From contig JANRKS010000040.1 of assembly GCA_033763315.1 (NCBI GenBank), forward strand, positions 32,001-96,000: DNA of 64,000 nt. Reading direction: 5' to 3'. Numbering within the stretch: the stretch's first letter is position 1; each line of letters opens with the position of its first letter. The translations under genes were made by a program, and so were the position numbers. The DNA comes from Deltaproteobacteria bacterium. GTDB taxonomy: Bacteria; Myxococcota_A; Polyangia; Fen-1088. Of this stretch, positions 1 through 64,000 are shown in pieces. The notes under the pieces were generated by a model. The model saw only the letters and a list, made by a program, of their open reading frames with translations, searched no databases and was not told where the DNA came from.

Positions 1-1932
1 ATCAATGAGTGCGCCACCAACAACGGTGATTGCGATTCCTTGGTGGTCTGCACAAACACGCCTGGTTCGCACACGTGCGGCAACTGCCCTGCCGGCTACT
101 CTGGTGGCGGCGCAGGTGCATGCACAGACATCAACGAATGCACTTCGGGCACAGCCAACTGCGCCGCAGACGCAGACTGCACAAATAGCGCAGGCAGTTT
201 TTCATGCACGTGTAAAGGAGGCTTCACCGGCACGGGCGCAAGCTGCAACGCGTGTGCAACGTGCGCCGCAGGGTCCTATGAGACCGCGGCGTGCACCGCC
301 ACCACCGACACCACGTGCGGCGCGTGCCCGAGCGGATGCACAACATGCAGCAGCGCCAGCATTTGCACGGCATGCGCGCCAGGCCATTACATGTACCTTG
401 GCATGTGCGTCCCTTGTTCAACCTGCGGCGATGGGCAGTATCAATCGAGTGCCTGCTCAGCAACACAAAACACCGTATGCACCAGCTGTTCGGTGTGCGG
501 CAACGGGCAGTATCAAACCATGGCATGTGCAGCCACCACCAACGCCACGTGCAGCACATGCTCGGTGTGCCCGGTCGGCAAGTACGCCTCCACGGCGTGC
601 ACGGCCACCAGCGACACGGTCTGTGGAACGTGCGACGCAGGTTGTGACGCGTGCAGTGGCACAGGCCAATGCACTGTTTGCTCCGCGGGCTATGCCCTCA
701 ATGGGGGCTCATGTGTCAAGAAGGGCAAGAGCTGCCTGGCTTTGCACACGGGCGATTCACAATTGCCTGATGGAATTTATCAGCTGGACCCAGACGCCGC
801 GGGCGCGGGCGAGCCGTTCTTCGCATACTGCGACATGACCACCGACGGCGGTGGGTGGATGAAGATACTGCAGTACAAAGATGCAGCCTACACGCCCACG
901 TCAGCCGCCGTTGGCACGATCGCCGTGGCAGGAACCAACGCCATGGCCAAGATGGCCGACGCAAACGTAAATGCCTTGGCGAAGATATGGCCGCAGCGGG
1001 AATATCGCTTTGCCGGAGCAACTTCAACGAAGAAGCTGTTCATCAAATCCAGTGTCGATTGGAACGATACCGCACGGGGCGAAGGCTTGGTCTTGACTGG
1101 TACGACCATGGCGTGTGAATCCACCACCAACTGCACGTATGTCAGCGTGACGACCCCAGGGGGCAGGCCCACAATCGATTCGAATGACTGGACACCCTCA
1201 TCAATCGCAGGTGCGAACAACATCGATCGCTACTTCACGGATTACAGCGCGCCCATTCATTGTTTCGCCACAAATGACTCCACGAAGCGCTGCTACTGTT
1301 CTGGCGCCACAACTAACCATGCCATGATTCAGAATTTATCGATTTGGGTCCGTGAAGATCCGATCTCCAGTGCCGCCGTACTCACTTATCAAGCTGACGA
1401 GAACGCTGGAGCCACGGTCGCTGATAGCTCGGGGCGCATGCTCAACGCGACGCTCGTTTCGGGCACATGGGACGTCGGCCACACAGGAAGCGGCATCGCA
1501 GGGGCGTTTGTGACCAACGCTGACGTGCCGGTTACAACCGATGTGACCGTGTCGCTGTGGGTGCGCCGTGATGGCGCTGGGAACGCCTACTCGCGCATCT
1601 TGGGGTGGCAGAACGATCGTCTCGAACTTGCAGATTTCGCCTCCCAAGGCAAATTGGGCGTCTACACGCCGGGCATCGGTTGGCAAAATACAGGCGTGAC
1701 CTTCGCCAGTGGCTTTCATCACGTGGCGGTGACGGTGGGCGGCGGCACGGTCACGGTCTACTACGACGGTGTCAGCGTTTACACCCACGCAGGCTCCGTA
1801 AACCTGAGCGGACCAATCATGTTGGGTCGCCGTTGGAGCGGCGGTGAGGCATGGGTTGGAGCCATCGACCAAGTGCGCGTGTTCAACACCGCGCTCAGCG
1901 CCGCGCAGATCGCAGTACTAGCGCAGGAATAG
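1..1932 (+). CDS. Secreted Cys-rich multidomain protein (Ca-binding EGF repeats, TNFR/furin-like Cys repeats, fibrinogen-like YCDxxxxGGGW domain, C-terminal LamG); 5'-partial
   Basis: Frame is open from base 1 (INECATNNGDCDS...). DINEC EGF_CA motif, repeated ACTATxDTxC units, YCDMTTDGGGW, and LamG-type HHVAVT...IDQVRVFNTALS. Confidence 0.85.
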   Translation: MNECATNNGDCDSLVVCTNTPGSHTCGNCPAGYSGGGAGACTDINECTSGTANCAADADCTNSAGSFSCTCKGGFTGTGASCNACATCAAGSYETAACTATTDTTCGACPSGCTTCSSASICTACAPGHYMYLGMCVPCSTCGDGQYQSSACSATQNTVCTSCSVCGNGQYQTMACAATTNATCSTCSVCPVGKYASTACTATSDTVCGTCDAGCDACSGTGQCTVCSAGYALNGGSCVKKGKSCLALHTGDSQLPDGIYQLDPDAAGAGEPFFAYCDMTTDGGGWMKILQYKDAAYTPTSAAVGTIAVAGTNAMAKMADANVNALAKIWPQREYRFAGATSTKKLFIKSSVDWNDTARGEGLVLTGTTMACESTTNCTYVSVTTPGGRPTIDSNDWTPSSIAGANNIDRYFTDYSAPIHCFATNDSTKRCYCSGATTNHAMIQNLSIWVREDPISSAAVLTYQADENAGATVADSSGRMLNATLVSGTWDVGHTGSGIAGAFVTNADVPVTTDVTVSLWVRRDGAGNAYSRILGWQNDRLELADFASQGKLGVYTPGIGWQNTGVTFASGFHHVAVTVGGGTVTVYYDGVSVYTHAGSVNLSGPIMLGRRWSGGEAWVGAIDQVRVFNTALSAAQIAVLAQE

Positions 1933-1960
1933 ACGGCGCGCGCCGCTGCTCGACGTCCTG

Positions 1961-2833
1961 TCAGACGAGGATGTCGAGCAGCTGCACCCGTGTAAGGTAT
2001 CCCTCAAGCACCGCAACCGAGTCTTCGATCAGCAAATCAAGTTCGATCGTGACGACGCGGTTTCCCGATCGGATTACGGTGCCAGAGATCACCAGCTCTT
2101 GGCCTGCCAGATCGGCGATGCCCGAAAGCCATTCGCCCACGGCCGGCAAGGTTGCAGGCCCATCGGGCCACGCCATGGTCACGTGAGTGCGGGACAGTTC
2201 CACAACGGGCGCGCGCCCCACGTCTACGCGGACATGTGACGCAAGCGTGGGCGGCGGCGCCACGCGGTAATTCACCCGGCGGTTGTTCACGATCAAGCGA
2301 TCGAGCGTGCTGTGGATGGGCGCTGACACGGGCGTGTCTTTTGATTCGAGAACCAAATCGCGCAGCGCCTTAAGCGATTTTTGTGTGGTGATGAGATTGC
2401 CGCGCATGTCGGCCAGGCGCCGCTGATCGCGGTGCAATTTGTGAGCGGACATCGCCAACAAATTGCTTAACAAGCGTATCCCCACGGCAGGATGCCGGGC
2501 AAACAACTGAGTGATGGCGGTCTCATCCAGCTCCCACACCTCGGCCGTGGCGGAGGCAACCGCACGACCGTTGCGCTCGCAGCCCACGACAGCGCCAAGC
2601 TCGCCTATCACAGCGGGTGGGCGCAAAGTGAAGGTGTCCTCGCCGGCGATCTGCAACGTCACCTCGCCTGCGGTAAGCACGTAAAGGCTGCGGGCTGTGT
2701 CGCCAACCTCGAAGAGGATGCCGCCGGGAGGCGAAGCGGCCGTAAACTTCGCACTTAACTCAACCAACGGCTCCTCCGGAATGTCTTGGAACAAGGCGAT
2801 CGTGCGAAGGTGGTCAAGGCGAGGTCCAGGCAT
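1961..2833 (-). CDS. Cyclic-nucleotide-binding domain protein with coiled coil and C-terminal PilZ-like domain
   Basis: LRTIALFQDI...LFEVGD...LYVLTAGEV...IGELG...R cNMP fold; C-terminal NRRVNYRV (RxxxR) followed by VVELS. Confidence 0.75.
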   Translation of the reverse strand: MPGPRLDHLRTIALFQDIPEEPLVELSAKFTAASPPGGILFEVGDTARSLYVLTAGEVTLQIAGEDTFTLRPPAVIGELGAVVGCERNGRAVASATAEVWELDETAITQLFARHPAVGIRLLSNLLAMSAHKLHRDQRRLADMRGNLITTQKSLKALRDLVLESKDTPVSAPIHSTLDRLIVNNRRVNYRVAPPPTLASHVRVDVGRAPVVELSRTHVTMAWPDGPATLPAVGEWLSGIADLAGQELVISGTVIRSGNRVVTIELDLLIEDSVAVLEGYLTRVQLLDILV

Positions 2834-3039
2834 CGCAGGAGTTTACACCTCAATGCGCAAGCCCGAAATTGCGGCCAACAACTCCATCATATCGCTCATG
2901 ATTCTCGGCCCCGTTGGTCCCCCCACAGAAATTTGAGCCTAGGCATAACGAGCTATGAGCGACCAAGCTCCCGCCGAAACCTGCGCCTCAAGCACACCTT
3001 TACGTGACCCTGCCTGCGTTTCCCTTATATAGAGGGCGC

Positions 3040-4509
3040 ATGAAATCTCTGCTCGCTGCTCTCGCGTTGGTTTGTGCCCTGCCACAAGTGGTTTGGGCGC
3101 AGACGCTGCTGACACCCGGGTACCAATTCAATTCAGACCCCACCTGCCGGGAACTCAACGGCAGACTTTATCTTTTCACCACGCACGACCAAAGCACCGT
3201 GAACTTTCAAGGGCCAGAGGATTTCTGGCACAGCATGTTCGACTACCATGCCTACAGCACCACAGACTTCAAGCATTGGATCGATCACGGCTCCGCCTTA
3301 AGCATTCACGACGCCGCCTGGGCGACCGATCTTTCAGTTTGGGATGGCGACCTGGGGATCCCCGCCAACGGAAAGTTCTATGCTTACGTTCCGTTTCGCA
3401 GCAAAGGGTTCGAGATTGGCGTACTCGTGGCCGACAGGCCTGAAGGGCCCTACCGCGATCCGCTAGGCAAACCCCTGATGACCACGGCGATCATGCGTGA
3501 GCATGGCATTGCTTTAAAGACAGAAGCGCAACCCAAGCAGGCAGACTCCCAAAGCCCAACGATCGTGCGAGACGAAAATGGCGTTCCGTACTTGCTGTTC
3601 GGTCAAATGCGCGTGTTCGCTGTGAAGTTGAAGCCCAGCATGACGGAGCTTGACGGAAAGGTCTTTGAGATCGACGTGCCCTTGCGAGGGGGCGAAGCCA
3701 CCGAATACGTGGAGGGCCCGTGGATTCACCGCATGGGCAACAAGTTTTACTTCTCATACATGACGTACAAGAACTGGGAAGGTAAGACGAATTCCAATTT
3801 CACGAACGAAGATCCCGCGGGGCCGTACATTCAGTATGCGGTTTCGGACAAACTGTTCGGGCCCTATGCCAAGCCAAAGCATTGGATTTATCCAGTGGCG
3901 CCCGATGCCGCAAACAACCAGCATGGCGTGTGCACATACAAAGGCCAGTGGTACGTGGCATATCACGTGCCGTATGAAGGCAAACAACACAGGCAGGTGG
4001 CCATCACGCGGCTGCGCACCAACAAACATGGTGACCTGCTGCCGATTTATCCCGGCAAGGATCCGGGGGTTGTCCCGAAGGATTCTGTAAGCTTGGTTCT
4101 AGACGCTTTTGCGCACAAGCGTGAAGCTGAAGAGTTCCATACGCGTCGTGATGCGTTCGAAGAGCGCGGTAAGAAGCAGGATTTTCACTTTAAGCTCAAG
4201 CAGGACGGCTTTCTGCACTTCCGCAATGTCGATTTCGGCGCGGGCGCCACTGGCTTCAAGGCGCATGTGAGCTGCGAGAACAGCAAAATTCACGACGCGC
4301 GGCTCGAGTTTCATCTCGACGCCCCCGATGGCCCCAAGATCGGTGAATCACCGGTACGCTTTACATATTGGATCACGTATTACCAGGAGCTCACCGGCGC
4401 CGTGCAAGGAGCCAAGGGCGTTCACGACGTCTACCTGGTGGCCAAGGGCGAAGGCGGGGATGCTTACGGTCGCCTATTCAACGTGGATTGGTTTACCTTC
4501 ACGCGGTGA
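3040..4509 (+). CDS. Family 43 glycoside hydrolase with C-terminal CBM6
   Basis: Signal peptide; SDPT...LYLFTTHD, HWIDHG, YVEGPWIH GH43 motifs; NVDFGAGATGF...GVHDVYLV...FNVDWFTF CBM6. Start moved to ATG 3040. Confidence 0.9.
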   Translation: MKSLLAALALVCALPQVVWAQTLLTPGYQFNSDPTCRELNGRLYLFTTHDQSTVNFQGPEDFWHSMFDYHAYSTTDFKHWIDHGSALSIHDAAWATDLSVWDGDLGIPANGKFYAYVPFRSKGFEIGVLVADRPEGPYRDPLGKPLMTTAIMREHGIALKTEAQPKQADSQSPTIVRDENGVPYLLFGQMRVFAVKLKPSMTELDGKVFEIDVPLRGGEATEYVEGPWIHRMGNKFYFSYMTYKNWEGKTNSNFTNEDPAGPYIQYAVSDKLFGPYAKPKHWIYPVAPDAANNQHGVCTYKGQWYVAYHVPYEGKQHRQVAITRLRTNKHGDLLPIYPGKDPGVVPKDSVSLVLDAFAHKREAEEFHTRRDAFEERGKKQDFHFKLKQDGFLHFRNVDFGAGATGFKAHVSCENSKIHDARLEFHLDAPDGPKIGESPVRFTYWITYYQELTGAVQGAKGVHDVYLVAKGEGGDAYGRLFNVDWFTFTR

Positions 4510-4568
4510 AGGCGACGGCCCGTGGCACCGCCGTGACCGATCTGCCGAGGGCCTGCTAGGATGCTGCG

Positions 4569-4994
4569 ATGGCACCAAGAGCAGCTGTGTTTTGGGCATG
4601 CGTCGGCGCACTCTGCGCGTGCGGCAACACCAAAACTGACTCGTGCTTAGACACGTGGGAACGGCGCACGTCCACGCTGGCGCCATGTGCACCCACGAAC
4701 ACGTGCGCGCAGCTCAGCGCGCAACCTGAGATTCAAGCGTCGTTTGTGATCGACCTTGCTGGCGATCCAAGCGTGCGGGGCCCCGATGGTTCGTTCGTTG
4801 TGGTTCCTGAAGGGCAACGGCTGGCAAACTGGAATTGTATGGCGGGGGCGCTCCGTGAGCGCGGTGTGAGCTCCGTTGCGCCTTATCAATCATCCTCGAA
4901 CGTCGCGGTGACGGGCACTTGGTCCCAGATTCAAGATGTGCGCGGCTTCCGTCTCGTGCTTGGCATTGCCGTCACCTGCCCCGACTGCCGGTAG
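4569..4994 (+). CDS. Hypothetical lipoprotein
   Basis: Lipobox-like GALCAC-G, coding-like composition, fills the gap between neighbours. Confidence 0.55.
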   Translation: MAPRAAVFWACVGALCACGNTKTDSCLDTWERRTSTLAPCAPTNTCAQLSAQPEIQASFVIDLAGDPSVRGPDGSFVVVPEGQRLANWNCMAGALRERGVSSVAPYQSSSNVAVTGTWSQIQDVRGFRLVLGIAVTCPDCR

Positions 4995-5061
4995 CGGAGC
5001 CTTGTGGCCCAAGCTCCAACAAAGCCAACCAAAGCCTCGCCATCGCGTAAGCTATTGTGAC

Positions 5062-6135
5062 GTGCCTAAGTACGACTTTCCGCCTGCACCCGTAAGCCTT
5101 AAGGGGCGCACCACTGAACTGCGTGCCCTGCAACACCGCCTCACCGACGGCCGCATTGCACGGCTGGCCTTGGTCGGCGGTGGGGGCAGTGGCAAATCGC
5201 TGCTAGCGTGTGCCATCGGCCATCGCTTGCGCGCTCACTTTACAGGCGGCCTCGTGTGGCTGCGCGTGGGCAACTGGGACACCACCACGTTGTTCCAAAT
5301 GTTTGCGCGCAAGATGGGCGCCAATCCAACCGGCGGCGCGCGCGGTTTGCGTCGGACGCTTGGGCAACTTGGCCCAGTATTGATCGTACTCGACAACCAC
5401 GAGAATGATGCCGCGTTGGCCAGGTTCTTGGATGAGCTAAACGTTCCGAACGTGGTGTGGCTGATCACGGCGCGCCGTTGCCTTTTGTCAGGCGTTGAAA
5501 TCTTTGCGGTGGTTCCGCCGCTGGTTACGTCGGCGCAGGATGCGTTTCCGCGCGTCGCACCGCTAACGAAGCTGCTGCGATGGAACCCGTTGGCGCTCGA
5601 CATCGCTGACGCGCTTGTTCACACGCGCGCCGTTTCTGTGAGGGCGCTTCATTCGTGGCTCTTGAGCCATGGGCTGGGCCAGGTCCGTGTGATGGCCCAC
5701 GAGGACGACATCGCAGAAGTGCGAGGTTTGTTTGAATGGGCCTGGGCGAAGCTTGCCCCGGCCAGCCGACGGCAACTGGTTGTGCTTGCAAGCAGTGAAG
5801 GCGACGACATCGATGAAGCGTCCCTGTTCGCGCTGGCTCGCACCGGCAAGGGTGGCGAACAAGCGCTTGGGGCGCTCAGACGTTGGCACCTTGTTCAGGA
5901 GCCCGTGACCGGCCGTTTTACAGTGCACGCGGTGATTCGGTACGCCGTTCAAACGAAGAAGCAACTGCCGGGGAAGCTATATTTCGATCACTACGTCCCG
6001 TTGCTTGAACGCGACAAAGAACGGGTGGTTCAGGAACAGACCCACCTCTACGCCGCGATGGATTATGCCCACCGCAATTCATCACTGGTCGACGCCTTAC
6101 GTGTTCAAGAGCTAGCCACGTTGTTGGGCGCGTAA
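5062..6135 (+). CDS. NB-ARC/STAND-type P-loop ATPase
   Basis: LKGRTTEL, Walker A GGGGSGKS, Walker B LIVLDN, WLITAR, PLALDIA (GxP-like), RFTVHAVIR (MHD-like). GTG 5062 is preceded by a TAAGCT -10-like box. Confidence 0.8.
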   Translation: MPKYDFPPAPVSLKGRTTELRALQHRLTDGRIARLALVGGGGSGKSLLACAIGHRLRAHFTGGLVWLRVGNWDTTTLFQMFARKMGANPTGGARGLRRTLGQLGPVLIVLDNHENDAALARFLDELNVPNVVWLITARRCLLSGVEIFAVVPPLVTSAQDAFPRVAPLTKLLRWNPLALDIADALVHTRAVSVRALHSWLLSHGLGQVRVMAHEDDIAEVRGLFEWAWAKLAPASRRQLVVLASSEGDDIDEASLFALARTGKGGEQALGALRRWHLVQEPVTGRFTVHAVIRYAVQTKKQLPGKLYFDHYVPLLERDKERVVQEQTHLYAAMDYAHRNSSLVDALRVQELATLLGA

Positions 6136-6161
6136 CACAGAGTGCGCCCGTTGCCGTTGGC

Positions 6162-6914
6162 TTAGATGCTGTCGCCCGAAGGCGAAACGGTTTCTTTCTT
6201 CGGATCTCCCCTTAGCGCCAGCTCTTCTTGATACCGAATCGCAAATTTCCGAAGACCATCAAGGTCAGCCTCGGTTAATACGAAGCGACCCATGCAGCTT
6301 TGCCCAACCACGCGTATCGACTGAGCCAGCTCTACAAGCGAGGCAAACGGAACAACAAAGCTTAGGCTCTCTTTGAATGCTGTCTTCTCAAAACTGCCCT
6401 CGGGTAGTTCAAGCAAGCGGCCGTTGGCGACGAGCTTGAACTCACAGCCTTCGAGCTTAAAGGGAGGCGCTTTGCGTCGCAGGGTCAGGTGGACAAGCAG
6501 AGGCTCCGGCTCGGGCTTCCCTCTCCATTCCAACACGATGCCATTGGACGGGATGAAGACGTCCACACCTAAAACCATCACGCCTTCTGACTCTGATTCA
6601 AGACCGACGGGGGGCCGAGGCCGCGGTGGCGGTGGGGACGCACGATAAGGCTGGCTTGCCGAGCGTTCGACAGGTGCACGAAGCTGCCACCGGCGATTTC
6701 CTGGTTCGCCGACGAGCGCATAGGTCGCTCGTTTTTCACAGCCGGTCACATCCCAATCGGTGCGTGTGATTTTCAGAAGCTGAAGCTCCGCATCTGCACA
6801 TTGAAGATCATCGGCGGCCACCTTCCGCAACGCATTCGTAGGGGTGCCGCAAGCCGCAAACAGGCAGGCAATTCCGAGCAATCTCTTTAAGAATGTGCAA
6901 ACACCGTTTGTCAC
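6162..6914 (-). CDS. Hypothetical lipoprotein
   Basis: Lipobox LFAAC; AADDLQC...VTGCEKRATY motif typical of myxobacterial lipoproteins; Pro-rich linker. Confidence 0.7.
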   Translation of the reverse strand: MTNGVCTFLKRLLGIACLFAACGTPTNALRKVAADDLQCADAELQLLKITRTDWDVTGCEKRATYALVGEPGNRRWQLRAPVERSASQPYRASPPPPRPRPPVGLESESEGVMVLGVDVFIPSNGIVLEWRGKPEPEPLLVHLTLRRKAPPFKLEGCEFKLVANGRLLELPEGSFEKTAFKESLSFVVPFASLVELAQSIRVVGQSCMGRFVLTEADLDGLRKFAIRYQEELALRGDPKKETVSPSGDSI

Positions 6915-7014
6915 GGCCGGAAACGTAACATGCAGCCAAGGGGAAGCGATAGTCGCAAACTTCGTCTCACAGCGATCTGCCGTCTTTGCCCTCCGGGATG
7001 CTAAACCAAAACTT

Positions 7015-7863
7015 ATGCGACGAATGCGTTATGTGATTTGCGATGTGTTTACGGACAACGCCTTGGCGGGAAACCCCTTGGCCGTGTTCACGGATGCCCG
7101 GGGCGTATCTGAGAGCATGATGCAGTCACTGGCGCGTGAACTGAATTTGTCGGAAACAACATTCCTCCTGCCGGCTGAACAAGGCGGCGATGCGCGCGTT
7201 CGCATCTTCACACCCACCCAGGAGCTGCCTTTCGCCGGGCACCCCATACTCGGCACAGCGTTCGTTCTCGCGGCACCCTTGCAGCGGCCCATCGTCCGTT
7301 TAGAAACAGCGGGCGGCATTGTGCCGGTGCGGTTTGAGTTAAGCGGTGCACGAGTGTCGTTTGCTTGGATGCTGCAACCGTTGCCCACGTGCAAGCCGTT
7401 CGGCGACGAGGCCACCGTACGTTTACTTGAGGCACTGGGTGTAACCGAATCCACCTTGCCGGTTGAGCTCTACAACAATGGCGTTCACCACGTTTATGTC
7501 GCTTTGCCAACCGAAGAGGCGGTGGCAAGCGTGCGCCCCAACATCGAGCGTCTAGGTGTCTTTGGAGCGATCGGCATCAACGTTTTCGCGAACGCAGGCA
7601 ACCGATGCAAAACGCGTATGTTCGGCCCCGGGCTCGGCGTGGCAGAAGATCCGGCAACGGGCTCTGCTGCCGGGCCTTTGGCTGTCCATTTGTTAAGACA
7701 CGGCCGCTTGCAATCGGGCGCGGAAATTCAGATTGAGCAAGGCGCCGAGATCAACAGGCCGTCGAGAATCCATGCCATCGTTCGCGGCACGTCACAAGCG
7801 CTTGAATCCGTCGAGGTCGGAGGCGGCGCGGTGATCGTCGCGCGTGGCGAGTTTCACTGCTGA
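7015..7863 (+). CDS. PhzF family phenazine biosynthesis-like isomerase
   Basis: DVFT...GNPLAV, ELNLSETTF, RIFTP.ELPFAGHP, EDPATGSA. Confidence 0.95.
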   Translation: MRRMRYVICDVFTDNALAGNPLAVFTDARGVSESMMQSLARELNLSETTFLLPAEQGGDARVRIFTPTQELPFAGHPILGTAFVLAAPLQRPIVRLETAGGIVPVRFELSGARVSFAWMLQPLPTCKPFGDEATVRLLEALGVTESTLPVELYNNGVHHVYVALPTEEAVASVRPNIERLGVFGAIGINVFANAGNRCKTRMFGPGLGVAEDPATGSAAGPLAVHLLRHGRLQSGAEIQIEQGAEINRPSRIHAIVRGTSQALESVEVGGGAVIVARGEFHC

Positions 7864-7971
7864 GTGGTGTTCCAGCAAACAGGTTGGATGGAATTGCCGT
7901 AGCGTAGGGTTTTTGAAACACTACGAGCAAGGAATGACATTACGAGGCAGCCATGAAAGACTGCCCCGCGC

Positions 7972-8571
7972 ATGAGCGATCCAGAGAAGATTGAAGCGCT
8001 GCTTGCGGCGGCACAGCATCTAGAAGAAGAGTTACAGCGTTTCGGCCGCTTGGTCGACACCGCCTGCCGGGGACAGATCGGCAGCCAAAAGGACATTGAG
8101 CGAACGGCGAAGGCGATTCAGGAGGCCACAGCCGTCGTCAGCCAGATCGATGCGCGCGCGCAGGCGTTGACGCGTTCGCTGCAGCGGGCGCAGATGGCGC
8201 AACAAGGCCCCATCGACCGGCTCCGCACTCGCGCCGAGTTGCTGCGGCAGCGCCACGAAGAACACGAAGCGCTCAAAGCACGCTTTGCCGAGCTGACGGC
8301 CGAGGCAGCCTCCCTGGCCCAGATCACGCAGCCGCTGGCGGAGACGTCGTCGATTCAGCTGGATGTGGCCACACCCATCACCACTTTGAAAGACCGTCTT
8401 AAAGTGGCCCGCGAGAACGCGCGTTCGCTCATGCAGGACGCCCATTCAATGCGTTTTGAAGAAGTGGCGAAGGACGTTCACCGCTTCGAGCAAATGCTGG
8501 GCACTTTGGAGCGCAAGATCGTGCAAACCGAAGAATCGTTGACGACCGCACGCGCCCGTGTGCAATCGTAA
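7972..8571 (+). CDS. Hypothetical all-helical coiled-coil protein
   Basis: 199 aa heptad-rich ORF rich in E/Q/A/L/R; coding-like codon usage. Confidence 0.75.
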   Translation: MSDPEKIEALLAAAQHLEEELQRFGRLVDTACRGQIGSQKDIERTAKAIQEATAVVSQIDARAQALTRSLQRAQMAQQGPIDRLRTRAELLRQRHEEHEALKARFAELTAEAASLAQITQPLAETSSIQLDVATPITTLKDRLKVARENARSLMQDAHSMRFEEVAKDVHRFEQMLGTLERKIVQTEESLTTARARVQS

Positions 8572-8635
8572 GCGTGCGGTCACCGGCAAAGGGGGTTGTG
8601 GTATTCTGGGCTTGCGATTCGAGACAGGAGCTTCA

Positions 8636-9481
8636 ATGCCACACAGAACTCTCACACGCGTATTGTGCCTTGCTTGCACGGTGACCATGGCACCGCTACA
8701 AACGTGGGCGGCCAGCAAAACGGCGCCAACACCGGTACCGAAGGCGGCTCCAAGCGGCGCGGCCGCCAACGAGTTCCAGCTCCAGAACTCAAACACCGCC
8801 CGATCGGCCCAAGGTGCCACCGCTTCCAAGATCAAGGCCACCAAAACCGAGGCGGCGATGAAGTTTGTCGTCGTCGATAAGGATAAGGGCCCCGTGGCAG
8901 GCATCGTGATCTGCTTAACGGCACCCGATGGCAAAAAGTTTTATACGGAGGAAACGGATGCCACGGGTTACGCAGAAGTTTTGGTGCCCATCGGGCAAAA
9001 ATACGAGCTGGTGTACTTGTCCCTCGGTCGCCGGGACATCTCGGCGCACGTGAACGTTACGAACGAACCGAACCAGAACGTCAAGCTCACCCTGCGCTAC
9101 AAACGGCCGCCGCCGCCACCTGAAATCAAACGCAACAAAGGCGCCCCGCGCTTCGTGCTCAATGGCGTGAATTTCGATACGGGGAAGGCCACGATACGGC
9201 CCGAATCGTTCGCACGCTTGGACGCTGTGGTTGAATACATGCAGCACAAACTACAGTCGCGCATTGAAATCTCCGGGCACACAGACAACGTGGGCAACCC
9301 GAAAGCCAACAAGGCCCTGTCGCTGGCCCGGGCGCAGGCGTGCCGCAATTATCTTGTAAACAAAGGCATTCAGGGCGATCGCATCGTTGCCGTGGGCGTG
9401 GGCGATGAGCACCCCATGGCAAGCAACGACAGCGAAGAAGGCAGGCAGCAGAACCGTCGCATCGAAGCAACGGAACTGTGA
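8636..9481 (+). CDS. OmpA-family peptidoglycan-binding protein with N-terminal beta-sandwich
   Basis: AGGAG RBS; signal peptide; VNFDTGKATI, IEISGHTDNVG, LSLARA, NRRIE. Confidence 0.9.
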   Translation: MPHRTLTRVLCLACTVTMAPLQTWAASKTAPTPVPKAAPSGAAANEFQLQNSNTARSAQGATASKIKATKTEAAMKFVVVDKDKGPVAGIVICLTAPDGKKFYTEETDATGYAEVLVPIGQKYELVYLSLGRRDISAHVNVTNEPNQNVKLTLRYKRPPPPPEIKRNKGAPRFVLNGVNFDTGKATIRPESFARLDAVVEYMQHKLQSRIEISGHTDNVGNPKANKALSLARAQACRNYLVNKGIQGDRIVAVGVGDEHPMASNDSEEGRQQNRRIEATEL

Positions 9482-9510
9482 GGCGCAGACTCACACGCCG
9501 CGAGGATCTT

Positions 9511-11121
9511 TCACCTCTGACGCGATTTCACGAAATCCTGCACGATCTCGCGGGCCAGCTGCGGCTCGAATGGTTTGTCCACGCACTTGTTCGGCGTTTG
9601 ATCTAAAAAGGCATGAGACTTGGGCGTAAACGCTCCGCCGGTCATGAACACAACCCTTTCGGCCATTTGCGGGAACTCTGACCGCATTTGCGCAAAGAAC
9701 TCCATGCCCGACATCTGCGGCATCATCAAATCGCAAAACACCACGTCATACGCTTGGCCCTCTTTCAAAAGAGCCAAGGCGGCTTTGCCGGACGTGACAG
9801 CGGTCACGGTATGATGGCGTAGCGCCCGCGTCAGCGACGCACCGATGGCAGGCTCGTCATCCACCACAAGCACCTGAGCGTTGGCCACTTGCTGCGGCAG
9901 CGGCGCACTGGGGGGCAAGTTCGATTGGGCGCGGCGCTGCGCGGCCGGCAGAATCACGCGGAATGTGGTGCCTTGGCCCACCACGCTTGTTACATGAATG
10001 TGGCCGCCCAAGGCGGTGACGATGTTGTGGCAGATTGACAGCCCCAAACCCGTCCCGATGCCCGTCGGGTTGGTTGTGAAGAACGGATCGAAGATGCGAC
10101 CGATGTGCTCAGGCGCGATCCCGTGCCCGGTGTCGCGCACCTCGATCACCACGCGGCCAGCAGCATCGGTGGCGATTGAAAGAGCGATCTCATTTGCTTC
10201 GAAGTTGCCCTCTTCGATGGCTTGAGCTGCGTTGATCAGAAGATTGATAAAGACCTGCCCAAGCCGAGATTCATCGGCCCACACGGGTGGCGTATCCGCG
10301 TAATCCCTTACCAGGCGTGCGCGCTGGCGGATCTCATTTGCAGTCATGTTGACGGACAAATCCAGTAGCGGTGCCACCTCCACCAGAGCCTTGCGCTCCT
10401 CCTCAGAGCGGGAAAACGTTTTGAGGCCCAGGACAATTTTGCGAATGCGCTCTGCACCCGCGTGTGCCTCTTGCGCCATGTCACGAATGTCATTGATCAA
10501 GTTGGCCCGGTCGCCGCGCTGATCCGGAGCATTGACAGCTTCGAGAATGAGACTGATGTTTGTGGTCACATAGGTCAGCGGGTTGTTGAGCTCGTGTGCC
10601 ACACCGGCCGCAAGCGTGCCTACCGAGGCCATGCGATCCGCGAACATGAGCTGTCGCCGCAGGCTTTCCTCCACGTCACGAGCCTTTCGCAGGCGCTCAT
10701 CGGTTTCTATCTGCTGAGTGACATCGCGGGCAATGGCATACACCAGGCCGCGTTCCGGGTCCGACACCGAACGCCACTCAAACCAGCGGTAGCCGCCATC
10801 CTTACACAAGTAGCGGTTGCGCAGATCCCACAACCAAGTGCCATCCCGCAGACCCTCCCGCGCCTTCAGCGTGGCGTCACGATCATCTATGTGAACAAAC
10901 TCTATGGACGGCCGTGACATCAACTCGGTCACCGACCACCCGAGGGTGCGCGTCCACGACTGGTTCAGACGCTTGAAATAGCCGTCAAAACCGGCGACGC
11001 AAACGTTGTCGAGCGACATCTCGAAAAAATCATCCAGCGCCACAGCGTCGGGCGACAACGGCTGTTCATTTTGGGCTCCTGCGCTCACCGACACAGCATC
11101 CCCGGCGCTGGCGGGCGACAC
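9511..11121 (-). CDS. PAS-domain hybrid histidine kinase/response regulator
   Basis: PAS (FVHIDD, YRWFEW), H-box AHELNNPL, N-box QVFINLLINA, G-boxes DTGHG and GTGLGL, receiver VLVVDD...DLMMP. Confidence 0.93.
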   Translation of the reverse strand: MSPASAGDAVSVSAGAQNEQPLSPDAVALDDFFEMSLDNVCVAGFDGYFKRLNQSWTRTLGWSVTELMSRPSIEFVHIDDRDATLKAREGLRDGTWLWDLRNRYLCKDGGYRWFEWRSVSDPERGLVYAIARDVTQQIETDERLRKARDVEESLRRQLMFADRMASVGTLAAGVAHELNNPLTYVTTNISLILEAVNAPDQRGDRANLINDIRDMAQEAHAGAERIRKIVLGLKTFSRSEEERKALVEVAPLLDLSVNMTANEIRQRARLVRDYADTPPVWADESRLGQVFINLLINAAQAIEEGNFEANEIALSIATDAAGRVVIEVRDTGHGIAPEHIGRIFDPFFTTNPTGIGTGLGLSICHNIVTALGGHIHVTSVVGQGTTFRVILPAAQRRAQSNLPPSAPLPQQVANAQVLVVDDEPAIGASLTRALRHHTVTAVTSGKAALALLKEGQAYDVVFCDLMMPQMSGMEFFAQMRSEFPQMAERVVFMTGGAFTPKSHAFLDQTPNKCVDKPFEPQLAREIVQDFVKSRQR

Positions 11122-11255
11122 GGCGAAAGGGCGATCAACCCATCGCGCCCGCCTTTCATGATCACCAAAGTAAGGCTCGTCGTCATCTGATGGTCAACCT
11201 TGCGTAACCCTCCTTGATTTTACTCTGTTCCAGGAAAGAAACCAACACAGCGCTG

Positions 11256-12041
11256 TCACGCAGTTTTCAAGGTGATCCAAGCCGGCGCGTGGTCACTGGC
11301 GCCCTCCTTGCCACGCACCCAGGTGTCAACGCCGGCGGCCGCAAGACGGGGCGCCAGGGTTGGGCTCAACAGGAGGTGATCGATCCGCAAACCCGCGTTT
11401 CGCTCCCAAGCGCCGCGCAAGTAGTCCCAGAAAGTGTAAACCGATTCGCGAGGGTAAACCGCACGGATGGCATCACACCAGCCTTGCGACAATAAGGTTG
11501 AGAACATCGCGCGGCTCTGCGGTTGCAACAGCGCGTTCTTGCTCCATGAGCGTGTGTTATAGATGTCGAAGTCGGTTGGCACAACGTTGTAATCACCCAC
11601 CAAAGCCACAGGGTGGCGCGTGTCAATCAACGCTTGTGCATGCCGGTTGAATCGTTCGAACCACGCCAGTTTATAATCAAACTTTGGCCCCGGTTGCGGG
11701 TTGCCGTTGGGTAAGTAGAGGCAAGCCACGATCACGCCGTTCACGGCCGCCTCAAGGTACCGAGCCTGCTCGTCTTTCGGATCACCCGGCAGGCCGCGCC
11801 GCGTTTCGATCGGTTTGCTTCCTTTGGCCAAAATGGCCACCCCATTCCACGTCTTCTGGCCATGCCAAATGGCTTCGTAACCGGCGGCCTTGATGGCGGC
11901 GCCAGGAAAATCACGATCGGTCGATTTGCTCTCCTGCAAGCAGACAACGTCGGGCGACTCGGCTTGCAGCCACTGCAACAGGTTGGCAAGCCGCTTCACC
12001 ACGCCGTTGATGTTGTAAGTGGCGATCTTAAGAGTCGACAT
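11256..12041 (-). CDS. xth: Exodeoxyribonuclease III
   Basis: KIATYNING, VCLQESK, YLPNGNP, GDYN, GLRIDH, SDHAP. Start moved to ATG 12041. Confidence 0.95.
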   Translation of the reverse strand: MSTLKIATYNINGVVKRLANLLQWLQAESPDVVCLQESKSTDRDFPGAAIKAAGYEAIWHGQKTWNGVAILAKGSKPIETRRGLPGDPKDEQARYLEAAVNGVIVACLYLPNGNPQPGPKFDYKLAWFERFNRHAQALIDTRHPVALVGDYNVVPTDFDIYNTRSWSKNALLQPQSRAMFSTLLSQGWCDAIRAVYPRESVYTFWDYLRGAWERNAGLRIDHLLLSPTLAPRLAAAGVDTWVRGKEGASDHAPAWITLKTA

Positions 12042-12114
12042 GTGGATGGGCGGAAAGGCAGCATACACGAATGCAGCCCCACAGAAGACCACGCCCAGCA
12101 CAGCCCTGGGTTGT

Positions 12115-12990
12115 ATGCTGGCGCTGCGTAGGAACCAAGCCTTGATCAAAATCGTTGTCGCTGTTTTCGGACTGGCCAGTGTGGCGTACGTCGGTCTTCT
12201 GATTTGGTTCCGTATGAACGAAGATACGCTGTTGTTTCACCCTGAAAAGGGACCACTCGCACCGCCCCCACCAGAGCTCCACCTAGACTATCAGGATGTC
12301 GCCTTCCCCAGCACCGGCGGTGTGGCATTGAAGGCGCGGCTGATCTCACCGCGGCCCGCCGGAGCGCAGGCACCACCAGGCTGGGTGCTCTACTTTCACG
12401 GTGCGGCCGGCAACGTAGGCACCGCGGGCTACAACGAGGCCTGGGCAAAATTCCGCGACGTCGGGCTGGGCGTGCTGGCGGCTGATTATCGCGGCTATGG
12501 TGAGAGCGAGGGCCAACCTTCGGAGTCGGGCTTCTATGACGACGCAGCGGCGGCCTACGTTTACCTTCGTGAAACGCTACACGTGGCAGCCTCACACATC
12601 GTGATCTATGGCTACTCGCTGGGCACGGGTGTGGCAATCGATCTGGCCACCCACGTCCAGGCGGCCGGTCTCGTCGTTGAGGGAGCCTTCACATCCGTGC
12701 CTGCGCGTGCCGCAGAGCTTTACCCATACGTTCCCGTGCGATCGTTGGCGCGCAACCGGTTCGCATCGCTCGACAAAATTCCGCACGTGACGATGCCGAT
12801 TTTGTTTGTGCATGCCCGCGAAGACGAAGCCGTACCGCTCGCCCACGGCAAACGGTTATTTGACGCCGCCACGGCGCCAAAACGTTTTGTAGCAGTTGCC
12901 GGCGGTCACACCACGGCGTTCAAAGTGGATGGCACGTTCTTCGAGGCAATCAAGCACTTCGTGGCTGATCTTGGTCTGCCCGTGCAGTGA
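12115..12990 (+). CDS. Alpha/beta hydrolase (ABHD13/BEM46-like), membrane-anchored
   Basis: N-terminal TM helix; YFHG, DYRGYGESEGQPSE, GYSLG nucleophile elbow, DEAVP, GGH. Confidence 0.9.
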   Translation: MLALRRNQALIKIVVAVFGLASVAYVGLLIWFRMNEDTLLFHPEKGPLAPPPPELHLDYQDVAFPSTGGVALKARLISPRPAGAQAPPGWVLYFHGAAGNVGTAGYNEAWAKFRDVGLGVLAADYRGYGESEGQPSESGFYDDAAAAYVYLRETLHVAASHIVIYGYSLGTGVAIDLATHVQAAGLVVEGAFTSVPARAAELYPYVPVRSLARNRFASLDKIPHVTMPILFVHAREDEAVPLAHGKRLFDAATAPKRFVAVAGGHTTAFKVDGTFFEAIKHFVADLGLPVQ

Positions 12991-12996
12991 CCGAAA

Positions 12997-14034
12997 TCAA
13001 GGCGTGGTCGGTCGTGTGTGCTGGTTCAAGTGTGCGCCTGCTTGATCCACCCGCGCCTGCGTGGCGGCGTTGGCGCTGCGTTTAAGCTCCACCCCAAACG
13101 CCCGTGTGAAGGGCAACCCCTGATCTTCGGGCAGATATCGGTTGAACACCGACAAGGCCCGCGAGAAGGCATTTGGCGCAACGGCATGAGCTGCGCGCAG
13201 AAGTTTGGCTTGCCACCCAAGTGTCAATTGGCCCCCACCCTGCCTCATAGACGCAACGATCAAGCGGGCCGCTCGATCGGCCGACATCGACGTCAGCGGC
13301 ATGGAGTCGCTGGCACTGAACCACGCGAACTCAGCTTCTGGGTTTCCTTTGAATTCTGCGTTCACGGGGGAGCCAGTGTGCAGCAGGCCTGGGATCACCG
13401 TGGTGACATCGATGTTGTCGCGCGCCAGCTCTGCACGCATGCCTTCGGACAACCCCATGAAAGCCGCCTTTGAGCAGTCATACGGCACAAGGTGGGGTAC
13501 GGGCACTTGGCCCGCGAAAGAGGTGACATTAACGATATGCCCGCCGCCCTGTTCGCGCATGTGTGGCAACACAGACCACACCACATTGAGCGGACCCCAA
13601 AAGTTCACCGCCATCGACTTTTCAAAATCGCCCAACGTCATCGAATCAAGTGGCCCCACGGAAATCATGCCCGCGTTGTTGACCAAGATGTCGATTCCAC
13701 CGTAGTCCTGCAAGACCGCCTGCACCATATCGTTGACGGAAGCTCGGTCGGTTACATCACATTGATACATCAGCACATGGCGTCCGTGGCCCTTGAGCTC
13801 TTGCCTGGCGCGATCAAGTTCACCCTCGTCGCGCGCACAGATCGCAAGGTGACAACCTTGATCCAGCAGCGCGCGCGACAACGCGAGGCCCAAGCCACGC
13901 GAGCCGCCGGTGACCAGAACCACTTGGTAGCGCAGGTCGCGCCGCTGCGTTCTGCGGTAAATCCAGCGGCCAGCCAGAAAGGCGCCACCAATGAAGGCCG
14001 CGGCTGTTAGTAGATCGGAATTGTCACGACGCAT
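12997..14034 (-). CDS. SDR family oxidoreductase
   Basis: TGGSRGLG, NNAG, YDCSK (YxxxK). Confidence 0.93.
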   Translation of the reverse strand: MRRDNSDLLTAAAFIGGAFLAGRWIYRRTQRRDLRYQVVLVTGGSRGLGLALSRALLDQGCHLAICARDEGELDRARQELKGHGRHVLMYQCDVTDRASVNDMVQAVLQDYGGIDILVNNAGMISVGPLDSMTLGDFEKSMAVNFWGPLNVVWSVLPHMREQGGGHIVNVTSFAGQVPVPHLVPYDCSKAAFMGLSEGMRAELARDNIDVTTVIPGLLHTGSPVNAEFKGNPEAEFAWFSASDSMPLTSMSADRAARLIVASMRQGGGQLTLGWQAKLLRAAHAVAPNAFSRALSVFNRYLPEDQGLPFTRAFGVELKRSANAATQARVDQAGAHLNQHTRPTTP

Positions 14035-14081
14035 TTCGCCCCTTCGGCGTCCGGCTTGGTGAACGCCTGAGCTGAACCAAC

Positions 14082-14097
14082 TGCAAAAGCCTCGCCA
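14082..14097 (-). promoter_or_regulatory. Putative sigma54 promoter of the SDR gene
   Basis: Minus strand TGGCGAGGCTTTTGCA = GG-N10-GC, about 50 bp upstream of ATG 14034. Confidence 0.6.
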
Positions 14098-14226
14098 TAC
14101 CGCGGCTCCGGGGAAAGCCCTCCCCGGGTGCAGGAGCCAAGGATCCGACGTTGCGGGTCCCTAACGCGCGGCTCACCTTCGTGTCGATCCGGAAACCACA
14201 AAGCGGAACCCAAGAAGCAAAACCTG

Positions 14227-14253
14227 GGAACCTTCGCCCAGCCCGGCTGTCTA
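14227..14253 (+). promoter_or_regulatory. Putative ECF-sigma promoter
   Basis: GGAACC-N16-GTCTA immediately upstream of GTG 14261. Confidence 0.5.
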
Positions 14254-14260
14254 TACACGT

Positions 14261-15610
14261 GTGCGGCCGCATCCCTTTGTTTGGGTGATGTGTGCTCTGG
14301 CAGGTTCCACAACCTACTGGGCATTGCAGGCGGTTATGGCGCCCCGGGGAAAACCCGCGGCCGCAGCGAACGCGGCTCCCGTCGTGAGGCCCGCCGCTAC
14401 GCCAACCATGCCCCAATTTTTAGACCTCGCGGTGCCGCCACCAGAGGTGGCGTGTGTCCCAAAGCCCGGCCGCGCCTGTCTGGCTGGCCGCGTGGTGCTG
14501 TCGCCCAAGGCGCGTGATTTGTGGCAACGGCAACAAGGAACAGCGCCCTTTGCCTTCACATCCCTTCGTATCACGCCTCACCGTCATGTGATGGATGAGC
14601 ATAAACAAGGTGATGAAGTTGAGGACGACGATGACAGCGACGAGACTGACAACCGCCACACGTGCGCGTGCGACGAGATATACGTGGGTTCGGATGGTCG
14701 CTTCGAACTTGGGCTGCTGCCAGGGCTCTACGATGTGCAGGCGCGCACCGAAGACAATGCCTTCACAGGCGTACTGGCTCGGTTTGAAGCGAAAGAACGA
14801 GCCAGCGTCGGCCCCGTTGAGTTGTTGTTAAACGTGGCGATGCACTTGACGGGCGTCGTGAGAAACCCGCAGGGGCAACCCGTGGCGAACGTGCGCGTTG
14901 AGGTGCAACGCACGGCCCCTGGGCGCTTGCAGCCGCAATCAATTCATGGACGCACAGATCAAGACGGCCACTTTGATTTCGCGCCGATGGAAGAAGGCCT
15001 TTATGATCTCGAGTTCACTTCTTCACGATACCGAAGCGCTTCACTGTTCGGCGTGTCTGCCAACCATTCCCCATTTGAGGTGCGTATGACGCGCAGCCCA
15101 GCGTTGTTGGGGATGGTGGCGGCCGGCGATCAAGATTGTCCGCCGTTTGTCGAAGTGCGGGGCCGCCTGCGATCGATGCGCGTGCCCACCGAGACGCCAG
15201 GCTGCACTTTCTATACGCAAACGTTGCCTCCCGAAGAGCAGCTACACGTTGTTGCGACGCTGGCGGGGCGGAACATTGAACAGTATTTCACTGTGCCGGT
15301 GCTTGGGGATCCGCCGGTGGTTTGCCTCGGCGGCCCCTGCCCTTTCAACCCAGCCGTTGTGTTGGTGATGCCCATTGGTGGCGAAATGGATGCTTTGTTC
15401 GTGGACACCGAAGGCAGCGAGAACGATGAGGAGCTGGGCCAGGGCATGGTGACCTCTGGTGGATTCGCACCGAACCGCTTCTACGCATTCGCTGGCTTTC
15501 GCGCGGGGCAAACCGTACGCGTGGGCGATCCCGATCAGCGGCACGCGCAGGCACGCGTCACATTGCATACGGGAGTGAACGAATTGACAATCACAGTGCC
15601 CCAACATTGA
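14261..15610 (+). CDS. Membrane-anchored protein with carboxypeptidase-regulatory-like beta-sandwich domains
   Basis: N-terminal hydrophobic anchor; DGRFEL.LLPGLYDV and LTGVVRNPQGQPVANVRV...RTDQDGHFDF...EGLYDL repeats; acidic insert. Confidence 0.75.
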   Translation: MRPHPFVWVMCALAGSTTYWALQAVMAPRGKPAAAANAAPVVRPAATPTMPQFLDLAVPPPEVACVPKPGRACLAGRVVLSPKARDLWQRQQGTAPFAFTSLRITPHRHVMDEHKQGDEVEDDDDSDETDNRHTCACDEIYVGSDGRFELGLLPGLYDVQARTEDNAFTGVLARFEAKERASVGPVELLLNVAMHLTGVVRNPQGQPVANVRVEVQRTAPGRLQPQSIHGRTDQDGHFDFAPMEEGLYDLEFTSSRYRSASLFGVSANHSPFEVRMTRSPALLGMVAAGDQDCPPFVEVRGRLRSMRVPTETPGCTFYTQTLPPEEQLHVVATLAGRNIEQYFTVPVLGDPPVVCLGGPCPFNPAVVLVMPIGGEMDALFVDTEGSENDEELGQGMVTSGGFAPNRFYAFAGFRAGQTVRVGDPDQRHAQARVTLHTGVNELTITVPQH

Positions 15611-15643
15611 TGTAAAGGCGTGGTGTTGTTGACGATGACGATT

Positions 15644-17653
15644 TCAAGCGTCGCGGCTGATCTCTGCCGCAAACAATTCGTGCATCAGCTGGCTGATGTC
15701 CTCCCGTGAGGCCGTGGCGAAGGGGCGCAACATGCGCGCAAACTCGCCGGCCGAACGAATGCGTTGATCCACGGTGGGCGCCATCGCTTGCTTGATCACT
15801 TGCACAAGCTCCGGATCGAGTTTCGTCATCTCAAGATCCATGCGCGAGAACTCGGTGTGCCCGGGGCCCACGGCGGCGCGGAGGATCTGGTTGATGGGCG
15901 TGAGCTCCTTGCTGTTGTAGAGCGCGTGGCCCACCAAACAACAAAACGCCACCACGCCAGCGGCAAACACATCGGCGCGCGCGTCCACGGCTTCTCCGCG
16001 CGCCTGCTCGGGCGACATATAGCCGGCGTTGCCCTTGACCATCCCCATCTGCGTTTTGCTGACCCGGCTTTCCGCTTTGACAATGCCGAAATCCGACAGC
16101 TTCACTTCGCCCGCGTAGGACACGAGTACGTTCGAGAGCGACACGTCCCTGTGGACTATCTCCATTGGCTTGCCTTTGGCGTCGACGCGGGTGTGGGCAT
16201 ATTCGAGTGCCAACAACACTTCGCGAATGATGGTCATCGCGATCGGCGTGGGCAGCGGCTTGCCATGCACTGACATGTGCCGCAGCAAAACCTTCTCCAG
16301 ATCTTTGCCGGCCACGTACTCAAGCGCCAAGAAGTAATCGTTGCCCGCTCGGCCGAAATCAAACACCGATACGATATTTGAATGCGCTAGCCCAGATTGC
16401 AAACGCGCCTCATCCACGAACTGCGCAACCGCTTCGGGCAAACCAAGCAAATGCGGATGCATGCGTTTGACCACCAAAGTGCGCTCAAACCCCTCGGCCC
16501 CGTGAAGGATCGCGCGGAAGATCTCCGCCATGCCGCCTTCGCCGATGCGATCCAGCAAAGAATAGCGCCCCAACACATGGGGCTTTTGTTCTCGCAAATC
16601 AACAGCCACCGCGGTGGCGCTCATCGTTTCCGAAACGCTGATCTCACCGGAGGGTTTGCGTGTGCGAGGATCAGAGGTGCCATGCGTTTCGGCCACGCGG
16701 GGGGCGGTGGGGCCCGTGCCGATCACTGTGGCCTTTGCTGGCAACGCCGCAGCTGGCGCTTCCGCTGGAGTAAGGGGTTGCGTGGGCGTGCGGAACAACA
16801 CAACAACACCAGCAAGTACGAAAACCGCACCCAAGCCCCAAAACACGAATGCCAGTGGGTTCACGGCGGACGGTGCGGCCAAAGGCACGGCGCCCACCGC
16901 CCACAACCACAAACCACCGGGAAGCTGCTTGGATGCGAACGGCAGATAGTCCGCTGTGGCACCGGCAGGGGCGCCTTCTTGCCCCAGCAGTTGCGGCAAC
17001 GCCGCGGTCTGCGCCGCAGGGCCGCCAGCCAAGAGCAACTGTTGCCCATCGGAAATGCCGAGCGCCGCACCACTGGTCAACGCGGCAGCGGTGAGCGCTT
17101 CCTGCGTCAACACTTCAGCCAAGATGATCACGCCCTCATGCTGGCCACCCGCAGGCTCCAAACGAGCGGCCGCGGCGGCATACACGCGGCCACTGCCTTT
17201 GATCAACCCTGAAGCCACTTTGTTTGCCGACGCACGTTTGATCAAATCATCTGCCACGGGCATCGGTGATTCCAAGAACAACGAGGCGAGCGGTTTGCCG
17301 CTAACCACGAGCGCGCTCACGCGGCCACGGCTGCGAAACGGGTTCCACCAATCCTCGTTTTCAAACGCGTCCTGAAACGTAGCCGCGTCAACCTCATCGC
17401 GAACGGCGGCAAGCAAAGGCGGCAGCCGTGCTGCCTCGGCCGCTGGTACCTCGAGTGATTTGCCCCGGCTGTCTAAGGCCGCTTGGGCCCGCGAAACGAA
17501 ACGTTCTGCCACAGCAGCCACCGGCGCCGCTTGCGAACGCTTTTGCCCGTGCATCGCGAAGCCCCCACCCAAGGCTGCCGCGCCGAGGGCAATGAGCACG
17601 AGCGGCAAACGCGAAACACGGCGCACGGGTGCAGGCGATTGATCAGTCTTCAT
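15644..17653 (-). CDS. Membrane Ser/Thr protein kinase with N-terminal periplasmic sensor domain (TM-sensor-TM-kinase)
   Basis: Two TM helices flank about 230 aa; kinase motifs IGEGGMAEIF, VVKR, HRDVSLSN, DFG, GNAGYMSPEQ, DVFAAG. Confidence 0.92.
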   Translation of the reverse strand: MKTDQSPAPVRRVSRLPLVLIALGAAALGGGFAMHGQKRSQAAPVAAVAERFVSRAQAALDSRGKSLEVPAAEAARLPPLLAAVRDEVDAATFQDAFENEDWWNPFRSRGRVSALVVSGKPLASLFLESPMPVADDLIKRASANKVASGLIKGSGRVYAAAAARLEPAGGQHEGVIILAEVLTQEALTAAALTSGAALGISDGQQLLLAGGPAAQTAALPQLLGQEGAPAGATADYLPFASKQLPGGLWLWAVGAVPLAAPSAVNPLAFVFWGLGAVFVLAGVVVLFRTPTQPLTPAEAPAAALPAKATVIGTGPTAPRVAETHGTSDPRTRKPSGEISVSETMSATAVAVDLREQKPHVLGRYSLLDRIGEGGMAEIFRAILHGAEGFERTLVVKRMHPHLLGLPEAVAQFVDEARLQSGLAHSNIVSVFDFGRAGNDYFLALEYVAGKDLEKVLLRHMSVHGKPLPTPIAMTIIREVLLALEYAHTRVDAKGKPMEIVHRDVSLSNVLVSYAGEVKLSDFGIVKAESRVSKTQMGMVKGNAGYMSPEQARGEAVDARADVFAAGVVAFCCLVGHALYNSKELTPINQILRAAVGPGHTEFSRMDLEMTKLDPELVQVIKQAMAPTVDQRIRSAGEFARMLRPFATASREDISQLMHELFAAEISRDA

Positions 17654-18572
17654 AAGATCCGTACGCCTGGCCAAACTTGTTCAGATGCGGCTGCTTCGGG
17701 GCCACGGACGCGGCCATTTGCACCCGGTTCACGCCGCCCGCAACCTCGACAGCCTTAACAGCAGGCTTGATCCCTGGCGCCCACAACACGACCTTGCGCA
17801 CGCCGACGGGCACGCCATCGATCTCGAAGGAGCCATCGCCGTTGACCTTCGCAAAATAACCATTGGGCACCACCAACACATCCGCCTGCATCTTGCTGTG
17901 GATGTTGCACATGATTTCCACGTGCCCCGGCCGCGTCAGCGCCACGGGAGAAGACGTGGTTCCTCCCTTAAGGCTGCCCACGTCAAACGCGTTGCTACGG
18001 CTTTTGGAGAACACGTTGTGAAAGATGGCGTCGCGGTTCGGGAAGATCAACTTGGTGCCCACCGGCACCGCCACCACGCGCGGTGCGAATTGCTTGTTCT
18101 CCTGCCGAATCTCCACGGTGCGAAGCGGGCCCGTACGCCCGCGCAAGCCATCGACATAAACATATGCCTCGCCCGCCCCCGAAGGCAGTTCAACCTTGCC
18201 CTGCAGCTTTCCCGTGGTGGCGGCCACTTCGCGCGTCGTCTGGCTTGGTTGATCGGGCGTTGCCGCCGGCGTGCTGGGTGTGGCGGGCTTGGGCAACGCG
18301 GGAATGTTCATCGCCTGGTTGCCTGCGCTCGCACGAATGAGCTGCACCAACACGTCGTAACGTTGTTGATCGGCGGCCATCATGTTCAGGATCAGCTGTT
18401 TCTGCTCAGCCAGCTCGCGCTCCAGCCGTGCGACGTCAGACTGCAACCGCGCAACCTCTGAAGAGGGGTCCGCGGCCGCTGCGATGGAAGGAGCGGCAAG
18501 GAGGCACCCCACCCCGAATAGCGTCGTAAGCAAATGCTGCCTTGAAATAGACATCGTGGGCAATCTTCTCAT
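17643..18572 (-). CDS. Secreted cupredoxin-like protein (methylamine-utilisation-protein-like) with N-terminal coiled coil
   Basis: Signal peptide; QENKQFAPRV...FPNRDAIFHNVFS...CNIHSKM gives His/Cys/His/Met type-1 Cu ligands; followed by DGSFEIDGVPVG sandwich. Confidence 0.85.
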   Translation of the reverse strand: MRRLPTMSISRQHLLTTLFGVGCLLAAPSIAAAADPSSEVARLQSDVARLERELAEQKQLILNMMAADQQRYDVLVQLIRASAGNQAMNIPALPKPATPSTPAATPDQPSQTTREVAATTGKLQGKVELPSGAGEAYVYVDGLRGRTGPLRTVEIRQENKQFAPRVVAVPVGTKLIFPNRDAIFHNVFSKSRSNAFDVGSLKGGTTSSPVALTRPGHVEIMCNIHSKMQADVLVVPNGYFAKVNGDGSFEIDGVPVGVRKVVLWAPGIKPAVKAVEVAGGVNRVQMAASVAPKQPHLNKFGQAYGSYED

Positions 18573-18587
18573 CGCTCGGCTCCCAAA

Positions 18588-19898
18588 TTAAAAAGAAAGC
18601 ACCAGACTGCTGGTGAACACGTCGTTTCGGACGGCAGGCAAACCGCCGTATTCCCCATTGCGCAGGTATTCGGCCTTCAAGGCACTGCCTTCGGACAAGG
18701 TCATACGCACGCCGGCCGTCGCGCGCCACGATTTGGTAGCATAAAGACGTTCGTCGCCCAACCACACGCGGGCGCTGCGGTATTCGCCGCGGCCATAGGC
18801 GCCGAAGGTGGCATTGATAAGCCAGTCGAGTTCAAGGTAACCGCCGCCCTTGAGATCCAGGTCGTAAACGTCATCGGCGGCGCGGCCATCCATCTTGCCT
18901 TTGAGGAACTCAGCGCGCACGAGCAAGCGGCCGAGATCGGCCTGCACATCGGCGCCCGCGAAATAGGCCGTGCCCTTGCTGGAAGGCGAGCGATCCGGGG
19001 CGCCGTAGCTGCCCGACAGGCCCAACTCCACGCCGAACGGCAACCGCGCCGAAACGCGCGCGGACCCTGTTTTCGCAGCGTTGCTATCAACCTCGTCGTA
19101 AAAGTGAAACTGCTCCCAGGTGTTGGATCCATTGGTCAGCGCCATCGCCACCACCAACCAATCGCTGGCGCCAAACTTTGTGCGGGCTTTGACACCCACG
19201 GCAGGGTTGGTTGTGTAGCGAGCAATCAACGATGGCGTGACGCCGAAGCGCTGGTGTGATTTGCGGTTGCGGTATTCAATGCCCAACACCGAATCGGTTT
19301 TGCCCACAAACAACGAAGTGCGCTGCGATTGCGTGGGCAACCACTCAACCTGGGCGATGTCGAGATCCATCACGTCGCCTAGGCGAAAGTCGTTGCCTGT
19401 GCGAGGCGTGATGTTCAGGCTGGCGGTGATGATCGCTGTGGGTGTCATGGCCGCCCGCATGCGCAGGTTCAATTCATTCACGATAAACCCAGGGGCCCCG
19501 CGTGAGTTGATGCTGTCAAAGCGATCCGTGCCTGGCGCGTTGCCAAGGTCAGCCACTTCCCCGCGCGAATTGACCGCGGGGGCCAAAATATCGCCCAAGA
19601 ACACCCAGCCGAAGTTGCCATAGCGGTTGCTGAAGTCTTGGACGTAACCCGACCCATCACCTTGGGGAGCAAAGAACCCAACATCCACATAGCCACTCCA
19701 CTGCAGCTTCGGGTTGCGGTTGAGCAGCATCTCCTCGTTGCGCTGCACACGCTCGCGCAATTCGGCGATCGATTCGGGCGTCTCAAACACGGTGGTATCA
19801 GCGCCAGACACTTCATCTGTTGTGACTTCGGCATCCGCGGCCTGTGCCACCGCGGTCCAGATCGCACACGCGAAAAGGTATGTGACAAGGCTTTTCAC
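18588..19898 (-). CDS. Putative outer-membrane beta-barrel/porin
   Basis: Signal peptide, short coiled coil, WSGYVDVGF, amphipathic beta-strands, C-terminal Phe (SLVLSF). GTG overlaps the upstream stop. Confidence 0.75.
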   Translation of the reverse strand: MKSLVTYLFACAIWTAVAQAADAEVTTDEVSGADTTVFETPESIAELRERVQRNEEMLLNRNPKLQWSGYVDVGFFAPQGDGSGYVQDFSNRYGNFGWVFLGDILAPAVNSRGEVADLGNAPGTDRFDSINSRGAPGFIVNELNLRMRAAMTPTAIITASLNITPRTGNDFRLGDVMDLDIAQVEWLPTQSQRTSLFVGKTDSVLGIEYRNRKSHQRFGVTPSLIARYTTNPAVGVKARTKFGASDWLVVAMALTNGSNTWEQFHFYDEVDSNAAKTGSARVSARLPFGVELGLSGSYGAPDRSPSSKGTAYFAGADVQADLGRLLVRAEFLKGKMDGRAADDVYDLDLKGGGYLELDWLINATFGAYGRGEYRSARVWLGDERLYATKSWRATAGVRMTLSEGSALKAEYLRNGEYGGLPAVRNDVFTSSLVLSF

Positions 19899-21451
19899 AG
19901 GTGCGCTCCTGGTGGCGGCAAGTGCAAGGCGGGCCGGTCATACACACCGGTAAGCGTTCGCAAGAAGGCCGCTAGATCGGCACGATCGCGCGCGCTCAAC
20001 TTGAGTGGCTTCAACTCATGCGCCACGCCAGCGCTTGTGTCACCGCCTTGGTCGTAGTGCTGAATCACATCGTCGAGCGTGCTGTAAACACCATCGTGCA
20101 TGTAGGGCGCCGTTAATGCCACGTCGCGTAAACTTGGCGTGCGCCATTGGCCTTTCATCTGGGCGCCTGGCACCATCGTATAGAACCGGCTGCGTTCAGA
20201 CCCCTTGGCAGGATCGTCGCTAAACGCCCCGTTGCGCAGCACGGGCGACGCTTGCAGCTTGGTCAAGCCATCGAAGAATCCCCAGGGCAAACAGTTGCGC
20301 GGGGTCACGCAATCGCATGCGCCACCGGCGGGGCAATCGACCACGGTGGGCACGCTCACGCCTTGTTGCGGAACGCCGATGTTGTGAAAAGCGTTGTCCG
20401 AAAACAGCGGTGTGTTGTGGCACGAGATACAAGACGCGCGCCCGACGAACAAACGTAGGCCGCGCTTGGCGTCGTCTGAAAGCGCCGTGGATTCTGGTCC
20501 CTCGGCCACGAAGCGATCAAACGGGGCGTTGCGGCTGCGCAGCTCAAACTCATACGCGCCGATCAACTTTGCAACGTTCACCAGCGTGCGTGTCACGGCG
20601 GATCGATCTGCATCCGTCATGCAATCGAACGCATCAGCAAACGGCTCAGTGGCGTCGCCCACCTGGCAGCCAGCTTTTTTGCCAGGCTTGCCCTTGAGCG
20701 GGAACCGGGGCAAACAGACCTGGGCTCCTGTTTCCACGTTGGTGGCCACGGCGCAACCCGTGGGGCAGGCGGGCGCCACACCTGCACATACACCAGCCAC
20801 ATCGACAGCGGCGGCCACCTCGGCGCTTGTGCCGGTCATCGGCAATGGTTCGCCGATCACCGCTTCGTAAGCCGCGCGGTATTTGTCGGCTACCGCCCAT
20901 GCGATGCTCAAACGGTTGCCATTCATCGAAACGGCTGATTCGATCACGGCAAAAGCTTGCCCCCACAAGGAATCCGAACGTCCATTCCAATACAGCAGAT
21001 CATAGTAAGCGGCGTTGACCGACTGTTGGCTGTTGACGTCGTACCAGCCCGCGCCCACAGAAACGTGCCCGGGCACCGAAGAGGTGTCGGTGCCGGCGTG
21101 CGTGGGGTTGTGGCAAGAAGCGCAAGACAACGCCGTTCGAGTGCCGAGCGGCGAACGCGCCGAAGCCGTCGCGCGCCCTAAGGTGTCCACCCAGGTGGAA
21201 ACGCCGGAAAAATCCCCTTCGAAATAGAACTGCCATCCCAACGCCACGGCGGCTTCGTTGCCGACGAAGCGGTTAGAAGCATCGTTGCGGGGGGGCGCCA
21301 AGCCCGCCAATGACTGGGCCCGAGACCATTCTTGATGTGTGAAAAAGCAACCCGCTTCCTCACACCCAAGGTCATCAAGCCCACCACAGGCAGACAACAG
21401 CAAGGCTGTCGCGCCGAACAAATGGAAGGTGGTGGCGGGGAAATTCGACAC
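19895..21451 (-). CDS. Di-heme cytochrome c peroxidase/MauG-superfamily lipoprotein with Cys-rich inserts
   Basis: Lipobox LLSAC; AVALGWQFYF; CASCH and CISCH heme motifs; YWNGRSDSL; FHNIG; WRTPSLRDVALTAPYMHDG. Confidence 0.92.
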   Translation of the reverse strand: MSNFPATTFHLFGATALLLSACGGLDDLGCEEAGCFFTHQEWSRAQSLAGLAPPRNDASNRFVGNEAAVALGWQFYFEGDFSGVSTWVDTLGRATASARSPLGTRTALSCASCHNPTHAGTDTSSVPGHVSVGAGWYDVNSQQSVNAAYYDLLYWNGRSDSLWGQAFAVIESAVSMNGNRLSIAWAVADKYRAAYEAVIGEPLPMTGTSAEVAAAVDVAGVCAGVAPACPTGCAVATNVETGAQVCLPRFPLKGKPGKKAGCQVGDATEPFADAFDCMTDADRSAVTRTLVNVAKLIGAYEFELRSRNAPFDRFVAEGPESTALSDDAKRGLRLFVGRASCISCHNTPLFSDNAFHNIGVPQQGVSVPTVVDCPAGGACDCVTPRNCLPWGFFDGLTKLQASPVLRNGAFSDDPAKGSERSRFYTMVPGAQMKGQWRTPSLRDVALTAPYMHDGVYSTLDDVIQHYDQGGDTSAGVAHELKPLKLSARDRADLAAFLRTLTGVYDRPALHLPPPGAHL

Positions 21452-21559
21452 GCCAGCAATGTAACCGCGTTATGGCAAAGAGGGCAGTTCTGTTTTCGAA
21501 CCGTGGTCCACAAAAATGCCTTTTGAGGCTTCGCGCCCACCTTGGGTGATCGGGCCACC

Positions 21560-23827
<2,268 letters not shown>

Positions 23828-23923
23828 AGCCGCCTTCGCAGGCAGGCCACGCGCCCGCCCTAACCTACAGGTATTTCAAGGGTAAGCGCGCTCCTCACAC
23901 AAGCTGCGCGTAATTCTGCCGAT

Positions 23924-26900
23924 GTGGCACATGTCGTGGCAAACGCGCGGAACACCAACAACGGAGACGGAGCCGATAGGGCCACAGCTGCCGCTGCCCG
24001 CACGTCCGCAAACATCGTCGCGTTGCCGCCCGAGGTGATCAAGGCGGCCAGCGAGGGCGCGCAACAACTGGGGCATTACATCCTCATCAGGGAGTTGGGG
24101 CAAGGTGGATCGGGCACCGTCTACGCGGCGTGGGATAGGCACCTTGGACGATGGGCGGCGATTAAGGTTCTGAACCACATAACCGCGGAGAGCGCCGCAC
24201 GGTTTCTGCGGGAGGCCCAGATGGCGTCACGCCTATCGCACCCCCACATCGTGCCGCTTTACGAAGCCTCCGAAGCGGACGGGGGGCGCCCCTTCTTGGC
24301 AATGAAACTGATCCATGGTCAGCAGCTCTCGCGCGTGCAACTTGAGGTCAAACGCGCGAGCGCCGTTATGCGCGACGTGGCGGATGCCGTTCAATACGCC
24401 CACGACAACGGCGTGATCCATCGCGATCTCAAGCCGCAAAACCTGATGCTTGATGAAGCGGGCCACGTATGGATCCTGGACTTCGGCCTGGCACACTCCG
24501 TAGACAATGGCAGCACCTTAACGGTGGCCGGCGCCATCGTGGGCACGCCTGCCTTTATGCCGCCCGAACAAGCGCGCGGTAAACACTGCGATGAACGCAG
24601 CGATGTGTACGCGTTGGGCGCCACCTTGTATGCGTTGTTGAGTGGTCGCGCGCCGTTTGAAGGCGACAACGCTTTGTGGGTAATGACCCAAGTTTTGGCT
24701 GACGATCCGCCACCTTTGCGATCGTTGAACGAACGTGTTCCAAAGGACATCGAGACGATCGTTCAAAAGGCCATGCGCCGTGATCCACAACAACGATACG
24801 CGCGCGCCCGTGACTTCGCCGACGACCTGCGCCGGCACGACCGCGGTGAGGTTGTGACGGCACGCCCCGTGGGCGCAGCCGCGCGCTTGGCCAAAACCGT
24901 GCGGCGAAACAAAGTCGCCGCTGTCACGTTGGCGGCGATCGTCTGCGGCGTGGGCTTGTTCGGATTGGGGGCCTTCCGCTACGCAAAGGATATGGAGGTG
25001 CGCGAACAGGCCACGGCGGAGGCGCGCGCCTTGGCCGAATCGCGCTTGGCGCAAGCGTCGAAGAACCTGAAAACAGCCGAGCTCAACCGCGCCGAGGGCC
25101 TTGTGGAGGAAGGCAACGCGCTTGGCGCCGCGGGCGATTGGCAAAGTGCAAGCTTGCGCTACCAAGCGGCCGATACGATTTTTAAAGGGGTCGGCGAGGA
25201 AGATCCTGGGCCCAACGCGGGCATGACGGACGTGCTTATGCGTGCGCCTCCGCCCATATGGATCCAACCAGCCCTTCATTCGGCGCGCATCACAGAGCTG
25301 GTTCTAAATCGTGACGAAACCCGCACCTACTCAAGCAGCTTGGATGGCACCGTCAAAGTTTTCGACCCGCGCAATCAACAGGTCGAACACACGTTTGAGT
25401 TGAACGTGCAAGTGTGGGCGCTGGCGCTCGATCCCTCTGAGCGCTTTCTCGTGGCAACCACAGAGGACGGGCAAGCGGTGATCTGGGACGTGAAGACTTT
25501 CGCGGAGGTGCGGAAGTTGCAGCAATTGCCAACACGCCTGCGAGCGATCGCCTTTTCCCCCGATGGGCGCTGGCTGACCGGCGTCTATTTCGACGGCACC
25601 GTCGTGACGTGGGCGTTTCCCGAAGGGCGCGTCTTGGCGACGTGGAAGGAGGCCACTTACGCGCGCTCAGTTGCGTATCCCGCGTTTGGCAATGGCACTG
25701 TAACGATCGGCCTCTCGCACGATCGCACCGGGCCCTGGGCCGTTTTGCGCAAGGCAGACACGGGCCAAAAGGTCGGCGCACTCACCAACAACAAGGCCTT
25801 CGCTGGCGTTCGCAACATCGTGGCCGACCGTCGAACAGGGTCCTTATATGCAGGGTTTGACGGCGGCTTTTTGATTCAGCCCAAGGGCAGCCAAGGGGCG
25901 CACACCTATGCCAGTTTCGGACACACCGTCGGCGTGTCATTGAACGCGGCGGAAGATCTTTTGGCCGTCGGGTTCCTAAAAGGAGCCATCCAAGTGCGCT
26001 CACTTTCGAGCCCGCAGAAGGTCCTATTCTCGTTGACGGAAGGCGGAGGTGAGATCACGAGGCTTGGCCGCAAAGGCCGCGTATTTTCCGCAACCGATAA
26101 AGGCGCTCTCCAGCTTTGGGCCATGGGCACTCAACCCTCGATGGGTAGGGTGGCCGAGCAAGACAATGTCATTGGCGTGCAGTCGACGATGGCGGGCGCG
26201 TTGGTGGTGGTGGAACATCGTGGGGGGCGGTTCACTGGCGTGGATCGCGCCACGGGCAAGAATTTATGGACGGTTCAACTCCCGGTTCCTGCGAGGTCGT
26301 TCTCGCTGCCCTCGCCACAGGCGGATCGTTTGGCGTCATGCGATCAAGAAGGTCACCTGCGCATCTTCGCGTTGCCTTCGGGGAAACAACTCCTCATGAT
26401 TCAAGTCGATACCCCGGTGAGGTTCTTAAAGTTCTCGCCGGATTCGCGCTGGCTGGGTGCCACCTTCGCACCCGGGGGTGCGTTGTTTGATGCGAGTACG
26501 GGCGCCCTAATGACCTCGTTCAACGGCGAGCTGACGCATCGGTTCGTCGCGTTCGCTCCCGATGGCAGCCACATGGCGACGATGAGCGGAGCCGAACTTG
26601 TGATCTTCGATATGAAAGCGATGCAGGTGAAGAAGCGCTTTCCCTACCACGCAGGTTGGCGGGCTACTGACGGCTTCTGGAACGCCAAAGCGGGTGTGGT
26701 GATGGTCGCCTTCGAGGACCAAGGGGTCGTTTCTTATGATCTTCAGACGGGCGAAGAGAAGCCGCTGGTGCTGTCCGACCATGTTTCAAGTCAATTGGCG
26801 CTCGCAGCGGTGTCACGGCCCGTGCTGTGGCTGGGAACCTTGAAACATCAAGACGGAGAACTGGGGATTGATGTCTGGGACATCACAAAGAAGCGCCGCG

Positions 26901-27415
26901 TGCATCGGTTTCAGTCGAGCGGCGTTGCCGTGACCGAGCCGCACCTGCCAAGCGACGTTCCGTTGGCCGTCTCGGTAAACGACGCAGGCGAAGTCGTGGT
27001 CTGGGATCTGACGCTGCCAGATCGTTTCCAAAACCGACAGGACGAATTCGAGTTGGCCATCCGCAAAGAGGAGAAGGTGCCCTCCCCGCGCACTCATCTG
27101 GCATTGGCACGATACTTCTCTATGCGTGGCGTTGATGATTGGGCCGCCGACGAGTTCATGAAATTTGAAGAGTCAGCGGGTGCCCTGCGCCGCGAGGTAA
27201 CGGCGCTTGAATATGGCCGCGCGCTGTGGCTGGGCGGGCACATCCAGAAAGCTTTGCAGCAATACCAACACGCGCTGAAGAACGGCGAAGCGCCGTCCGA
27301 CTACTTGAGACTGTGCATCACGGCCTTGGAAGCGGAGTTGCAAGCCGGGTCTAAAGCCGCGGCCACGCCTGTGCCAAAGCGGCGCACGAAAAGCCAGCCC
27401 GTGCGGACGCTGTGA
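23924..27415 (+). CDS. Ser/Thr protein kinase with TM helix, WD40 beta-propellers and TPR-like C-terminus
   Basis: GQGGSGTVY, AIK, HRDLKPQN, DFG, GTPAFMPPEQ; WD repeats (SSLDGTVKVFD, AFSPDGRWL, FSPDSRWL). Confidence 0.93.
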   Translation: MAHVVANARNTNNGDGADRATAAAARTSANIVALPPEVIKAASEGAQQLGHYILIRELGQGGSGTVYAAWDRHLGRWAAIKVLNHITAESAARFLREAQMASRLSHPHIVPLYEASEADGGRPFLAMKLIHGQQLSRVQLEVKRASAVMRDVADAVQYAHDNGVIHRDLKPQNLMLDEAGHVWILDFGLAHSVDNGSTLTVAGAIVGTPAFMPPEQARGKHCDERSDVYALGATLYALLSGRAPFEGDNALWVMTQVLADDPPPLRSLNERVPKDIETIVQKAMRRDPQQRYARARDFADDLRRHDRGEVVTARPVGAAARLAKTVRRNKVAAVTLAAIVCGVGLFGLGAFRYAKDMEVREQATAEARALAESRLAQASKNLKTAELNRAEGLVEEGNALGAAGDWQSASLRYQAADTIFKGVGEEDPGPNAGMTDVLMRAPPPIWIQPALHSARITELVLNRDETRTYSSSLDGTVKVFDPRNQQVEHTFELNVQVWALALDPSERFLVATTEDGQAVIWDVKTFAEVRKLQQLPTRLRAIAFSPDGRWLTGVYFDGTVVTWAFPEGRVLATWKEATYARSVAYPAFGNGTVTIGLSHDRTGPWAVLRKADTGQKVGALTNNKAFAGVRNIVADRRTGSLYAGFDGGFLIQPKGSQGAHTYASFGHTVGVSLNAAEDLLAVGFLKGAIQVRSLSSPQKVLFSLTEGGGEITRLGRKGRVFSATDKGALQLWAMGTQPSMGRVAEQDNVIGVQSTMAGALVVVEHRGGRFTGVDRATGKNLWTVQLPVPARSFSLPSPQADRLASCDQEGHLRIFALPSGKQLLMIQVDTPVRFLKFSPDSRWLGATFAPGGALFDASTGALMTSFNGELTHRFVAFAPDGSHMATMSGAELVIFDMKAMQVKKRFPYHAGWRATDGFWNAKAGVVMVAFEDQGVVSYDLQTGEEKPLVLSDHVSSQLALAAVSRPVLWLGTLKHQDGELGIDVWDITKKRRVHRFQSSGVAVTEPHLPSDVPLAVSVNDAGEVVVWDLTLPDRFQNRQDEFELAIRKEEKVPSPRTHLALARYFSMRGVDDWAADEFMKFEESAGALRREVTALEYGRALWLGGHIQKALQQYQHALKNGEAPSDYLRLCITALEAELQAGSKAAATPVPKRRTKSQPVRTL

Positions 27416-27559
27416 GACCGGGTCAGCCACGTCTTCGATGAAGTGGCGGCCTTTGTCGTTTTTTTGAGCAACACAAAGGCGCTGCGGACACTGAGACAAC
27501 AGGCGCTCGCTTTGCCGTGCTGGCAGAGCCCGGGCGGCCGCCTAAGAAGGAGAAGCTTT

Positions 27560-29815
27560 ATGTTCTGGGTCCCTACCAAAATCAAAGCGTTGTTGATGGA
27601 GCCATCACCTGATCTGGCGCGAACCTGCACCGCGCTTCAGATTTGTTTCGCCCTGGTGTTGTGCGTCAGTTTCGTCGCCTGCGGCGCCCGCGGGGGCAGC
27701 ACGGATGGCGTTGGTGGCAACGCTGGCACGGGGGGAGGCGGTGGCGGCGGCGGAGCGTCCGTAGACGCTTCTGCGCAAGACGGTTTTGTCTTCGACACCG
27801 ACACGCGCGTCATGCCCGACGGCGGCGCGTGCACTCCCATCACCTGCGAACAGGCGGGTGGAAAATACTGCGGCCGAATTGGCGACGGCTGTGGCGGCGC
27901 GCTTGAATGCGGCGGTTGCGTCGATGGCCAGACCTGCGGCGGCGGCGGCCGAACCAGCGTTTGTGGTGCACCGCCCGATCCGAACTGCAAGCCACTAACC
28001 TGCGATCAACCCGGAGGCAAATTGTGCGGCAGCCTGGGCGATGGTTGTGGCGGTGCGCTTGAATGCGGCGGCTGCAGCGACGGCAAAACCTGTGGCGGTG
28101 GCGGGCTGCCCGGCGTGTGCGGGTTACCGCCTGATCCTTCCTGTAAGAAGCTCACGTGTGAACAAGCCGGTGGAAAATTGTGCGGCAAAGTTGGCGATGG
28201 TTGTGGCGGCCTCATGGATTGCGGCGGATGCCCGGGAACGTTCACGTGCGGCGGCGCCGGCACGCCCGGCGTGTGTGGCCCCGCGCCGGGCACATGCACG
28301 CCGCGCACCTGCCAGCAAGACAGCTGGAAATACTGCGGCAGCATTGGCAATGGCTGTGGCGGCACGCTCAATTGTGGCGGTTGCAGCGCGCCCGACACCT
28401 GTGGCGGCGATCCCCGCGCGCCAAGCGCTTGCGGACAAGATCGCTGCAAAAACTTGTGCTTGAAGCAAACCAGCTGCCCCAATGGTGGAACCACTTCGGT
28501 CAGTGGCGTGGTTGTGGCTCCCACGCTGCCAAAATACGGTACGCCCGATCCGATCTATAACGCTCTTGTCTTCGTGCCCAACGAACCAGTCAAACCGTTC
28601 ACATCTAAAATCATGTGTGAAAGCTGCGAAGCACAGGTGACCGGCGCCCCATTGGTGGCCACCACCAGCGGCGCCGATGGCAAGTTCACGCTGACGAACG
28701 TTCCCGTGGGTGACAACATCCCGCTTGTGATTCAACTTGGGCGTTGGCGACGTCAGGTTGTGATCCCGAAAGTGCAGGCGTGCAAGAACAACGCTCTGAC
28801 CACTGAATTGACCCGCTTTCCGCGCAACAAGACCGAAGGCGATATTCCTCAGTTTGCCTTGGCCACGGGCAAGGTGGATGCGATTGAATGCGTGCTCCAC
28901 AAAATGGGCATCGATCAATCTGAGTTCAGCCCGCCCTCGCAAAGCGGCCGTGTGCACGTGTATCAACAAAACGGCGTGATCCAGCAGCAGAACGGTACGA
29001 AAGTCACGCCTGCGGAAAGCCAGTTGTGGAGCAGCGCCTCCACGCTTGAAAAATACGACATTGTTGTGATGCCATGCCGTGGGGGGGCTGACGCCCCCGC
29101 AGGTGCAAACACACAGCGCATCGTTGATTATGCGAATGGCGGCGGACGCTTTTTCGCCACGCACTACAGCTACACGTGGTTGACGTGGATGCTTAAGGCC
29201 GCACAGAAAGGTTACCCCGTGGGCGCGTTGCCCATCTGGACGGGCAACCTAGACACACGGCCTGCGGACTGGATGCAGCGCATTTTCGAGCCCACCCTGG
29301 TGGACCAAAGCACTGACAAGGGCAAAGCATTTTACAGCTGGCTCGCAAACGTCAACGCACTCAATGGCACGGATCCAGGCGACATTGGCATTCAAGACTT
29401 CCGCACCGATCTCACTTCGATCGATGCGCCTGCCACGCGCTATCTCTACACCGACGCCACGATGAAGGCCGTGACGGTGCAACAATTTGATCTGGGCATG
29501 CCGTGGACCGCGGCCCCGGCGAACCAATGCGGCAAGGTGGTTTTCAGTGACTTCCACGTCTCTGAAAAAGACAATCTCACCGACAAGGTGTTGTTCTCGT
29601 CAGACAATTGCAACGACTTAGCGATGCGGCCGCAAGAGAAGGTGCTCGAGTTCTTGTTGTTCGATATCGCTTCTTGCGTGAAGCCGCTTGAGCTGCCACC
29701 ACCCCCACCACCGCCTCCGGCCGCACCGCCGGGCCAGCCACCTGCGGCGCCGCCAATGGCGCCCATGGCACCCCCGCCAGCACCGCCGCCCTTGCCCCCA
29801 CCGCCGCCCCTATAG
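27560..29815 (+). CDS. Myxobacterial Cys-rich repeat lipoprotein with carboxypeptidase-regulatory-like domain and poly-Pro tail
   Basis: AAGGAG RBS; FVAC lipobox; four CxxxTC...CG.IGDGCGG.L.CGGC repeats; DPIYNALVFVP, GKFTLTNVPVG...GRWRRQ, QCGKVVFSDFH, QEKVLEFLLFD. Confidence 0.85.
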   Translation: MFWVPTKIKALLMEPSPDLARTCTALQICFALVLCVSFVACGARGGSTDGVGGNAGTGGGGGGGGASVDASAQDGFVFDTDTRVMPDGGACTPITCEQAGGKYCGRIGDGCGGALECGGCVDGQTCGGGGRTSVCGAPPDPNCKPLTCDQPGGKLCGSLGDGCGGALECGGCSDGKTCGGGGLPGVCGLPPDPSCKKLTCEQAGGKLCGKVGDGCGGLMDCGGCPGTFTCGGAGTPGVCGPAPGTCTPRTCQQDSWKYCGSIGNGCGGTLNCGGCSAPDTCGGDPRAPSACGQDRCKNLCLKQTSCPNGGTTSVSGVVVAPTLPKYGTPDPIYNALVFVPNEPVKPFTSKIMCESCEAQVTGAPLVATTSGADGKFTLTNVPVGDNIPLVIQLGRWRRQVVIPKVQACKNNALTTELTRFPRNKTEGDIPQFALATGKVDAIECVLHKMGIDQSEFSPPSQSGRVHVYQQNGVIQQQNGTKVTPAESQLWSSASTLEKYDIVVMPCRGGADAPAGANTQRIVDYANGGGRFFATHYSYTWLTWMLKAAQKGYPVGALPIWTGNLDTRPADWMQRIFEPTLVDQSTDKGKAFYSWLANVNALNGTDPGDIGIQDFRTDLTSIDAPATRYLYTDATMKAVTVQQFDLGMPWTAAPANQCGKVVFSDFHVSEKDNLTDKVLFSSDNCNDLAMRPQEKVLEFLLFDIASCVKPLELPPPPPPPPAAPPGQPPAAPPMAPMAPPPAPPPLPPPPPL
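27830..28435 (+). repeat. Four in-frame tandem Cys-rich repeat units (153-156 bp period)
   Basis: Units start at 27830, 27986, 28142 and 28295; GGCGAYGGYTGTGGCGG-type core recurs. Confidence 0.85.
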
Positions 29816-29912
29816 CCTGGAACACTGACGCGTCTGGCGCCCGATTCATGTGGCGCCAGACATCGTCGTACTTGCAAGGCAACAAGCCCCACCAGGAAGA
29901 CGCGCCCGCGGA

Positions 29913-30533
29913 CTAACGACACCACAACCCACAAGTTGTGCCGCCGAATGATCCCGGCGGCCGAATGGCGGTGGCGATGCAACCTTCGGGCGACGACTCA
30001 AACTCAACGTCGACGCCCAACGGCACCTCATCCTTGCACGAGAGCTGGCGCTCGAAAACGCGAAAGCCGTTGAACGTCTGCACCACAAGGTATTGGCCTT
30101 GCCTTCCGGCGTACGCCAAGAGCGCACCCGTGCGCGGTGACACCGAACGTGAATCCGGCGTCACCAGCGGGCGACACAAAACCGCGCAGGTTTCATGCGT
30201 GGAAGGATCAAACAAACGGTTGTGCGTGCATGCCTCCGCAAATTGCGAGAGGCGCACCAACGCGCCTTGCTGGGTGTGTTCACAGCCTTGTCCTTCAAAC
30301 AGGTGCAACCCCGTTTGCGTGGCAACGAGGAAGAGCTCCCCTTGCGACGCCATTTCCACGCGGCCTTCCTCTTGTCCAACGTCGCTCCAGTTCTGGTTGT
30401 CGCGCGGCCCTGACGGAAGCTCGCCTTCGATGGCCGCCGGTGCAGATCCCTCAACCACATGAGAGGGCGGCGTGGGGGGCACCGAAACGCACGCGACGAG
30501 AACAACGGCGAAACCCAATGCGTGCAGCAACAT
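29913..30533 (-). CDS. Hypothetical Cys-containing lipoprotein
   Basis: MLLHALGFAVVLVAC lipobox; two similar internal halves (LVATQTGLHLFE...C and LVVQTFNGFRVFE...C). The longer upstream extension in the track is a shadow. Confidence 0.6.
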   Translation of the reverse strand: MLLHALGFAVVLVACVSVPPTPPSHVVEGSAPAAIEGELPSGPRDNQNWSDVGQEEGRVEMASQGELFLVATQTGLHLFEGQGCEHTQQGALVRLSQFAEACTHNRLFDPSTHETCAVLCRPLVTPDSRSVSPRTGALLAYAGRQGQYLVVQTFNGFRVFERQLSCKDEVPLGVDVEFESSPEGCIATAIRPPGSFGGTTCGLWCR

Positions 30534-30549
30534 TCCAAAGGGCATACCA

Positions 30550-30759
30550 TTGTGTGGCACCGCCATCCACGACAACACGGCCAATGAAGGCGGCGGCGCC
30601 ATTTTCTTCGTGAGCAACGATCGGACAGGCTCGCTGGTGATCAAGGACTCAGTGCTCACCGCTAACCTCAGCAAGGGCTTCGAGACACAGGGCTTCCCCG
30701 GCATCTTTGTGCTCGCGAAATCGGCGCCCGAGGTCACAGGCTCGACGATTACGAAGTGG
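30550..30759 (+). pseudogene. Orphan C-terminal fragment of a GGA(I)-repeat (polymorphic-membrane-protein/pectin-lyase-like) protein
   Basis: LCGTAIHDNTANEGGGAIFFVSNDRTGSLVIKDSVLTAN...GFETQGFPGIFVL with GC3-rich codons but no supported start; wedged between two minus-strand genes. Confidence 0.6.
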
Positions 30760-30771
30760 CCGTCGCTCGCG

Positions 30772-32532
30772 TTAAGGTGCGCGCAGAGGAAACAAAATCT
30801 GCTGCGACCATTCCTTCGCTTGTTTCTCCGGCAAAAACGCCAAACCTGTGATCGGCACAAGCGTATAAGCAGAGAACTTGTAATGGGCTTTCGGTAACAC
30901 ACGCGCCTTTGCGACATCCTCAAAGGGCAGTCCAGGCTCCTTTCCGGGGCGAAGCGCGCCCATCACCAAGGGGCCATGGCGAAAGCCACGCACGCCAGGC
31001 AAACGCGAAGCATTGATGGATTCCACCGCTCGCAGCGTGATGGGGAACTTGATATCGATGGTTTGCCCCGCCGCCAGTGGCTGAGGCAACCGCAGCCATC
31101 CGTTTTCCAGGGTGTGAGCCACAATGGCGCCTTTCAATTTCACAACCACGCGGCTGGCGTCGACCCACGAAGGCATGAACACTTGCAGGCGTGCCCCGGC
31201 GGGCGCCTGATGAACACGCACTTGCGCTTGGCCTGTGATGGGGAAGGCCGTGTTGACTGAGAACGCCAGCGCGCCGGCGGGCAGTTCCAGTTTTGCTGAA
31301 AAGCTTTGCAGCGTCGTCAAAGCCACGTCGTTGCCTTTGGTGGCCACCTGCCACACAGACGCCTTGGCCATCCCTTCACCGCCACGCATGGAACAGCAAG
31401 CGAAGGCCTCAAAAATGTCTTTGTATGGGGCCAAGTAGGGGCTGCCATTCGATCCTGGGCACGTGTCGCAGCCGAAACCGCCATTGGGCCGCTGGTTAAA
31501 GCCAATGCCGTTGAAGTAGATGTTCTGCGCGTCTTCCAGGTAGGCAACGTTCTCGGTGGCTTGCCACAGCAGCATCGCAACATCGAAGGAATCGATAATG
31601 GCGCAGCCTTCGGTCCAACGAGGCTTTCCAAACCAGTTGTCGTTGGCAAAGTGATCGGTCATCGCGTGTTGTTTGTAGGTGGTAAACACCTTCTCCGCGA
31701 TGGCCACGAGAGCGTTTCGTTTTGAGAGGCGCGCAAACCTCAAGATAGCGCGCGCCGCCGACAAAGACGCATGCGTCTGCGCACCCACAACTTGCAAATC
31801 GATCATGGCAAAACGTTTGATCATGATCTGGATCAACGACTCCAACGCGTCAGTAGGTGCAAGCTCATGCGCACTTGTGGCGCCGTCGAGCATGATGAAC
31901 GCGCAGCCGATGTCGCTCGACAAACGCCACCCATCAACAACGGCGCCCACGATCGTGCCATCTGCTTTTTCGGTTTGTGGCCGGTTCGCCGCTGAAATGG
32001 GATAACGCTCGTAAAAGCCGCGCGCGGGCAGCAAGAGGTTCTTGATAAGCGCGTCGATCATGCGGAGCGAGCGATCGTCGTGCTTGTACTTGTGGTACTC
32101 GATGAGCCCACGTAGCAGCCAACTGTGCCCCGCCAGCACTTGCTCGTCCATCACCCCGGCGGGCAACACAGGCCCCAGATACCCTCGCGCGTTCAGCCGC
32201 CCTGCGATGCCCAACAGCAACGCGTCGGCTTGGTGGCTTGGCAGCCCCATCGCCTGCGCCGTCAGAACTTGGCCCAAGAGGGCGCGGCCTTCACGATCGC
32301 CCGGCCATCCCTCGTTGCCTGCCAAAGCCACCTCGGGCGTGTACAGTTCAAGCCGGTTGTACGAAAGGCGCAAGCGCCGGCCAAGCTCGCCCTGGCTCGC
32401 AATGGCCCCGAAGGGCGCTTCCATGAACGAATCAGAGGTGGCTTGCGCCATCTGTGGCGCCGCGCACATGCAGCCTAAAATCAAAGTCACACACAACGAA
32501 TGCTTGGGCACAGCACCAGGGAGTAGCACCAC
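30772..32532 (-). CDS. GH127-like beta-L-arabinofuranosidase family protein
   Basis: Signal peptide; WTEGC and ACCS Zn/Cys motifs; NIYFN; FRHGPLVM C-terminal motif. Confidence 0.75.
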   Translation of the reverse strand: MVLLPGAVPKHSLCVTLILGCMCAAPQMAQATSDSFMEAPFGAIASQGELGRRLRLSYNRLELYTPEVALAGNEGWPGDREGRALLGQVLTAQAMGLPSHQADALLLGIAGRLNARGYLGPVLPAGVMDEQVLAGHSWLLRGLIEYHKYKHDDRSLRMIDALIKNLLLPARGFYERYPISAANRPQTEKADGTIVGAVVDGWRLSSDIGCAFIMLDGATSAHELAPTDALESLIQIMIKRFAMIDLQVVGAQTHASLSAARAILRFARLSKRNALVAIAEKVFTTYKQHAMTDHFANDNWFGKPRWTEGCAIIDSFDVAMLLWQATENVAYLEDAQNIYFNGIGFNQRPNGGFGCDTCPGSNGSPYLAPYKDIFEAFACCSMRGGEGMAKASVWQVATKGNDVALTTLQSFSAKLELPAGALAFSVNTAFPITGQAQVRVHQAPAGARLQVFMPSWVDASRVVVKLKGAIVAHTLENGWLRLPQPLAAGQTIDIKFPITLRAVESINASRLPGVRGFRHGPLVMGALRPGKEPGLPFEDVAKARVLPKAHYKFSAYTLVPITGLAFLPEKQAKEWSQQILFPLRAP

Positions 32533-32574
32533 GAGGCACGCATGAGAATAGTACTTTGGATCGATCGCTGCGCT

Positions 32575-33504
32575 TTAACGAGGCTTGTACTTACCGTAGC
32601 CCGCCATCAATGCAGGGATCTCTCGCAAGAGCTCACGCGGCAAATAACCGAGCGGCGCAAGCTTGCGCGCCAACACATCACCGGCGCGAGCGTGCAAGTG
32701 CACGCCCCACACGGCGGCTTGAAACGCGGAGGCACCGCGCGCGATCAAGCCACCAATCAACCCGGCCAACGTATCGCCCGAGCCTGACGTCGCCAAACCA
32801 GAGTTGCCTGCAACATTGCGATAAGTTGTGGTGCCATCACTGATCAACGTCTCGACGCCCTTGAGGATGGTGATCGCGTTAAGTTCCTTCGCCACCGCTT
32901 GCACCGTGGCGAGGGCGTTTCCCTTGATGGCGTCTTTGTCTTGGCCAAGCAACTTCGCCATTTCACCTGCGTGCGGCGTAACCACGAGCTGGCAGCGCAA
33001 CTTGCCCACCCGTTGGCGGTGATCGCCAAGCACGGTGAGCGCACCTGCGTCCAACACCACCGCGTGCTCGGGTGTTAACGCTTTGAGAATTGATAACACC
33101 AAAGGCGCCAACGCGCGGTTCTCGATCATGCCTGGGCCCAACACGATGGCGTGCGATGAAAGGCACAGGGGCACAACTTTGCTTTCACAGCGTCCCACGA
33201 AGCCGCCATCGCGCGCCTCGGGAACGGCCTGCACGAATGCCTCGGGAATGGCCACCGCAATGGGCGTGGCGACGCCAGCGGTTGTGATGATACGCAGTTT
33301 CCCAGCGCCAGCGCGCAACGCCGCTGTCGCAGCCAAGATCACCGCGCCCGGCAGTTGCCGCGCGCCCCCCACAATCAGCACGCGCCCTCGCCCCTCCTTG
33401 TCGCCGTCCGAAGGTGGCGCCGGAATGGGCCAACGCCGCAACAGACGCGCGTCTACAAGGGCAACTTTGGGCTTGCTGATTTGTTTATTTGGGGAGCGGC
33501 GCAT
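32575..33504 (-). CDS. nnrD: ADP-dependent NAD(P)H-hydrate dehydratase
   Basis: DKEGRGRVLIVGG, LRAGAGK, GPG, VLDAGAL, VTPHAGEM, LKG, LATSGSGDTLAG. Confidence 0.92.
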   Translation of the reverse strand: MRRSPNKQISKPKVALVDARLLRRWPIPAPPSDGDKEGRGRVLIVGGARQLPGAVILAATAALRAGAGKLRIITTAGVATPIAVAIPEAFVQAVPEARDGGFVGRCESKVVPLCLSSHAIVLGPGMIENRALAPLVLSILKALTPEHAVVLDAGALTVLGDHRQRVGKLRCQLVVTPHAGEMAKLLGQDKDAIKGNALATVQAVAKELNAITILKGVETLISDGTTTYRNVAGNSGLATSGSGDTLAGLIGGLIARGASAFQAAVWGVHLHARAGDVLARKLAPLGYLPRELLREIPALMAGYGKYKPR

Positions 33505-34261
33505 CGGGTGCACTCGTGACAGTTTCGCCCGCTTCCTCCATCGGAGCGACGAAGTTGAAATGTTGGAGCTGCCAGCGGAAGTTTGTGCCGGAATCGGCGG
33601 CCGGCACATAAGAGGTCAACGAACAGTTCGCCACGTCGTGCGCGCGATCAATGTCGAGCACTTGTTGTTCTGACAAGCGTTCAATGATGCAGCGGTAGCA
33701 CAACGTCACCACTGAATGGCAAACCAAAAGCACGCGCTCGTTCTCATGCTCTTGTTGCAGCGTTGACCATAGGTGGCGCAGGCGAAGCAGAATGTCGCAC
33801 CAGCTTTCACCGCCGGGCGGCCGATAGTAGAACTTTCCGATGGCCTGCCGGAGCGCCGCCTGATCGGGCATCAACGCCGCAATGCCAGCCTTGGTCATGC
33901 GGTTAAGCACACCGAATTCCTTTTCTCGCAGCCGCTCGTCCACCAATAGCGGCACGCCGCTTAAGCCCGCGTGCTGGATCACGATTTGAGCTGTGGTGTG
34001 GGCGCGGACGTAAGGCGAAGAGATCACAAGCGTTGGCTGCTCTTGTGTGGGCTGCGCGGCGAACCACCGGCCCAAGGCCGCAGCTTGTCGCTCGCCACGT
34101 GGCGAAAGAGGAACATCGGCATCTCGATGCGCCAGTTCAATCCAATGCCGGCCCTCGGCTTCCGCAGCCATCAGCGCGACGTTGCCCGCACTTTCCCCGT
34201 GCCGAGCGATCCATAACCTTTGTGGTCCCCGCCTCACCACAGATGCCATAGCATGAGCCAT
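33485..34261 (-). CDS. Histidine phosphatase (phosphoglycerate mutase family)
   Basis: RHGES, SSPYVRA, LREKEFG, PGGES, VCH. Confidence 0.92.
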   Translation of the reverse strand: MAHAMASVVRRGPQRLWIARHGESAGNVALMAAEAEGRHWIELAHRDADVPLSPRGERQAAALGRWFAAQPTQEQPTLVISSPYVRAHTTAQIVIQHAGLSGVPLLVDERLREKEFGVLNRMTKAGIAALMPDQAALRQAIGKFYYRPPGGESWCDILLRLRHLWSTLQQEHENERVLLVCHSVVTLCYRCIIERLSEQQVLDIDRAHDVANCSLTSYVPAADSGTNFRWQLQHFNFVAPMEEAGETVTSAPDAPLPK

Positions 34262-34282
34262 GGCTGCCTTCGACGGATGCCG

Positions 34283-36274
34283 TTAACGAGGTTTCACGCT
34301 GGCCACGAACGCCAGCAGATCGGCAGCCGACATCGGCTTAAGCAGAACCCCGTCCACCTGCTGCGCCTCCTCGGGCGACAGATCCTGGCCCGTGAAGAAC
34401 ACAATGCGCGCGCGTGGCAGAAGTCGGCGCAGATCGCCCACGATTTTATCGGCTGGGCCACCGGGCATAGAGCGATCCAAGAGCACAAGTTGTGCGTCGG
34501 GGTGGCTGCGTGCCAGCAGCAAAGCTTCGCTAAGGCCGGGCGCGCGGTGGGCGTCCATTCCGCTCTTCCGCAACACAGCCAGCGTGGCCTCCGCTACGGT
34601 CTCTTCATCTTCCACTATCAAGACCACGCGTTTGGGAGGAACCGCCAACGAAGGCGGCGGCGCGACGGCCGGCTCGGCAGCCATGGCGGTGGCTTCTGGC
34701 AAATACAGCACCACTTGCGTACCGCGGCCGATGTCCGAATGGCAAAAAACGCATCCCCCGGCCTGCGTGACCACCGCGTACACCATCGCTAACCCAAGAC
34801 CCGTGCCACGGCCCACATCCTTCGTAGTGAAGAACGGTTCAAACACGCGGGTGCGAACTTCATCTGTCATCCCCGTGCCCGTGTCCGCGATCTCAATTCT
34901 CGCGTAGCTGCCCTCAGGCAAGCATGATCGCTGGCCATCAGATGGTTGGCCGACGAACCGGCTGATCGAAACCTTCACCGTTTTGTCAGGCCGAGGGGAC
35001 GCCAGAACCGCGTCGCGCGCGTTGAGCAAGACGTTGATGAGCGCCTGTTCGAGATCGGAAGGCCCGAGGAACACACACACGTTGTCCTGGTCGTTGACCT
35101 CCAAAACAATGTTCTTCTCAAACAGCGTTTGGCACATGGCAAGCGATCGATAAACGACTTCGGAAGTGGGCGTGAGCCGCGCGGGAACTGTTCGTTTGCC
35201 CGCAAACGTCATGAGTTGCCGGACCATTTCCGTGGCGCGCGACGCCGCTTCCTTGGCACCCTCGGCGATGCTCGACAGCGAGGCAGGCAACGCGGGCGCC
35301 ATTAGATCTAAAGCCGGGACGATCGCCGCCAACATGTTGTTGAAGTTGTGCGCAATGCCGGCGGTGAGTTGCCCCACAGCCTCCATGCGTTGCGCGTGCC
35401 GCGCGCGCAACTCCATGTCGTGTTGCTCAGTAACGTCTTGCGTGCCGCCGATCAAGTTTGTGGGGCGACCTTCATCATCGCAGATCACCTCCCGAACCGT
35501 GGCCACCCACCGCACGCTGCCATCGGGCCGCACGATACGGTGAGGCGCGGTGTGGAAGCGCCCGGCCACCAGAGGCTTGCTCATTTCCCTTTGCAAGATC
35601 GCGCGGTCGTCCGGGTGAACGAGCGCGTTCATGTATTGCGTCGCTGTTAACGGCTGGTCGCAGCCGAAGATGTGAAACGCATTTTCGTTCCACGTGACCT
35701 GGTTGGTTTCCAGATCTTGCACCCATAGGCCCATGCCGGTGGACGACAAGGCCAACTGCAACATTGACTCGCTTCGACGCAGAGCTTGCATCTGCGCGCG
35801 CTGTGCTGTGACATCAATGGCCACCAGCATGAAGCCCAAAGACCCGTCACGATCACGCACGGGCGCCACATAACTTTCGTAGTGGGCGGCGTTCCCGTTC
35901 GCGCCCGCACCCTCTATCTCATAATGCTGCGCTTGCCCGGTCTGCCAGGCCCGCTCGATCGCAGCTTGCGCCACAGCTCTGTGTTCTTGGGGCACATAAT
36001 CAAAAAAATGCGTCCCTATGACCTGTTCTCGATCAAAGCCGGGCTGTAGCCGACTGATGGCTTTGATGCGGTAGTCATGACCATACCGAACCATGAACGC
36101 CGGAACAGCGGCGAACACGCCTCTTAACATCTCCTCGGCTTCAAGCCCGGCGTGAACTTTTTCTTCCAGCGCAGCTATGCGCGCGCGCAGGGCCTCCAGT
36201 TCCTGCTCGTGGGTAAGCTGGCCTGAGGAGCGGGCCGCAACCGGCGGGGCAGACGAGTCACGAGGATCCGACAC
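34283..36274 (-). CDS. PAS-PAS hybrid histidine kinase/response regulator
   Basis: Two PAS domains (VHPDD, DGSVRW), AHNFNNML, NVLLNARDA, DTGTG, FFTTK..GRGTGLGL, receiver VLIVED...LLDRSMP. Confidence 0.93.
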   Translation of the reverse strand: MSDPRDSSAPPVAARSSGQLTHEQELEALRARIAALEEKVHAGLEAEEMLRGVFAAVPAFMVRYGHDYRIKAISRLQPGFDREQVIGTHFFDYVPQEHRAVAQAAIERAWQTGQAQHYEIEGAGANGNAAHYESYVAPVRDRDGSLGFMLVAIDVTAQRAQMQALRRSESMLQLALSSTGMGLWVQDLETNQVTWNENAFHIFGCDQPLTATQYMNALVHPDDRAILQREMSKPLVAGRFHTAPHRIVRPDGSVRWVATVREVICDDEGRPTNLIGGTQDVTEQHDMELRARHAQRMEAVGQLTAGIAHNFNNMLAAIVPALDLMAPALPASLSSIAEGAKEAASRATEMVRQLMTFAGKRTVPARLTPTSEVVYRSLAMCQTLFEKNIVLEVNDQDNVCVFLGPSDLEQALINVLLNARDAVLASPRPDKTVKVSISRFVGQPSDGQRSCLPEGSYARIEIADTGTGMTDEVRTRVFEPFFTTKDVGRGTGLGLAMVYAVVTQAGGCVFCHSDIGRGTQVVLYLPEATAMAAEPAVAPPPSLAVPPKRVVLIVEDEETVAEATLAVLRKSGMDAHRAPGLSEALLLARSHPDAQLVLLDRSMPGGPADKIVGDLRRLLPRARIVFFTGQDLSPEEAQQVDGVLLKPMSAADLLAFVASVKPR

Positions 36275-36329
36275 TTTGTTACTATAAACCTACAGGGTGC
36301 CATTTCAGAAATCCGCTTGCGAGCGATGG

Positions 36330-36488
36330 TCACCTAGCGGCCCTGGTGAAGCCGGCGCACGGCACGGCGCAGCTCCGAAAGCCCGAGAACGTGTAGGCCA
36401 TGGGCCACCAGGCACCCAGTTCGCAGAACGTGTCGAACACCTGTTCAGGTGAGGCGTGAATAAGGATGTTTGTTTTGATTGGTTGCAT
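36330..36488 (-). pseudogene. Truncated SRPBCC/AHSA1-like gene
   Basis: MQPIKTNILIHASPEQVFDTFCELGAWWP is an SRPBCC N-terminus with an RBS, but the frame stops after about 52 aa. Confidence 0.6.
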
Positions 36489-36520
36489 GCTCCGTCCTTC
36501 GTTGGCTCTGAGCACGGCAA

Positions 36521-36537
36521 TGCAACAACGACGCCGA
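36521..36537 (-). promoter_or_regulatory. Putative sigma54 promoter of the truncated SRPBCC gene
   Basis: Minus strand TCGGCGTCGTTGTTGCA = GG-N10-GC, 33 bp before the ATG. Confidence 0.5.
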
Positions 36538-36611
36538 ACGCGACGAAACCCTCACAGGGGGCGAGACTTTTGCCAACAGGCATCGAACGGCGGTGTCACA
36601 ATGGTCCGCGT

Positions 36612-37409
36612 ATGGTGACAGATTCAAATTTCTCCCCGGACGAAGTGGGGCGCTGGCTGGATCAGCTCTACATCGCCAGCGCCGGCGCGACCCTGCGTGC
36701 CGAAGACAAGCGCAAAGCCATCGAGGTGGCAGCGTTGTTGAGCGAGATCGACCGGGCGCTTCGGGGCCTGAGCAAGGCGCGCGGCCTCACAGTGGTTGAT
36801 GCTGCGTCGGGAAAGGCTTATGTGGGCTTGTTGACAGCCAAGCTCGTGCTTGAGGCCATCGCGCGGCCGGCGAAGGTGGTGTGCATCGAGCGCAACCCGG
36901 CCCTGGTGGCGCGCACAGAAATGGCCGCGCAGACCTTGGCATCCACAGTGCCCATCACCTGCGAGTGTGCCGACCTATCGCAGGCGGGGGTGTGGCCAAA
37001 CGCACCCGCCCTCGTCGTCGCGCTTCACGCGTGCGGCCCCGCCAGCGACGTCATCATCGAACAAGCGGTGGCGTCGGCCACGCGCGTGTTGCTTTTGGTA
37101 CCGTGCTGTGTCGGCGCAGGCGTCGCGAAGGTGAAGGACGCCGAGGCCTTGGCGGAAGCGTTGGGTGTGCCACGCACCGCGCCCGTACGGCGTCGTTTCG
37201 TTCACGCGATCATCGAAGCGGATCGCGTGCTCACCCTTGAAGCCGCGGGCTATCAAACGGAGGCGGTTGAATTCGTGGCGCCCACGGTCACGCCCTACAA
37301 CACACTTCTGCGCGCAAGGCGCGTGGGCGAGCCTCACCGGGTCGCACAAGCCCATAAGGCTCGGCTGCGACTTTGGAGCCACAGCTCGCACGTTGTGACG
37401 CCATCATGA
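36612..37409 (+). CDS. SAM-dependent methyltransferase (Methyltransf_32-like)
   Basis: VVDAASGKAYVG, CIERN, ALHACG, VPCC, TPYN. Confidence 0.85.
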   Translation: MVTDSNFSPDEVGRWLDQLYIASAGATLRAEDKRKAIEVAALLSEIDRALRGLSKARGLTVVDAASGKAYVGLLTAKLVLEAIARPAKVVCIERNPALVARTEMAAQTLASTVPITCECADLSQAGVWPNAPALVVALHACGPASDVIIEQAVASATRVLLLVPCCVGAGVAKVKDAEALAEALGVPRTAPVRRRFVHAIIEADRVLTLEAAGYQTEAVEFVAPTVTPYNTLLRARRVGEPHRVAQAHKARLRLWSHSSHVVTPS

Positions 37410-38077
37410 GCCGGCGCGACAACCACGAAGCCCGCTGTGCCACGTGCCACATGCACAACACGTTGTGCGTCTGCAGCCTGACGCCCACGCTGGCCACACG
37501 CACGCGCTTGTCCCTTCTCCTTCACTACCGCGAAGCCCGCAAGCCCACCAACACCGGGCAACTAGCAGCCCGTTGTTTGAGCCACAGCAGCATAAGCATC
37601 GTGGGTGATCGTGATCGTCCGCTGGCGTTGCCACTTGTGCGCAGCGATGAACAACCTGTGCTGTTGTTCCCCTCCATGGATGCGGTCCCTTTATCAACGT
37701 TCGTGGATTCGAAGCGCCCGATCGTCCTCATCGTGCCGGATGGCAATTGGCGCCAGGCCGGCAAGATGCGGCAGCGGGTGCCAGGTTTGGCTGACGTGCC
37801 TTGCGCGGTGATTGGCGAGCATGCGGGCACGGCCTACAAGCTGCGCGCGGAGCCTCGGCAAGGCGGATTGGCCACAATGGAAGCGATCGCTTATGCGTTC
37901 GGCGTGCTGGAGGGTGCCAAGGGCCCGCATGTGCAGCAATCGTTGCTGGCGGTTTTTCGCATCATGGTTGAACGCACGTTGTGGCTTCGTGGGGCTTTGC
38001 CGGCCGCTCATGTGACCGGAGGTATCCCGGTGGCAGCGCAACGAAACGATCCCCGTGGCGGAGCGCCATCAACTTAG
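37406..38077 (+). CDS. DTW-domain tRNA-uridine aminocarboxypropyltransferase (TapT-like)
   Basis: CxxC..CVC, E..KPTNTG, LLFP, VPDGNWRQA (DXTW variant), LATMEA; ATGA overlap with the upstream gene. Confidence 0.88.
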   Translation: MSRRDNHEARCATCHMHNTLCVCSLTPTLATRTRLSLLLHYREARKPTNTGQLAARCLSHSSISIVGDRDRPLALPLVRSDEQPVLLFPSMDAVPLSTFVDSKRPIVLIVPDGNWRQAGKMRQRVPGLADVPCAVIGEHAGTAYKLRAEPRQGGLATMEAIAYAFGVLEGAKGPHVQQSLLAVFRIMVERTLWLRGALPAAHVTGGIPVAAQRNDPRGGAPST

Positions 38078-38162
38078 GCGCCGCGGGGGCCCAGGACGCG
38101 CCTGCACGAACTCAGCAAGTTCGGCTAGGCGGCGTTGGCCGTCACACCTTACGCTCTGAGGT

Positions 38163-39053
38163 GTGAACGACGACATCCGCGCGCAAGCAAACTATTACGA
38201 CCGGTTTCGACGGGTGCTTGTGTACATTGATAACCACCTGCAAGAAGCGGTGGACCTCGAAGAGCTCAGCCACGTGGCGGCCTTTTCGAAGTTTCATTTT
38301 CATCGGCAGTGGAGCCAGATGTTTGGCATCACCGTCGCGAAATACATCCAGCTGCGCCGGCTTAAGCGCGCGGCGTTTCAGTTAGCGTTTCGGTCGGCGG
38401 AGCCCGTGCTGCACATCGCCTTTGACAGCGGGTTCGAAGGTCCCGAGGCGTTCGCGCGTGCGTTTAAACGCAACTTCGGACAAACGCCTTCTGAGTTCAG
38501 GGCCGAACCAGAATGGCAAAAGTGGCAACAGGTATACGCAACATCAAATCAGCTGAGGGAGGCACACATGAGCACGCAATGGCAGATCCACGATGTGAAG
38601 ATCATAAACTTCTCCGAAACGCCTGTGGCGGCACTCACGCACACGGGCGATCCGCAGCTCATTGGCGATTCGATTCGGCGCTTCATTGAGTGGCGCAAGC
38701 AGAACCGTTTGCCCCCACGCATAAGCGCCACGTTCAACCTTGTGTACGACGATCCCGATGACGTGGACCCAACACAGCACCGGATGGATCTTTGCGCGGC
38801 CACAAACCAACCGGTTTTGCCTAACGAGTTTGGCGTCGTCGCCAAAACGATTCCCGCCGGGCGTTGCGCTGTCCTTCGCCACGTGGGATCAGATGACACC
38901 TTGAGAAACACCGTGGGATTCCTTTACCGCCAGTGGCTGCCGCAAAGCGGGCACGAGTGCCGCGACTTCCCGCTCTTCTTTCAACGTGTGTCGTTCTTCC
39001 CCGATGTGCCCGAGCACGAGGCCATCACCGACGTGTTCTTGCCGCTGCGTTAG
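38163..39053 (+). CDS. AraC family regulator with GyrI-like effector domain
   Basis: VAAFSKFHFHR, AFARAFKRNFGQTPSEFR; C-terminal IPAGRCAVLRH...WLPQSG. Confidence 0.93.
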   Translation: MNDDIRAQANYYDRFRRVLVYIDNHLQEAVDLEELSHVAAFSKFHFHRQWSQMFGITVAKYIQLRRLKRAAFQLAFRSAEPVLHIAFDSGFEGPEAFARAFKRNFGQTPSEFRAEPEWQKWQQVYATSNQLREAHMSTQWQIHDVKIINFSETPVAALTHTGDPQLIGDSIRRFIEWRKQNRLPPRISATFNLVYDDPDDVDPTQHRMDLCAATNQPVLPNEFGVVAKTIPAGRCAVLRHVGSDDTLRNTVGFLYRQWLPQSGHECRDFPLFFQRVSFFPDVPEHEAITDVFLPLR

Positions 39054-39265
39054 TGGCAGTTGCGGCAGAAAAACAACACACCTGTGTCGCTTTCTTGAGC
39101 CGCGGGGCCGTGATGTGCGTCTCCGGCACATCGATCGGGTTGTGCGCCTTGGCCGCGCCATTTTAGACGAAGCGCCTCAGAAACCTGAGGTTCCAGATGG
39201 CGTGGGGGGGCGCCCAACAAGACCGAAAACCGTTGAATAACAAGCACATACAGTCAACGGCGGCG

Positions 39266-39282
39266 TTGGAATGGCCCTTGCT
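39266..39282 (+). promoter_or_regulatory. Putative sigma54 promoter of the Kazal lipoprotein gene
   Basis: TTGGAATGGCCCTTGCT = GG-N10-GC, followed by a GGAGAGG RBS and ATG 39304. Confidence 0.6.
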
Positions 39283-39303
39283 GAGCAACATGGAGAGGTT
39301 CAC

Positions 39304-40668
39304 ATGCAGTACTTAACTCGATCCCAAGTTCAATTCGCTTTTTGTCTTGTCGCCCTTGCAGCCTGCGGTGGCAACGGCTCCCCCACAGACGAACCCTGCG
39401 ATTCTTCGCTGCAAAACTGTGGTGGAGGGGGCGCCGGTGGAGACGGCGGCGCCTCGGGCGGCTTTCCTATCAAAGGGGGAGCGGGCGGCTCACGTGGCAG
39501 CTTCGGTGGGGCGGGCGGGGGCGTGGCATGCAGCGACTCTTCTCAATGTGGCAAGAGCCAGTTTTGTGATCTTAACCTCAATTCGTGTGGCTTGATCGCG
39601 TTCCTGGTGGCGCCAGCAGAGGACAGGGCCGATCCCCCTCTTGGGGGCTCCACAGGCGTGGCAGCACCGCTTCCGCCCGGGTTCTGCGTGAGCCGGCCCG
39701 ACGCATGCGATTTGAACTTCGCACCCGTGTGTGGCTGCGATGGCAAAACTTACGGCAACGATTGTGAGCGCCAACGCGCCGGCGTCTCGAAAGCTTCTGA
39801 AGGCAAATGTGATGCGCAAGTGATCGTCGTTGGGCCCGGCGGCACATGCGGCACCTTCGACGGCCGCAACACCTTGGTGTGCGATAAAGGTCTATTCTGC
39901 GAAGCGCCCGCGAACCAATGCTCCGCACCTGGCGGCCGAGGCACGTGCCAAGCAGCGCCACAGGTGTGCACAGCGATCAGCGCACCCGTGTGTGGTTGCG
40001 ATGGCAAAACGTATGGCAACGACTGTGGCCGTCGCGCCGCTCGGCAGTCGTTGGCACATACCGGCGCGTGTTCGCCAACCACCGCGCGTCTGGGCGAAGC
40101 TTGTGGACCAGCGCTTGGCATCACGTGTGAACGAAGCCTGGTGTGTGATCCGCAACCAAACCAGTGCAACAACGGCAAGTTCGTGGGCACGTGCACCGCA
40201 CAGAACTTGATGTGCACCAAAGAATTTGTACCCGTGTGTGGATGCGACGGCCGCACGTACGGCAACGAGTGCTTGCGTCTGTCGGCAGGCGTGACCAAGA
40301 ACCACGATGGCGAATGCAAAGGCGCCACGCGCTTTGTGGAAAGCGGCATTTGGGGTGGCCCGCACATTGAGCTTGCGGCCAAGGATCCGAAGAGCGGCGG
40401 CTCCTTAACGTTTGACTGCGGCCGCGCTGACATCGTCTCGCCGCTTGAAGTTGATGGCAACGGCAACTTCATGTGGAAGGCGCGCTACATCTTGACCGGT
40501 GGCCCCACCCAGGCAGCGCCCCCCGCCCCCCTGGCGAGAGACGCGATCATCACGGGAGCCGTGGGCGGAAAACAAATGAAGCTGAGCATTCAGATCGCTG
40601 GCTCGATGGACCAACCATCCTTCGCACTCACCTTCGGCGTTAACGGCAGCTTCAACTTCTGCCTCTAA
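39304..40668 (+). CDS. Lipoprotein with three Kazal-type protease-inhibitor domains
   Basis: LAAC lipobox; PVCGCDGKTYGNDC-type units at about 39721, 39982 and 40228; C-terminal GIWGGPHIEL...LTFDCG domain. Confidence 0.88.
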   Translation: MQYLTRSQVQFAFCLVALAACGGNGSPTDEPCDSSLQNCGGGGAGGDGGASGGFPIKGGAGGSRGSFGGAGGGVACSDSSQCGKSQFCDLNLNSCGLIAFLVAPAEDRADPPLGGSTGVAAPLPPGFCVSRPDACDLNFAPVCGCDGKTYGNDCERQRAGVSKASEGKCDAQVIVVGPGGTCGTFDGRNTLVCDKGLFCEAPANQCSAPGGRGTCQAAPQVCTAISAPVCGCDGKTYGNDCGRRAARQSLAHTGACSPTTARLGEACGPALGITCERSLVCDPQPNQCNNGKFVGTCTAQNLMCTKEFVPVCGCDGRTYGNECLRLSAGVTKNHDGECKGATRFVESGIWGGPHIELAAKDPKSGGSLTFDCGRADIVSPLEVDGNGNFMWKARYILTGGPTQAAPPAPLARDAIITGAVGGKQMKLSIQIAGSMDQPSFALTFGVNGSFNFCL

Positions 40669-40684
40669 GACGCTTCAATGGCGC

Positions 40685-40729
40685 AAACACCCACCGGGGG
40701 CACAACACTGTGTTCCTGCGTGGGTGTTT
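40685..40729. terminator. Hairpin between convergent genes (probable bidirectional terminator)
   Basis: AAACACCCAC...GTGGGTGTTT inverted repeat. Confidence 0.55.
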
Positions 40730-40745
40730 ATCTTTGGAGCCGCGG

Positions 40746-40949
40746 CTAACGCGGCGGCTTTGCGGGGCAGGTGATCTTCTTCGCTTTCGGTTTGCCATCG
40801 TAACGCTTGCCCACTTCGCCGATGATCACTTCATCACCTGGCTCTGGGGAAAAATTGCAGGCCTCAAAGTCAAACCACAGATCGCCGTGTTCGGGATGAT
40901 CGATGTAACCAAACCCTTGCTGCTTGTTGAACGACTTGATCTTTGGCAC
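40746..40949 (-). CDS. Divergent cold-shock-domain protein (67 aa)
   Basis: GGGAGGA RBS, GTG start; KIKSFNKQQGFGYI RNP1-like motif; PGDEV; KAKKI. Confidence 0.75.
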   Translation of the reverse strand: MPKIKSFNKQQGFGYIDHPEHGDLWFDFEACNFSPEPGDEVIIGEVGKRYDGKPKAKKITCPAKPPR

Positions 40950-41052
40950 GCGATCCTCCCTGGTGTTGCGCGAACGTGAAGCACCAGCGTAAGGGCGCCG
41001 CGAAGGGCCTGTCAAATGGCGCCACGCAACCACATTCGCTTACCTGCACAGC

Positions 41053-41418
41053 TCAGCGTTGCATTTCGATGATCATCAGCTCCATCGATTTATCGGATTC
41101 GTTCAGATCTCCGTGCAGCTCATTCGCCGGATCGGCGGGCAACCAATATGCGTGGCCTGTTTTGAGGCGCAAGCGGCGGGTGGGGCCTTTTTGTTGAGGC
41201 AGGGCCAAGGTGCCGCCTTGCAACGCCACAACCACCCGTCCGTGCTCATGTCGGTGCATTCCTAACCCTTCGTGTGGCGCCAAAATCGTCTTCCACACGC
41301 GGACGTCGGCGTTCTCGAACTGCGCGATCAAGGGTTGCGAGCGAGGCACCGCGAACGAGCGGGCCCCCCAACCAAGCGCCAGACCGCAAGCCAGCCACGC
41401 CATTGTTGTCCGGTTCAT
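41053..41418 (-). CDS. Secreted cupin-domain protein
   Basis: Signal peptide; FENADVRV...MHRHEH, WLPAD...HGDLN. Confidence 0.8.
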   Translation of the reverse strand: MNRTTMAWLACGLALGWGARSFAVPRSQPLIAQFENADVRVWKTILAPHEGLGMHRHEHGRVVVALQGGTLALPQQKGPTRRLRLKTGHAYWLPADPANELHGDLNESDKSMELMIIEMQR

Positions 41419-41436
41419 GCGATAAAGTGTAGGCGC

Positions 41437-42333
41437 ATGAGGGGCCAAACTTCCACACTCTTAACGCTGCTTGGCGCTTGGATGTGCTTTCCGCTGGCCC
41501 ACGCCTCGCCGCATCCAGATGTGGGGATATTCTCTGAGCTCGACAGCGCCGTGGTGGTAACCCTGCCTCCGGCCTCGGCCACCGTACAGCCGCGCCTGCA
41601 AGTGGATCCGCAACGAAGCTTGTTGCTGTTTTACGATGCTGATTTTCCGCTCAAAGCGTTCGCCTTACAGCCCTCCGCCAAAGCCATTCGTGAACCCACC
41701 GATGTGCTCGCGGTTTTGCCGGCGCCAGCGGTGGCTGAGCTTGCACCATGGCTAAAATACCAGCCGGCCGTGATTGTTAAGACGGGGCCTTCGCGCGGCA
41801 ACGGGAGCGATCTCGATGGCGACGGCATTCCGAACCCGCTTGATGTTCTGTTGGGCGCGCGCAAGTTGGTGCTGAACCACGCCGCGTACACGGAGGGGTA
41901 TTACCGCATTCCCTTCCCGCAGGGCGATGTGCCGCGCAACGTGGGCGTGTGCACCGACACGATCATTCGCGCCTTTCGCAACGCGGGCCTTGACCTGCAA
42001 GCGCGTGTGGCCGACGACATTCGCAAGGCGGGCACGGCGTACGGCATCCGCAAGCCCGACACCAACATCGATCACCGTCGCGTAAAGACGCTGCTGGTGT
42101 GGTTTCGCCGCCACATACCGCAGATCAAGGACACAACGCTGCGGCCAGGAGACGTGGTTTTTCTGGATACGTTTCCCACGCGCGCGGGTCCCGACCACGT
42201 AGGCATCATTTCTGATCGGCTCGCGCCAAGCGGCTTGCCGTTTGTGATCAACAACTGGACGGTGGGGTACAAAGAAGATGAGATGGATCTACTGCCGTCC
42301 ATTCCTGTGACCCACCGATTTCGTTTGCCATGA
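41437..42333 (+). CDS. DUF1287 (YijF-like, NlpC/P60-related) protein
   Basis: YY.IPFPQGDVPRNVGVCTDTIIRAFR.AGLDLQ, DTNIDHRRV, PGDVV, HVGIISD. Confidence 0.88.
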   Translation: MRGQTSTLLTLLGAWMCFPLAHASPHPDVGIFSELDSAVVVTLPPASATVQPRLQVDPQRSLLLFYDADFPLKAFALQPSAKAIREPTDVLAVLPAPAVAELAPWLKYQPAVIVKTGPSRGNGSDLDGDGIPNPLDVLLGARKLVLNHAAYTEGYYRIPFPQGDVPRNVGVCTDTIIRAFRNAGLDLQARVADDIRKAGTAYGIRKPDTNIDHRRVKTLLVWFRRHIPQIKDTTLRPGDVVFLDTFPTRAGPDHVGIISDRLAPSGLPFVINNWTVGYKEDEMDLLPSIPVTHRFRLP

Positions 42334-43379
42334 AACGACGGCAGTGGCTCACACACGCGGCGGTTGCGGCGCTTGCACGCACAAGCTTGGCCGCGGCGCC
42401 CAAGCGGTGGCCCACGCCCAACCTCGCGGAGGATCAAGTGCTTCGGTGCGTGGCGGGCATCCGACCTTACCGCAAAGGCGGCGTGCGCATCGAACGTGAA
42501 GAAGCGGCGGGAAAAGCACTGGTTCACAACTATGGCCACGGCGGTGCGGGCTACACATTGTCGTGGGGCAGCGCCAAGGCTGCGGTTGATTTGGTGAAAC
42601 ACGAAAGCCGTGGTGCCTGTGCGGTATTGGGCGCGGGGGTGGTGGGCCTCTCCACTGCGGCGTTGCTTCTGGAGGCGGGCTTTGCGGTGCACGTTTACGC
42701 GCAAGCCTTTCCACCACACACCACATCCGACGTTGCTGGCGCCGAGTGGTCGCCCGACATCGTTGATCGCGGTGAGACGCCCGCACAGCGCCGCCGCTTC
42801 GATCAGATGCTGCTCGACTCTTGGCACCGCTTTATGCAATTGCGTGGCGACAGGTGGTGCGTTTACCCGCGCGCAATCTACGAAGCCGATGACGTTATCA
42901 GTGGCTTGGATGAACTTCCGGCGGGAATCATGGCGCCGGGCAAACGCGTGCGGCACCTGCCCTTTGCCCCCCACCACGCGGGCCGCGTTTTTCAAACCTT
43001 ACTCATCGAAGCGCCGGCATATCTGCAAACGTTGGTGGCTTACATCAAGGGCAAGGGTGCTGTGCTGCACGAGCGAAGCATTCACAACGCAGCGGATGTG
43101 TCGGCCCTCAAAGAACGTTTGGTGTTCAATTGCATTGGCATGGGCGCTGCGGCCGCGTTCGCGGATGAGGCGATGGTTCCCATTCGCGGCCAGTTGGTTC
43201 ATTTGCGCCCTCAAGCCCTGCCGTACATTCTGGATCACGTTGATGGTTATGTGCTGTCACGCAGGGACGCGCTGATCTTGGGCGGTTCGTTTGAAGCTGG
43301 CGTGGACGATCCTCATCCCGACAACGCCACCCGCGCGCGCATCCTGCAAGTCAACCGCCGCTTCTTCGCACGCTCGTGA
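42330..43379 (+). CDS. Tat-exported FAD-dependent D-amino-acid-oxidase-like protein, circularly permuted
   Basis: KRRQWL Tat motif; GIRPYR and VHNYGHGGAGYTLSWG come before the Rossmann AVLGAGVVGL; TSDVAGA; NCIG; PIRGQ. Confidence 0.88.
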   Translation: MKRRQWLTHAAVAALARTSLAAAPKRWPTPNLAEDQVLRCVAGIRPYRKGGVRIEREEAAGKALVHNYGHGGAGYTLSWGSAKAAVDLVKHESRGACAVLGAGVVGLSTAALLLEAGFAVHVYAQAFPPHTTSDVAGAEWSPDIVDRGETPAQRRRFDQMLLDSWHRFMQLRGDRWCVYPRAIYEADDVISGLDELPAGIMAPGKRVRHLPFAPHHAGRVFQTLLIEAPAYLQTLVAYIKGKGAVLHERSIHNAADVSALKERLVFNCIGMGAAAAFADEAMVPIRGQLVHLRPQALPYILDHVDGYVLSRRDALILGGSFEAGVDDPHPDNATRARILQVNRRFFARS

Positions 43380-43469
43380 CGTTGGCCCGCGTGGCCGATC
43401 ACAAAACAAGCGCTAAGCTTCTGCCGGGGCTTCCTGCCCCGCGAGGACTATGGGGGCGATAGCAAAATA

Positions 43470-44642
43470 GTGTTTAAACGCTGGCGACGGCGGCTGTGGC
43501 ACGCGTTTCTTGTTGGCAGCACCTTAATGCTGGCGGTGGTGACCGTGACGTTGGTGATGGCGTGGCCGTCGTTCGGCAGCAAAGCCCAAGGCAACCGTCG
43601 CCAAAGAATGCTTGCCTCGCCGCAGTGGAAGGACGGCCAGTTTCACAACCCACAGCCGTTGTTCAACGACCCGTGGGGCGCCTTGATCGGCATGGGCCAC
43701 GTGAGCGACAACGTTAGCCCACATGAAGCTGTGCCCGTTCTCAGCGTCGATGCGGCCATTTTTTCCACGCCGCCCGCGTCAGGCCTTCGCGTCACGTGGA
43801 TGGGGCATTCAACCGTGCTTGTCGAGATCGACGGACACCGCGTGTTGACCGATCCAATGTGGGGGCCGCGCGCGTCGCCGCTGACGTGGGTGGGGCCCAA
43901 GCGTTGGTACGATCCTCGCTTGGCGATCGAACGGTTGCCCTCCCTGGACGCTGTCCTCGTTTCTCACGATCACTACGACCATTTGGATCGCTTCACGATC
44001 GAAGCGCTGAACAAACTACAAACAAAATTCATCGTGCCCTTAGGTGTGGGCGCTCATCTGGAATCATGGGGTGTGCCTGCCAACAAGATCGTTGAGCTGG
44101 ATTGGTGGCAAAGCACGACCTTGGGGGATCTCACGGTGAATTGCACGCCGGCCCGCCACGCCTCTGGTCGCACTGTGGTCACCGACAAAGACGCCACGTT
44201 GTGGGCCGGGTATGCACTGGTGACATCGAAGCATCGCGTTTACTTCTCCGGTGACACGGGATTATTTTCGGCCATGCAAGAGATTGGGCGACGCTGGGGC
44301 CCTTTCGATCTAACGATGATCGAAGTGGGGCAATACCACCGCTCGTGGCCGGATTGGCACATCGGTCCCGAACAGGCGGTGGTGGCGCATGCGCTGCTGC
44401 GAGGACGCGTGATGCTGCCGATTCATTGGGGTTTGTTTGCGCTGGCGTTCCACGGTTGGACGGAACCCGTGGAGCGCGTGATGGTGGCGGCCGCCAAAGC
44501 TCATGTGCCCCTGATGTTGCCCAAGCCAGGGGAAAGCCAAGAGCCGCAAAGTCATCGGGCGCCCGCGCGGTGGTGGCCACCGTTGCCGTGGGAAACGGCC
44601 GAGCAGCATCCCGTTGTGTCGTCTCAGGTCAATCTGAAGTAA
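43470..44642 (+). CDS. MBL-fold metallo-hydrolase (RomA/NAPE-PLD-like)
   Basis: WMGHST, LTDP, SHDHYDHLD, RHASGR, GDTG, PIHWG. Confidence 0.92.
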   Translation: MFKRWRRRLWHAFLVGSTLMLAVVTVTLVMAWPSFGSKAQGNRRQRMLASPQWKDGQFHNPQPLFNDPWGALIGMGHVSDNVSPHEAVPVLSVDAAIFSTPPASGLRVTWMGHSTVLVEIDGHRVLTDPMWGPRASPLTWVGPKRWYDPRLAIERLPSLDAVLVSHDHYDHLDRFTIEALNKLQTKFIVPLGVGAHLESWGVPANKIVELDWWQSTTLGDLTVNCTPARHASGRTVVTDKDATLWAGYALVTSKHRVYFSGDTGLFSAMQEIGRRWGPFDLTMIEVGQYHRSWPDWHIGPEQAVVAHALLRGRVMLPIHWGLFALAFHGWTEPVERVMVAAAKAHVPLMLPKPGESQEPQSHRAPARWWPPLPWETAEQHPVVSSQVNLK

Positions 44643-44649
44643 GGCGCAT

Positions 44650-45537
44650 TTAGAGCGCAAGCGGTGATGTGCCTCGCCACAGTTCGCCCACCTCAAACGC
44701 TGTGAGGGCGCGGTTCCACAAGGCCACGTCATCGATCAGGCCCACAAACGGTTCGGTGGGATCGTTGCCGTTGAGGTTATTTCCAATGAAGAACGACTCG
44801 GTCTCGTCGTGCCCCAACGTATTTTGCAGAGTTGGCCCCAGAGCCATGAGGACGCCGTTGACGTAGAGCCGTAGCTCCTTGCCATCGAACGTCGTTGCCA
44901 CATGAACCCATTGGTCTAACCGCGCGGCGTTGGACGCGATCAAATGTGAGGCATTGCCGCCCAAGCAGTTGGAGAACACCGAGATGTGTGGATATTCGAT
45001 GGTTAGATTGATTGATTCACGCGTGTCGTCGCAACGGCGCGAAACAATTGAATAGTAAAGGGAGTCTCGATTCTTCAGATACACCCACGCTGCCGCCGTC
45101 ATCGAGGCGTTGGTGCTTTGTAGGGCTTCGGAGGGCAGAAGGCGCACGCCTGACAAGGCGCCGTCCGCCGGTGGTATTAACGAAATGGCTTTCCCTGTTC
45201 GGCCGGGCACGGACATACAAGTGCATGCGTCGCCCTCCAAGAGGGCCTGCGTTCCATTGCCGCTTTTGTCGGCAAAGGTTCTGGAGCCCGATGGATCTTC
45301 GAAAGGGAAATAGGCAATCGAGGCGTTTGTTCCCGACGGGAATCCAGCGTCGCTGTTGCCGCCCGCGTTGCTGTTGCCGCCCGCCCCGTCCCCGCGTTCG
45401 CCAACCGCCCCGCCCGCGCGCTCGCCGCCAGCCCCCAAACCACCGCCACCACCTCCTTGTGGACCCGCAGAGGGATCATAAGCCGGGTTTGGGACCTCGC
45501 ACGCAGCGAGCACCCACAAAAACCTCAGAAGCGTCAT
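44650..45537 (-). CDS. LamG/concanavalin-A-like lipoprotein
   Basis: LAAC-EVPNPAY lipobox; Gly-rich linker; AYFPFE, QWVHVATTFDG..LRLYVNG, FVGLIDDVALWNRAL. Confidence 0.85.
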   Translation of the reverse strand: MTLLRFLWVLAACEVPNPAYDPSAGPQGGGGGGLGAGGERAGGAVGERGDGAGGNSNAGGNSDAGFPSGTNASIAYFPFEDPSGSRTFADKSGNGTQALLEGDACTCMSVPGRTGKAISLIPPADGALSGVRLLPSEALQSTNASMTAAAWVYLKNRDSLYYSIVSRRCDDTRESINLTIEYPHISVFSNCLGGNASHLIASNAARLDQWVHVATTFDGKELRLYVNGVLMALGPTLQNTLGHDETESFFIGNNLNGNDPTEPFVGLIDDVALWNRALTAFEVGELWRGTSPLAL

Positions 45538-45869
45538 GGCTGTGTAGCGCCCGGTCAAGCGGCAAAACACAGACGAGGAGATCGACATGGCTCAGGCTTG
45601 TGTATCGGCGGGTGCGGCTTTGGACTTGCGTGTGCCTTACGTTCAAGCGCTCGCACCCAAAAGGACCGCCTCCGGTGGGCGTTTTCCTTGGTCCGCCGCT
45701 TGCGCTTAAGGCTCGAAGCGGGCCGCCCGATAGGACTTTCCCAACCCACCTTGGGGATCCACTGCTTCATATAGGCAAAAAGACTACTTGCTTTGCCTTC
45801 AATAAAGTGTAATTTACCACCCACACAATCACACAGACAATTGCAGTCCCCCCTCATCAAGGAGAGTCA

Positions 45870-46514
45870 ATGCGCCATCTCGTTTCCAAAGGGTTGATCC
45901 TCGGTCTGGTTGCGCTTGCAAGCGCCCCGGCTTTTGCGGCCAAGAGCGTCACTAAACTCAGCTTTCGAGGCAGCTCCGCCTTTGCGTCCATCAGTGGCTA
46001 TAACGGCTGCGGCACGGCCTCGTTCAACGTGAACGCGTCCGAGAACGTCAGCCGGCAAACGGGTTCCGGAACCTCAGAATCGCGCGCCGTGATGGTGTCG
46101 GTGAATTTCGCCAATTGCGACGGCAGCAGCTACGTCGGATTCTTTCAGCTGGATGGCGCGGGTTACACCCACTCTGCCCAGGGCGTGACGATCAACAAAA
46201 CCATCATCGTGGACAAAACGACCTTTGGTTTCGACGAGTGGGGCAACCCCACGTGGGTGCCAACCGGCGAACAAGCCACGGTCTCGATCTCGGTGAATCT
46301 GGTGCCAACCGGCGACTACTTCAAGGGTGACACCAACAACACGCAAAGCAGCACCAACGTGTTTATCAAGAACCGCAGCCGAGGCACCATCTATGAGGTG
46401 GACGCCACGCTCGCCGCTTCAATCGATGGCGTACCCGTAAGCTTCGGCTTCGGATTCCCCTACGGCCAAATGAGCGACACGCAGTTCGGCCAACTCACAA
46501 TCATCACGCAATAA
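45870..46514 (+). CDS. Secreted beta-rich hypothetical protein
   Basis: AAGGAG RBS, signal peptide (APAFA), strongly biased codons. Confidence 0.8.
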   Translation: MRHLVSKGLILGLVALASAPAFAAKSVTKLSFRGSSAFASISGYNGCGTASFNVNASENVSRQTGSGTSESRAVMVSVNFANCDGSSYVGFFQLDGAGYTHSAQGVTINKTIIVDKTTFGFDEWGNPTWVPTGEQATVSISVNLVPTGDYFKGDTNNTQSSTNVFIKNRSRGTIYEVDATLAASIDGVPVSFGFGFPYGQMSDTQFGQLTIITQ

Positions 46515-46525
46515 AGTTATCAGAA

Positions 46526-46573
46526 GAAACGAGCGCGCCTCCCGCAAAGCATTGCGTGGGGCGCTTTTCGTTT
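46526..46573. terminator. Intrinsic terminator hairpin
   Basis: AAACGAGCGCGCCTCCCGCAA-loop-TTGCGTGGGGCGCTTTTCGTTT just after the stop at 46514. Confidence 0.6.
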
Positions 46574-46742
46574 GCGCTCATAGTGAAAGTACGGCGTGAG
46601 TTTCGCTTCTAGCGGCAGTTCATGGGCCGCTTGCTCCCAGAGACGCGCGTCGGCGCCCCACTTTATTAACAGCTTGTCGGCATCGCTTTGGTCATTTGCA
46701 AGCGCCTTGCAATGCGCTGGTGCCCGCAGACTTAAGGTGCAA

Positions 46743-47966
46743 TTAAAGCAAGTGACCAAGCTCTTGCTTGATCGAACGCATCGCCGAAGCCGCCACGGCA
46801 ATGGTGCGAGCGATGTCATCGCGCGTGTGCGCGGCGCTCGTGAACCAAAGGTGCCGTGGATGCATGAGGATCCCTCCCTCAAGCATCCGCGCATAGAACC
46901 CATCGCGCAGACTCGCGTTGGTCTGCGTGTCGGGGTGTTGCCAACTCAGAAATGGCATTGAAGGAACGGGTTCCGCGTAGGCCACCGCAGGCAAACCTTC
47001 CGCCAACGCCATGCCGTTGAGGCCGTCGATCAGGGTTTGACCGAGCTCGTTCACCTTTCCCGCAACGTTGCTGCGGTCCACAATCTCCAGAACCTTTAAT
47101 GCAGCGGCGATGGCACCCGTCTCACCATGAAATGTGGCGGAATAGTGCATGCCGCTGCCGCTTTCCATGATGTGTCGCTTGCCGATGACGGCAGCGATGG
47201 GCCAACCGTTGCCCAGAGCTTTGCTTAAGGTCGTGACATCTGGATCGAGATCTAAGAGCGCCTGAATCGAGCCCTTGCTTGTGCGAAGACCCGTCTTCAC
47301 CTCATCGAGGATAAACACCGCACCTGCATCCGCGGCAGCATCCATCCAGGATTGAAAGACGTCCCGCGTGGGATCGAGCACCATCTCGGGTGCAACAATT
47401 ACGGCCGCAATTTCATCACCATCTCGTTCAAGAATGTGTTCCAGCGAACCCGGCACCCGCGGCGTGAACTCGTAGACTTGCTCCGAAAGTCCATGCGGAA
47501 CAAACGGCTCCAGCGGCAGGCACCAATCGTGCCATCCGTGGTAACCGCACCTAGCAACTTTGCGGCGCTTGGTATGCTTGCGCGCGATCCGCAACGCGGC
47601 GGTGGTGGCTTCTGAGCCCGTCTTGAAGAACACGCCGCAATCACTGCGAGGAAAACGCGACAACAGCGTCTCCATGAATTTCAGATGCAAAGGGTGGTTG
47701 AGCGATAGCAGTGCGCCCTTGCGGATCTGTTCAAACGCGGCTTCGTTGACTTCCTCATTCGCGTAGCCAAGGAGGAACGGCCCATAAGCCATGATGTAAT
47801 CGATGTATTCGTTGCCATCCACGTCAACACACCGAGCGCCCGAACCGCGCTCGAAGTAAAGCGGCGAGTTCTCCGGCGCCAGCAGCGGGCGCCCCGACAA
47901 ATGAATGCCTCCTGGGATCAACTTCTTCGCCGCCTCGAAGAGCGCTGCAGACCGCGCGAATTCCAA
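46743..47966 (-). CDS. Class III PLP aminotransferase (glutamate-1-semialdehyde aminomutase-like, not canonical HemL)
   Basis: AAGGA RBS plus TTG start; DVDGNEYID, KTGSEAT, YHGWHDW, DEVKTG, SKALGNG. Confidence 0.88.
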   Translation of the reverse strand: MEFARSAALFEAAKKLIPGGIHLSGRPLLAPENSPLYFERGSGARCVDVDGNEYIDYIMAYGPFLLGYANEEVNEAAFEQIRKGALLSLNHPLHLKFMETLLSRFPRSDCGVFFKTGSEATTAALRIARKHTKRRKVARCGYHGWHDWCLPLEPFVPHGLSEQVYEFTPRVPGSLEHILERDGDEIAAVIVAPEMVLDPTRDVFQSWMDAAADAGAVFILDEVKTGLRTSKGSIQALLDLDPDVTTLSKALGNGWPIAAVIGKRHIMESGSGMHYSATFHGETGAIAAALKVLEIVDRSNVAGKVNELGQTLIDGLNGMALAEGLPAVAYAEPVPSMPFLSWQHPDTQTNASLRDGFYARMLEGGILMHPRHLWFTSAAHTRDDIARTIAVAASAMRSIKQELGHLL

Positions 47967-48172
47967 TGATTGGTCCTTTCGTTGCGGCGCGATGAATGCA
48001 ACGAGTGTTCCACCGCAATGGCATGTGGACGGCCGGAGCCAAGGCCACCAGGGCATAGGCTCAACGTTTAATGCCGGCCTTGTCGTTACTGTCAGTTCAC
48101 CAACGTCGGGGTAATGTGACCGAGTGAAGTGTCGTGGGCCTTTAAGACTTCATCGGCCGCGGGCCAAGCGCG

Positions 48173-48895
48173 CTACCAAATAAAGCCGAAGAAGGCCGCA
48201 AGTTCAATGTGCCCCGGGTGGCTGATCATCGTGCCGAAGCTGCCACCAAAACGCCAGTCCGTGGCGGCGGCCACGCGAAATTCATCCATCGCCGTAAGCC
48301 CAAGCACTTTTTCGCCGATGCTTGTGTAAATGCCGGCGCTTCCGCGATGTGCGCCGAACGCGGGCGCGCCCATCATGAAGCGGGCGCTGTAGCCACCGCT
48401 GGCCGTGAAGGGGGCCGCGTCTCCCACTTGCAGGCCACCGTGCCAGTGGCTCTGCTGGCCAAACCGCACGCGAAGCACGCCATAAGGTAAAACGCGCGCG
48501 CGAAAATCCGGCCGGCGGCGGCTGGCGCCATAAGCCCAAGGTCCCATGGAAATGTGGAAGCGACGACCGTCGTAGCCGATGAGCGTTTGCAAAGCGAAGG
48601 CCGGTGCGTGTTGCCCACGCCACGATTGAACCGCGTGGTTGTAGTTGTTGATGTCTTGCCGATAACTGCCCACCGCTGCGAGATACAACCAACGGCCCAC
48701 ACGCGTTTCCGCGTGACCGTAGATCTCTGCGAATGGATAGGCATCTTGCGCATAGCCGCCCACTTGATCAACGCCAGCCGCAAGACCTGCACCCAAACGC
48801 GTCGTGGCTGCTTCGTCACCCTCAAGGCCAACGGCGCGGGCGTCACGCGCCCCCAAGATCACGAGCGAAGCCGCAAGGATCCAGTCACGTCTCAT
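48173..48895 (-). CDS. Hypothetical secreted/outer-membrane beta-strand protein
   Basis: Signal peptide, Gly/aromatic amphipathic strands, C-terminal FGFIW; ATGA overlap with the GDPD gene. Confidence 0.65.
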   Translation of the reverse strand: MRRDWILAASLVILGARDARAVGLEGDEAATTRLGAGLAAGVDQVGGYAQDAYPFAEIYGHAETRVGRWLYLAAVGSYRQDINNYNHAVQSWRGQHAPAFALQTLIGYDGRRFHISMGPWAYGASRRRPDFRARVLPYGVLRVRFGQQSHWHGGLQVGDAAPFTASGGYSARFMMGAPAFGAHRGSAGIYTSIGEKVLGLTAMDEFRVAAATDWRFGGSFGTMISHPGHIELAAFFGFIW

Positions 48896-49815
48896 TTCAG
48901 CACACCTTGCGCACGCAAACGCGCAAGCACCTCGCGCGCCGTATCGGGATAATCTGTGTATATGCCGTCGGCCCCGAGCCGGAACAAGCGTTCCATGGTG
49001 GCCGCGTCGTTGATGGTCCAATACACCACGGCCACACCATCGTCGTGCGCGTGATCCAAGATGCCTTTGGTATCGAGTGCCAGGCCAGCACCTGACAGGG
49101 GCGAAGCAAAGCAATCAAAATGCGGGCACGCGGCGTAATCCCAGCCCGCTTTCGCACTTAAAGCCAAACACTTCGCAGCACCCGTGGGGTAGTAACTGGC
49201 CACCTCGGGCAGCGCGGCCTGAATGCGCGCCGCGATGTCATCCGATTCGGCGCCTGCAATCAAATGATCCAGGCGTCCCGTGGCGCGCAGGGCATCGGCC
49301 ACTCGCTGTTCAATGCCCGCCGCTTTGGCTTCAACGCTGTAACGAGCGCCCGCGGGCAACGCTGCCAGCACCTCCTGCAAGGTGGCAATGCGGTAGCCCT
49401 GGCCTCGAAACGGAAAACGCGAAGGATCGGCCGAGTGGCAATCGCCGCGCTCCGCCGTGCCATTGCCCACGTTGGGCGTGGCACAATAGCCGGCGTCCAG
49501 AGCTTGCAATTGCGCCAAGGTCAGATCGCGCACGTTGCCGGTGCCATTGGTGGTGCGATCAACATCCGCGTCATGAATCACCACCAGCACGCCATCGGCG
49601 CTGGCGTGCACGTCAAACTCCAGCACCGCGTCCGGGTTGCGCTCGTGCGCATGCAACATCGTGGGAATGGTCTCTTCGGGCTCAACGCCGCCGCCAAAGC
49701 GATGCGCAAACACCAACGGCGAAGTCTGCGTGCGGAAGAACCTATGCAACGCTCGATCACTGCAGGCCGATGTGGTCAAACACCCAAGCAAAACGAGCGA
49801 GAATGCGAGACGCAT
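48892..49815 (-). CDS. Glycerophosphodiester phosphodiesterase lipoprotein
   Basis: FAHRFGG..PEET, LEFDVH, VIHD..VDRTT, EAK, YWTIND, GIYTDYP. Confidence 0.92.
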   Translation of the reverse strand: MRLAFSLVLLGCLTTSACSDRALHRFFRTQTSPLVFAHRFGGGVEPEETIPTMLHAHERNPDAVLEFDVHASADGVLVVIHDADVDRTTNGTGNVRDLTLAQLQALDAGYCATPNVGNGTAERGDCHSADPSRFPFRGQGYRIATLQEVLAALPAGARYSVEAKAAGIEQRVADALRATGRLDHLIAGAESDDIAARIQAALPEVASYYPTGAAKCLALSAKAGWDYAACPHFDCFASPLSGAGLALDTKGILDHAHDDGVAVVYWTINDAATMERLFRLGADGIYTDYPDTAREVLARLRAQGVLK

Positions 49816-49825
49816 CGGTTCGTGC

Positions 49826-50356
49826 CTAAACTAGAACGCCGATGCGCTCAGCATAGACGCGCAACTGCGAAAGGTATAACGCGGCCTCGGGGGTGCCTTC
49901 GGCGGGCGCCCACGCGGGGAACGTTTTATCGTTGCTGGCCGTGTAGGGGCCCGTTTTCACCTCATAGACAGTGGTGTCAGGCTCTAAGGCCACGAAGCTG
50001 TGGAAGATGCCGGGCACTAGGTCCACGCCAAACACCTCGCCACCCGCCTCCGCACGCACACAGTGATCGATGGTGCCATCTTCAGTGAATGTGAAGAACA
50101 GGAGCGCGCCAGCCAGCAACACCCAAGCTTCCGCTTTCGGCGGATCCAAGTGACGGTGGGGGCGAACGTAACTGTCGGGCTGTGCAACGTTAAGCATGCG
50201 GTGCAAGGGGTCGGCGTCGCTCTTATGGAACGGAGCAATGATGCGACGGCGCGGACTTTGTCGCGACAGTTCGCACGCTTGGTTCAGCATTTTCCGAGAC
50301 AACAATGCCAAATCACCCGACGGGGGTGGCAGCGCGAGAGGAAATGGACGGCTCAT
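49826..50356 (-). CDS. WbuC-family cupin metalloprotein
   Basis: SPRRR...H...RMLN..QPDSYVRPHRH..KAE, FHSFVAL...YEVKTGPY. Confidence 0.88.
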   Translation of the reverse strand: MSRPFPLALPPPSGDLALLSRKMLNQACELSRQSPRRRIIAPFHKSDADPLHRMLNVAQPDSYVRPHRHLDPPKAEAWVLLAGALLFFTFTEDGTIDHCVRAEAGGEVFGVDLVPGIFHSFVALEPDTTVYEVKTGPYTASNDKTFPAWAPAEGTPEAALYLSQLRVYAERIGVLV

Positions 50357-50457
50357 GCAGGCATCACAGCACAGCGCAAGCGTGCGCGCGATAACAAAGG
50401 TGATCCCCTGCCCCGGGCTCTCGGGCAGCCGGCGCGCGGTTGTGGCTGATGAAGACG

Positions 50458-51219
50458 TTAGCGAAGCCGGCGCAAGCCTTGGCGTGCTTTGCGCGCGTGC
50501 CAGCCACGCGGGGCCAAGGCGAGGTACTGGCGGTAGGCCGAAGCCGCCGCATCGAGGTTGCCTTCGTGTTCAGCGGCATAGGCCACGATCACGTAAGCTT
50601 CGGGCAATTCAGCGTTGAGCTCGAGTGCCTTTTGCGCCCACGCAGCCGCTTCGTTGATTTGCCCGTGGCGGTAGATCTCTTTGGCAAGCACCAAGGCTGT
50701 TGCAGCCTCAGGATGTGCCTCGAAGGCGGCCGTGCACGTTTCGATGATTTGCTTTGACGTTTGCGTTTTCGCGGCGCTGGCGCAATCGGTTCCAATGGGC
50801 GTCGGCGCAACGGGGACGGCCTGCGCAGCCACCGGCTCGGGTGCAACCGTTTCCACGCGGGCGGGCACGGGCGCCGAAGCGCTCTCTGAGGGGGCGGCCA
50901 CGGGCGCGGGGGCGGCCACGGGCGCGGGCTCTGCCACAGGCGCCGGGGCGGCAGCAACCACCTCGGCCGCTGGCGGCGAGGGAACCTTCACCGTCTCTTT
51001 ATTGCGAAAGCGCGTGCTGATGCCCCACACCGCAGCCATCGTGAGGCCGGCGCACGCAAGCGTCAGCAACCGATCCCGCCGCACGCGGTTTCTTTGCGCT
51101 CGCCGTGCGGCGGCCAAAGCCTGCAGGGACGCCTGCACCGCCTCGTTTACCGAGCCCGCGGGCGTGCGCCCGGTGTTCGAAGCCGAGGCCGTTGACGTTT
51201 CCGTTGCGTTCGTCTCCAT
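50458..51219 (-). CDS. Membrane-anchored TPR protein with Ala/Pro linker
   Basis: TM helix, APAPVA repeats, AQKALELN..LPEAY...AYRQYLALAP.G TPR. Confidence 0.8.
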   Translation of the reverse strand: METNATETSTASASNTGRTPAGSVNEAVQASLQALAAARRAQRNRVRRDRLLTLACAGLTMAAVWGISTRFRNKETVKVPSPPAAEVVAAAPAPVAEPAPVAAPAPVAAPSESASAPVPARVETVAPEPVAAQAVPVAPTPIGTDCASAAKTQTSKQIIETCTAAFEAHPEAATALVLAKEIYRHGQINEAAAWAQKALELNAELPEAYVIVAYAAEHEGNLDAAASAYRQYLALAPRGWHARKARQGLRRLR

Positions 51220-51344
51220 GCCGTTAATGTGGGGCCCAAGCGGCGCAGAAATCAAAAAAGCGAACATTGTCACCACTGGGGTGGTCTGGGGGTCGGCCGA
51301 GACATGCCCCCGCAGCGACGCCCACTCCTGGCCCAGCGTTTAGT

Positions 51345-52505
51345 TCAGCGGACCAACGCAGCCTCAATCCGTGGTTGAAGTTCTACAAACAGATCGTGAC
51401 CCACGGTCAAAGACTTGCGGATCAAAAGCACAGCCGCGTAATCGTGGCTGGCGTCGATCCAGGGATAGGTGCCGAAAGCGCCCGGATCACTCCAGATCAC
51501 ACCGCCTTTTTCACGCCACCAACCCAACCCGTACCCTTCGGCCTGCGACAAAGGCGAACCGCTTTGGTCCAAGGCGCCGATGTGGTTGGTCAGGATCGTG
51601 GTGACGGTGGAAGATGTAAGCACACGAACATCACCACAGCGTCCCCCGTTAACAAACACGCTTAAAAAGCGCGCGTAATCCACCAGGCTGGCGGCGGCAC
51701 CACCGGCGATGCGTGGATTGATGTCGCTGCCCAAGTTGTTGCGCGGCGAAGCGGCGAAGCTCAACGTTTCGGCCTCACACGGCGCTGACAACGCTTCGCT
51801 GAACAAGGTGTTCCAGGGCTTTCCGCTCGCCACCTCGGCCATGCGCCCCGCCACCTGAAAGCTGGCGCCACCATAAACGAAGGCCGGTGGGGTTTGCAGC
51901 CTGGCGCCCAAGATCTCTTTCGCACACGCCGCCAGCGTCAGGCTGTCACTGGCGAGGCAGGTGGCATTTCCCGGCAAGCCCGAGGTATGCGAAAGCAATT
52001 CGCGCAAAGAGATCTGTGCTTTGTCTGCAGGTGCGTCCGTGAGCACCTCCCCAACCTTTGCATCCAACGAGAGCGTGCCACGTTCCACCAACGACATAAT
52101 CGCCAAGGCTGAAGGAGCCTTCGAGGCGGACGCCAACTCAACCACGGAGGCGTTGGTTTGGTTGCCGAAACTCTCCAACAACAGCGGTGGGCAGCCTTTG
52201 CGCAACACTGCTAGCCCGGCCCCGTTGATCTTCTTCGATGCAACGGCTTGTATGAGCACAGCGCGTGCCGCGGAAAAATCGAAGGCACCACAACGACCAA
52301 CGCTTGGTGGTGCGTCATAACCAGCGTCGGCGGGGGAGAGTGCGTCGTTGCTTGGCCCATCGGAAGCCCCCACCGCGCCATCGGCGCCGCCGTCCTCGAT
52401 CACCGCGGCATCATCGACGTTCGACGAATGATCGGTTCCACCACAGGAGGCGCTCAGGAAGCTTGCTGCGAGAACACCGGTGAACAATGTGGTTGACGAA
52501 GTCAT
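51345..52505 (-). CDS. Serine hydrolase (beta-lactamase class C-like) lipoprotein
   Basis: LSASC lipobox; ASASK (SxxK); LLSHTSGL; FVYG; YGLGWW; PGAFG. Confidence 0.88.
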   Translation of the reverse strand: MTSSTTLFTGVLAASFLSASCGGTDHSSNVDDAAVIEDGGADGAVGASDGPSNDALSPADAGYDAPPSVGRCGAFDFSAARAVLIQAVASKKINGAGLAVLRKGCPPLLLESFGNQTNASVVELASASKAPSALAIMSLVERGTLSLDAKVGEVLTDAPADKAQISLRELLSHTSGLPGNATCLASDSLTLAACAKEILGARLQTPPAFVYGGASFQVAGRMAEVASGKPWNTLFSEALSAPCEAETLSFAASPRNNLGSDINPRIAGGAAASLVDYARFLSVFVNGGRCGDVRVLTSSTVTTILTNHIGALDQSGSPLSQAEGYGLGWWREKGGVIWSDPGAFGTYPWIDASHDYAAVLLIRKSLTVGHDLFVELQPRIEAALVR

Positions 52506-52596
52506 GGCTGAACTTGACGATGACACAGCCGGGGCCGCTCAGTATACAGAGGCTGTCCACCGGCCGGCGACATTGGGATCGCCCGAACGTGCTCCG

Positions 52597-54111
52597 CTAC
52601 CGGTAGCCCAGCTTGTGCAACATCTGTTCGGCTCCCGCGGCCTCAGACGACTGCGGGAATTTGCGCAACAGTGTGCGTAGATGCGTTTCAGCCGCGTCAT
52701 AGTCTTTGCGTACATCGGTGTAGAGGCGCGCCAAGAGGAACAGAGCGCGCGCGGCCAGGGGATCGTTGATGTACGCAATTTTCTTGAGCGTGCCTATGGC
52801 CAGCGAGGTTTGACGTTCGCGAGCCAGCAAAGCGCCCAACGTAAATACAGCGGAAGGGGGCAGCAAGGCGGCCAAGCGATCGGGATCGGTGCGAAACAGT
52901 TGCAGCGCCATGCCTGTGTCTTTGTTCGCCAACGCTGCGAGTACAGGGCCGGTGGGACCGGTGGCTACGCGATTGGAAAGCGGTATTTCGGCACTCTCCT
53001 GCATCTCGGGCCAAAGGGGCGCCGAAGGAGCAGCGCCTTCTTGCACGGCTTCGTCCATGAAGGGCAACATTGTTGGCAACGATGCGGGCCGAACTGCGAC
53101 CAACGGCGCTGACGCGGGTTGCATTTTCTCGGGCTTCTCACCGCGTGGTTCCACGCCGGGCAAAGCCGGCGTCATATAGGTTCCTTCGTCGCCCCAATCA
53201 AGGAGGTGCCCGTGAACGAACAGCACCTGGCCCAGCACAAACGCTCCGACGAAATCCGGACCCAACCCAACGAATTGTGCAAGCCAACGCGGAAAAAACG
53301 GAATGGGAACCGCGCGATTAAAGGCCTCCCCCGCTCGCGACAGTGACACGTCCAGCACCAACAAACCGAGCAACGTTAGCAGCACGAGTGCGTAGTCTCT
53401 GCCCACGCGATAGATGTAAACGAAGATCCGAAGTGGGTTGAGGATGCCAAGCACACCCACCTCGGTTGCAGCGGCCACCAATGCCATCGGCGCATAAATG
53501 AGGCCCATTGCCACCGCGATGAAGTAGATGGGCTCAGCGTAGGTTTGCGTGTCGAACAAGTCCCAAAACCCGACACCTTTCGCCGCAAACGCATACACCA
53601 TCGGAAACAGCCACACGATCCACGTGCTGAGGACGCCCTTGACGGCCGGCATCACAAGGTCGTCGCTCACGGATCGAAAGTCAGGCACCCCCATCCTCTC
53701 GCGGCCATCGCCAGAGGTGCGAATCAGAAACAACATGTAGCTCCAATAGCCGCCCAGATAAAGCACAAGCGCGCGAACGCCTGAAAGGTATCCAATCAGC
53801 GTGAGGTAAAGCGAGAGCGCCACCATGGCAAACAGGGTGCTTGGTGCGCCGATCGCTTTGAACGCGCCAGTGATGCGCGAGGAGAACATCACCGCAGCGC
53901 CACCTGGAACCATCAGAGTGGTTGCGTACCCCCCGCAGTGAACACACAAAGCAATCGAGTTGTCAGACGACGTCGTTGCTTTCGCCGCACAATCGGGACA
54001 CAAGCGTGAGTCGCATTGCGAGCACATCCACCCCGCCATGACCTGCGTGTGTCTTTTGCAGTTCCGCATCCCGCCCGGTACCGCTGCATGGCTGGTAGCT
54101 TTTCCACTCAC
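52597..54111 (-). CDS. B-box-like Zn finger, multi-TM (DUF4013-like) and TPR protein
   Basis: CKRH...CSQC...CPDC...CVHC N-terminus; several TM helices; C-terminal ARALFLLARLY...FPQS TPR. Confidence 0.78.
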   Translation of the reverse strand: MSGKATSHAAVPGGMRNCKRHTQVMAGWMCSQCDSRLCPDCAAKATTSSDNSIALCVHCGGYATTLMVPGGAAVMFSSRITGAFKAIGAPSTLFAMVALSLYLTLIGYLSGVRALVLYLGGYWSYMLFLIRTSGDGRERMGVPDFRSVSDDLVMPAVKGVLSTWIVWLFPMVYAFAAKGVGFWDLFDTQTYAEPIYFIAVAMGLIYAPMALVAAATEVGVLGILNPLRIFVYIYRVGRDYALVLLTLLGLLVLDVSLSRAGEAFNRAVPIPFFPRWLAQFVGLGPDFVGAFVLGQVLFVHGHLLDWGDEGTYMTPALPGVEPRGEKPEKMQPASAPLVAVRPASLPTMLPFMDEAVQEGAAPSAPLWPEMQESAEIPLSNRVATGPTGPVLAALANKDTGMALQLFRTDPDRLAALLPPSAVFTLGALLARERQTSLAIGTLKKIAYINDPLAARALFLLARLYTDVRKDYDAAETHLRTLLRKFPQSSEAAGAEQMLHKLGYR

Positions 54112-54370
54112 GTCTCTATCTTCGCCCGCCTTGGCAGCACCTTCAACTAAGCGTCACCGAATTTTGAGGTGTCGGTCGAAATCAACGACAGGCGAGCCAT
54201 AAGCGACGCTCTCTGGACGGGGACGCCTAACCTCCACGAATTCAGACGGCCTCTTCACTTTGTGGCGTTTCAGCAGCCACAAAGAATGCGACACGGAAGC
54301 AACCACATCCTCATGTAGTCGTACGCGGTTGCATTTATCCAAAGCGTGCGTTTCAAGAAAGGACAACAAC

Positions 54371-54871
54371 ATGACCATGACGAAAGCCTTAATGTTTGGT
54401 GCCACAGCGCTTTTGGCGGTGGCGCACACTTCTGGTGCTCAGGCCTCCTTAACCGTACAGCACGCCAGTGTTTCGATGCCTGGTACAGCTTGTAAGCCCG
54501 CAAATGGCGCGGCGACCAACGTGCAATATGGAACAGAGTTGTGGGCACCGAGCGGTGGCACCGTAATATGTCCGCTCACGCTTCGCACAAAAACCGGTCA
54601 GGAGCAAAACGTTGGGAATCCGACTGTACGCATAGGCAGCAACAACCCCGTTTCCTGCACGGCTTACGGGGTAAACTTGTGGGGCGAGGTTCTGTTCACG
54701 CAAACGCAAACGGCGTCTCAGGCCGGGTGGCGTAAGACGGTGAACTTCACAGGTCCCGCCACCAATGCGCCCGCGGGTAGTCCCTATGACCTTTCTTACT
54801 TTGTGATGTGTAATTTGCCCCCAGCCTCCGCTGTCTACAGCGTCACCTGGTACGAGTATCAAGCGGACTGA
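54371..54871 (+). CDS. Secreted hypothetical protein with paired cysteines
   Basis: AAGGA RBS; signal peptide AQA; MPGTAC, VICPL, VSCT, MCNLP. Confidence 0.78.
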   Translation: MTMTKALMFGATALLAVAHTSGAQASLTVQHASVSMPGTACKPANGAATNVQYGTELWAPSGGTVICPLTLRTKTGQEQNVGNPTVRIGSNNPVSCTAYGVNLWGEVLFTQTQTASQAGWRKTVNFTGPATNAPAGSPYDLSYFVMCNLPPASAVYSVTWYEYQAD

Positions 54872-54965
54872 ACGTCCCAAAGTCTTCAAGAATAAAGCGC
54901 TGCGACCATGTGGCGCACAGGCGGCCGAGGCGTGCGACGACGGCCTTCGCATCAAACACCTCCAG

Positions 54966-55160
54966 CTGGTGCATGGCTAACCCGCACGCGGCCGCAATTA
55001 CAAAAATAGGGAATCCGGTGTGAATTTGGCGCTGCCCCGCAGAGGTAACCGCAATCTCGAGTATTTCGTATCCGCACACCGTCGACCTTACGCTGGCGTG
55101 CGAACAACGAAGGCGGGCGGCACTCCGGTGCCGGCGCCCAATAGAGCCCGTTAACCTACG
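54966..55160 (+). promoter_or_regulatory. Cobalamin-riboswitch-like element (possibly degenerate)
   Basis: AGGGAATCCGGTGTGAATTTGGCGCTGCCCCGCAGAGGTAA (55008-55048) matches the B12-element core; CCGG/TTGG still pairs through G-U; weak B12-box-like AGCCCGTTAACCT at about 55145. Confidence 0.55.
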
Positions 55161-55204
55161 GGCAAAGGGCCGCTGTTGAAGCTTGATCCGCCGTAGCCAA
55201 ATTC

Positions 55205-55324
55205 TTTGTCGGTGCGGATCATTTCGGATTTGGTTCGTTGGCTCGCGCCCGCTGGCGTTGGTGGCACCATCGCCTGGGCGTTCGCGGGCGGCGGAGGCAA
55301 AGCGTCGCAGAACAGCTTGTTGCG
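55205..55324 (-). pseudogene. Short remnant resembling a DUF1588-type segment
   Basis: Translates as RNKLFCDALPPPPANAQAMVPPTPAGASQRTKSEMIRTDK, with an in-frame stop immediately upstream. Confidence 0.4.
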
Positions 55325-55700
55325 TCATCGCGTCCATTTGAACCACCGCCCTCGTCGCCTCCACGTCCCTCATCGACTGTGGCCCGCTCCGAAACCGTGC
55401 CGGCACGCTACGGTCAATTCCAAAACGGCGCCGCACAACACTGGCCGGAACAAACTTGGCTTCACGACAGCCTCCTAGAGCGGAAACGGCTTCCCAACAT
55501 GCATGCGTTCTTGCTGCCACAAATTCAACTGCGAATCAAATAGGTCCGTATTGAAACCAACGGTCCAATGAATTCGCTCTCACGGCGAAATGGGCTCAGA
55601 TCCTTTTTCTGTAAGGCTGGGACGCCCAGGGGCAAGACCTCTTGGAAAAGCGAATTCGCCTGGTGCCTAGGGCGTTCAGGCCTACCCTCGGGAGGTTCAG

Positions 55701-56660
55701 ATGATCAATCGTTCCATGTATTTCGCCGCTATGCTCGTGGTTGGTGGCAGTGGCTGTGACGTCTACCGGGACGTGCTGGAAAAAGCGGTGCAGGGCGAAC
55801 ACCAAGGTGGTGGTAAAGACACCTCCCCTCCTCCTCCTTTGCCCCCTGTGGCCCCCACAACATGTGGCTGCGACGAGCTCGGGGCCGCCGCCTATGACAG
55901 TTGCATGGCGCAGGTGAAGGATCTGTCACAGCAAGGGGAATGCGGAACGCGCTACCAGGATCTAGCGATCGCTTGCCTCAACAATTGCAAGGAATCGGTG
56001 TGTTCCGGTGCCAAAGGCCTGGGCTACTACGCGTTCGATTCAGACGGGGGCGGTTACGGCCACACCGAGAACATTCCCTGCAACGATGCCTTGGCGAACT
56101 GCCTGCTTAACAGCTACGTCAACGGCGCGCCGTTGCACTGCACGTGGAACGACATCGAATTGCTCGGCTCAGGATCTAATCCGCCCGCACCGCCGGCCGC
56201 GGTTGATGTGTACTGCGACGGTGGCTATAGGCCCGAAGTTGAAACGTTCTCAAGCTCGGCACAAGAAGGACGTTTAGACATCGTTCGCATCTACGAAAGC
56301 CGCGGCGACCACCGTGGCGCAGATTACCACCCGATGGGTGATGTCAAAGTGTCCATCGACAACGGGTTCACCACCACGCTCGTGCTCTCGTCTTATGAGC
56401 CCACCCGTTGGCACGTGGGAGGCCCGGGCGAATCTTCACTTCGCCGCATCATCGTCACGGGCTACCAAGAGCAAGACGTTGTGGCGCCTTCAGGCGTGCA
56501 AATCGAACGTCACGTGGGCAGCGACGCTTGGTGGGAGTTGGCAAGCAAGGATGGCCCCTCAGGGAAGGAAAACTTGATCACCGCGTCTACGGAGGCAGCG
56601 CATGTCAAACCAACCACGATCAGTTACTGCTACCGCGCCAACGCCTTCTCGTTGCGCTAA
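55701..56660 (+). CDS. Cys-rich hypothetical lipoprotein
   Basis: GGGAGG RBS; GGSGC lipobox; C-terminal IVRIYE...LVLSSYEPTRWHV...IIVTGYQEQ domain. Confidence 0.8.
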   Translation: MINRSMYFAAMLVVGGSGCDVYRDVLEKAVQGEHQGGGKDTSPPPPLPPVAPTTCGCDELGAAAYDSCMAQVKDLSQQGECGTRYQDLAIACLNNCKESVCSGAKGLGYYAFDSDGGGYGHTENIPCNDALANCLLNSYVNGAPLHCTWNDIELLGSGSNPPAPPAAVDVYCDGGYRPEVETFSSSAQEGRLDIVRIYESRGDHRGADYHPMGDVKVSIDNGFTTTLVLSSYEPTRWHVGGPGESSLRRIIVTGYQEQDVVAPSGVQIERHVGSDAWWELASKDGPSGKENLITASTEAAHVKPTTISYCYRANAFSLR

Positions 56661-56675
56661 GTGAGGCTTAACTTA

Positions 56676-56710
56676 AAAAGGCGCCGCTGCATAAGCGGCG
56701 CTTTGCTTTT
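56676..56710 (+). terminator. Intrinsic terminator
   Basis: AAAAGGCGCCGCT-GCATA-AGCGGCGCTTTGCTTTT. Confidence 0.65.
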
Positions 56711-56769
56711 CCCGAATAGGGAGTGGGGGTTGCATTCGCGACCCGGCCGGACCATCGTAGCCGTAACCT

Positions 56770-57654
56770 ATGAAGACGAGCACCCCCACGAGCATCGAGA
56801 TCATCTTCGACGCTGCCGCACATGATTTAGGCGGGTTCACTGTGCGCCGAGCATTGCCCACGGCGGCACGGCGAATGGTGGGCCCGTTTACGTTCTTTGA
56901 TCACATGGGCCCGGGTGTATTTGCTCCGGGCCACGGCATCGACGTGCGGCCACATCCACACATCGGCCTCGCCACCGTGACGTATCTGTTCGATGGCGAA
57001 ATTTTTCACCGCGACAGCCTTGGCTCGGCACAGGCCATTCGTCCGGGTGACATCAACTGGATGAATGCAGGCCGCGGCATCGTTCATTCGGAACGCACGT
57101 CGGCAACGGTGCGTGAACGCGGCTCAAACATCTCGGGCCTGCAGTTGTGGGTGGCCTTGCCGACCGCGCACGAAGAAAGTGAGCCCACGTTTGCGCATCA
57201 CCCGGCCGCCACTTTGCCGCAAACACAGCGTGACGGTGTAGCGATCAAGTTGCTCGCAGGCAGCGCCTATGGTCTTACGTCGCCGGTGGCGACATTGTCG
57301 CCGCTGTTTTACGTGGACGTGCACATGAGCGAAGGCAGCCGGTTGCCGTTGCCCGCTGAACACGAAGAGCGCGCCCTGTATGTGATAGACGGGGCGGTTG
57401 ATTGCGACGGTCTGCGCGTGGAACCTGGAAAGCTCGTCGTGTTCAGCAAGGACGCGCAACTTGATCTACGCGCGTTGTCGCCCACGCGGCTGGTTCAGAT
57501 TGGCGGGGCCCCGCTCGATGGCAAGCGAACCATATTCTGGAACTTCGTCTCCAGCTCAAAGGCGCGCATCGATCAAGCGGCCGAAGATTGGAAAGCAGGC
57601 CGCTTCCCCAAGGTGCCGGGCGACGAGATCGAATTTATTCCCTTGCCTGCATGA
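56770..57654 (+). CDS. Pirin family protein
   Basis: VGPFTFFDH, HPHIGLATVTYLFDG, HRDS, GIVHSE, QLWVALP, WNFV. Confidence 0.95.
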   Translation: MKTSTPTSIEIIFDAAAHDLGGFTVRRALPTAARRMVGPFTFFDHMGPGVFAPGHGIDVRPHPHIGLATVTYLFDGEIFHRDSLGSAQAIRPGDINWMNAGRGIVHSERTSATVRERGSNISGLQLWVALPTAHEESEPTFAHHPAATLPQTQRDGVAIKLLAGSAYGLTSPVATLSPLFYVDVHMSEGSRLPLPAEHEERALYVIDGAVDCDGLRVEPGKLVVFSKDAQLDLRALSPTRLVQIGGAPLDGKRTIFWNFVSSSKARIDQAAEDWKAGRFPKVPGDEIEFIPLPA

Positions 57655-57667
57655 CACCGCTTTGCTT

Positions 57668-58186
57668 TCAACGCGCCACGGGCACGTCAATGCGTGTGCC
57701 GTCAAACGTCTGCTGCAGTTCGCAGCCACTGATGCCGGGACACGCGGCGTCCGTGCGGATGATGTGAGTGATCCGTCCATCGCGCAAGCGGTCGGACTGC
57801 ACGCGCGCCGTTACGCGCACTTCGCGGCGGTAGGTGCAGCCGCGCAACATTTCATCTTTGGCGCCCAACAAAGTTAGGGACAGCTCGTCGCCTTCGATGC
57901 GGCCGGTCAGGGTTGATGAACCCACGCCCAACCAGAAGGCCAAGCCCAATATGCCTTGCAGCTCCGCAGACACCTGCTCATTGTCTTCCCCAAACTGTTG
58001 CAGTTTGATCTCGAAGGAAGACACCGCACCCGGCATCCACCCGTCTGTCATACAAGCGTCGCTGCCGTTCTTGATGCTCATGCTCCACGTGCCCGAGACA
58101 GGTGCGTTCTGCAAAGGTGGCACCCCCAGCCAACAGCCCGCACTCGTGGCCAGTGCCACAAGCGCCCCAACGCCGCGTACGCTCAT
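57668..58186 (-). CDS. Hypothetical lipoprotein
   Basis: TSAGC lipobox; VSGTWS beta-rich domain with paired Cys; TGATG overlap with the upstream gene. Confidence 0.72.
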   Translation of the reverse strand: MSVRGVGALVALATSAGCWLGVPPLQNAPVSGTWSMSIKNGSDACMTDGWMPGAVSSFEIKLQQFGEDNEQVSAELQGILGLAFWLGVGSSTLTGRIEGDELSLTLLGAKDEMLRGCTYRREVRVTARVQSDRLRDGRITHIIRTDAACPGISGCELQQTFDGTRIDVPVAR

Positions 58187-58965
58187 CAATAGGCCCCTCC
58201 CAAAAACAAGCCGTTGCCGCTGAAACCCACAGACACGTTGATGCCTGGTTCGGACTTCACTTTGTGAAAGCCCCAAAGCGCCAGGCCAGCGCCCACAGCG
58301 GTCACCGCGAATGCAGCCGTGGTTAATTGCCCCCACAGCACCGCGTCGCTTCGCAACGAGGCTCCGTTCTTTCCGCCATCGATGAATTCGTTGCGCTTTG
58401 ACAAAAACATCCATCCGCTGATCCCAGCCGCCACCGCAGACGCGCCGGCCACTGTCACACCGGTCCAGCCAACGGAATCTGACCTGTGTTTAGGCGACGC
58501 GGGCGGAGGGGGAGGTAAACTTGGCGCGGGTGCCATGGGAGCGGGCAAAATAGGCGGTGTGGGCTCGGCGGCCGCGGCCGGCTTTGAAGGAGAAGTCACG
58601 CCTTGTGCGTGGAGCTCCTTAACACGTTTGTCTGCGTGCCCACGTTGCGCTTCGCTGAGATCAGCCTGCGTCAAGGCTTCTTCATACGCGGCCAAGGCTC
58701 GCGGTCCATCGGCAAGCCGATCCCACGCCCGCGCGGCGTTGTAGATAGTGGGGCCACTTGGCAATAACTGATGGGCCTGCTCGAACGAATGTCCCGCCAC
58801 CGCATAATCACCGCGCAGAAATGCGTCTTGCCCTGCGCGAAAAAATTGTGCCGCCTGCTCTCGATCGGCCTTGTCTATTGGATCAGGCGCAGCGGCGGCA
58901 TGTGCGGTGAAGATCACAACCGCATAAGAAGCGAAGAACGCGGCAAGAATGAAACGCAATCTCAT
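58186..58965 (-). CDS. Secreted TPR protein with C-terminal membrane segments
   Basis: Signal peptide; FRAGQDAF..GDY..A..FEQA...YNAARA TPR; Pro linker; C-terminal hydrophobic helices. Confidence 0.82.
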   Translation of the reverse strand: MRLRFILAAFFASYAVVIFTAHAAAAPDPIDKADREQAAQFFRAGQDAFLRGDYAVAGHSFEQAHQLLPSGPTIYNAARAWDRLADGPRALAAYEEALTQADLSEAQRGHADKRVKELHAQGVTSPSKPAAAAEPTPPILPAPMAPAPSLPPPPPASPKHRSDSVGWTGVTVAGASAVAAGISGWMFLSKRNEFIDGGKNGASLRSDAVLWGQLTTAAFAVTAVGAGLALWGFHKVKSEPGINVSVGFSGNGLFLGGAY

Positions 58966-60305
58966 GGTTTTGTGTAGGGATTATCAGCCAAGGGCGGCGT
59001 GGACGAAGGGGGAGACGGGGGACGTGAATTCTGTGCAGAAGGGCCACGAATCACTTTTCGAGCTTTAACTGCCACTCGTGGCTTTGGCTCAGCCAGTGGC
59101 CGAACCTCAGCCTGCACTTGAGCGGGAGGCACGTCAGGTGCCGAAGACGCCTGCGGTGCTTGGGATGTTTGCACGCTAGCACGCTTGGACGTTTGGCCTC
59201 GCGGATAAAGGAACGCTGCCACCGCCAAAGTGGCCACCGAAACCGCTGCCATTGGCAGCAGCCACGCAAGAGGTTTTCGCGGGGCGATCGCCTGAGGCGC
59301 CATGGCACGCTCGCCAAACGGCCGCAGGGCGCGTTCGCGCTGAGACTCAATGGCGTCACCCATGTGGGACAACAGGAAGCGCGAAACCTCGTCGACTTCG
59401 GCCACACCACCACACGCGGCCGCCGCCGCCACCAACTGCTTGCGGAAGAGATCAGCGCTGGCGTAACGTTCGTCCGGCTCTTTCGTCAGCGCGCCATGCA
59501 CAGCGGCCACCAACGCCCGTGGCAGCTCGGGGCGCACGCTGTGCAATGAGGCGATGTGGCCCGCGGACACATCCAGAATAAGCGTGGCCTCGTCCTCGCT
59601 TTGGTAGGGGCGGCGCCCCGCGAGCATTTCCCAGAACGTCACGCCGGCTGCCCACACATCGGCCCTTCGATCCACGGCGCCGCCTCGCAATTGCTCGGGC
59701 GCCATATACCCCAGCTTGCCTTTGATCACACCGGTTCGCGTTTGCCCGGCTTGGGTGGTGGGTTTCGCAATGCCAAAGTCAGACAACAACGTGAGCCCGG
59801 CCCTGGATAGGAGCAAGTTGTGTGGCGACACGTCTCGATGAACCAAGCCCAAGCTTTGCCCCTGTTCGCCCACCGCTTCGTGGGCGGCGTGCAAGCCGGC
59901 CAACGCGTCAAGCATGATTCGCAGTGCCACCGGCAGCGGCATCAGTTCATTGACGTCTCTTAAGTGCCCCAACAGCTGCGCCAACGAGCAACCATCAACC
60001 CAATCCATCACAAGGAACACGCCCTGCTCAGTGTCCCCCACATCCAAAACGGGTAGGACGTTCGGATGACGTATCCCCGCGGCCAAGCGCGCTTCACGCA
60101 GAAAATCCGCGACGTAGGCTTGGTCTTGCCGCAGATGAGGGTGCAGCACTTTGACCGCCACCTCGCGGGCGAAACCGCCGATGCCGGTGGCACGAGCCAA
60201 GTAGACCGTGGCGGCCCCACCCACTCCAAGGGGCGTCAGCAACTCGTAGCGCCCCACAGTCAAATTCGAGGGGGTCACCTCGGCATTCCTGTGTGCTTTG
60301 CTCAT
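58962..60305 (-). CDS. Ser/Thr protein kinase with TM helix
   Basis: GVGGAATVY, VAVK, HRDVSPHN, DFG, GKLGYMAPEQ; TM helix and Pro-rich tail. Confidence 0.94.
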   Translation of the reverse strand: MSKAHRNAEVTPSNLTVGRYELLTPLGVGGAATVYLARATGIGGFAREVAVKVLHPHLRQDQAYVADFLREARLAAGIRHPNVLPVLDVGDTEQGVFLVMDWVDGCSLAQLLGHLRDVNELMPLPVALRIMLDALAGLHAAHEAVGEQGQSLGLVHRDVSPHNLLLSRAGLTLLSDFGIAKPTTQAGQTRTGVIKGKLGYMAPEQLRGGAVDRRADVWAAGVTFWEMLAGRRPYQSEDEATLILDVSAGHIASLHSVRPELPRALVAAVHGALTKEPDERYASADLFRKQLVAAAAACGGVAEVDEVSRFLLSHMGDAIESQRERALRPFGERAMAPQAIAPRKPLAWLLPMAAVSVATLAVAAFLYPRGQTSKRASVQTSQAPQASSAPDVPPAQVQAEVRPLAEPKPRVAVKARKVIRGPSAQNSRPPSPPSSTPPLADNPYTKP

Positions 60306-60350
60306 GCTGGCCTTTGTAGTGTACTGCGCCCCCTGTTAGTGTGAAAGCTC

Positions 60351-61724
60351 ATGAGAGAATCGGATGCGCAGGCGGCGCCTGAAACCACGCAACAGCACAC
60401 GCAAAGCGCTCTGTTTTCCCAGACAGCGGGCGGTGAGCCGCTGGTGTATGAGATCACAGTTCGCTCGGTCGAAACCTCGCAAGAGTTGCACCGCGTGCGC
60501 CTTGATGCGTCACAGCCCGGACGATGCCTTGTGGGCAGCAGCCTCGCGTGCAACATCCGCGTTGAAGATCCCACAGTGTCGCGGCGCCATCTGGCGCTCG
60601 AGGTTCGCGATGGGGCCTTGGTGGTCACCGATTTAGAATCGCGTAACGGCACGCGGATCGCGGGTTTGCGCGTGCGCGAGGCACTGGTCGAGGAGCGCGC
60701 CATCATCGAAATTGGCAGCGTTCGCATCGAAGCCGTCAAACAAACCAAAATCCCGGCCGCCACATTGCCCCCTGATGTGGAATTCGGCAACGTTGTGGGC
60801 GCCAGCCTGCAGATGCGCAGGCTTTATCCTCTGTGCCACAAGCTTGCCCACAGCACGATCCCGGTGGTGATCGAAGGCGAAACGGGCACGGGCAAAGAAG
60901 CTATGGCTGAGGCACTTCACTCGCAAGGGCCACGCGCGAACGCACCTTTTGTGGTTTTCGATTGCACAGCCATTACGGCCAGCCTGTTGGAGGCCGAGCT
61001 GTTTGGTCATGAAAAAGGGGCGTTTACAGGCGCCGACCGTGCGCGCGAGGGCGTGTTTGCGCAGGCCGATGGCGGCACGTTGTTCATTGATGAAATCGGT
61101 GACATGGATCTCGCGCTGCAAGCAAAGCTCTTGCGCGCCATTGATCGCAACGAGGTGCGGCCCATAGGTGGCGCCAAGCCTCTTAAGCTTGACGTGCGCA
61201 TCATCGCAGCCACGCGCCGCGATCTCGACCGCGAAGTGCAAACGGGCCGCTTTCGCGATGATTTGTTTCACCGCTTGGCCATTGGGCGCATTGAACTGCC
61301 ACCTTTGCGCCGGCGCACGGGTGACGTGGCGTTGCTGGCGAAACGTTTCTGGCAAGACTTCGGCGGCCAGGCTCAGGGTCTGCCGATGAGCGTGTTGTCG
61401 CGTTGGGAATCGGATCCATGGACCGGCAACGTGCGCGAGCTGCGCAACGCCGTGGCTCGTTATCTTGCGTTGGGTGAGTTGGCGGAACTGACGACACGCC
61501 ACGCGCCCGAAGAAGAGCCACGGGACGACAAGCTATTTGCGGGTCTGGAAGCGTTGCCGCTGGCGCAAGCGAGGGCCGTCATTGTGGAGCGGTTCGAAAG
61601 GGTGTACATCAACAGGGTTCTTGGCCGTGTCAACGGCAATGTCACCAAGGCAGCGGCACATGCGGGTGTGGCACGCCGCTACTTTCATATCCTCAAGAGC
61701 AAACTGGGTGGCAGCGAGGGCTGA
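60351..61724 (+). CDS. FHA-domain sigma54-dependent enhancer-binding protein (Fis HTH)
   Basis: FHA VSRRH...SRNGT; GETGTGKE, GAFTGA, DEIG, FRDDLFHRL, WTGNVREL; GNVTKAA HTH. Confidence 0.95.
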   Translation: MRESDAQAAPETTQQHTQSALFSQTAGGEPLVYEITVRSVETSQELHRVRLDASQPGRCLVGSSLACNIRVEDPTVSRRHLALEVRDGALVVTDLESRNGTRIAGLRVREALVEERAIIEIGSVRIEAVKQTKIPAATLPPDVEFGNVVGASLQMRRLYPLCHKLAHSTIPVVIEGETGTGKEAMAEALHSQGPRANAPFVVFDCTAITASLLEAELFGHEKGAFTGADRAREGVFAQADGGTLFIDEIGDMDLALQAKLLRAIDRNEVRPIGGAKPLKLDVRIIAATRRDLDREVQTGRFRDDLFHRLAIGRIELPPLRRRTGDVALLAKRFWQDFGGQAQGLPMSVLSRWESDPWTGNVRELRNAVARYLALGELAELTTRHAPEEEPRDDKLFAGLEALPLAQARAVIVERFERVYINRVLGRVNGNVTKAAAHAGVARRYFHILKSKLGGSEG

Positions 61725-61762
61725 TGAATCCCAGCGCTGACGCGCCTAGTGCACGCGGTGGC

Positions 61763-62131
61763 CTAGGGCTCTGAACATAGTTTTGATTTCGCGCACTTGT
61801 TGCCGAAGATGTTCAGCAGATCGAGCGCGTTGCCACATTCGGCCAGCGCGATGGAGTCTAAGCAAACGTCCAAGGCTTCACTGTTGATGCGACCATCGCA
61901 TTGCGAGGGTGGCAAAATGTCCTGCCACAACGAGTTCATCTTCACGTCGCACGCGTCGCGGCTCTCGTACGTTTTGCCCGCGCCCACCTCGCCGCAGGCC
62001 GTGAGGCGATCGCAACTGGCGCGCGCCGTTCGTTCACGCGCCGCGGGTTGGCTGCTGTCATTGCCGCAGGCGCCAAGGGCACCAAGCGAATACACAAACA
62101 TCATGATGTGAAGCCAATGAGCCGAATGCAT
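61763..62131 (-). CDS. DUF6184-like Cys-rich lipoprotein
   Basis: LGAC lipobox; ARASCDR...CGEVGAGKTYESRDAC...C...CLDSI...C...C...LC. Start could be 62104 or 62101. Confidence 0.72.
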   Translation of the reverse strand: MHSAHWLHIMMFVYSLGALGACGNDSSQPAARERTARASCDRLTACGEVGAGKTYESRDACDVKMNSLWQDILPPSQCDGRINSEALDVCLDSIALAECGNALDLLNIFGNKCAKSKLCSEP

Positions 62132-62143
62132 ATGTTCACACTC

Positions 62144-62159
62144 AGCAAAGCTTGGACCA
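62144..62159 (-). promoter_or_regulatory. Putative sigma54 promoter of the DUF6184-like gene
   Basis: Minus strand TGGTCCAAGCTTTGCT = GG-N10-GC, about 12 bp before ATG 62131. Confidence 0.55.
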
Positions 62160-62283
62160 CGGCCATGACACAAAGGCTATCTGGGCCCGAGGCAACGCCT
62201 GTGTGATCTGGTGGATCGCACGGCGAGGGTCATGAGATCCCACAGATCCCGTTTTTCGGTGCAGTCCCGCCCGAGGACACTCT

Positions 62284-63231
62284 TTAGAAAGTCACACCAT
62301 CCACATAAAACGTGACGCGCGTGCCGTCTTCGCGAGTGACAGCCTGCACCCCAAACTGCAATAGATCCTGCGTGTCATAGTTGTTTGGCAAAGTGAGATC
62401 GAAATCGATCCACGTGTTGCGCGCCAGGAGATCAGCCAGCTTGAAGTTGCCTTGCCAAAGCCCGGCCTTCGTGATGGCGAACGGTTGCAGAGCAAACAGG
62501 GCGCTGCTGTCTTTGCCCGCGGGAATAAAGAAGTGAAACCGGATCGTCTGGCCTGGTCTCAAGACAGGCGTTTGATCCTGCAAAACGCCGATGTAGCGCG
62601 CCTTCTCAACGTCTGACTTTTTCGTTGCGAAACTGATCTCGAGCGAAGCGCTGCCACTCCAAGCGCGCTCGGTCGTGCGGGTGACTTGCGCGCCCGCGCC
62701 TTTAATGTCCTGCCAGCCCTGGGTACCGGTTTCAAAATCGAAGGACTTCGCGCGCGGGGCCGACGGGACCTCGATGCCGTTCGTGCCGCCGCCTGAAGGT
62801 GGGTAAGAGCCCCCCATGGCGCTGCCGCCGCTACCGCTCACGCCACCGGTCATGGGCAGTGGCTGTGGCAGGCCGGGAGAACTGCCAGCGACCGCGCCGC
62901 CAACCGAACCACCGCCAGCCAACCCACCAAGCTGAGCCGCGCCCCCGCTGCCAGGCACGCCCGTGGTGCCGCCGTTCCCGCCCGTGGCAAGTGGAGAGCC
63001 ACCGCTGCCACCCAACGATCCTGCGTCAGCTCGGTTCTCGGGTCCGCCCGTGTCACCACCACCACCTTCATCGTCTCCCGATCCAGCGGGCAGCTCTTCG
63101 TCTGTACTCTCTTCGTCCGAAGGCACGCCCGTGAGGTGAATGTCTTCGGTCGACAAAGTGCACGCAGCCACGAAGAGCAGCAGCCCCACCAGGCAGCCAC
63201 CGGTTCCCCGCCCTTGTCCTGACACGATCAT
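62284..63231 (-). CDS. Lipoprotein with Gly-rich linker and C-terminal carbohydrate-binding-module-like domain
   Basis: VAAC lipobox; SFDFETGTQGW...AWSGSASL...NTW...FGVQ...FYVDGVTF galactose-binding-like sandwich. Confidence 0.75.
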   Translation of the reverse strand: MIVSGQGRGTGGCLVGLLLFVAACTLSTEDIHLTGVPSDEESTDEELPAGSGDDEGGGGDTGGPENRADAGSLGGSGGSPLATGGNGGTTGVPGSGGAAQLGGLAGGGSVGGAVAGSSPGLPQPLPMTGGVSGSGGSAMGGSYPPSGGGTNGIEVPSAPRAKSFDFETGTQGWQDIKGAGAQVTRTTERAWSGSASLEISFATKKSDVEKARYIGVLQDQTPVLRPGQTIRFHFFIPAGKDSSALFALQPFAITKAGLWQGNFKLADLLARNTWIDFDLTLPNNYDTQDLLQFGVQAVTREDGTRVTFYVDGVTF

Positions 63232-63410
63232 GAGGGAGATCTGCAGGGTAGAACCAGCTTCCGCAAGATACAGTTAACTCTCTGATGCAAAATCTTACAC
63301 GTCGGTATGATCGTGATTCTCAATTGTTTCATCGAAAGCACAGCGGTTACAGGCGGGGCACCTTCCAACGACTTTCTCGCGTCATCACATAGCCCGCCAG
63401 CCGCAGGCAC

Positions 63411-64000
63411 TTAGCGTTTGAAGGGGGCACCTGGCGCAGCGGCCGGCGTGGCCTTGGGCTTGGCCTTCGCCTTTTTGGGCGCACGTGGCGGCGGCGCCAC
63501 CCGCTTTCGAGGTTTGCGCGCCTTGGTCACTTTATTAAGGGACGCCTTATTGAGGGACGGCTTGGGTTCCACAGCGGACCGGGGCATCACGGGCGCCGTG
63601 ACATTTGCTCGTGGCGGCGGTGGGGTGCCGGCTGCGCCGCGCAACATATAGGGTGCCGCGTATTCCAAGTGGATGTGGTCGCGGTGATCATCATTGTCAT
63701 CCGGCGTGACGATGATTCGCAGGTCCGTTTCCAACTTCAACCGGCAAACGAGCGTGCGCAACGTGCGCCCACGCTCTGTCTTGGGGCTGCCGATGCACGC
63801 TTGCAGCGCGCCTTCGTTCGGCACCAGATGCAACCACGCGCCAACGCCGCGCTCGAAATCCGCGGCAACGTCGTGCTTGCCGGCAACGCCATCAAACACG
63901 TGCACATCTATCGCGCGCCCGAAGGAGTGCGATGACAGTTGCGATGTTCCACGACGCGTGCGGTGATCATAGGCGGCGGAGAACCGCAGCTCGTTGAGCC
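63411..64000 (-). CDS. Extensin-like C-terminal domain protein (peptidase M15-like fold); 5'-partial
   Basis: Frame is open to the window edge: AYDHR...LSSHSFGRAIDV...VTPDDNDDHRDHIHLE, then a Lys/Pro-rich tail. Confidence 0.82.
   Translation of the reverse strand, partial: LNELRFSAAYDHRTRRGTSQLSSHSFGRAIDVHVFDGVAGKHDVAADFERGVGAWLHLVPNEGALQACIGSPKTERGRTLRTLVCRLKLETDLRIIVTPDDNDDHRDHIHLEYAAPYMLRGAAGTPPPPRANVTAPVMPRSAVEPKPSLNKASLNKVTKARKPRKRVAPPPRAPKKAKAKPKATPAAAPGAPFKR

Follow-up and report, generated by a model that had tools for sequence, protein, structure and literature searches.

Related systems

In the di-heme enzymes MauG and MbnH, tyrosine ligation accompanies the oxidation of a partner protein and not simple peroxide reduction, and MbnH acts beside a copper protein. 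Type-1 (blue) copper sites have a high affinity for Cu and a classic role in electron transfer, and it is well established that cupredoxins donate electrons to bacterial di-heme peroxidases; we know of no cupredoxin that acts as a signalling partner. Among signalling proteins, H-NOX and NosP heme sensors adjoin His kinases or GGDEF/EAL enzymes, and LuxP-LuxQ is a receptor that depends on an accessory protein. To our knowledge, most extracytoplasmic sensor domains are without a known signal; Myxococcota have abundant Ser/Thr kinases whose inputs are unknown. A related gene cluster, annotated and uncharacterised, occurs in Proteobacteria (e.g., on a plasmid of Burkholderia sp. PAMC 26561) with a DUF3034 barrel and a cupredoxin homologous to the one described below (tblastn E 1e-18, 38% identity).

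The window analysed here is a stretch of 64,000 nt from a Deltaproteobacteria bacterium (GCA_033763315.1, contig JANRKS010000040.1, positions 32,001-96,000). Between 15644 and 21451 of the window, the ORF list and translations give four co-directional genes on the minus strand. The set recurs in many soil bacteria, and its products probably make up an as yet uncharacterised device for envelope redox sensing. We found no account of such a module in the literature searched. Along the minus strand, the order is di-heme gene, barrel, cupredoxin, kinase, with the following features:

19895-21451, minus strand: di-heme c-type lipoprotein of the bCcP/MauG superfamily, MauG/MbnH/BthA-like, 518 aa (Pfam, NCBIfam, PDB comparison)
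21110-21124, minus strand: first CXXCH, CASCH, residues 110-114 (C110, C113 and H114 invariant in 49/49 aligned relatives)
20417-20431, minus strand: second CXXCH, CISCH, residues 341-345 (C341, C344 and H345 invariant in 49/49)
20054-20056, minus strand: Tyr466, at the position of MauG Tyr294 and predicted to be an axial ligand to the second heme (HMMER alignments; invariant in 49/49)
18588-19898, minus strand: predicted outer-membrane 16-strand porin-like beta-barrel with N-terminal helix, 436 aa (AF2, Foldseek)
17643-18572, minus strand: secreted cupredoxin protein, 309 aa (translation, Pfam, homologue alignment, AF2, Foldseek)
17889-18020, minus strand: type-1 Cu ligand set H185 (HNVFS), C222, H225 and M228 (C-x2-H-x2-M), invariant in 81/81 homologues
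15644-17674, minus strand: membrane sensor Ser/Thr kinase, TM - periplasmic domain - TM - linker - Hanks kinase (translation, Pfam, hydrophobicity)
16859-17551, minus strand: putative dCache_3/CHASE4-like sensor domain in the periplasm, residues 35-265 when numbered from the ATG (35-orthologue alignment, structural neighbours)
15758-16564, minus strand: Hanks-type kinase domain, residues 371-639 (Pkinase, PF00069, E 4.7e-32, 111.9 bits vs. a cut-off of 31.7)

Gene organization and proposed mechanism

The junctions were read directly. The TGA of the heme gene shares 4 bp with the GTG of the barrel gene (GTGA, 19895-19898), the barrel and cupredoxin genes are separated by 15 bp (with GGGAG inside, before the cupredoxin ATG), and the cupredoxin stop and the kinase ATG at 17653 lie in an 11-bp overlap. 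By this layout, the four genes are translationally coupled. A preliminary description of the locus had given the same direction, overlaps and gap, and the re-reading matches it. The kinase ORF has 676 aa when counted from a TTG; the probable start is the ATG at 17653, which is also the start of the database copy.

On balance, and with slightly more confidence than doubt, we read the operon as an envelope signal-input module in which the heme enzyme meets an oxidant, the redox state is passed on through the cupredoxin and the sensor reads the cupredoxin. The porin-like outer-membrane channel would admit the signal, or would dock the periplasmic parts at the outer membrane. The lipid-anchored MauG/MbnH-type enzyme would react with a small periplasmic oxidant (H2O2; in the globin versions, O2/NO) and, we infer, exchange electrons with the dedicated periplasmic cupredoxin. 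The sensor domain, with a putative dCache_3/CHASE4-like fold, would distinguish Cu(I) from Cu(II) cupredoxin by direct contact, and this contact would switch the cytoplasmic Ser/Thr kinase at the inner membrane.

The di-heme lipoprotein

With two CXXCH motifs and a Pfam CCP_MauG match (PF03150, E 2.7e-23) above the gathering cut-off (83.7 vs. 25.6 bits), the first protein belongs to the bCcP/MauG superfamily. It is, as initially described, a two-CXXCH lipoprotein: both motifs are invariant, and Cys22 of the lipobox LLSAC is kept in 48/49 aligned relatives. The best PDB match of its C-terminal part is 6e1c ("Di-heme enzyme", E 7.1e-14), which we take to be MbnH. In NCBIfam, it scores far under the equivalog cut-off of MauG (TIGR03791, 147.7 vs. 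443.85 bits) and far under the cut-off of MbnH (TIGR04039, 120.2 vs. 362.85 bits).

In HMMER alignments, Tyr466 aligns with Y294 of MauG 3l4m (alignment to 3l4m residues 260-296) and with a Tyr of 6e1c, and it sits opposite the Met of "vkiM" in the canonical peroxidase 4aao, a Met that is presumably an axial heme ligand. A canonical bacterial cytochrome c peroxidase, whose high-potential heme takes Met for its sixth ligand, was rejected on the basis of Tyr466 at that Met position. A title cited in PMC6405878 gives Tyr294 of MauG as an axial heme ligand, and according to that report a Tyr ligand is present in both MauG and BthA. The window's enzyme resembles MauG, MbnH and BthA in its two CXXCH motifs, in the inter-heme Trp position (W155, 48/49 relatives) and in the Tyr at the axial position (49/49). 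Unlike them, it is about 130 residues longer, has Cys-rich insertions and is a lipoprotein; it also differs from MauG and MbnH by its scores far below the equivalog cut-offs and by its neighbourhood, which is without methylamine dehydrogenase or MbnP-type genes. No methylamine dehydrogenase family was matched among the 16 neighbouring or operon proteins scanned and, since the barrel and the cupredoxin are without any NCBIfam match, no MbnP-type partner was found. The MauG-type Tyr was counted against the signal-input reading, because such a Tyr is associated, in MauG and MbnH, with partner-protein oxidation.

The cupredoxin and the barrel

The cupredoxin protein comprises a signal peptide, a long helix (36-83), a disordered Pro-rich linker, cupredoxin and CarboxypepD_reg-like beta domains (120-287) and a conserved C-tail (HLNKxGQAYGSY). 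Its AF2 model (pLDDT 85.3) is matched by Foldseek to 4hcf/4hcg (Cupredoxin_1), amicyanin and plastocyanin (probability 1.00, E about 1e-6 to 1e-5); in Pfam, it reaches 22 bits with Cupredoxin_1 (PF13473), under the gathering cut-off of 27. By modelled fold and H/C/H/M ligands, the domain is of the type-1 (blue) copper kind, with Cu binding predicted. The ligands, noted as intact in the preliminary description, are retained beyond the 81 homologues in 3/3 proteobacterial homologues and in both globin fusions. The C-x2-H-x2-M spacing is, we take it, that of amicyanin.

The fold, the four ligands and the short C-x2-H-x2-M loop are thus shared with amicyanin, plastocyanin and the Bacillus anthracis Cupredoxin_1 protein (4hcf). 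In contrast to these, the window's domain sits in a larger protein together with the helix, the linker, the CarboxypepD_reg-like domain and the conserved tail described above; its genomic partner is a sensor, versus a dehydrogenase or a photosystem for amicyanin and plastocyanin. At E <= 1e-30, a library clustered at 50% identity contains 2392 representatives of this large family, which databases label only as "plastocyanin" or "methylamine utilization protein." The signal-input reading draws on the ligands (81/81), on the match to solved cupredoxins and on the donor role of cupredoxins toward peroxidases; on the other hand, it was marked down because type-1 sites are classic electron carriers with tight Cu binding.

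The barrel ends in Phe (...LVLSF), as previously remarked, and its AF2 model (pLDDT 81.6, pTM 0.78) has a helix (44-60) and 16 strands. The top Foldseek matches are general porins (BpsOmp38 at 7.1e-13, MOMP, OmpM1, OprP, OmpF), with E from 7.1e-13 to 1e-9 and TM about 0.5 against BpsOmp38, OmpF, OprP and others. The modelled barrel shares the 16-strand general-porin fold, and channel activity is predicted. Its constriction-type loops are highly conserved. In Pfam, only a sub-threshold OMP_b-brl match occurs (19.9 bits vs. a cut-off of 28.7). Assignment to DUF3034 was rejected, with no match to PF11231 at E <= 0.01 and a larger porin-like 16-strand barrel instead.

Conservation of the gene set

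The synteny sample covered 58 related loci in 49 Myxococcota assemblies. The barrel gene is directly upstream of the cupredoxin gene in 50/55 evaluable loci. Among the 48 evaluable full-length loci, the kinase gene is directly downstream in 35 (33 of which also share the sensor domain) and no kinase is adjacent in 13. A MauG-like gene is present in 49/58 loci, and the association persists even where the gene is a paralogue of about 31-37% identity in divergent orientation. The complete set occurs in 31 of the 44 loci with room for all four genes, and two more partial modules are found in the window's own genome. Synteny in other genomes, on which the preliminary description had made the module depend, does extend across Myxococcota. 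Because the loci come mostly from related MAGs, these counts are not numbers of independent events; the arrangement is far beyond chance, since it recurs in dozens of species-level assemblies. Translational coupling, synteny in the 58 loci and the partial modules all argue for the signal-input reading.

Outside this sample, a membrane sensor gene is immediately downstream of the cupredoxin gene in 8/20 distant loci, and 12/20 have no sensor there. The sensors are a HAMP-guanylate cyclase (L064), a HAMP-PAS-His kinase-REC protein (L078), a sensor-HAMP protein (L071) and Ser/Thr kinases (L072, L074, L075, L079, L082). Sensors with His-kinase, nucleotide-cyclase or Ser/Thr-kinase outputs are thus encoded after the cupredoxin in other phyla as well. 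The cupredoxin-sensor pair, with its stop/start overlap, is kept in lineages without barrel and heme enzyme alike. An input partner that stays the same while the outputs change is the mark of an accessory sensor protein. Natural globin-cupredoxin fusions also occur (P0237, P0245 and L069), that of L069 with a kinase and a CCP_MauG gene alongside.

These data bear on the possibility that the proteins form a periplasmic or outer-membrane electron-transfer or detoxification chain, the kinase being a linked regulator that does not read the cupredoxin. Cupredoxins and di-heme peroxidases are redox partners; barrel, heme protein and cupredoxin are all predicted to be exported and co-located at the outer membrane, and the cupredoxin-sensor contact has weak co-fold support (see below). 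But no oxidase, quinol-linked or other respiratory gene is conserved in the loci, where only the four genes recur; the overlapping pair persists where barrel and heme enzyme are both absent, and a constant cupredoxin with varying outputs would not be expected if the sensors merely regulated a metabolic operon. We regard such a chain as improbable. It can be likened to peroxide reduction or to the porin-cytochrome/rusticyanin chains of metal oxidisers.

The globin version in Proteobacteria

Seven plasmid loci among 27 matches were examined. In 5/7, DUF3034, a group 1 truncated hemoglobin, the cupredoxin homologue (annotated "methylamine utilization protein") and a cache/EAL sensor occur together, one of the sensors being a short "cache domain" fragment. 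In one locus, DUF4394 replaces barrel and globin; in another, from Sinorhizobium, the cupredoxin homologue is beside SCO1/SenC, a Cu chaperone family, without a sensor. Three sensors scanned with Pfam are dCache_3-HAMP-GGDEF-EAL proteins, the neighbouring barrels match DUF3034 at E 1.5e-92 and 4.6e-93, and the three translated cupredoxins (L088-L090) keep H...C-x2-H-x2-M. The truncated globin of L088 has a Sec signal peptide; the N-terminus in L090 is less clear.

The Cu ligands are the same as in the window, the roles correspond (outer-membrane barrel, periplasmic heme protein, cupredoxin, two-TM sensor) and the sensor gene is likewise immediately downstream of the cupredoxin gene. The barrel is porin-like with 16 strands in the window, whereas it is DUF3034 (about 255 residues) in Proteobacteria; the heme protein is a MauG-like di-heme lipoprotein versus a truncated globin; the output is a Hanks kinase without HAMP versus HAMP-GGDEF-EAL; and the window's cupredoxin has, in addition, the N-terminal long helix and the C-terminal tail. 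The proteobacterial cluster named in the preliminary description therefore exists. Its proposal that a di-heme enzyme stands in for the globin, and protein phosphorylation for c-di-GMP, fits the data well, and the other output domains adjoining the cupredoxin and the globin-cupredoxin fusions strengthen it. The heme partner is interchangeable (di-heme enzyme, truncated globin, fused globin), as is the output domain, and both support the signal-input reading. The 12/20 distant loci, the Sinorhizobium locus and the 13/48 full-length loci without adjacent sensor or kinase weigh against it.

The SCO1/SenC neighbour would fit Cu sensing or handling, in which the barrel would admit Cu, the kinase would read apo versus holo cupredoxin and the MauG/MbnH-like enzyme would support Cu handling as MbnH does for MbnP. 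So would the 6e1c match, the partial NCBIfam MbnH match with the Tyr ligand present, and the conserved constriction-type loops. We consider this unlikely: the full canonical type-1 ligand set works without any modified residue and is ill suited to sensing Cu reversibly, the MbnH score is far under its cut-off with no MbnP-type partner among the neighbours in NCBIfam, and the di-heme enzyme is replaced, in Proteobacteria and in the fusions, by a truncated globin without obvious Cu role.

The sensor kinase and its predicted contact with the cupredoxin

Hydrophobic segments at residues 16-34 and 267-288 (from the ATG) flank the periplasmic domain and, with the Pkinase match, bear out the TM-sensor-TM-Hanks kinase order described before. 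The domain score and the catalytic motifs (Gly loop, VVK, HRD...N, DFG, SPE) make the protein a Hanks-type Ser/Thr kinase. In the sensor domain, the motif VDxxTxxDLFExEDWWxPxR is invariant in the alignment of 35 orthologues. The window's own domain has no Pfam match; 9/35 orthologues give weak CHASE4 matches (best E 2.5e-4), and the structural neighbours in the ESM Atlas are dCache_3 domains (TM 0.69-0.77). Comparison with single dCache_3 sensors by hhalign was not significant; that this profile comparison showed no sequence homology counts against the signal-input reading.

The Trp-Trp of this motif could itself be a target: the MauG-like enzyme would modify it, or the cupredoxin, and thereby generate the actual sensing cofactor. 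The modification could be a cross-link, a quinone or a kynurenine. EDWW is missing from the sensors of lineages without heme and barrel genes, and the invariant cupredoxin C-tail carries Lys and Tyr. Tyr-ligated di-heme enzymes are linked to protein oxidation, MauG and BthA being both Tyr-ligated (PMC6405878). However, the WW is kept in four loci without a heme gene within 8 kb, HxNKxG..Y of the tail is found also in acidobacterial cupredoxins without a MauG-like neighbour, and the truncated globin, incapable of MauG chemistry, fills the same slot elsewhere, even fused to the cupredoxin. Such maturation appears to us quite unlikely, the least probable of the readings considered.

The signal-input reading places a direct contact between cupredoxin and sensor. 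Residues 115-309 of the former were co-folded with residues 38-262 of the latter, as the preliminary description had suggested, with three controls. The ipSAE values were 0.46, 0.48 and 0.48, against 0.00 for the best of the 3 controls; the runs agree in at least 87% of contacts, with partner pLDDT of at least 85. In the calibration of the tool, the mark is reached by 116/157 solved complexes and 2/215 mismatches, and values <= 0.60 occur in only 18 of the 157 solved complexes and in both mismatches that passed. The predicted contact thus stands above the controls and lends weak support to direct binding.

A possible wider class of periplasmic redox co-sensors

Extended across phyla, the same reading becomes tentative, in our estimate a little short of an even chance: a hitherto unrecognised class of periplasmic redox co-sensors in which a blue-copper protein with an exchangeable heme partner would serve dCache_3-type receptors of any output and report an envelope oxidant or O2/NO. 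The outputs comprise Ser/Thr kinase, His kinase, nucleotide cyclase and GGDEF-EAL; the heme partners are MauG-like proteins and separate or fused globins. As with H-NOX/NosP and LuxP-LuxQ, the gene for a small sensor protein adjoins those for signalling enzymes of variable output, which the sensor presumably controls by direct binding. Unlike those, the accessory unit is periplasmic, copper-based and accompanied by a separate heme protein and often an outer-membrane barrel, and no member is characterised.

For receptors of four output classes, spread over several phyla, the cupredoxin family suggests a specific input mechanism that can be tested; if the proposal holds, it would be a first signalling role for a cupredoxin. 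The relay would also supply a physiological partner for Tyr-ligated di-heme enzymes and for truncated globins of the periplasm and would explain the recurrent module of Myxococcota. Related versions are carried by cultured bacteria (Caballeronia and Burkholderia plasmids, Puniceicoccaceae strain K14), so the idea can be tested by ordinary genetics.

Organization and conservation of the operon

In the interval 15644-21451, the ORFs and their translations give four minus-strand genes, and reading the junctions in the DNA bore out the four-gene layout of the preliminary description. The stop codon of the di-heme gene and the GTG start of the barrel gene overlap in GTGA at 19895-19898; a 15-bp spacer containing GGGAG precedes the cupredoxin ATG; and the kinase ATG (17653) and the cupredoxin stop overlap by 11 bp. 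The GC content is even throughout the region. A scan for promoters and terminators gave 0 promoter-like and 11 terminator-like sites (9.6 expected). The genes in and around the operon are as follows.

Operon and neighboring genes
8558-9481 and 14261-15610, both plus strand: CarboxypepD_reg-like exported proteins, one fused to OmpA
15644-21451, minus strand: di-heme lipoprotein (P0001, gene 19895-21451), barrel (P0002), cupredoxin (P0003) and sensor kinase (P0004)
21560-23827, minus strand: HelD-like helicase (RNA polymerase recycling), on the upstream side and separated from the operon by 108 bp; its NCBIfam HelD_BACSU score of 163.6 bits is under the cut-off
23924-27415, plus strand: Ser/Thr kinase with WD40/PQQ-like beta-propeller repeats, 1163 aa, just past the helicase

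The helicase was rejected as a member of the operon, with no tblastn match in any of the 82 loci. The CarboxypepD_reg-like protein without OmpA (449 aa) lies downstream of the kinase gene and convergent with it, and is not a conserved neighbor in related loci.

A scan of species-representative genomes gave 257 relatives, and the best 80 were carried forward. Since the ORF-clustering caller is greedy and noisy in GC-rich DNA, the synteny counts are based on tblastn. They cover the 58 loci, in 49 assemblies, whose cupredoxin is full-length; the assemblies are mostly related MAGs, so the counts do not represent independent events. The neighborhood comparison put forward in the preliminary description came out in its favor in Myxococcota: the gene set is syntenic, with all four genes present in 31 of the 44 loci with enough room. 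In 50 of 55 evaluable loci, the barrel gene immediately precedes that of the cupredoxin; a kinase gene immediately follows the latter in 35 of 48, with the sensor domain common to 33 of those 35. A MauG-like gene occurs within the locus in 49/58: in 23 it lies on the same strand immediately upstream, in 9 it is a divergent neighbor, in 11 it is more distant on the upstream side, and in 6 it is downstream. The adjacent kinase is missing in 13 loci, seven of which encode one at another position; the heme gene is missing in nine, four of them (L018, L022, L034, L036) with at least 5 kb on either side. Clustering all ORFs of the loci gave small clade-specific clusters only and no fifth conserved gene. 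In one clade (L031, L041, L043 and L044, at about 1800-5800), the MauG-like gene is divergent and ~6 kb upstream, with two clade-specific unannotated genes (~430 and ~810 aa) between it and the barrel.

Several assemblies have two copies per genome. The genome of the window (G000; 7.63 Mb, 40 contigs) contains two further modules, partial and looser, on contigs C32 and C19. In the first (G000:C32:627289-636161), the genes are more loosely arranged and comprise, beside those of a cupredoxin and a Ser/Thr kinase, a MauG-like gene (30% identity) and a barrel gene (46%). The second (G000:C19:296669-302107) lacks a heme gene; its cupredoxin is short, its barrel is 32% identical, and its kinase carries a homologous sensor domain.

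The four proteins

P0001 is a CCP_MauG protein (E 2.7e-23) scoring 147.7 with the NCBIfam MauG equivalog (cut-off 443.85) and 120.2 with the MbnH equivalog (cut-off 362.85). In HMMER alignments with solved chains, its Tyr466 falls on Tyr294 of MauG and on a Tyr of 6e1c, at the position of the Met of canonical peroxidases. In an alignment of 49 sequences (that of the window and those of 48 loci), Tyr466 and both CXXCH motifs are invariant, and the inter-heme Trp and the lipobox Cys are each kept in 48/49. The six-coordinate heme of BthA and of MauG has a Tyr ligand (PMC6405878). On account of the Tyr alignment and invariance, that precedent, the lipobox Cys and the scores below cut-off, P0001 is assigned as a predicted Tyr-ligated, lipid-anchored member of the superfamily, outside every named equivalog. 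Residues 222-277 and 373-387 are Cys-rich insertions (four Cys kept in 26/49 relatives, six more in 34-35/49), and 34/49 also share Cys 30 and Cys 35 near the N-terminus. The pattern suggests disulfide-stabilized extra domains, not found in the solved relatives.

The AF2 model of P0002, built with 36 homologues and confident (pLDDT 81.6), combines 16 strands with a helix (44-60) on the periplasmic side, and its top-ranked Foldseek matches are general and specific porins (E 7.1e-13 and weaker). Conservation peaks in long loops at 79-136 and 202-232. Pfam gives one sub-threshold match and nothing above threshold; with the porin-type 16-strand model, an identity as DUF3034 was rejected.

In the AF2 model of P0003 (pLDDT 85.3), a long helix at residues 36-83 is followed by a disordered linker and then by a beta region modeled with confidence (120-287). 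The cupredoxin within that region resembles, among solved structures, Cu-bound Cupredoxin_1 of B. anthracis, amicyanin and plastocyanin. Residues H185, C222, H225 and M228 are invariant in 81/81 homologues, and the C-terminal tail HLNKxGQAYGSY is at least 90% conserved. In the 90%-clustered collection, P0003 has 449 matches (E <= 0.001). In the 50%-clustered library, its profile finds 36836 representatives at E <= 1e-3, 12303 at 1e-10 and 2392 at 1e-30; at the looser thresholds, these include unrelated CarboxypepD_reg repeats.

P0004 has an intact Hanks kinase domain and, between two hydrophobic segments, a periplasmic domain of ~230 residues with an invariant VDxxTxxDLFExEDWWxPxR motif; long and short forms of this domain exist. 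CHASE4 (Pfam) matches weakly in 9/35 orthologues. The structural neighbors of the periplasmic domain in the ESM Atlas are the dCache_3 domains of cyclases, GGDEF-EAL proteins and His kinases (TM 0.69-0.77). Comparison by hhalign of its profile with the single sensors of the related loci L088, L072 and L074 was not significant.

Related loci in other phyla and on plasmids

In the 20 distant loci (L063-L082), a membrane sensor gene directly follows the cupredoxin gene in eight, with different outputs.

Sensors directly after the cupredoxin gene
L064: HAMP-guanylate cyclase
L078 (Verrucomicrobiota): HAMP-PAS-HisKA-HATPase-REC
L071 (Latescibacterota): sensor-HAMP protein
L072, L075 (Acidobacteriota): HAMP-Pkinase
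L074, L079, L082: Pkinase

Six others have a barrel-cupredoxin pair with no adjoining kinase. The kinase is two genes upstream of the cupredoxin in L068 and directly upstream in L069, and in 4/20 a sensor was not seen. By hhalign, no homology was shown between the barrel profile and the ORFs of ~445 aa that precede the cupredoxin in L078 (3.7% probability) and L071 (5.4%). A Cytochrom_C_2 match upstream of the L071 cupredoxin was set aside (E 3.1e-4, below cut-off, and overlapping the cupredoxin frame).

Searching plasmids by tblastn with the cupredoxin gave 27 records, of which seven were examined. Five of the seven loci carry DUF3034, a group 1 truncated hemoglobin, a "methylamine utilization protein" and an EAL or cache protein; a Comamonas locus has DUF4394, the cupredoxin and an EAL protein, and a Sinorhizobium locus has SCO1/SenC. 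The three sensors scanned with Pfam are all dCache_3-HAMP-GGDEF-EAL, a Sec signal peptide precedes the L088 globin, and all four Cu ligands are kept in the three translated cupredoxins (L088-L090). From these plasmid loci, scanned sensors and ligands it follows that the proteobacterial DUF3034/globin/cupredoxin/EAL cluster, which the preliminary description had cited, is real, and that the window operon is a variant of this cluster built in another way. In the Sinorhizobium locus (L094, S. americanum plasmid C, 3326-4926), the cupredoxin homologue adjoins a divergent SCO1/SenC copper-chaperone gene, with metallophosphoesterase and sulfide dehydrogenase flavoprotein genes and no sensor; hence not all members of the cupredoxin family are sensor-linked.

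Proposed coupling of heme protein, cupredoxin and sensor

A Pfam scan covered five long proteins from the best 150 cupredoxin representatives, and two of the five (P0237 and P0245) have a lipoprotein-type N-terminus and an N-terminal truncated globin (Bac_globin) fused to a cupredoxin unit with intact copper ligands. A globin-cupredoxin fusion is also encoded at L069:2429-3826, between a gene for a Ser/Thr kinase and a divergently oriented CCP_MauG gene. Between loci, the heme partner varies non-orthologously (di-heme enzyme, di-heme paralogue at 31-37% identity, or globin) and the cupredoxin is constant. The fusion, the replacement of the partner and the constancy of the cupredoxin together point to a direct functional pair of heme protein and cupredoxin, of which electron transfer is the simplest form. 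That the di-heme protein acts instead as a MauG-like enzyme in cofactor maturation would agree with the Tyr ligand of P0001 and with the EDWW motif of the sensor, which is confined to certain lineages; a globin in its place in other lineages, and part of the cupredoxin tail motif present in lineages without a heme neighbor, speak against maturation, which is unlikely.

Co-folding of the cupredoxin (115-309) with the sensor (38-262), a pair singled out for structure prediction in the preliminary description, reached the mark weakly, with ipSAE 0.46, 0.48 and 0.48 against 0.00 for the best control; contacts agreed between runs to at least 87%, with partner pLDDT of at least 85. In calibration, the mark was reached by 116/157 solved pairs and 2/215 mismatches, scores of 0.60 or less being those of only 18 of the 157 solved pairs and of both mismatches that passed. 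The co-fold thus lends weak support to a predicted cupredoxin-sensor contact.

Beyond anatomy and comparative genomics, we infer how the operon works. The heme protein would be the element that reacts with the oxidant, the cupredoxin would act as redox relay, the dCache_3-like domain would read the cupredoxin state, and the barrel would provide entry or a docking site in the outer membrane. Such logic resembles that of the accessory-sensor systems H-NOX, NosP and LuxP. Two other readings of the operon have a small chance each: a role in copper sensing is unlikely, and so is a simple chain for redox or detoxification to which the kinase is linked as a regulator. There is a substantial chance that the operon represents an input module of a new class. 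Among the open-literature papers listed, judged by titles and the beginnings of abstracts, no account of the module or of a signaling cupredoxin was found, and DUF3034 is mentioned once each in three papers with unrelated titles. In a census of c-di-GMP sensory proteins (PMC8846402), the terms cupredoxin, plastocyanin, truncated, copper and accessory are all absent.

Among 16 long cupredoxin representatives, blastp found none fused to a barrel, kinase or di-heme protein. In 11 of the 16 (P0127, P0131, P0138, P0151, P0182 and others), there are two blastp matches, that is, tandem cupredoxin units in one protein.
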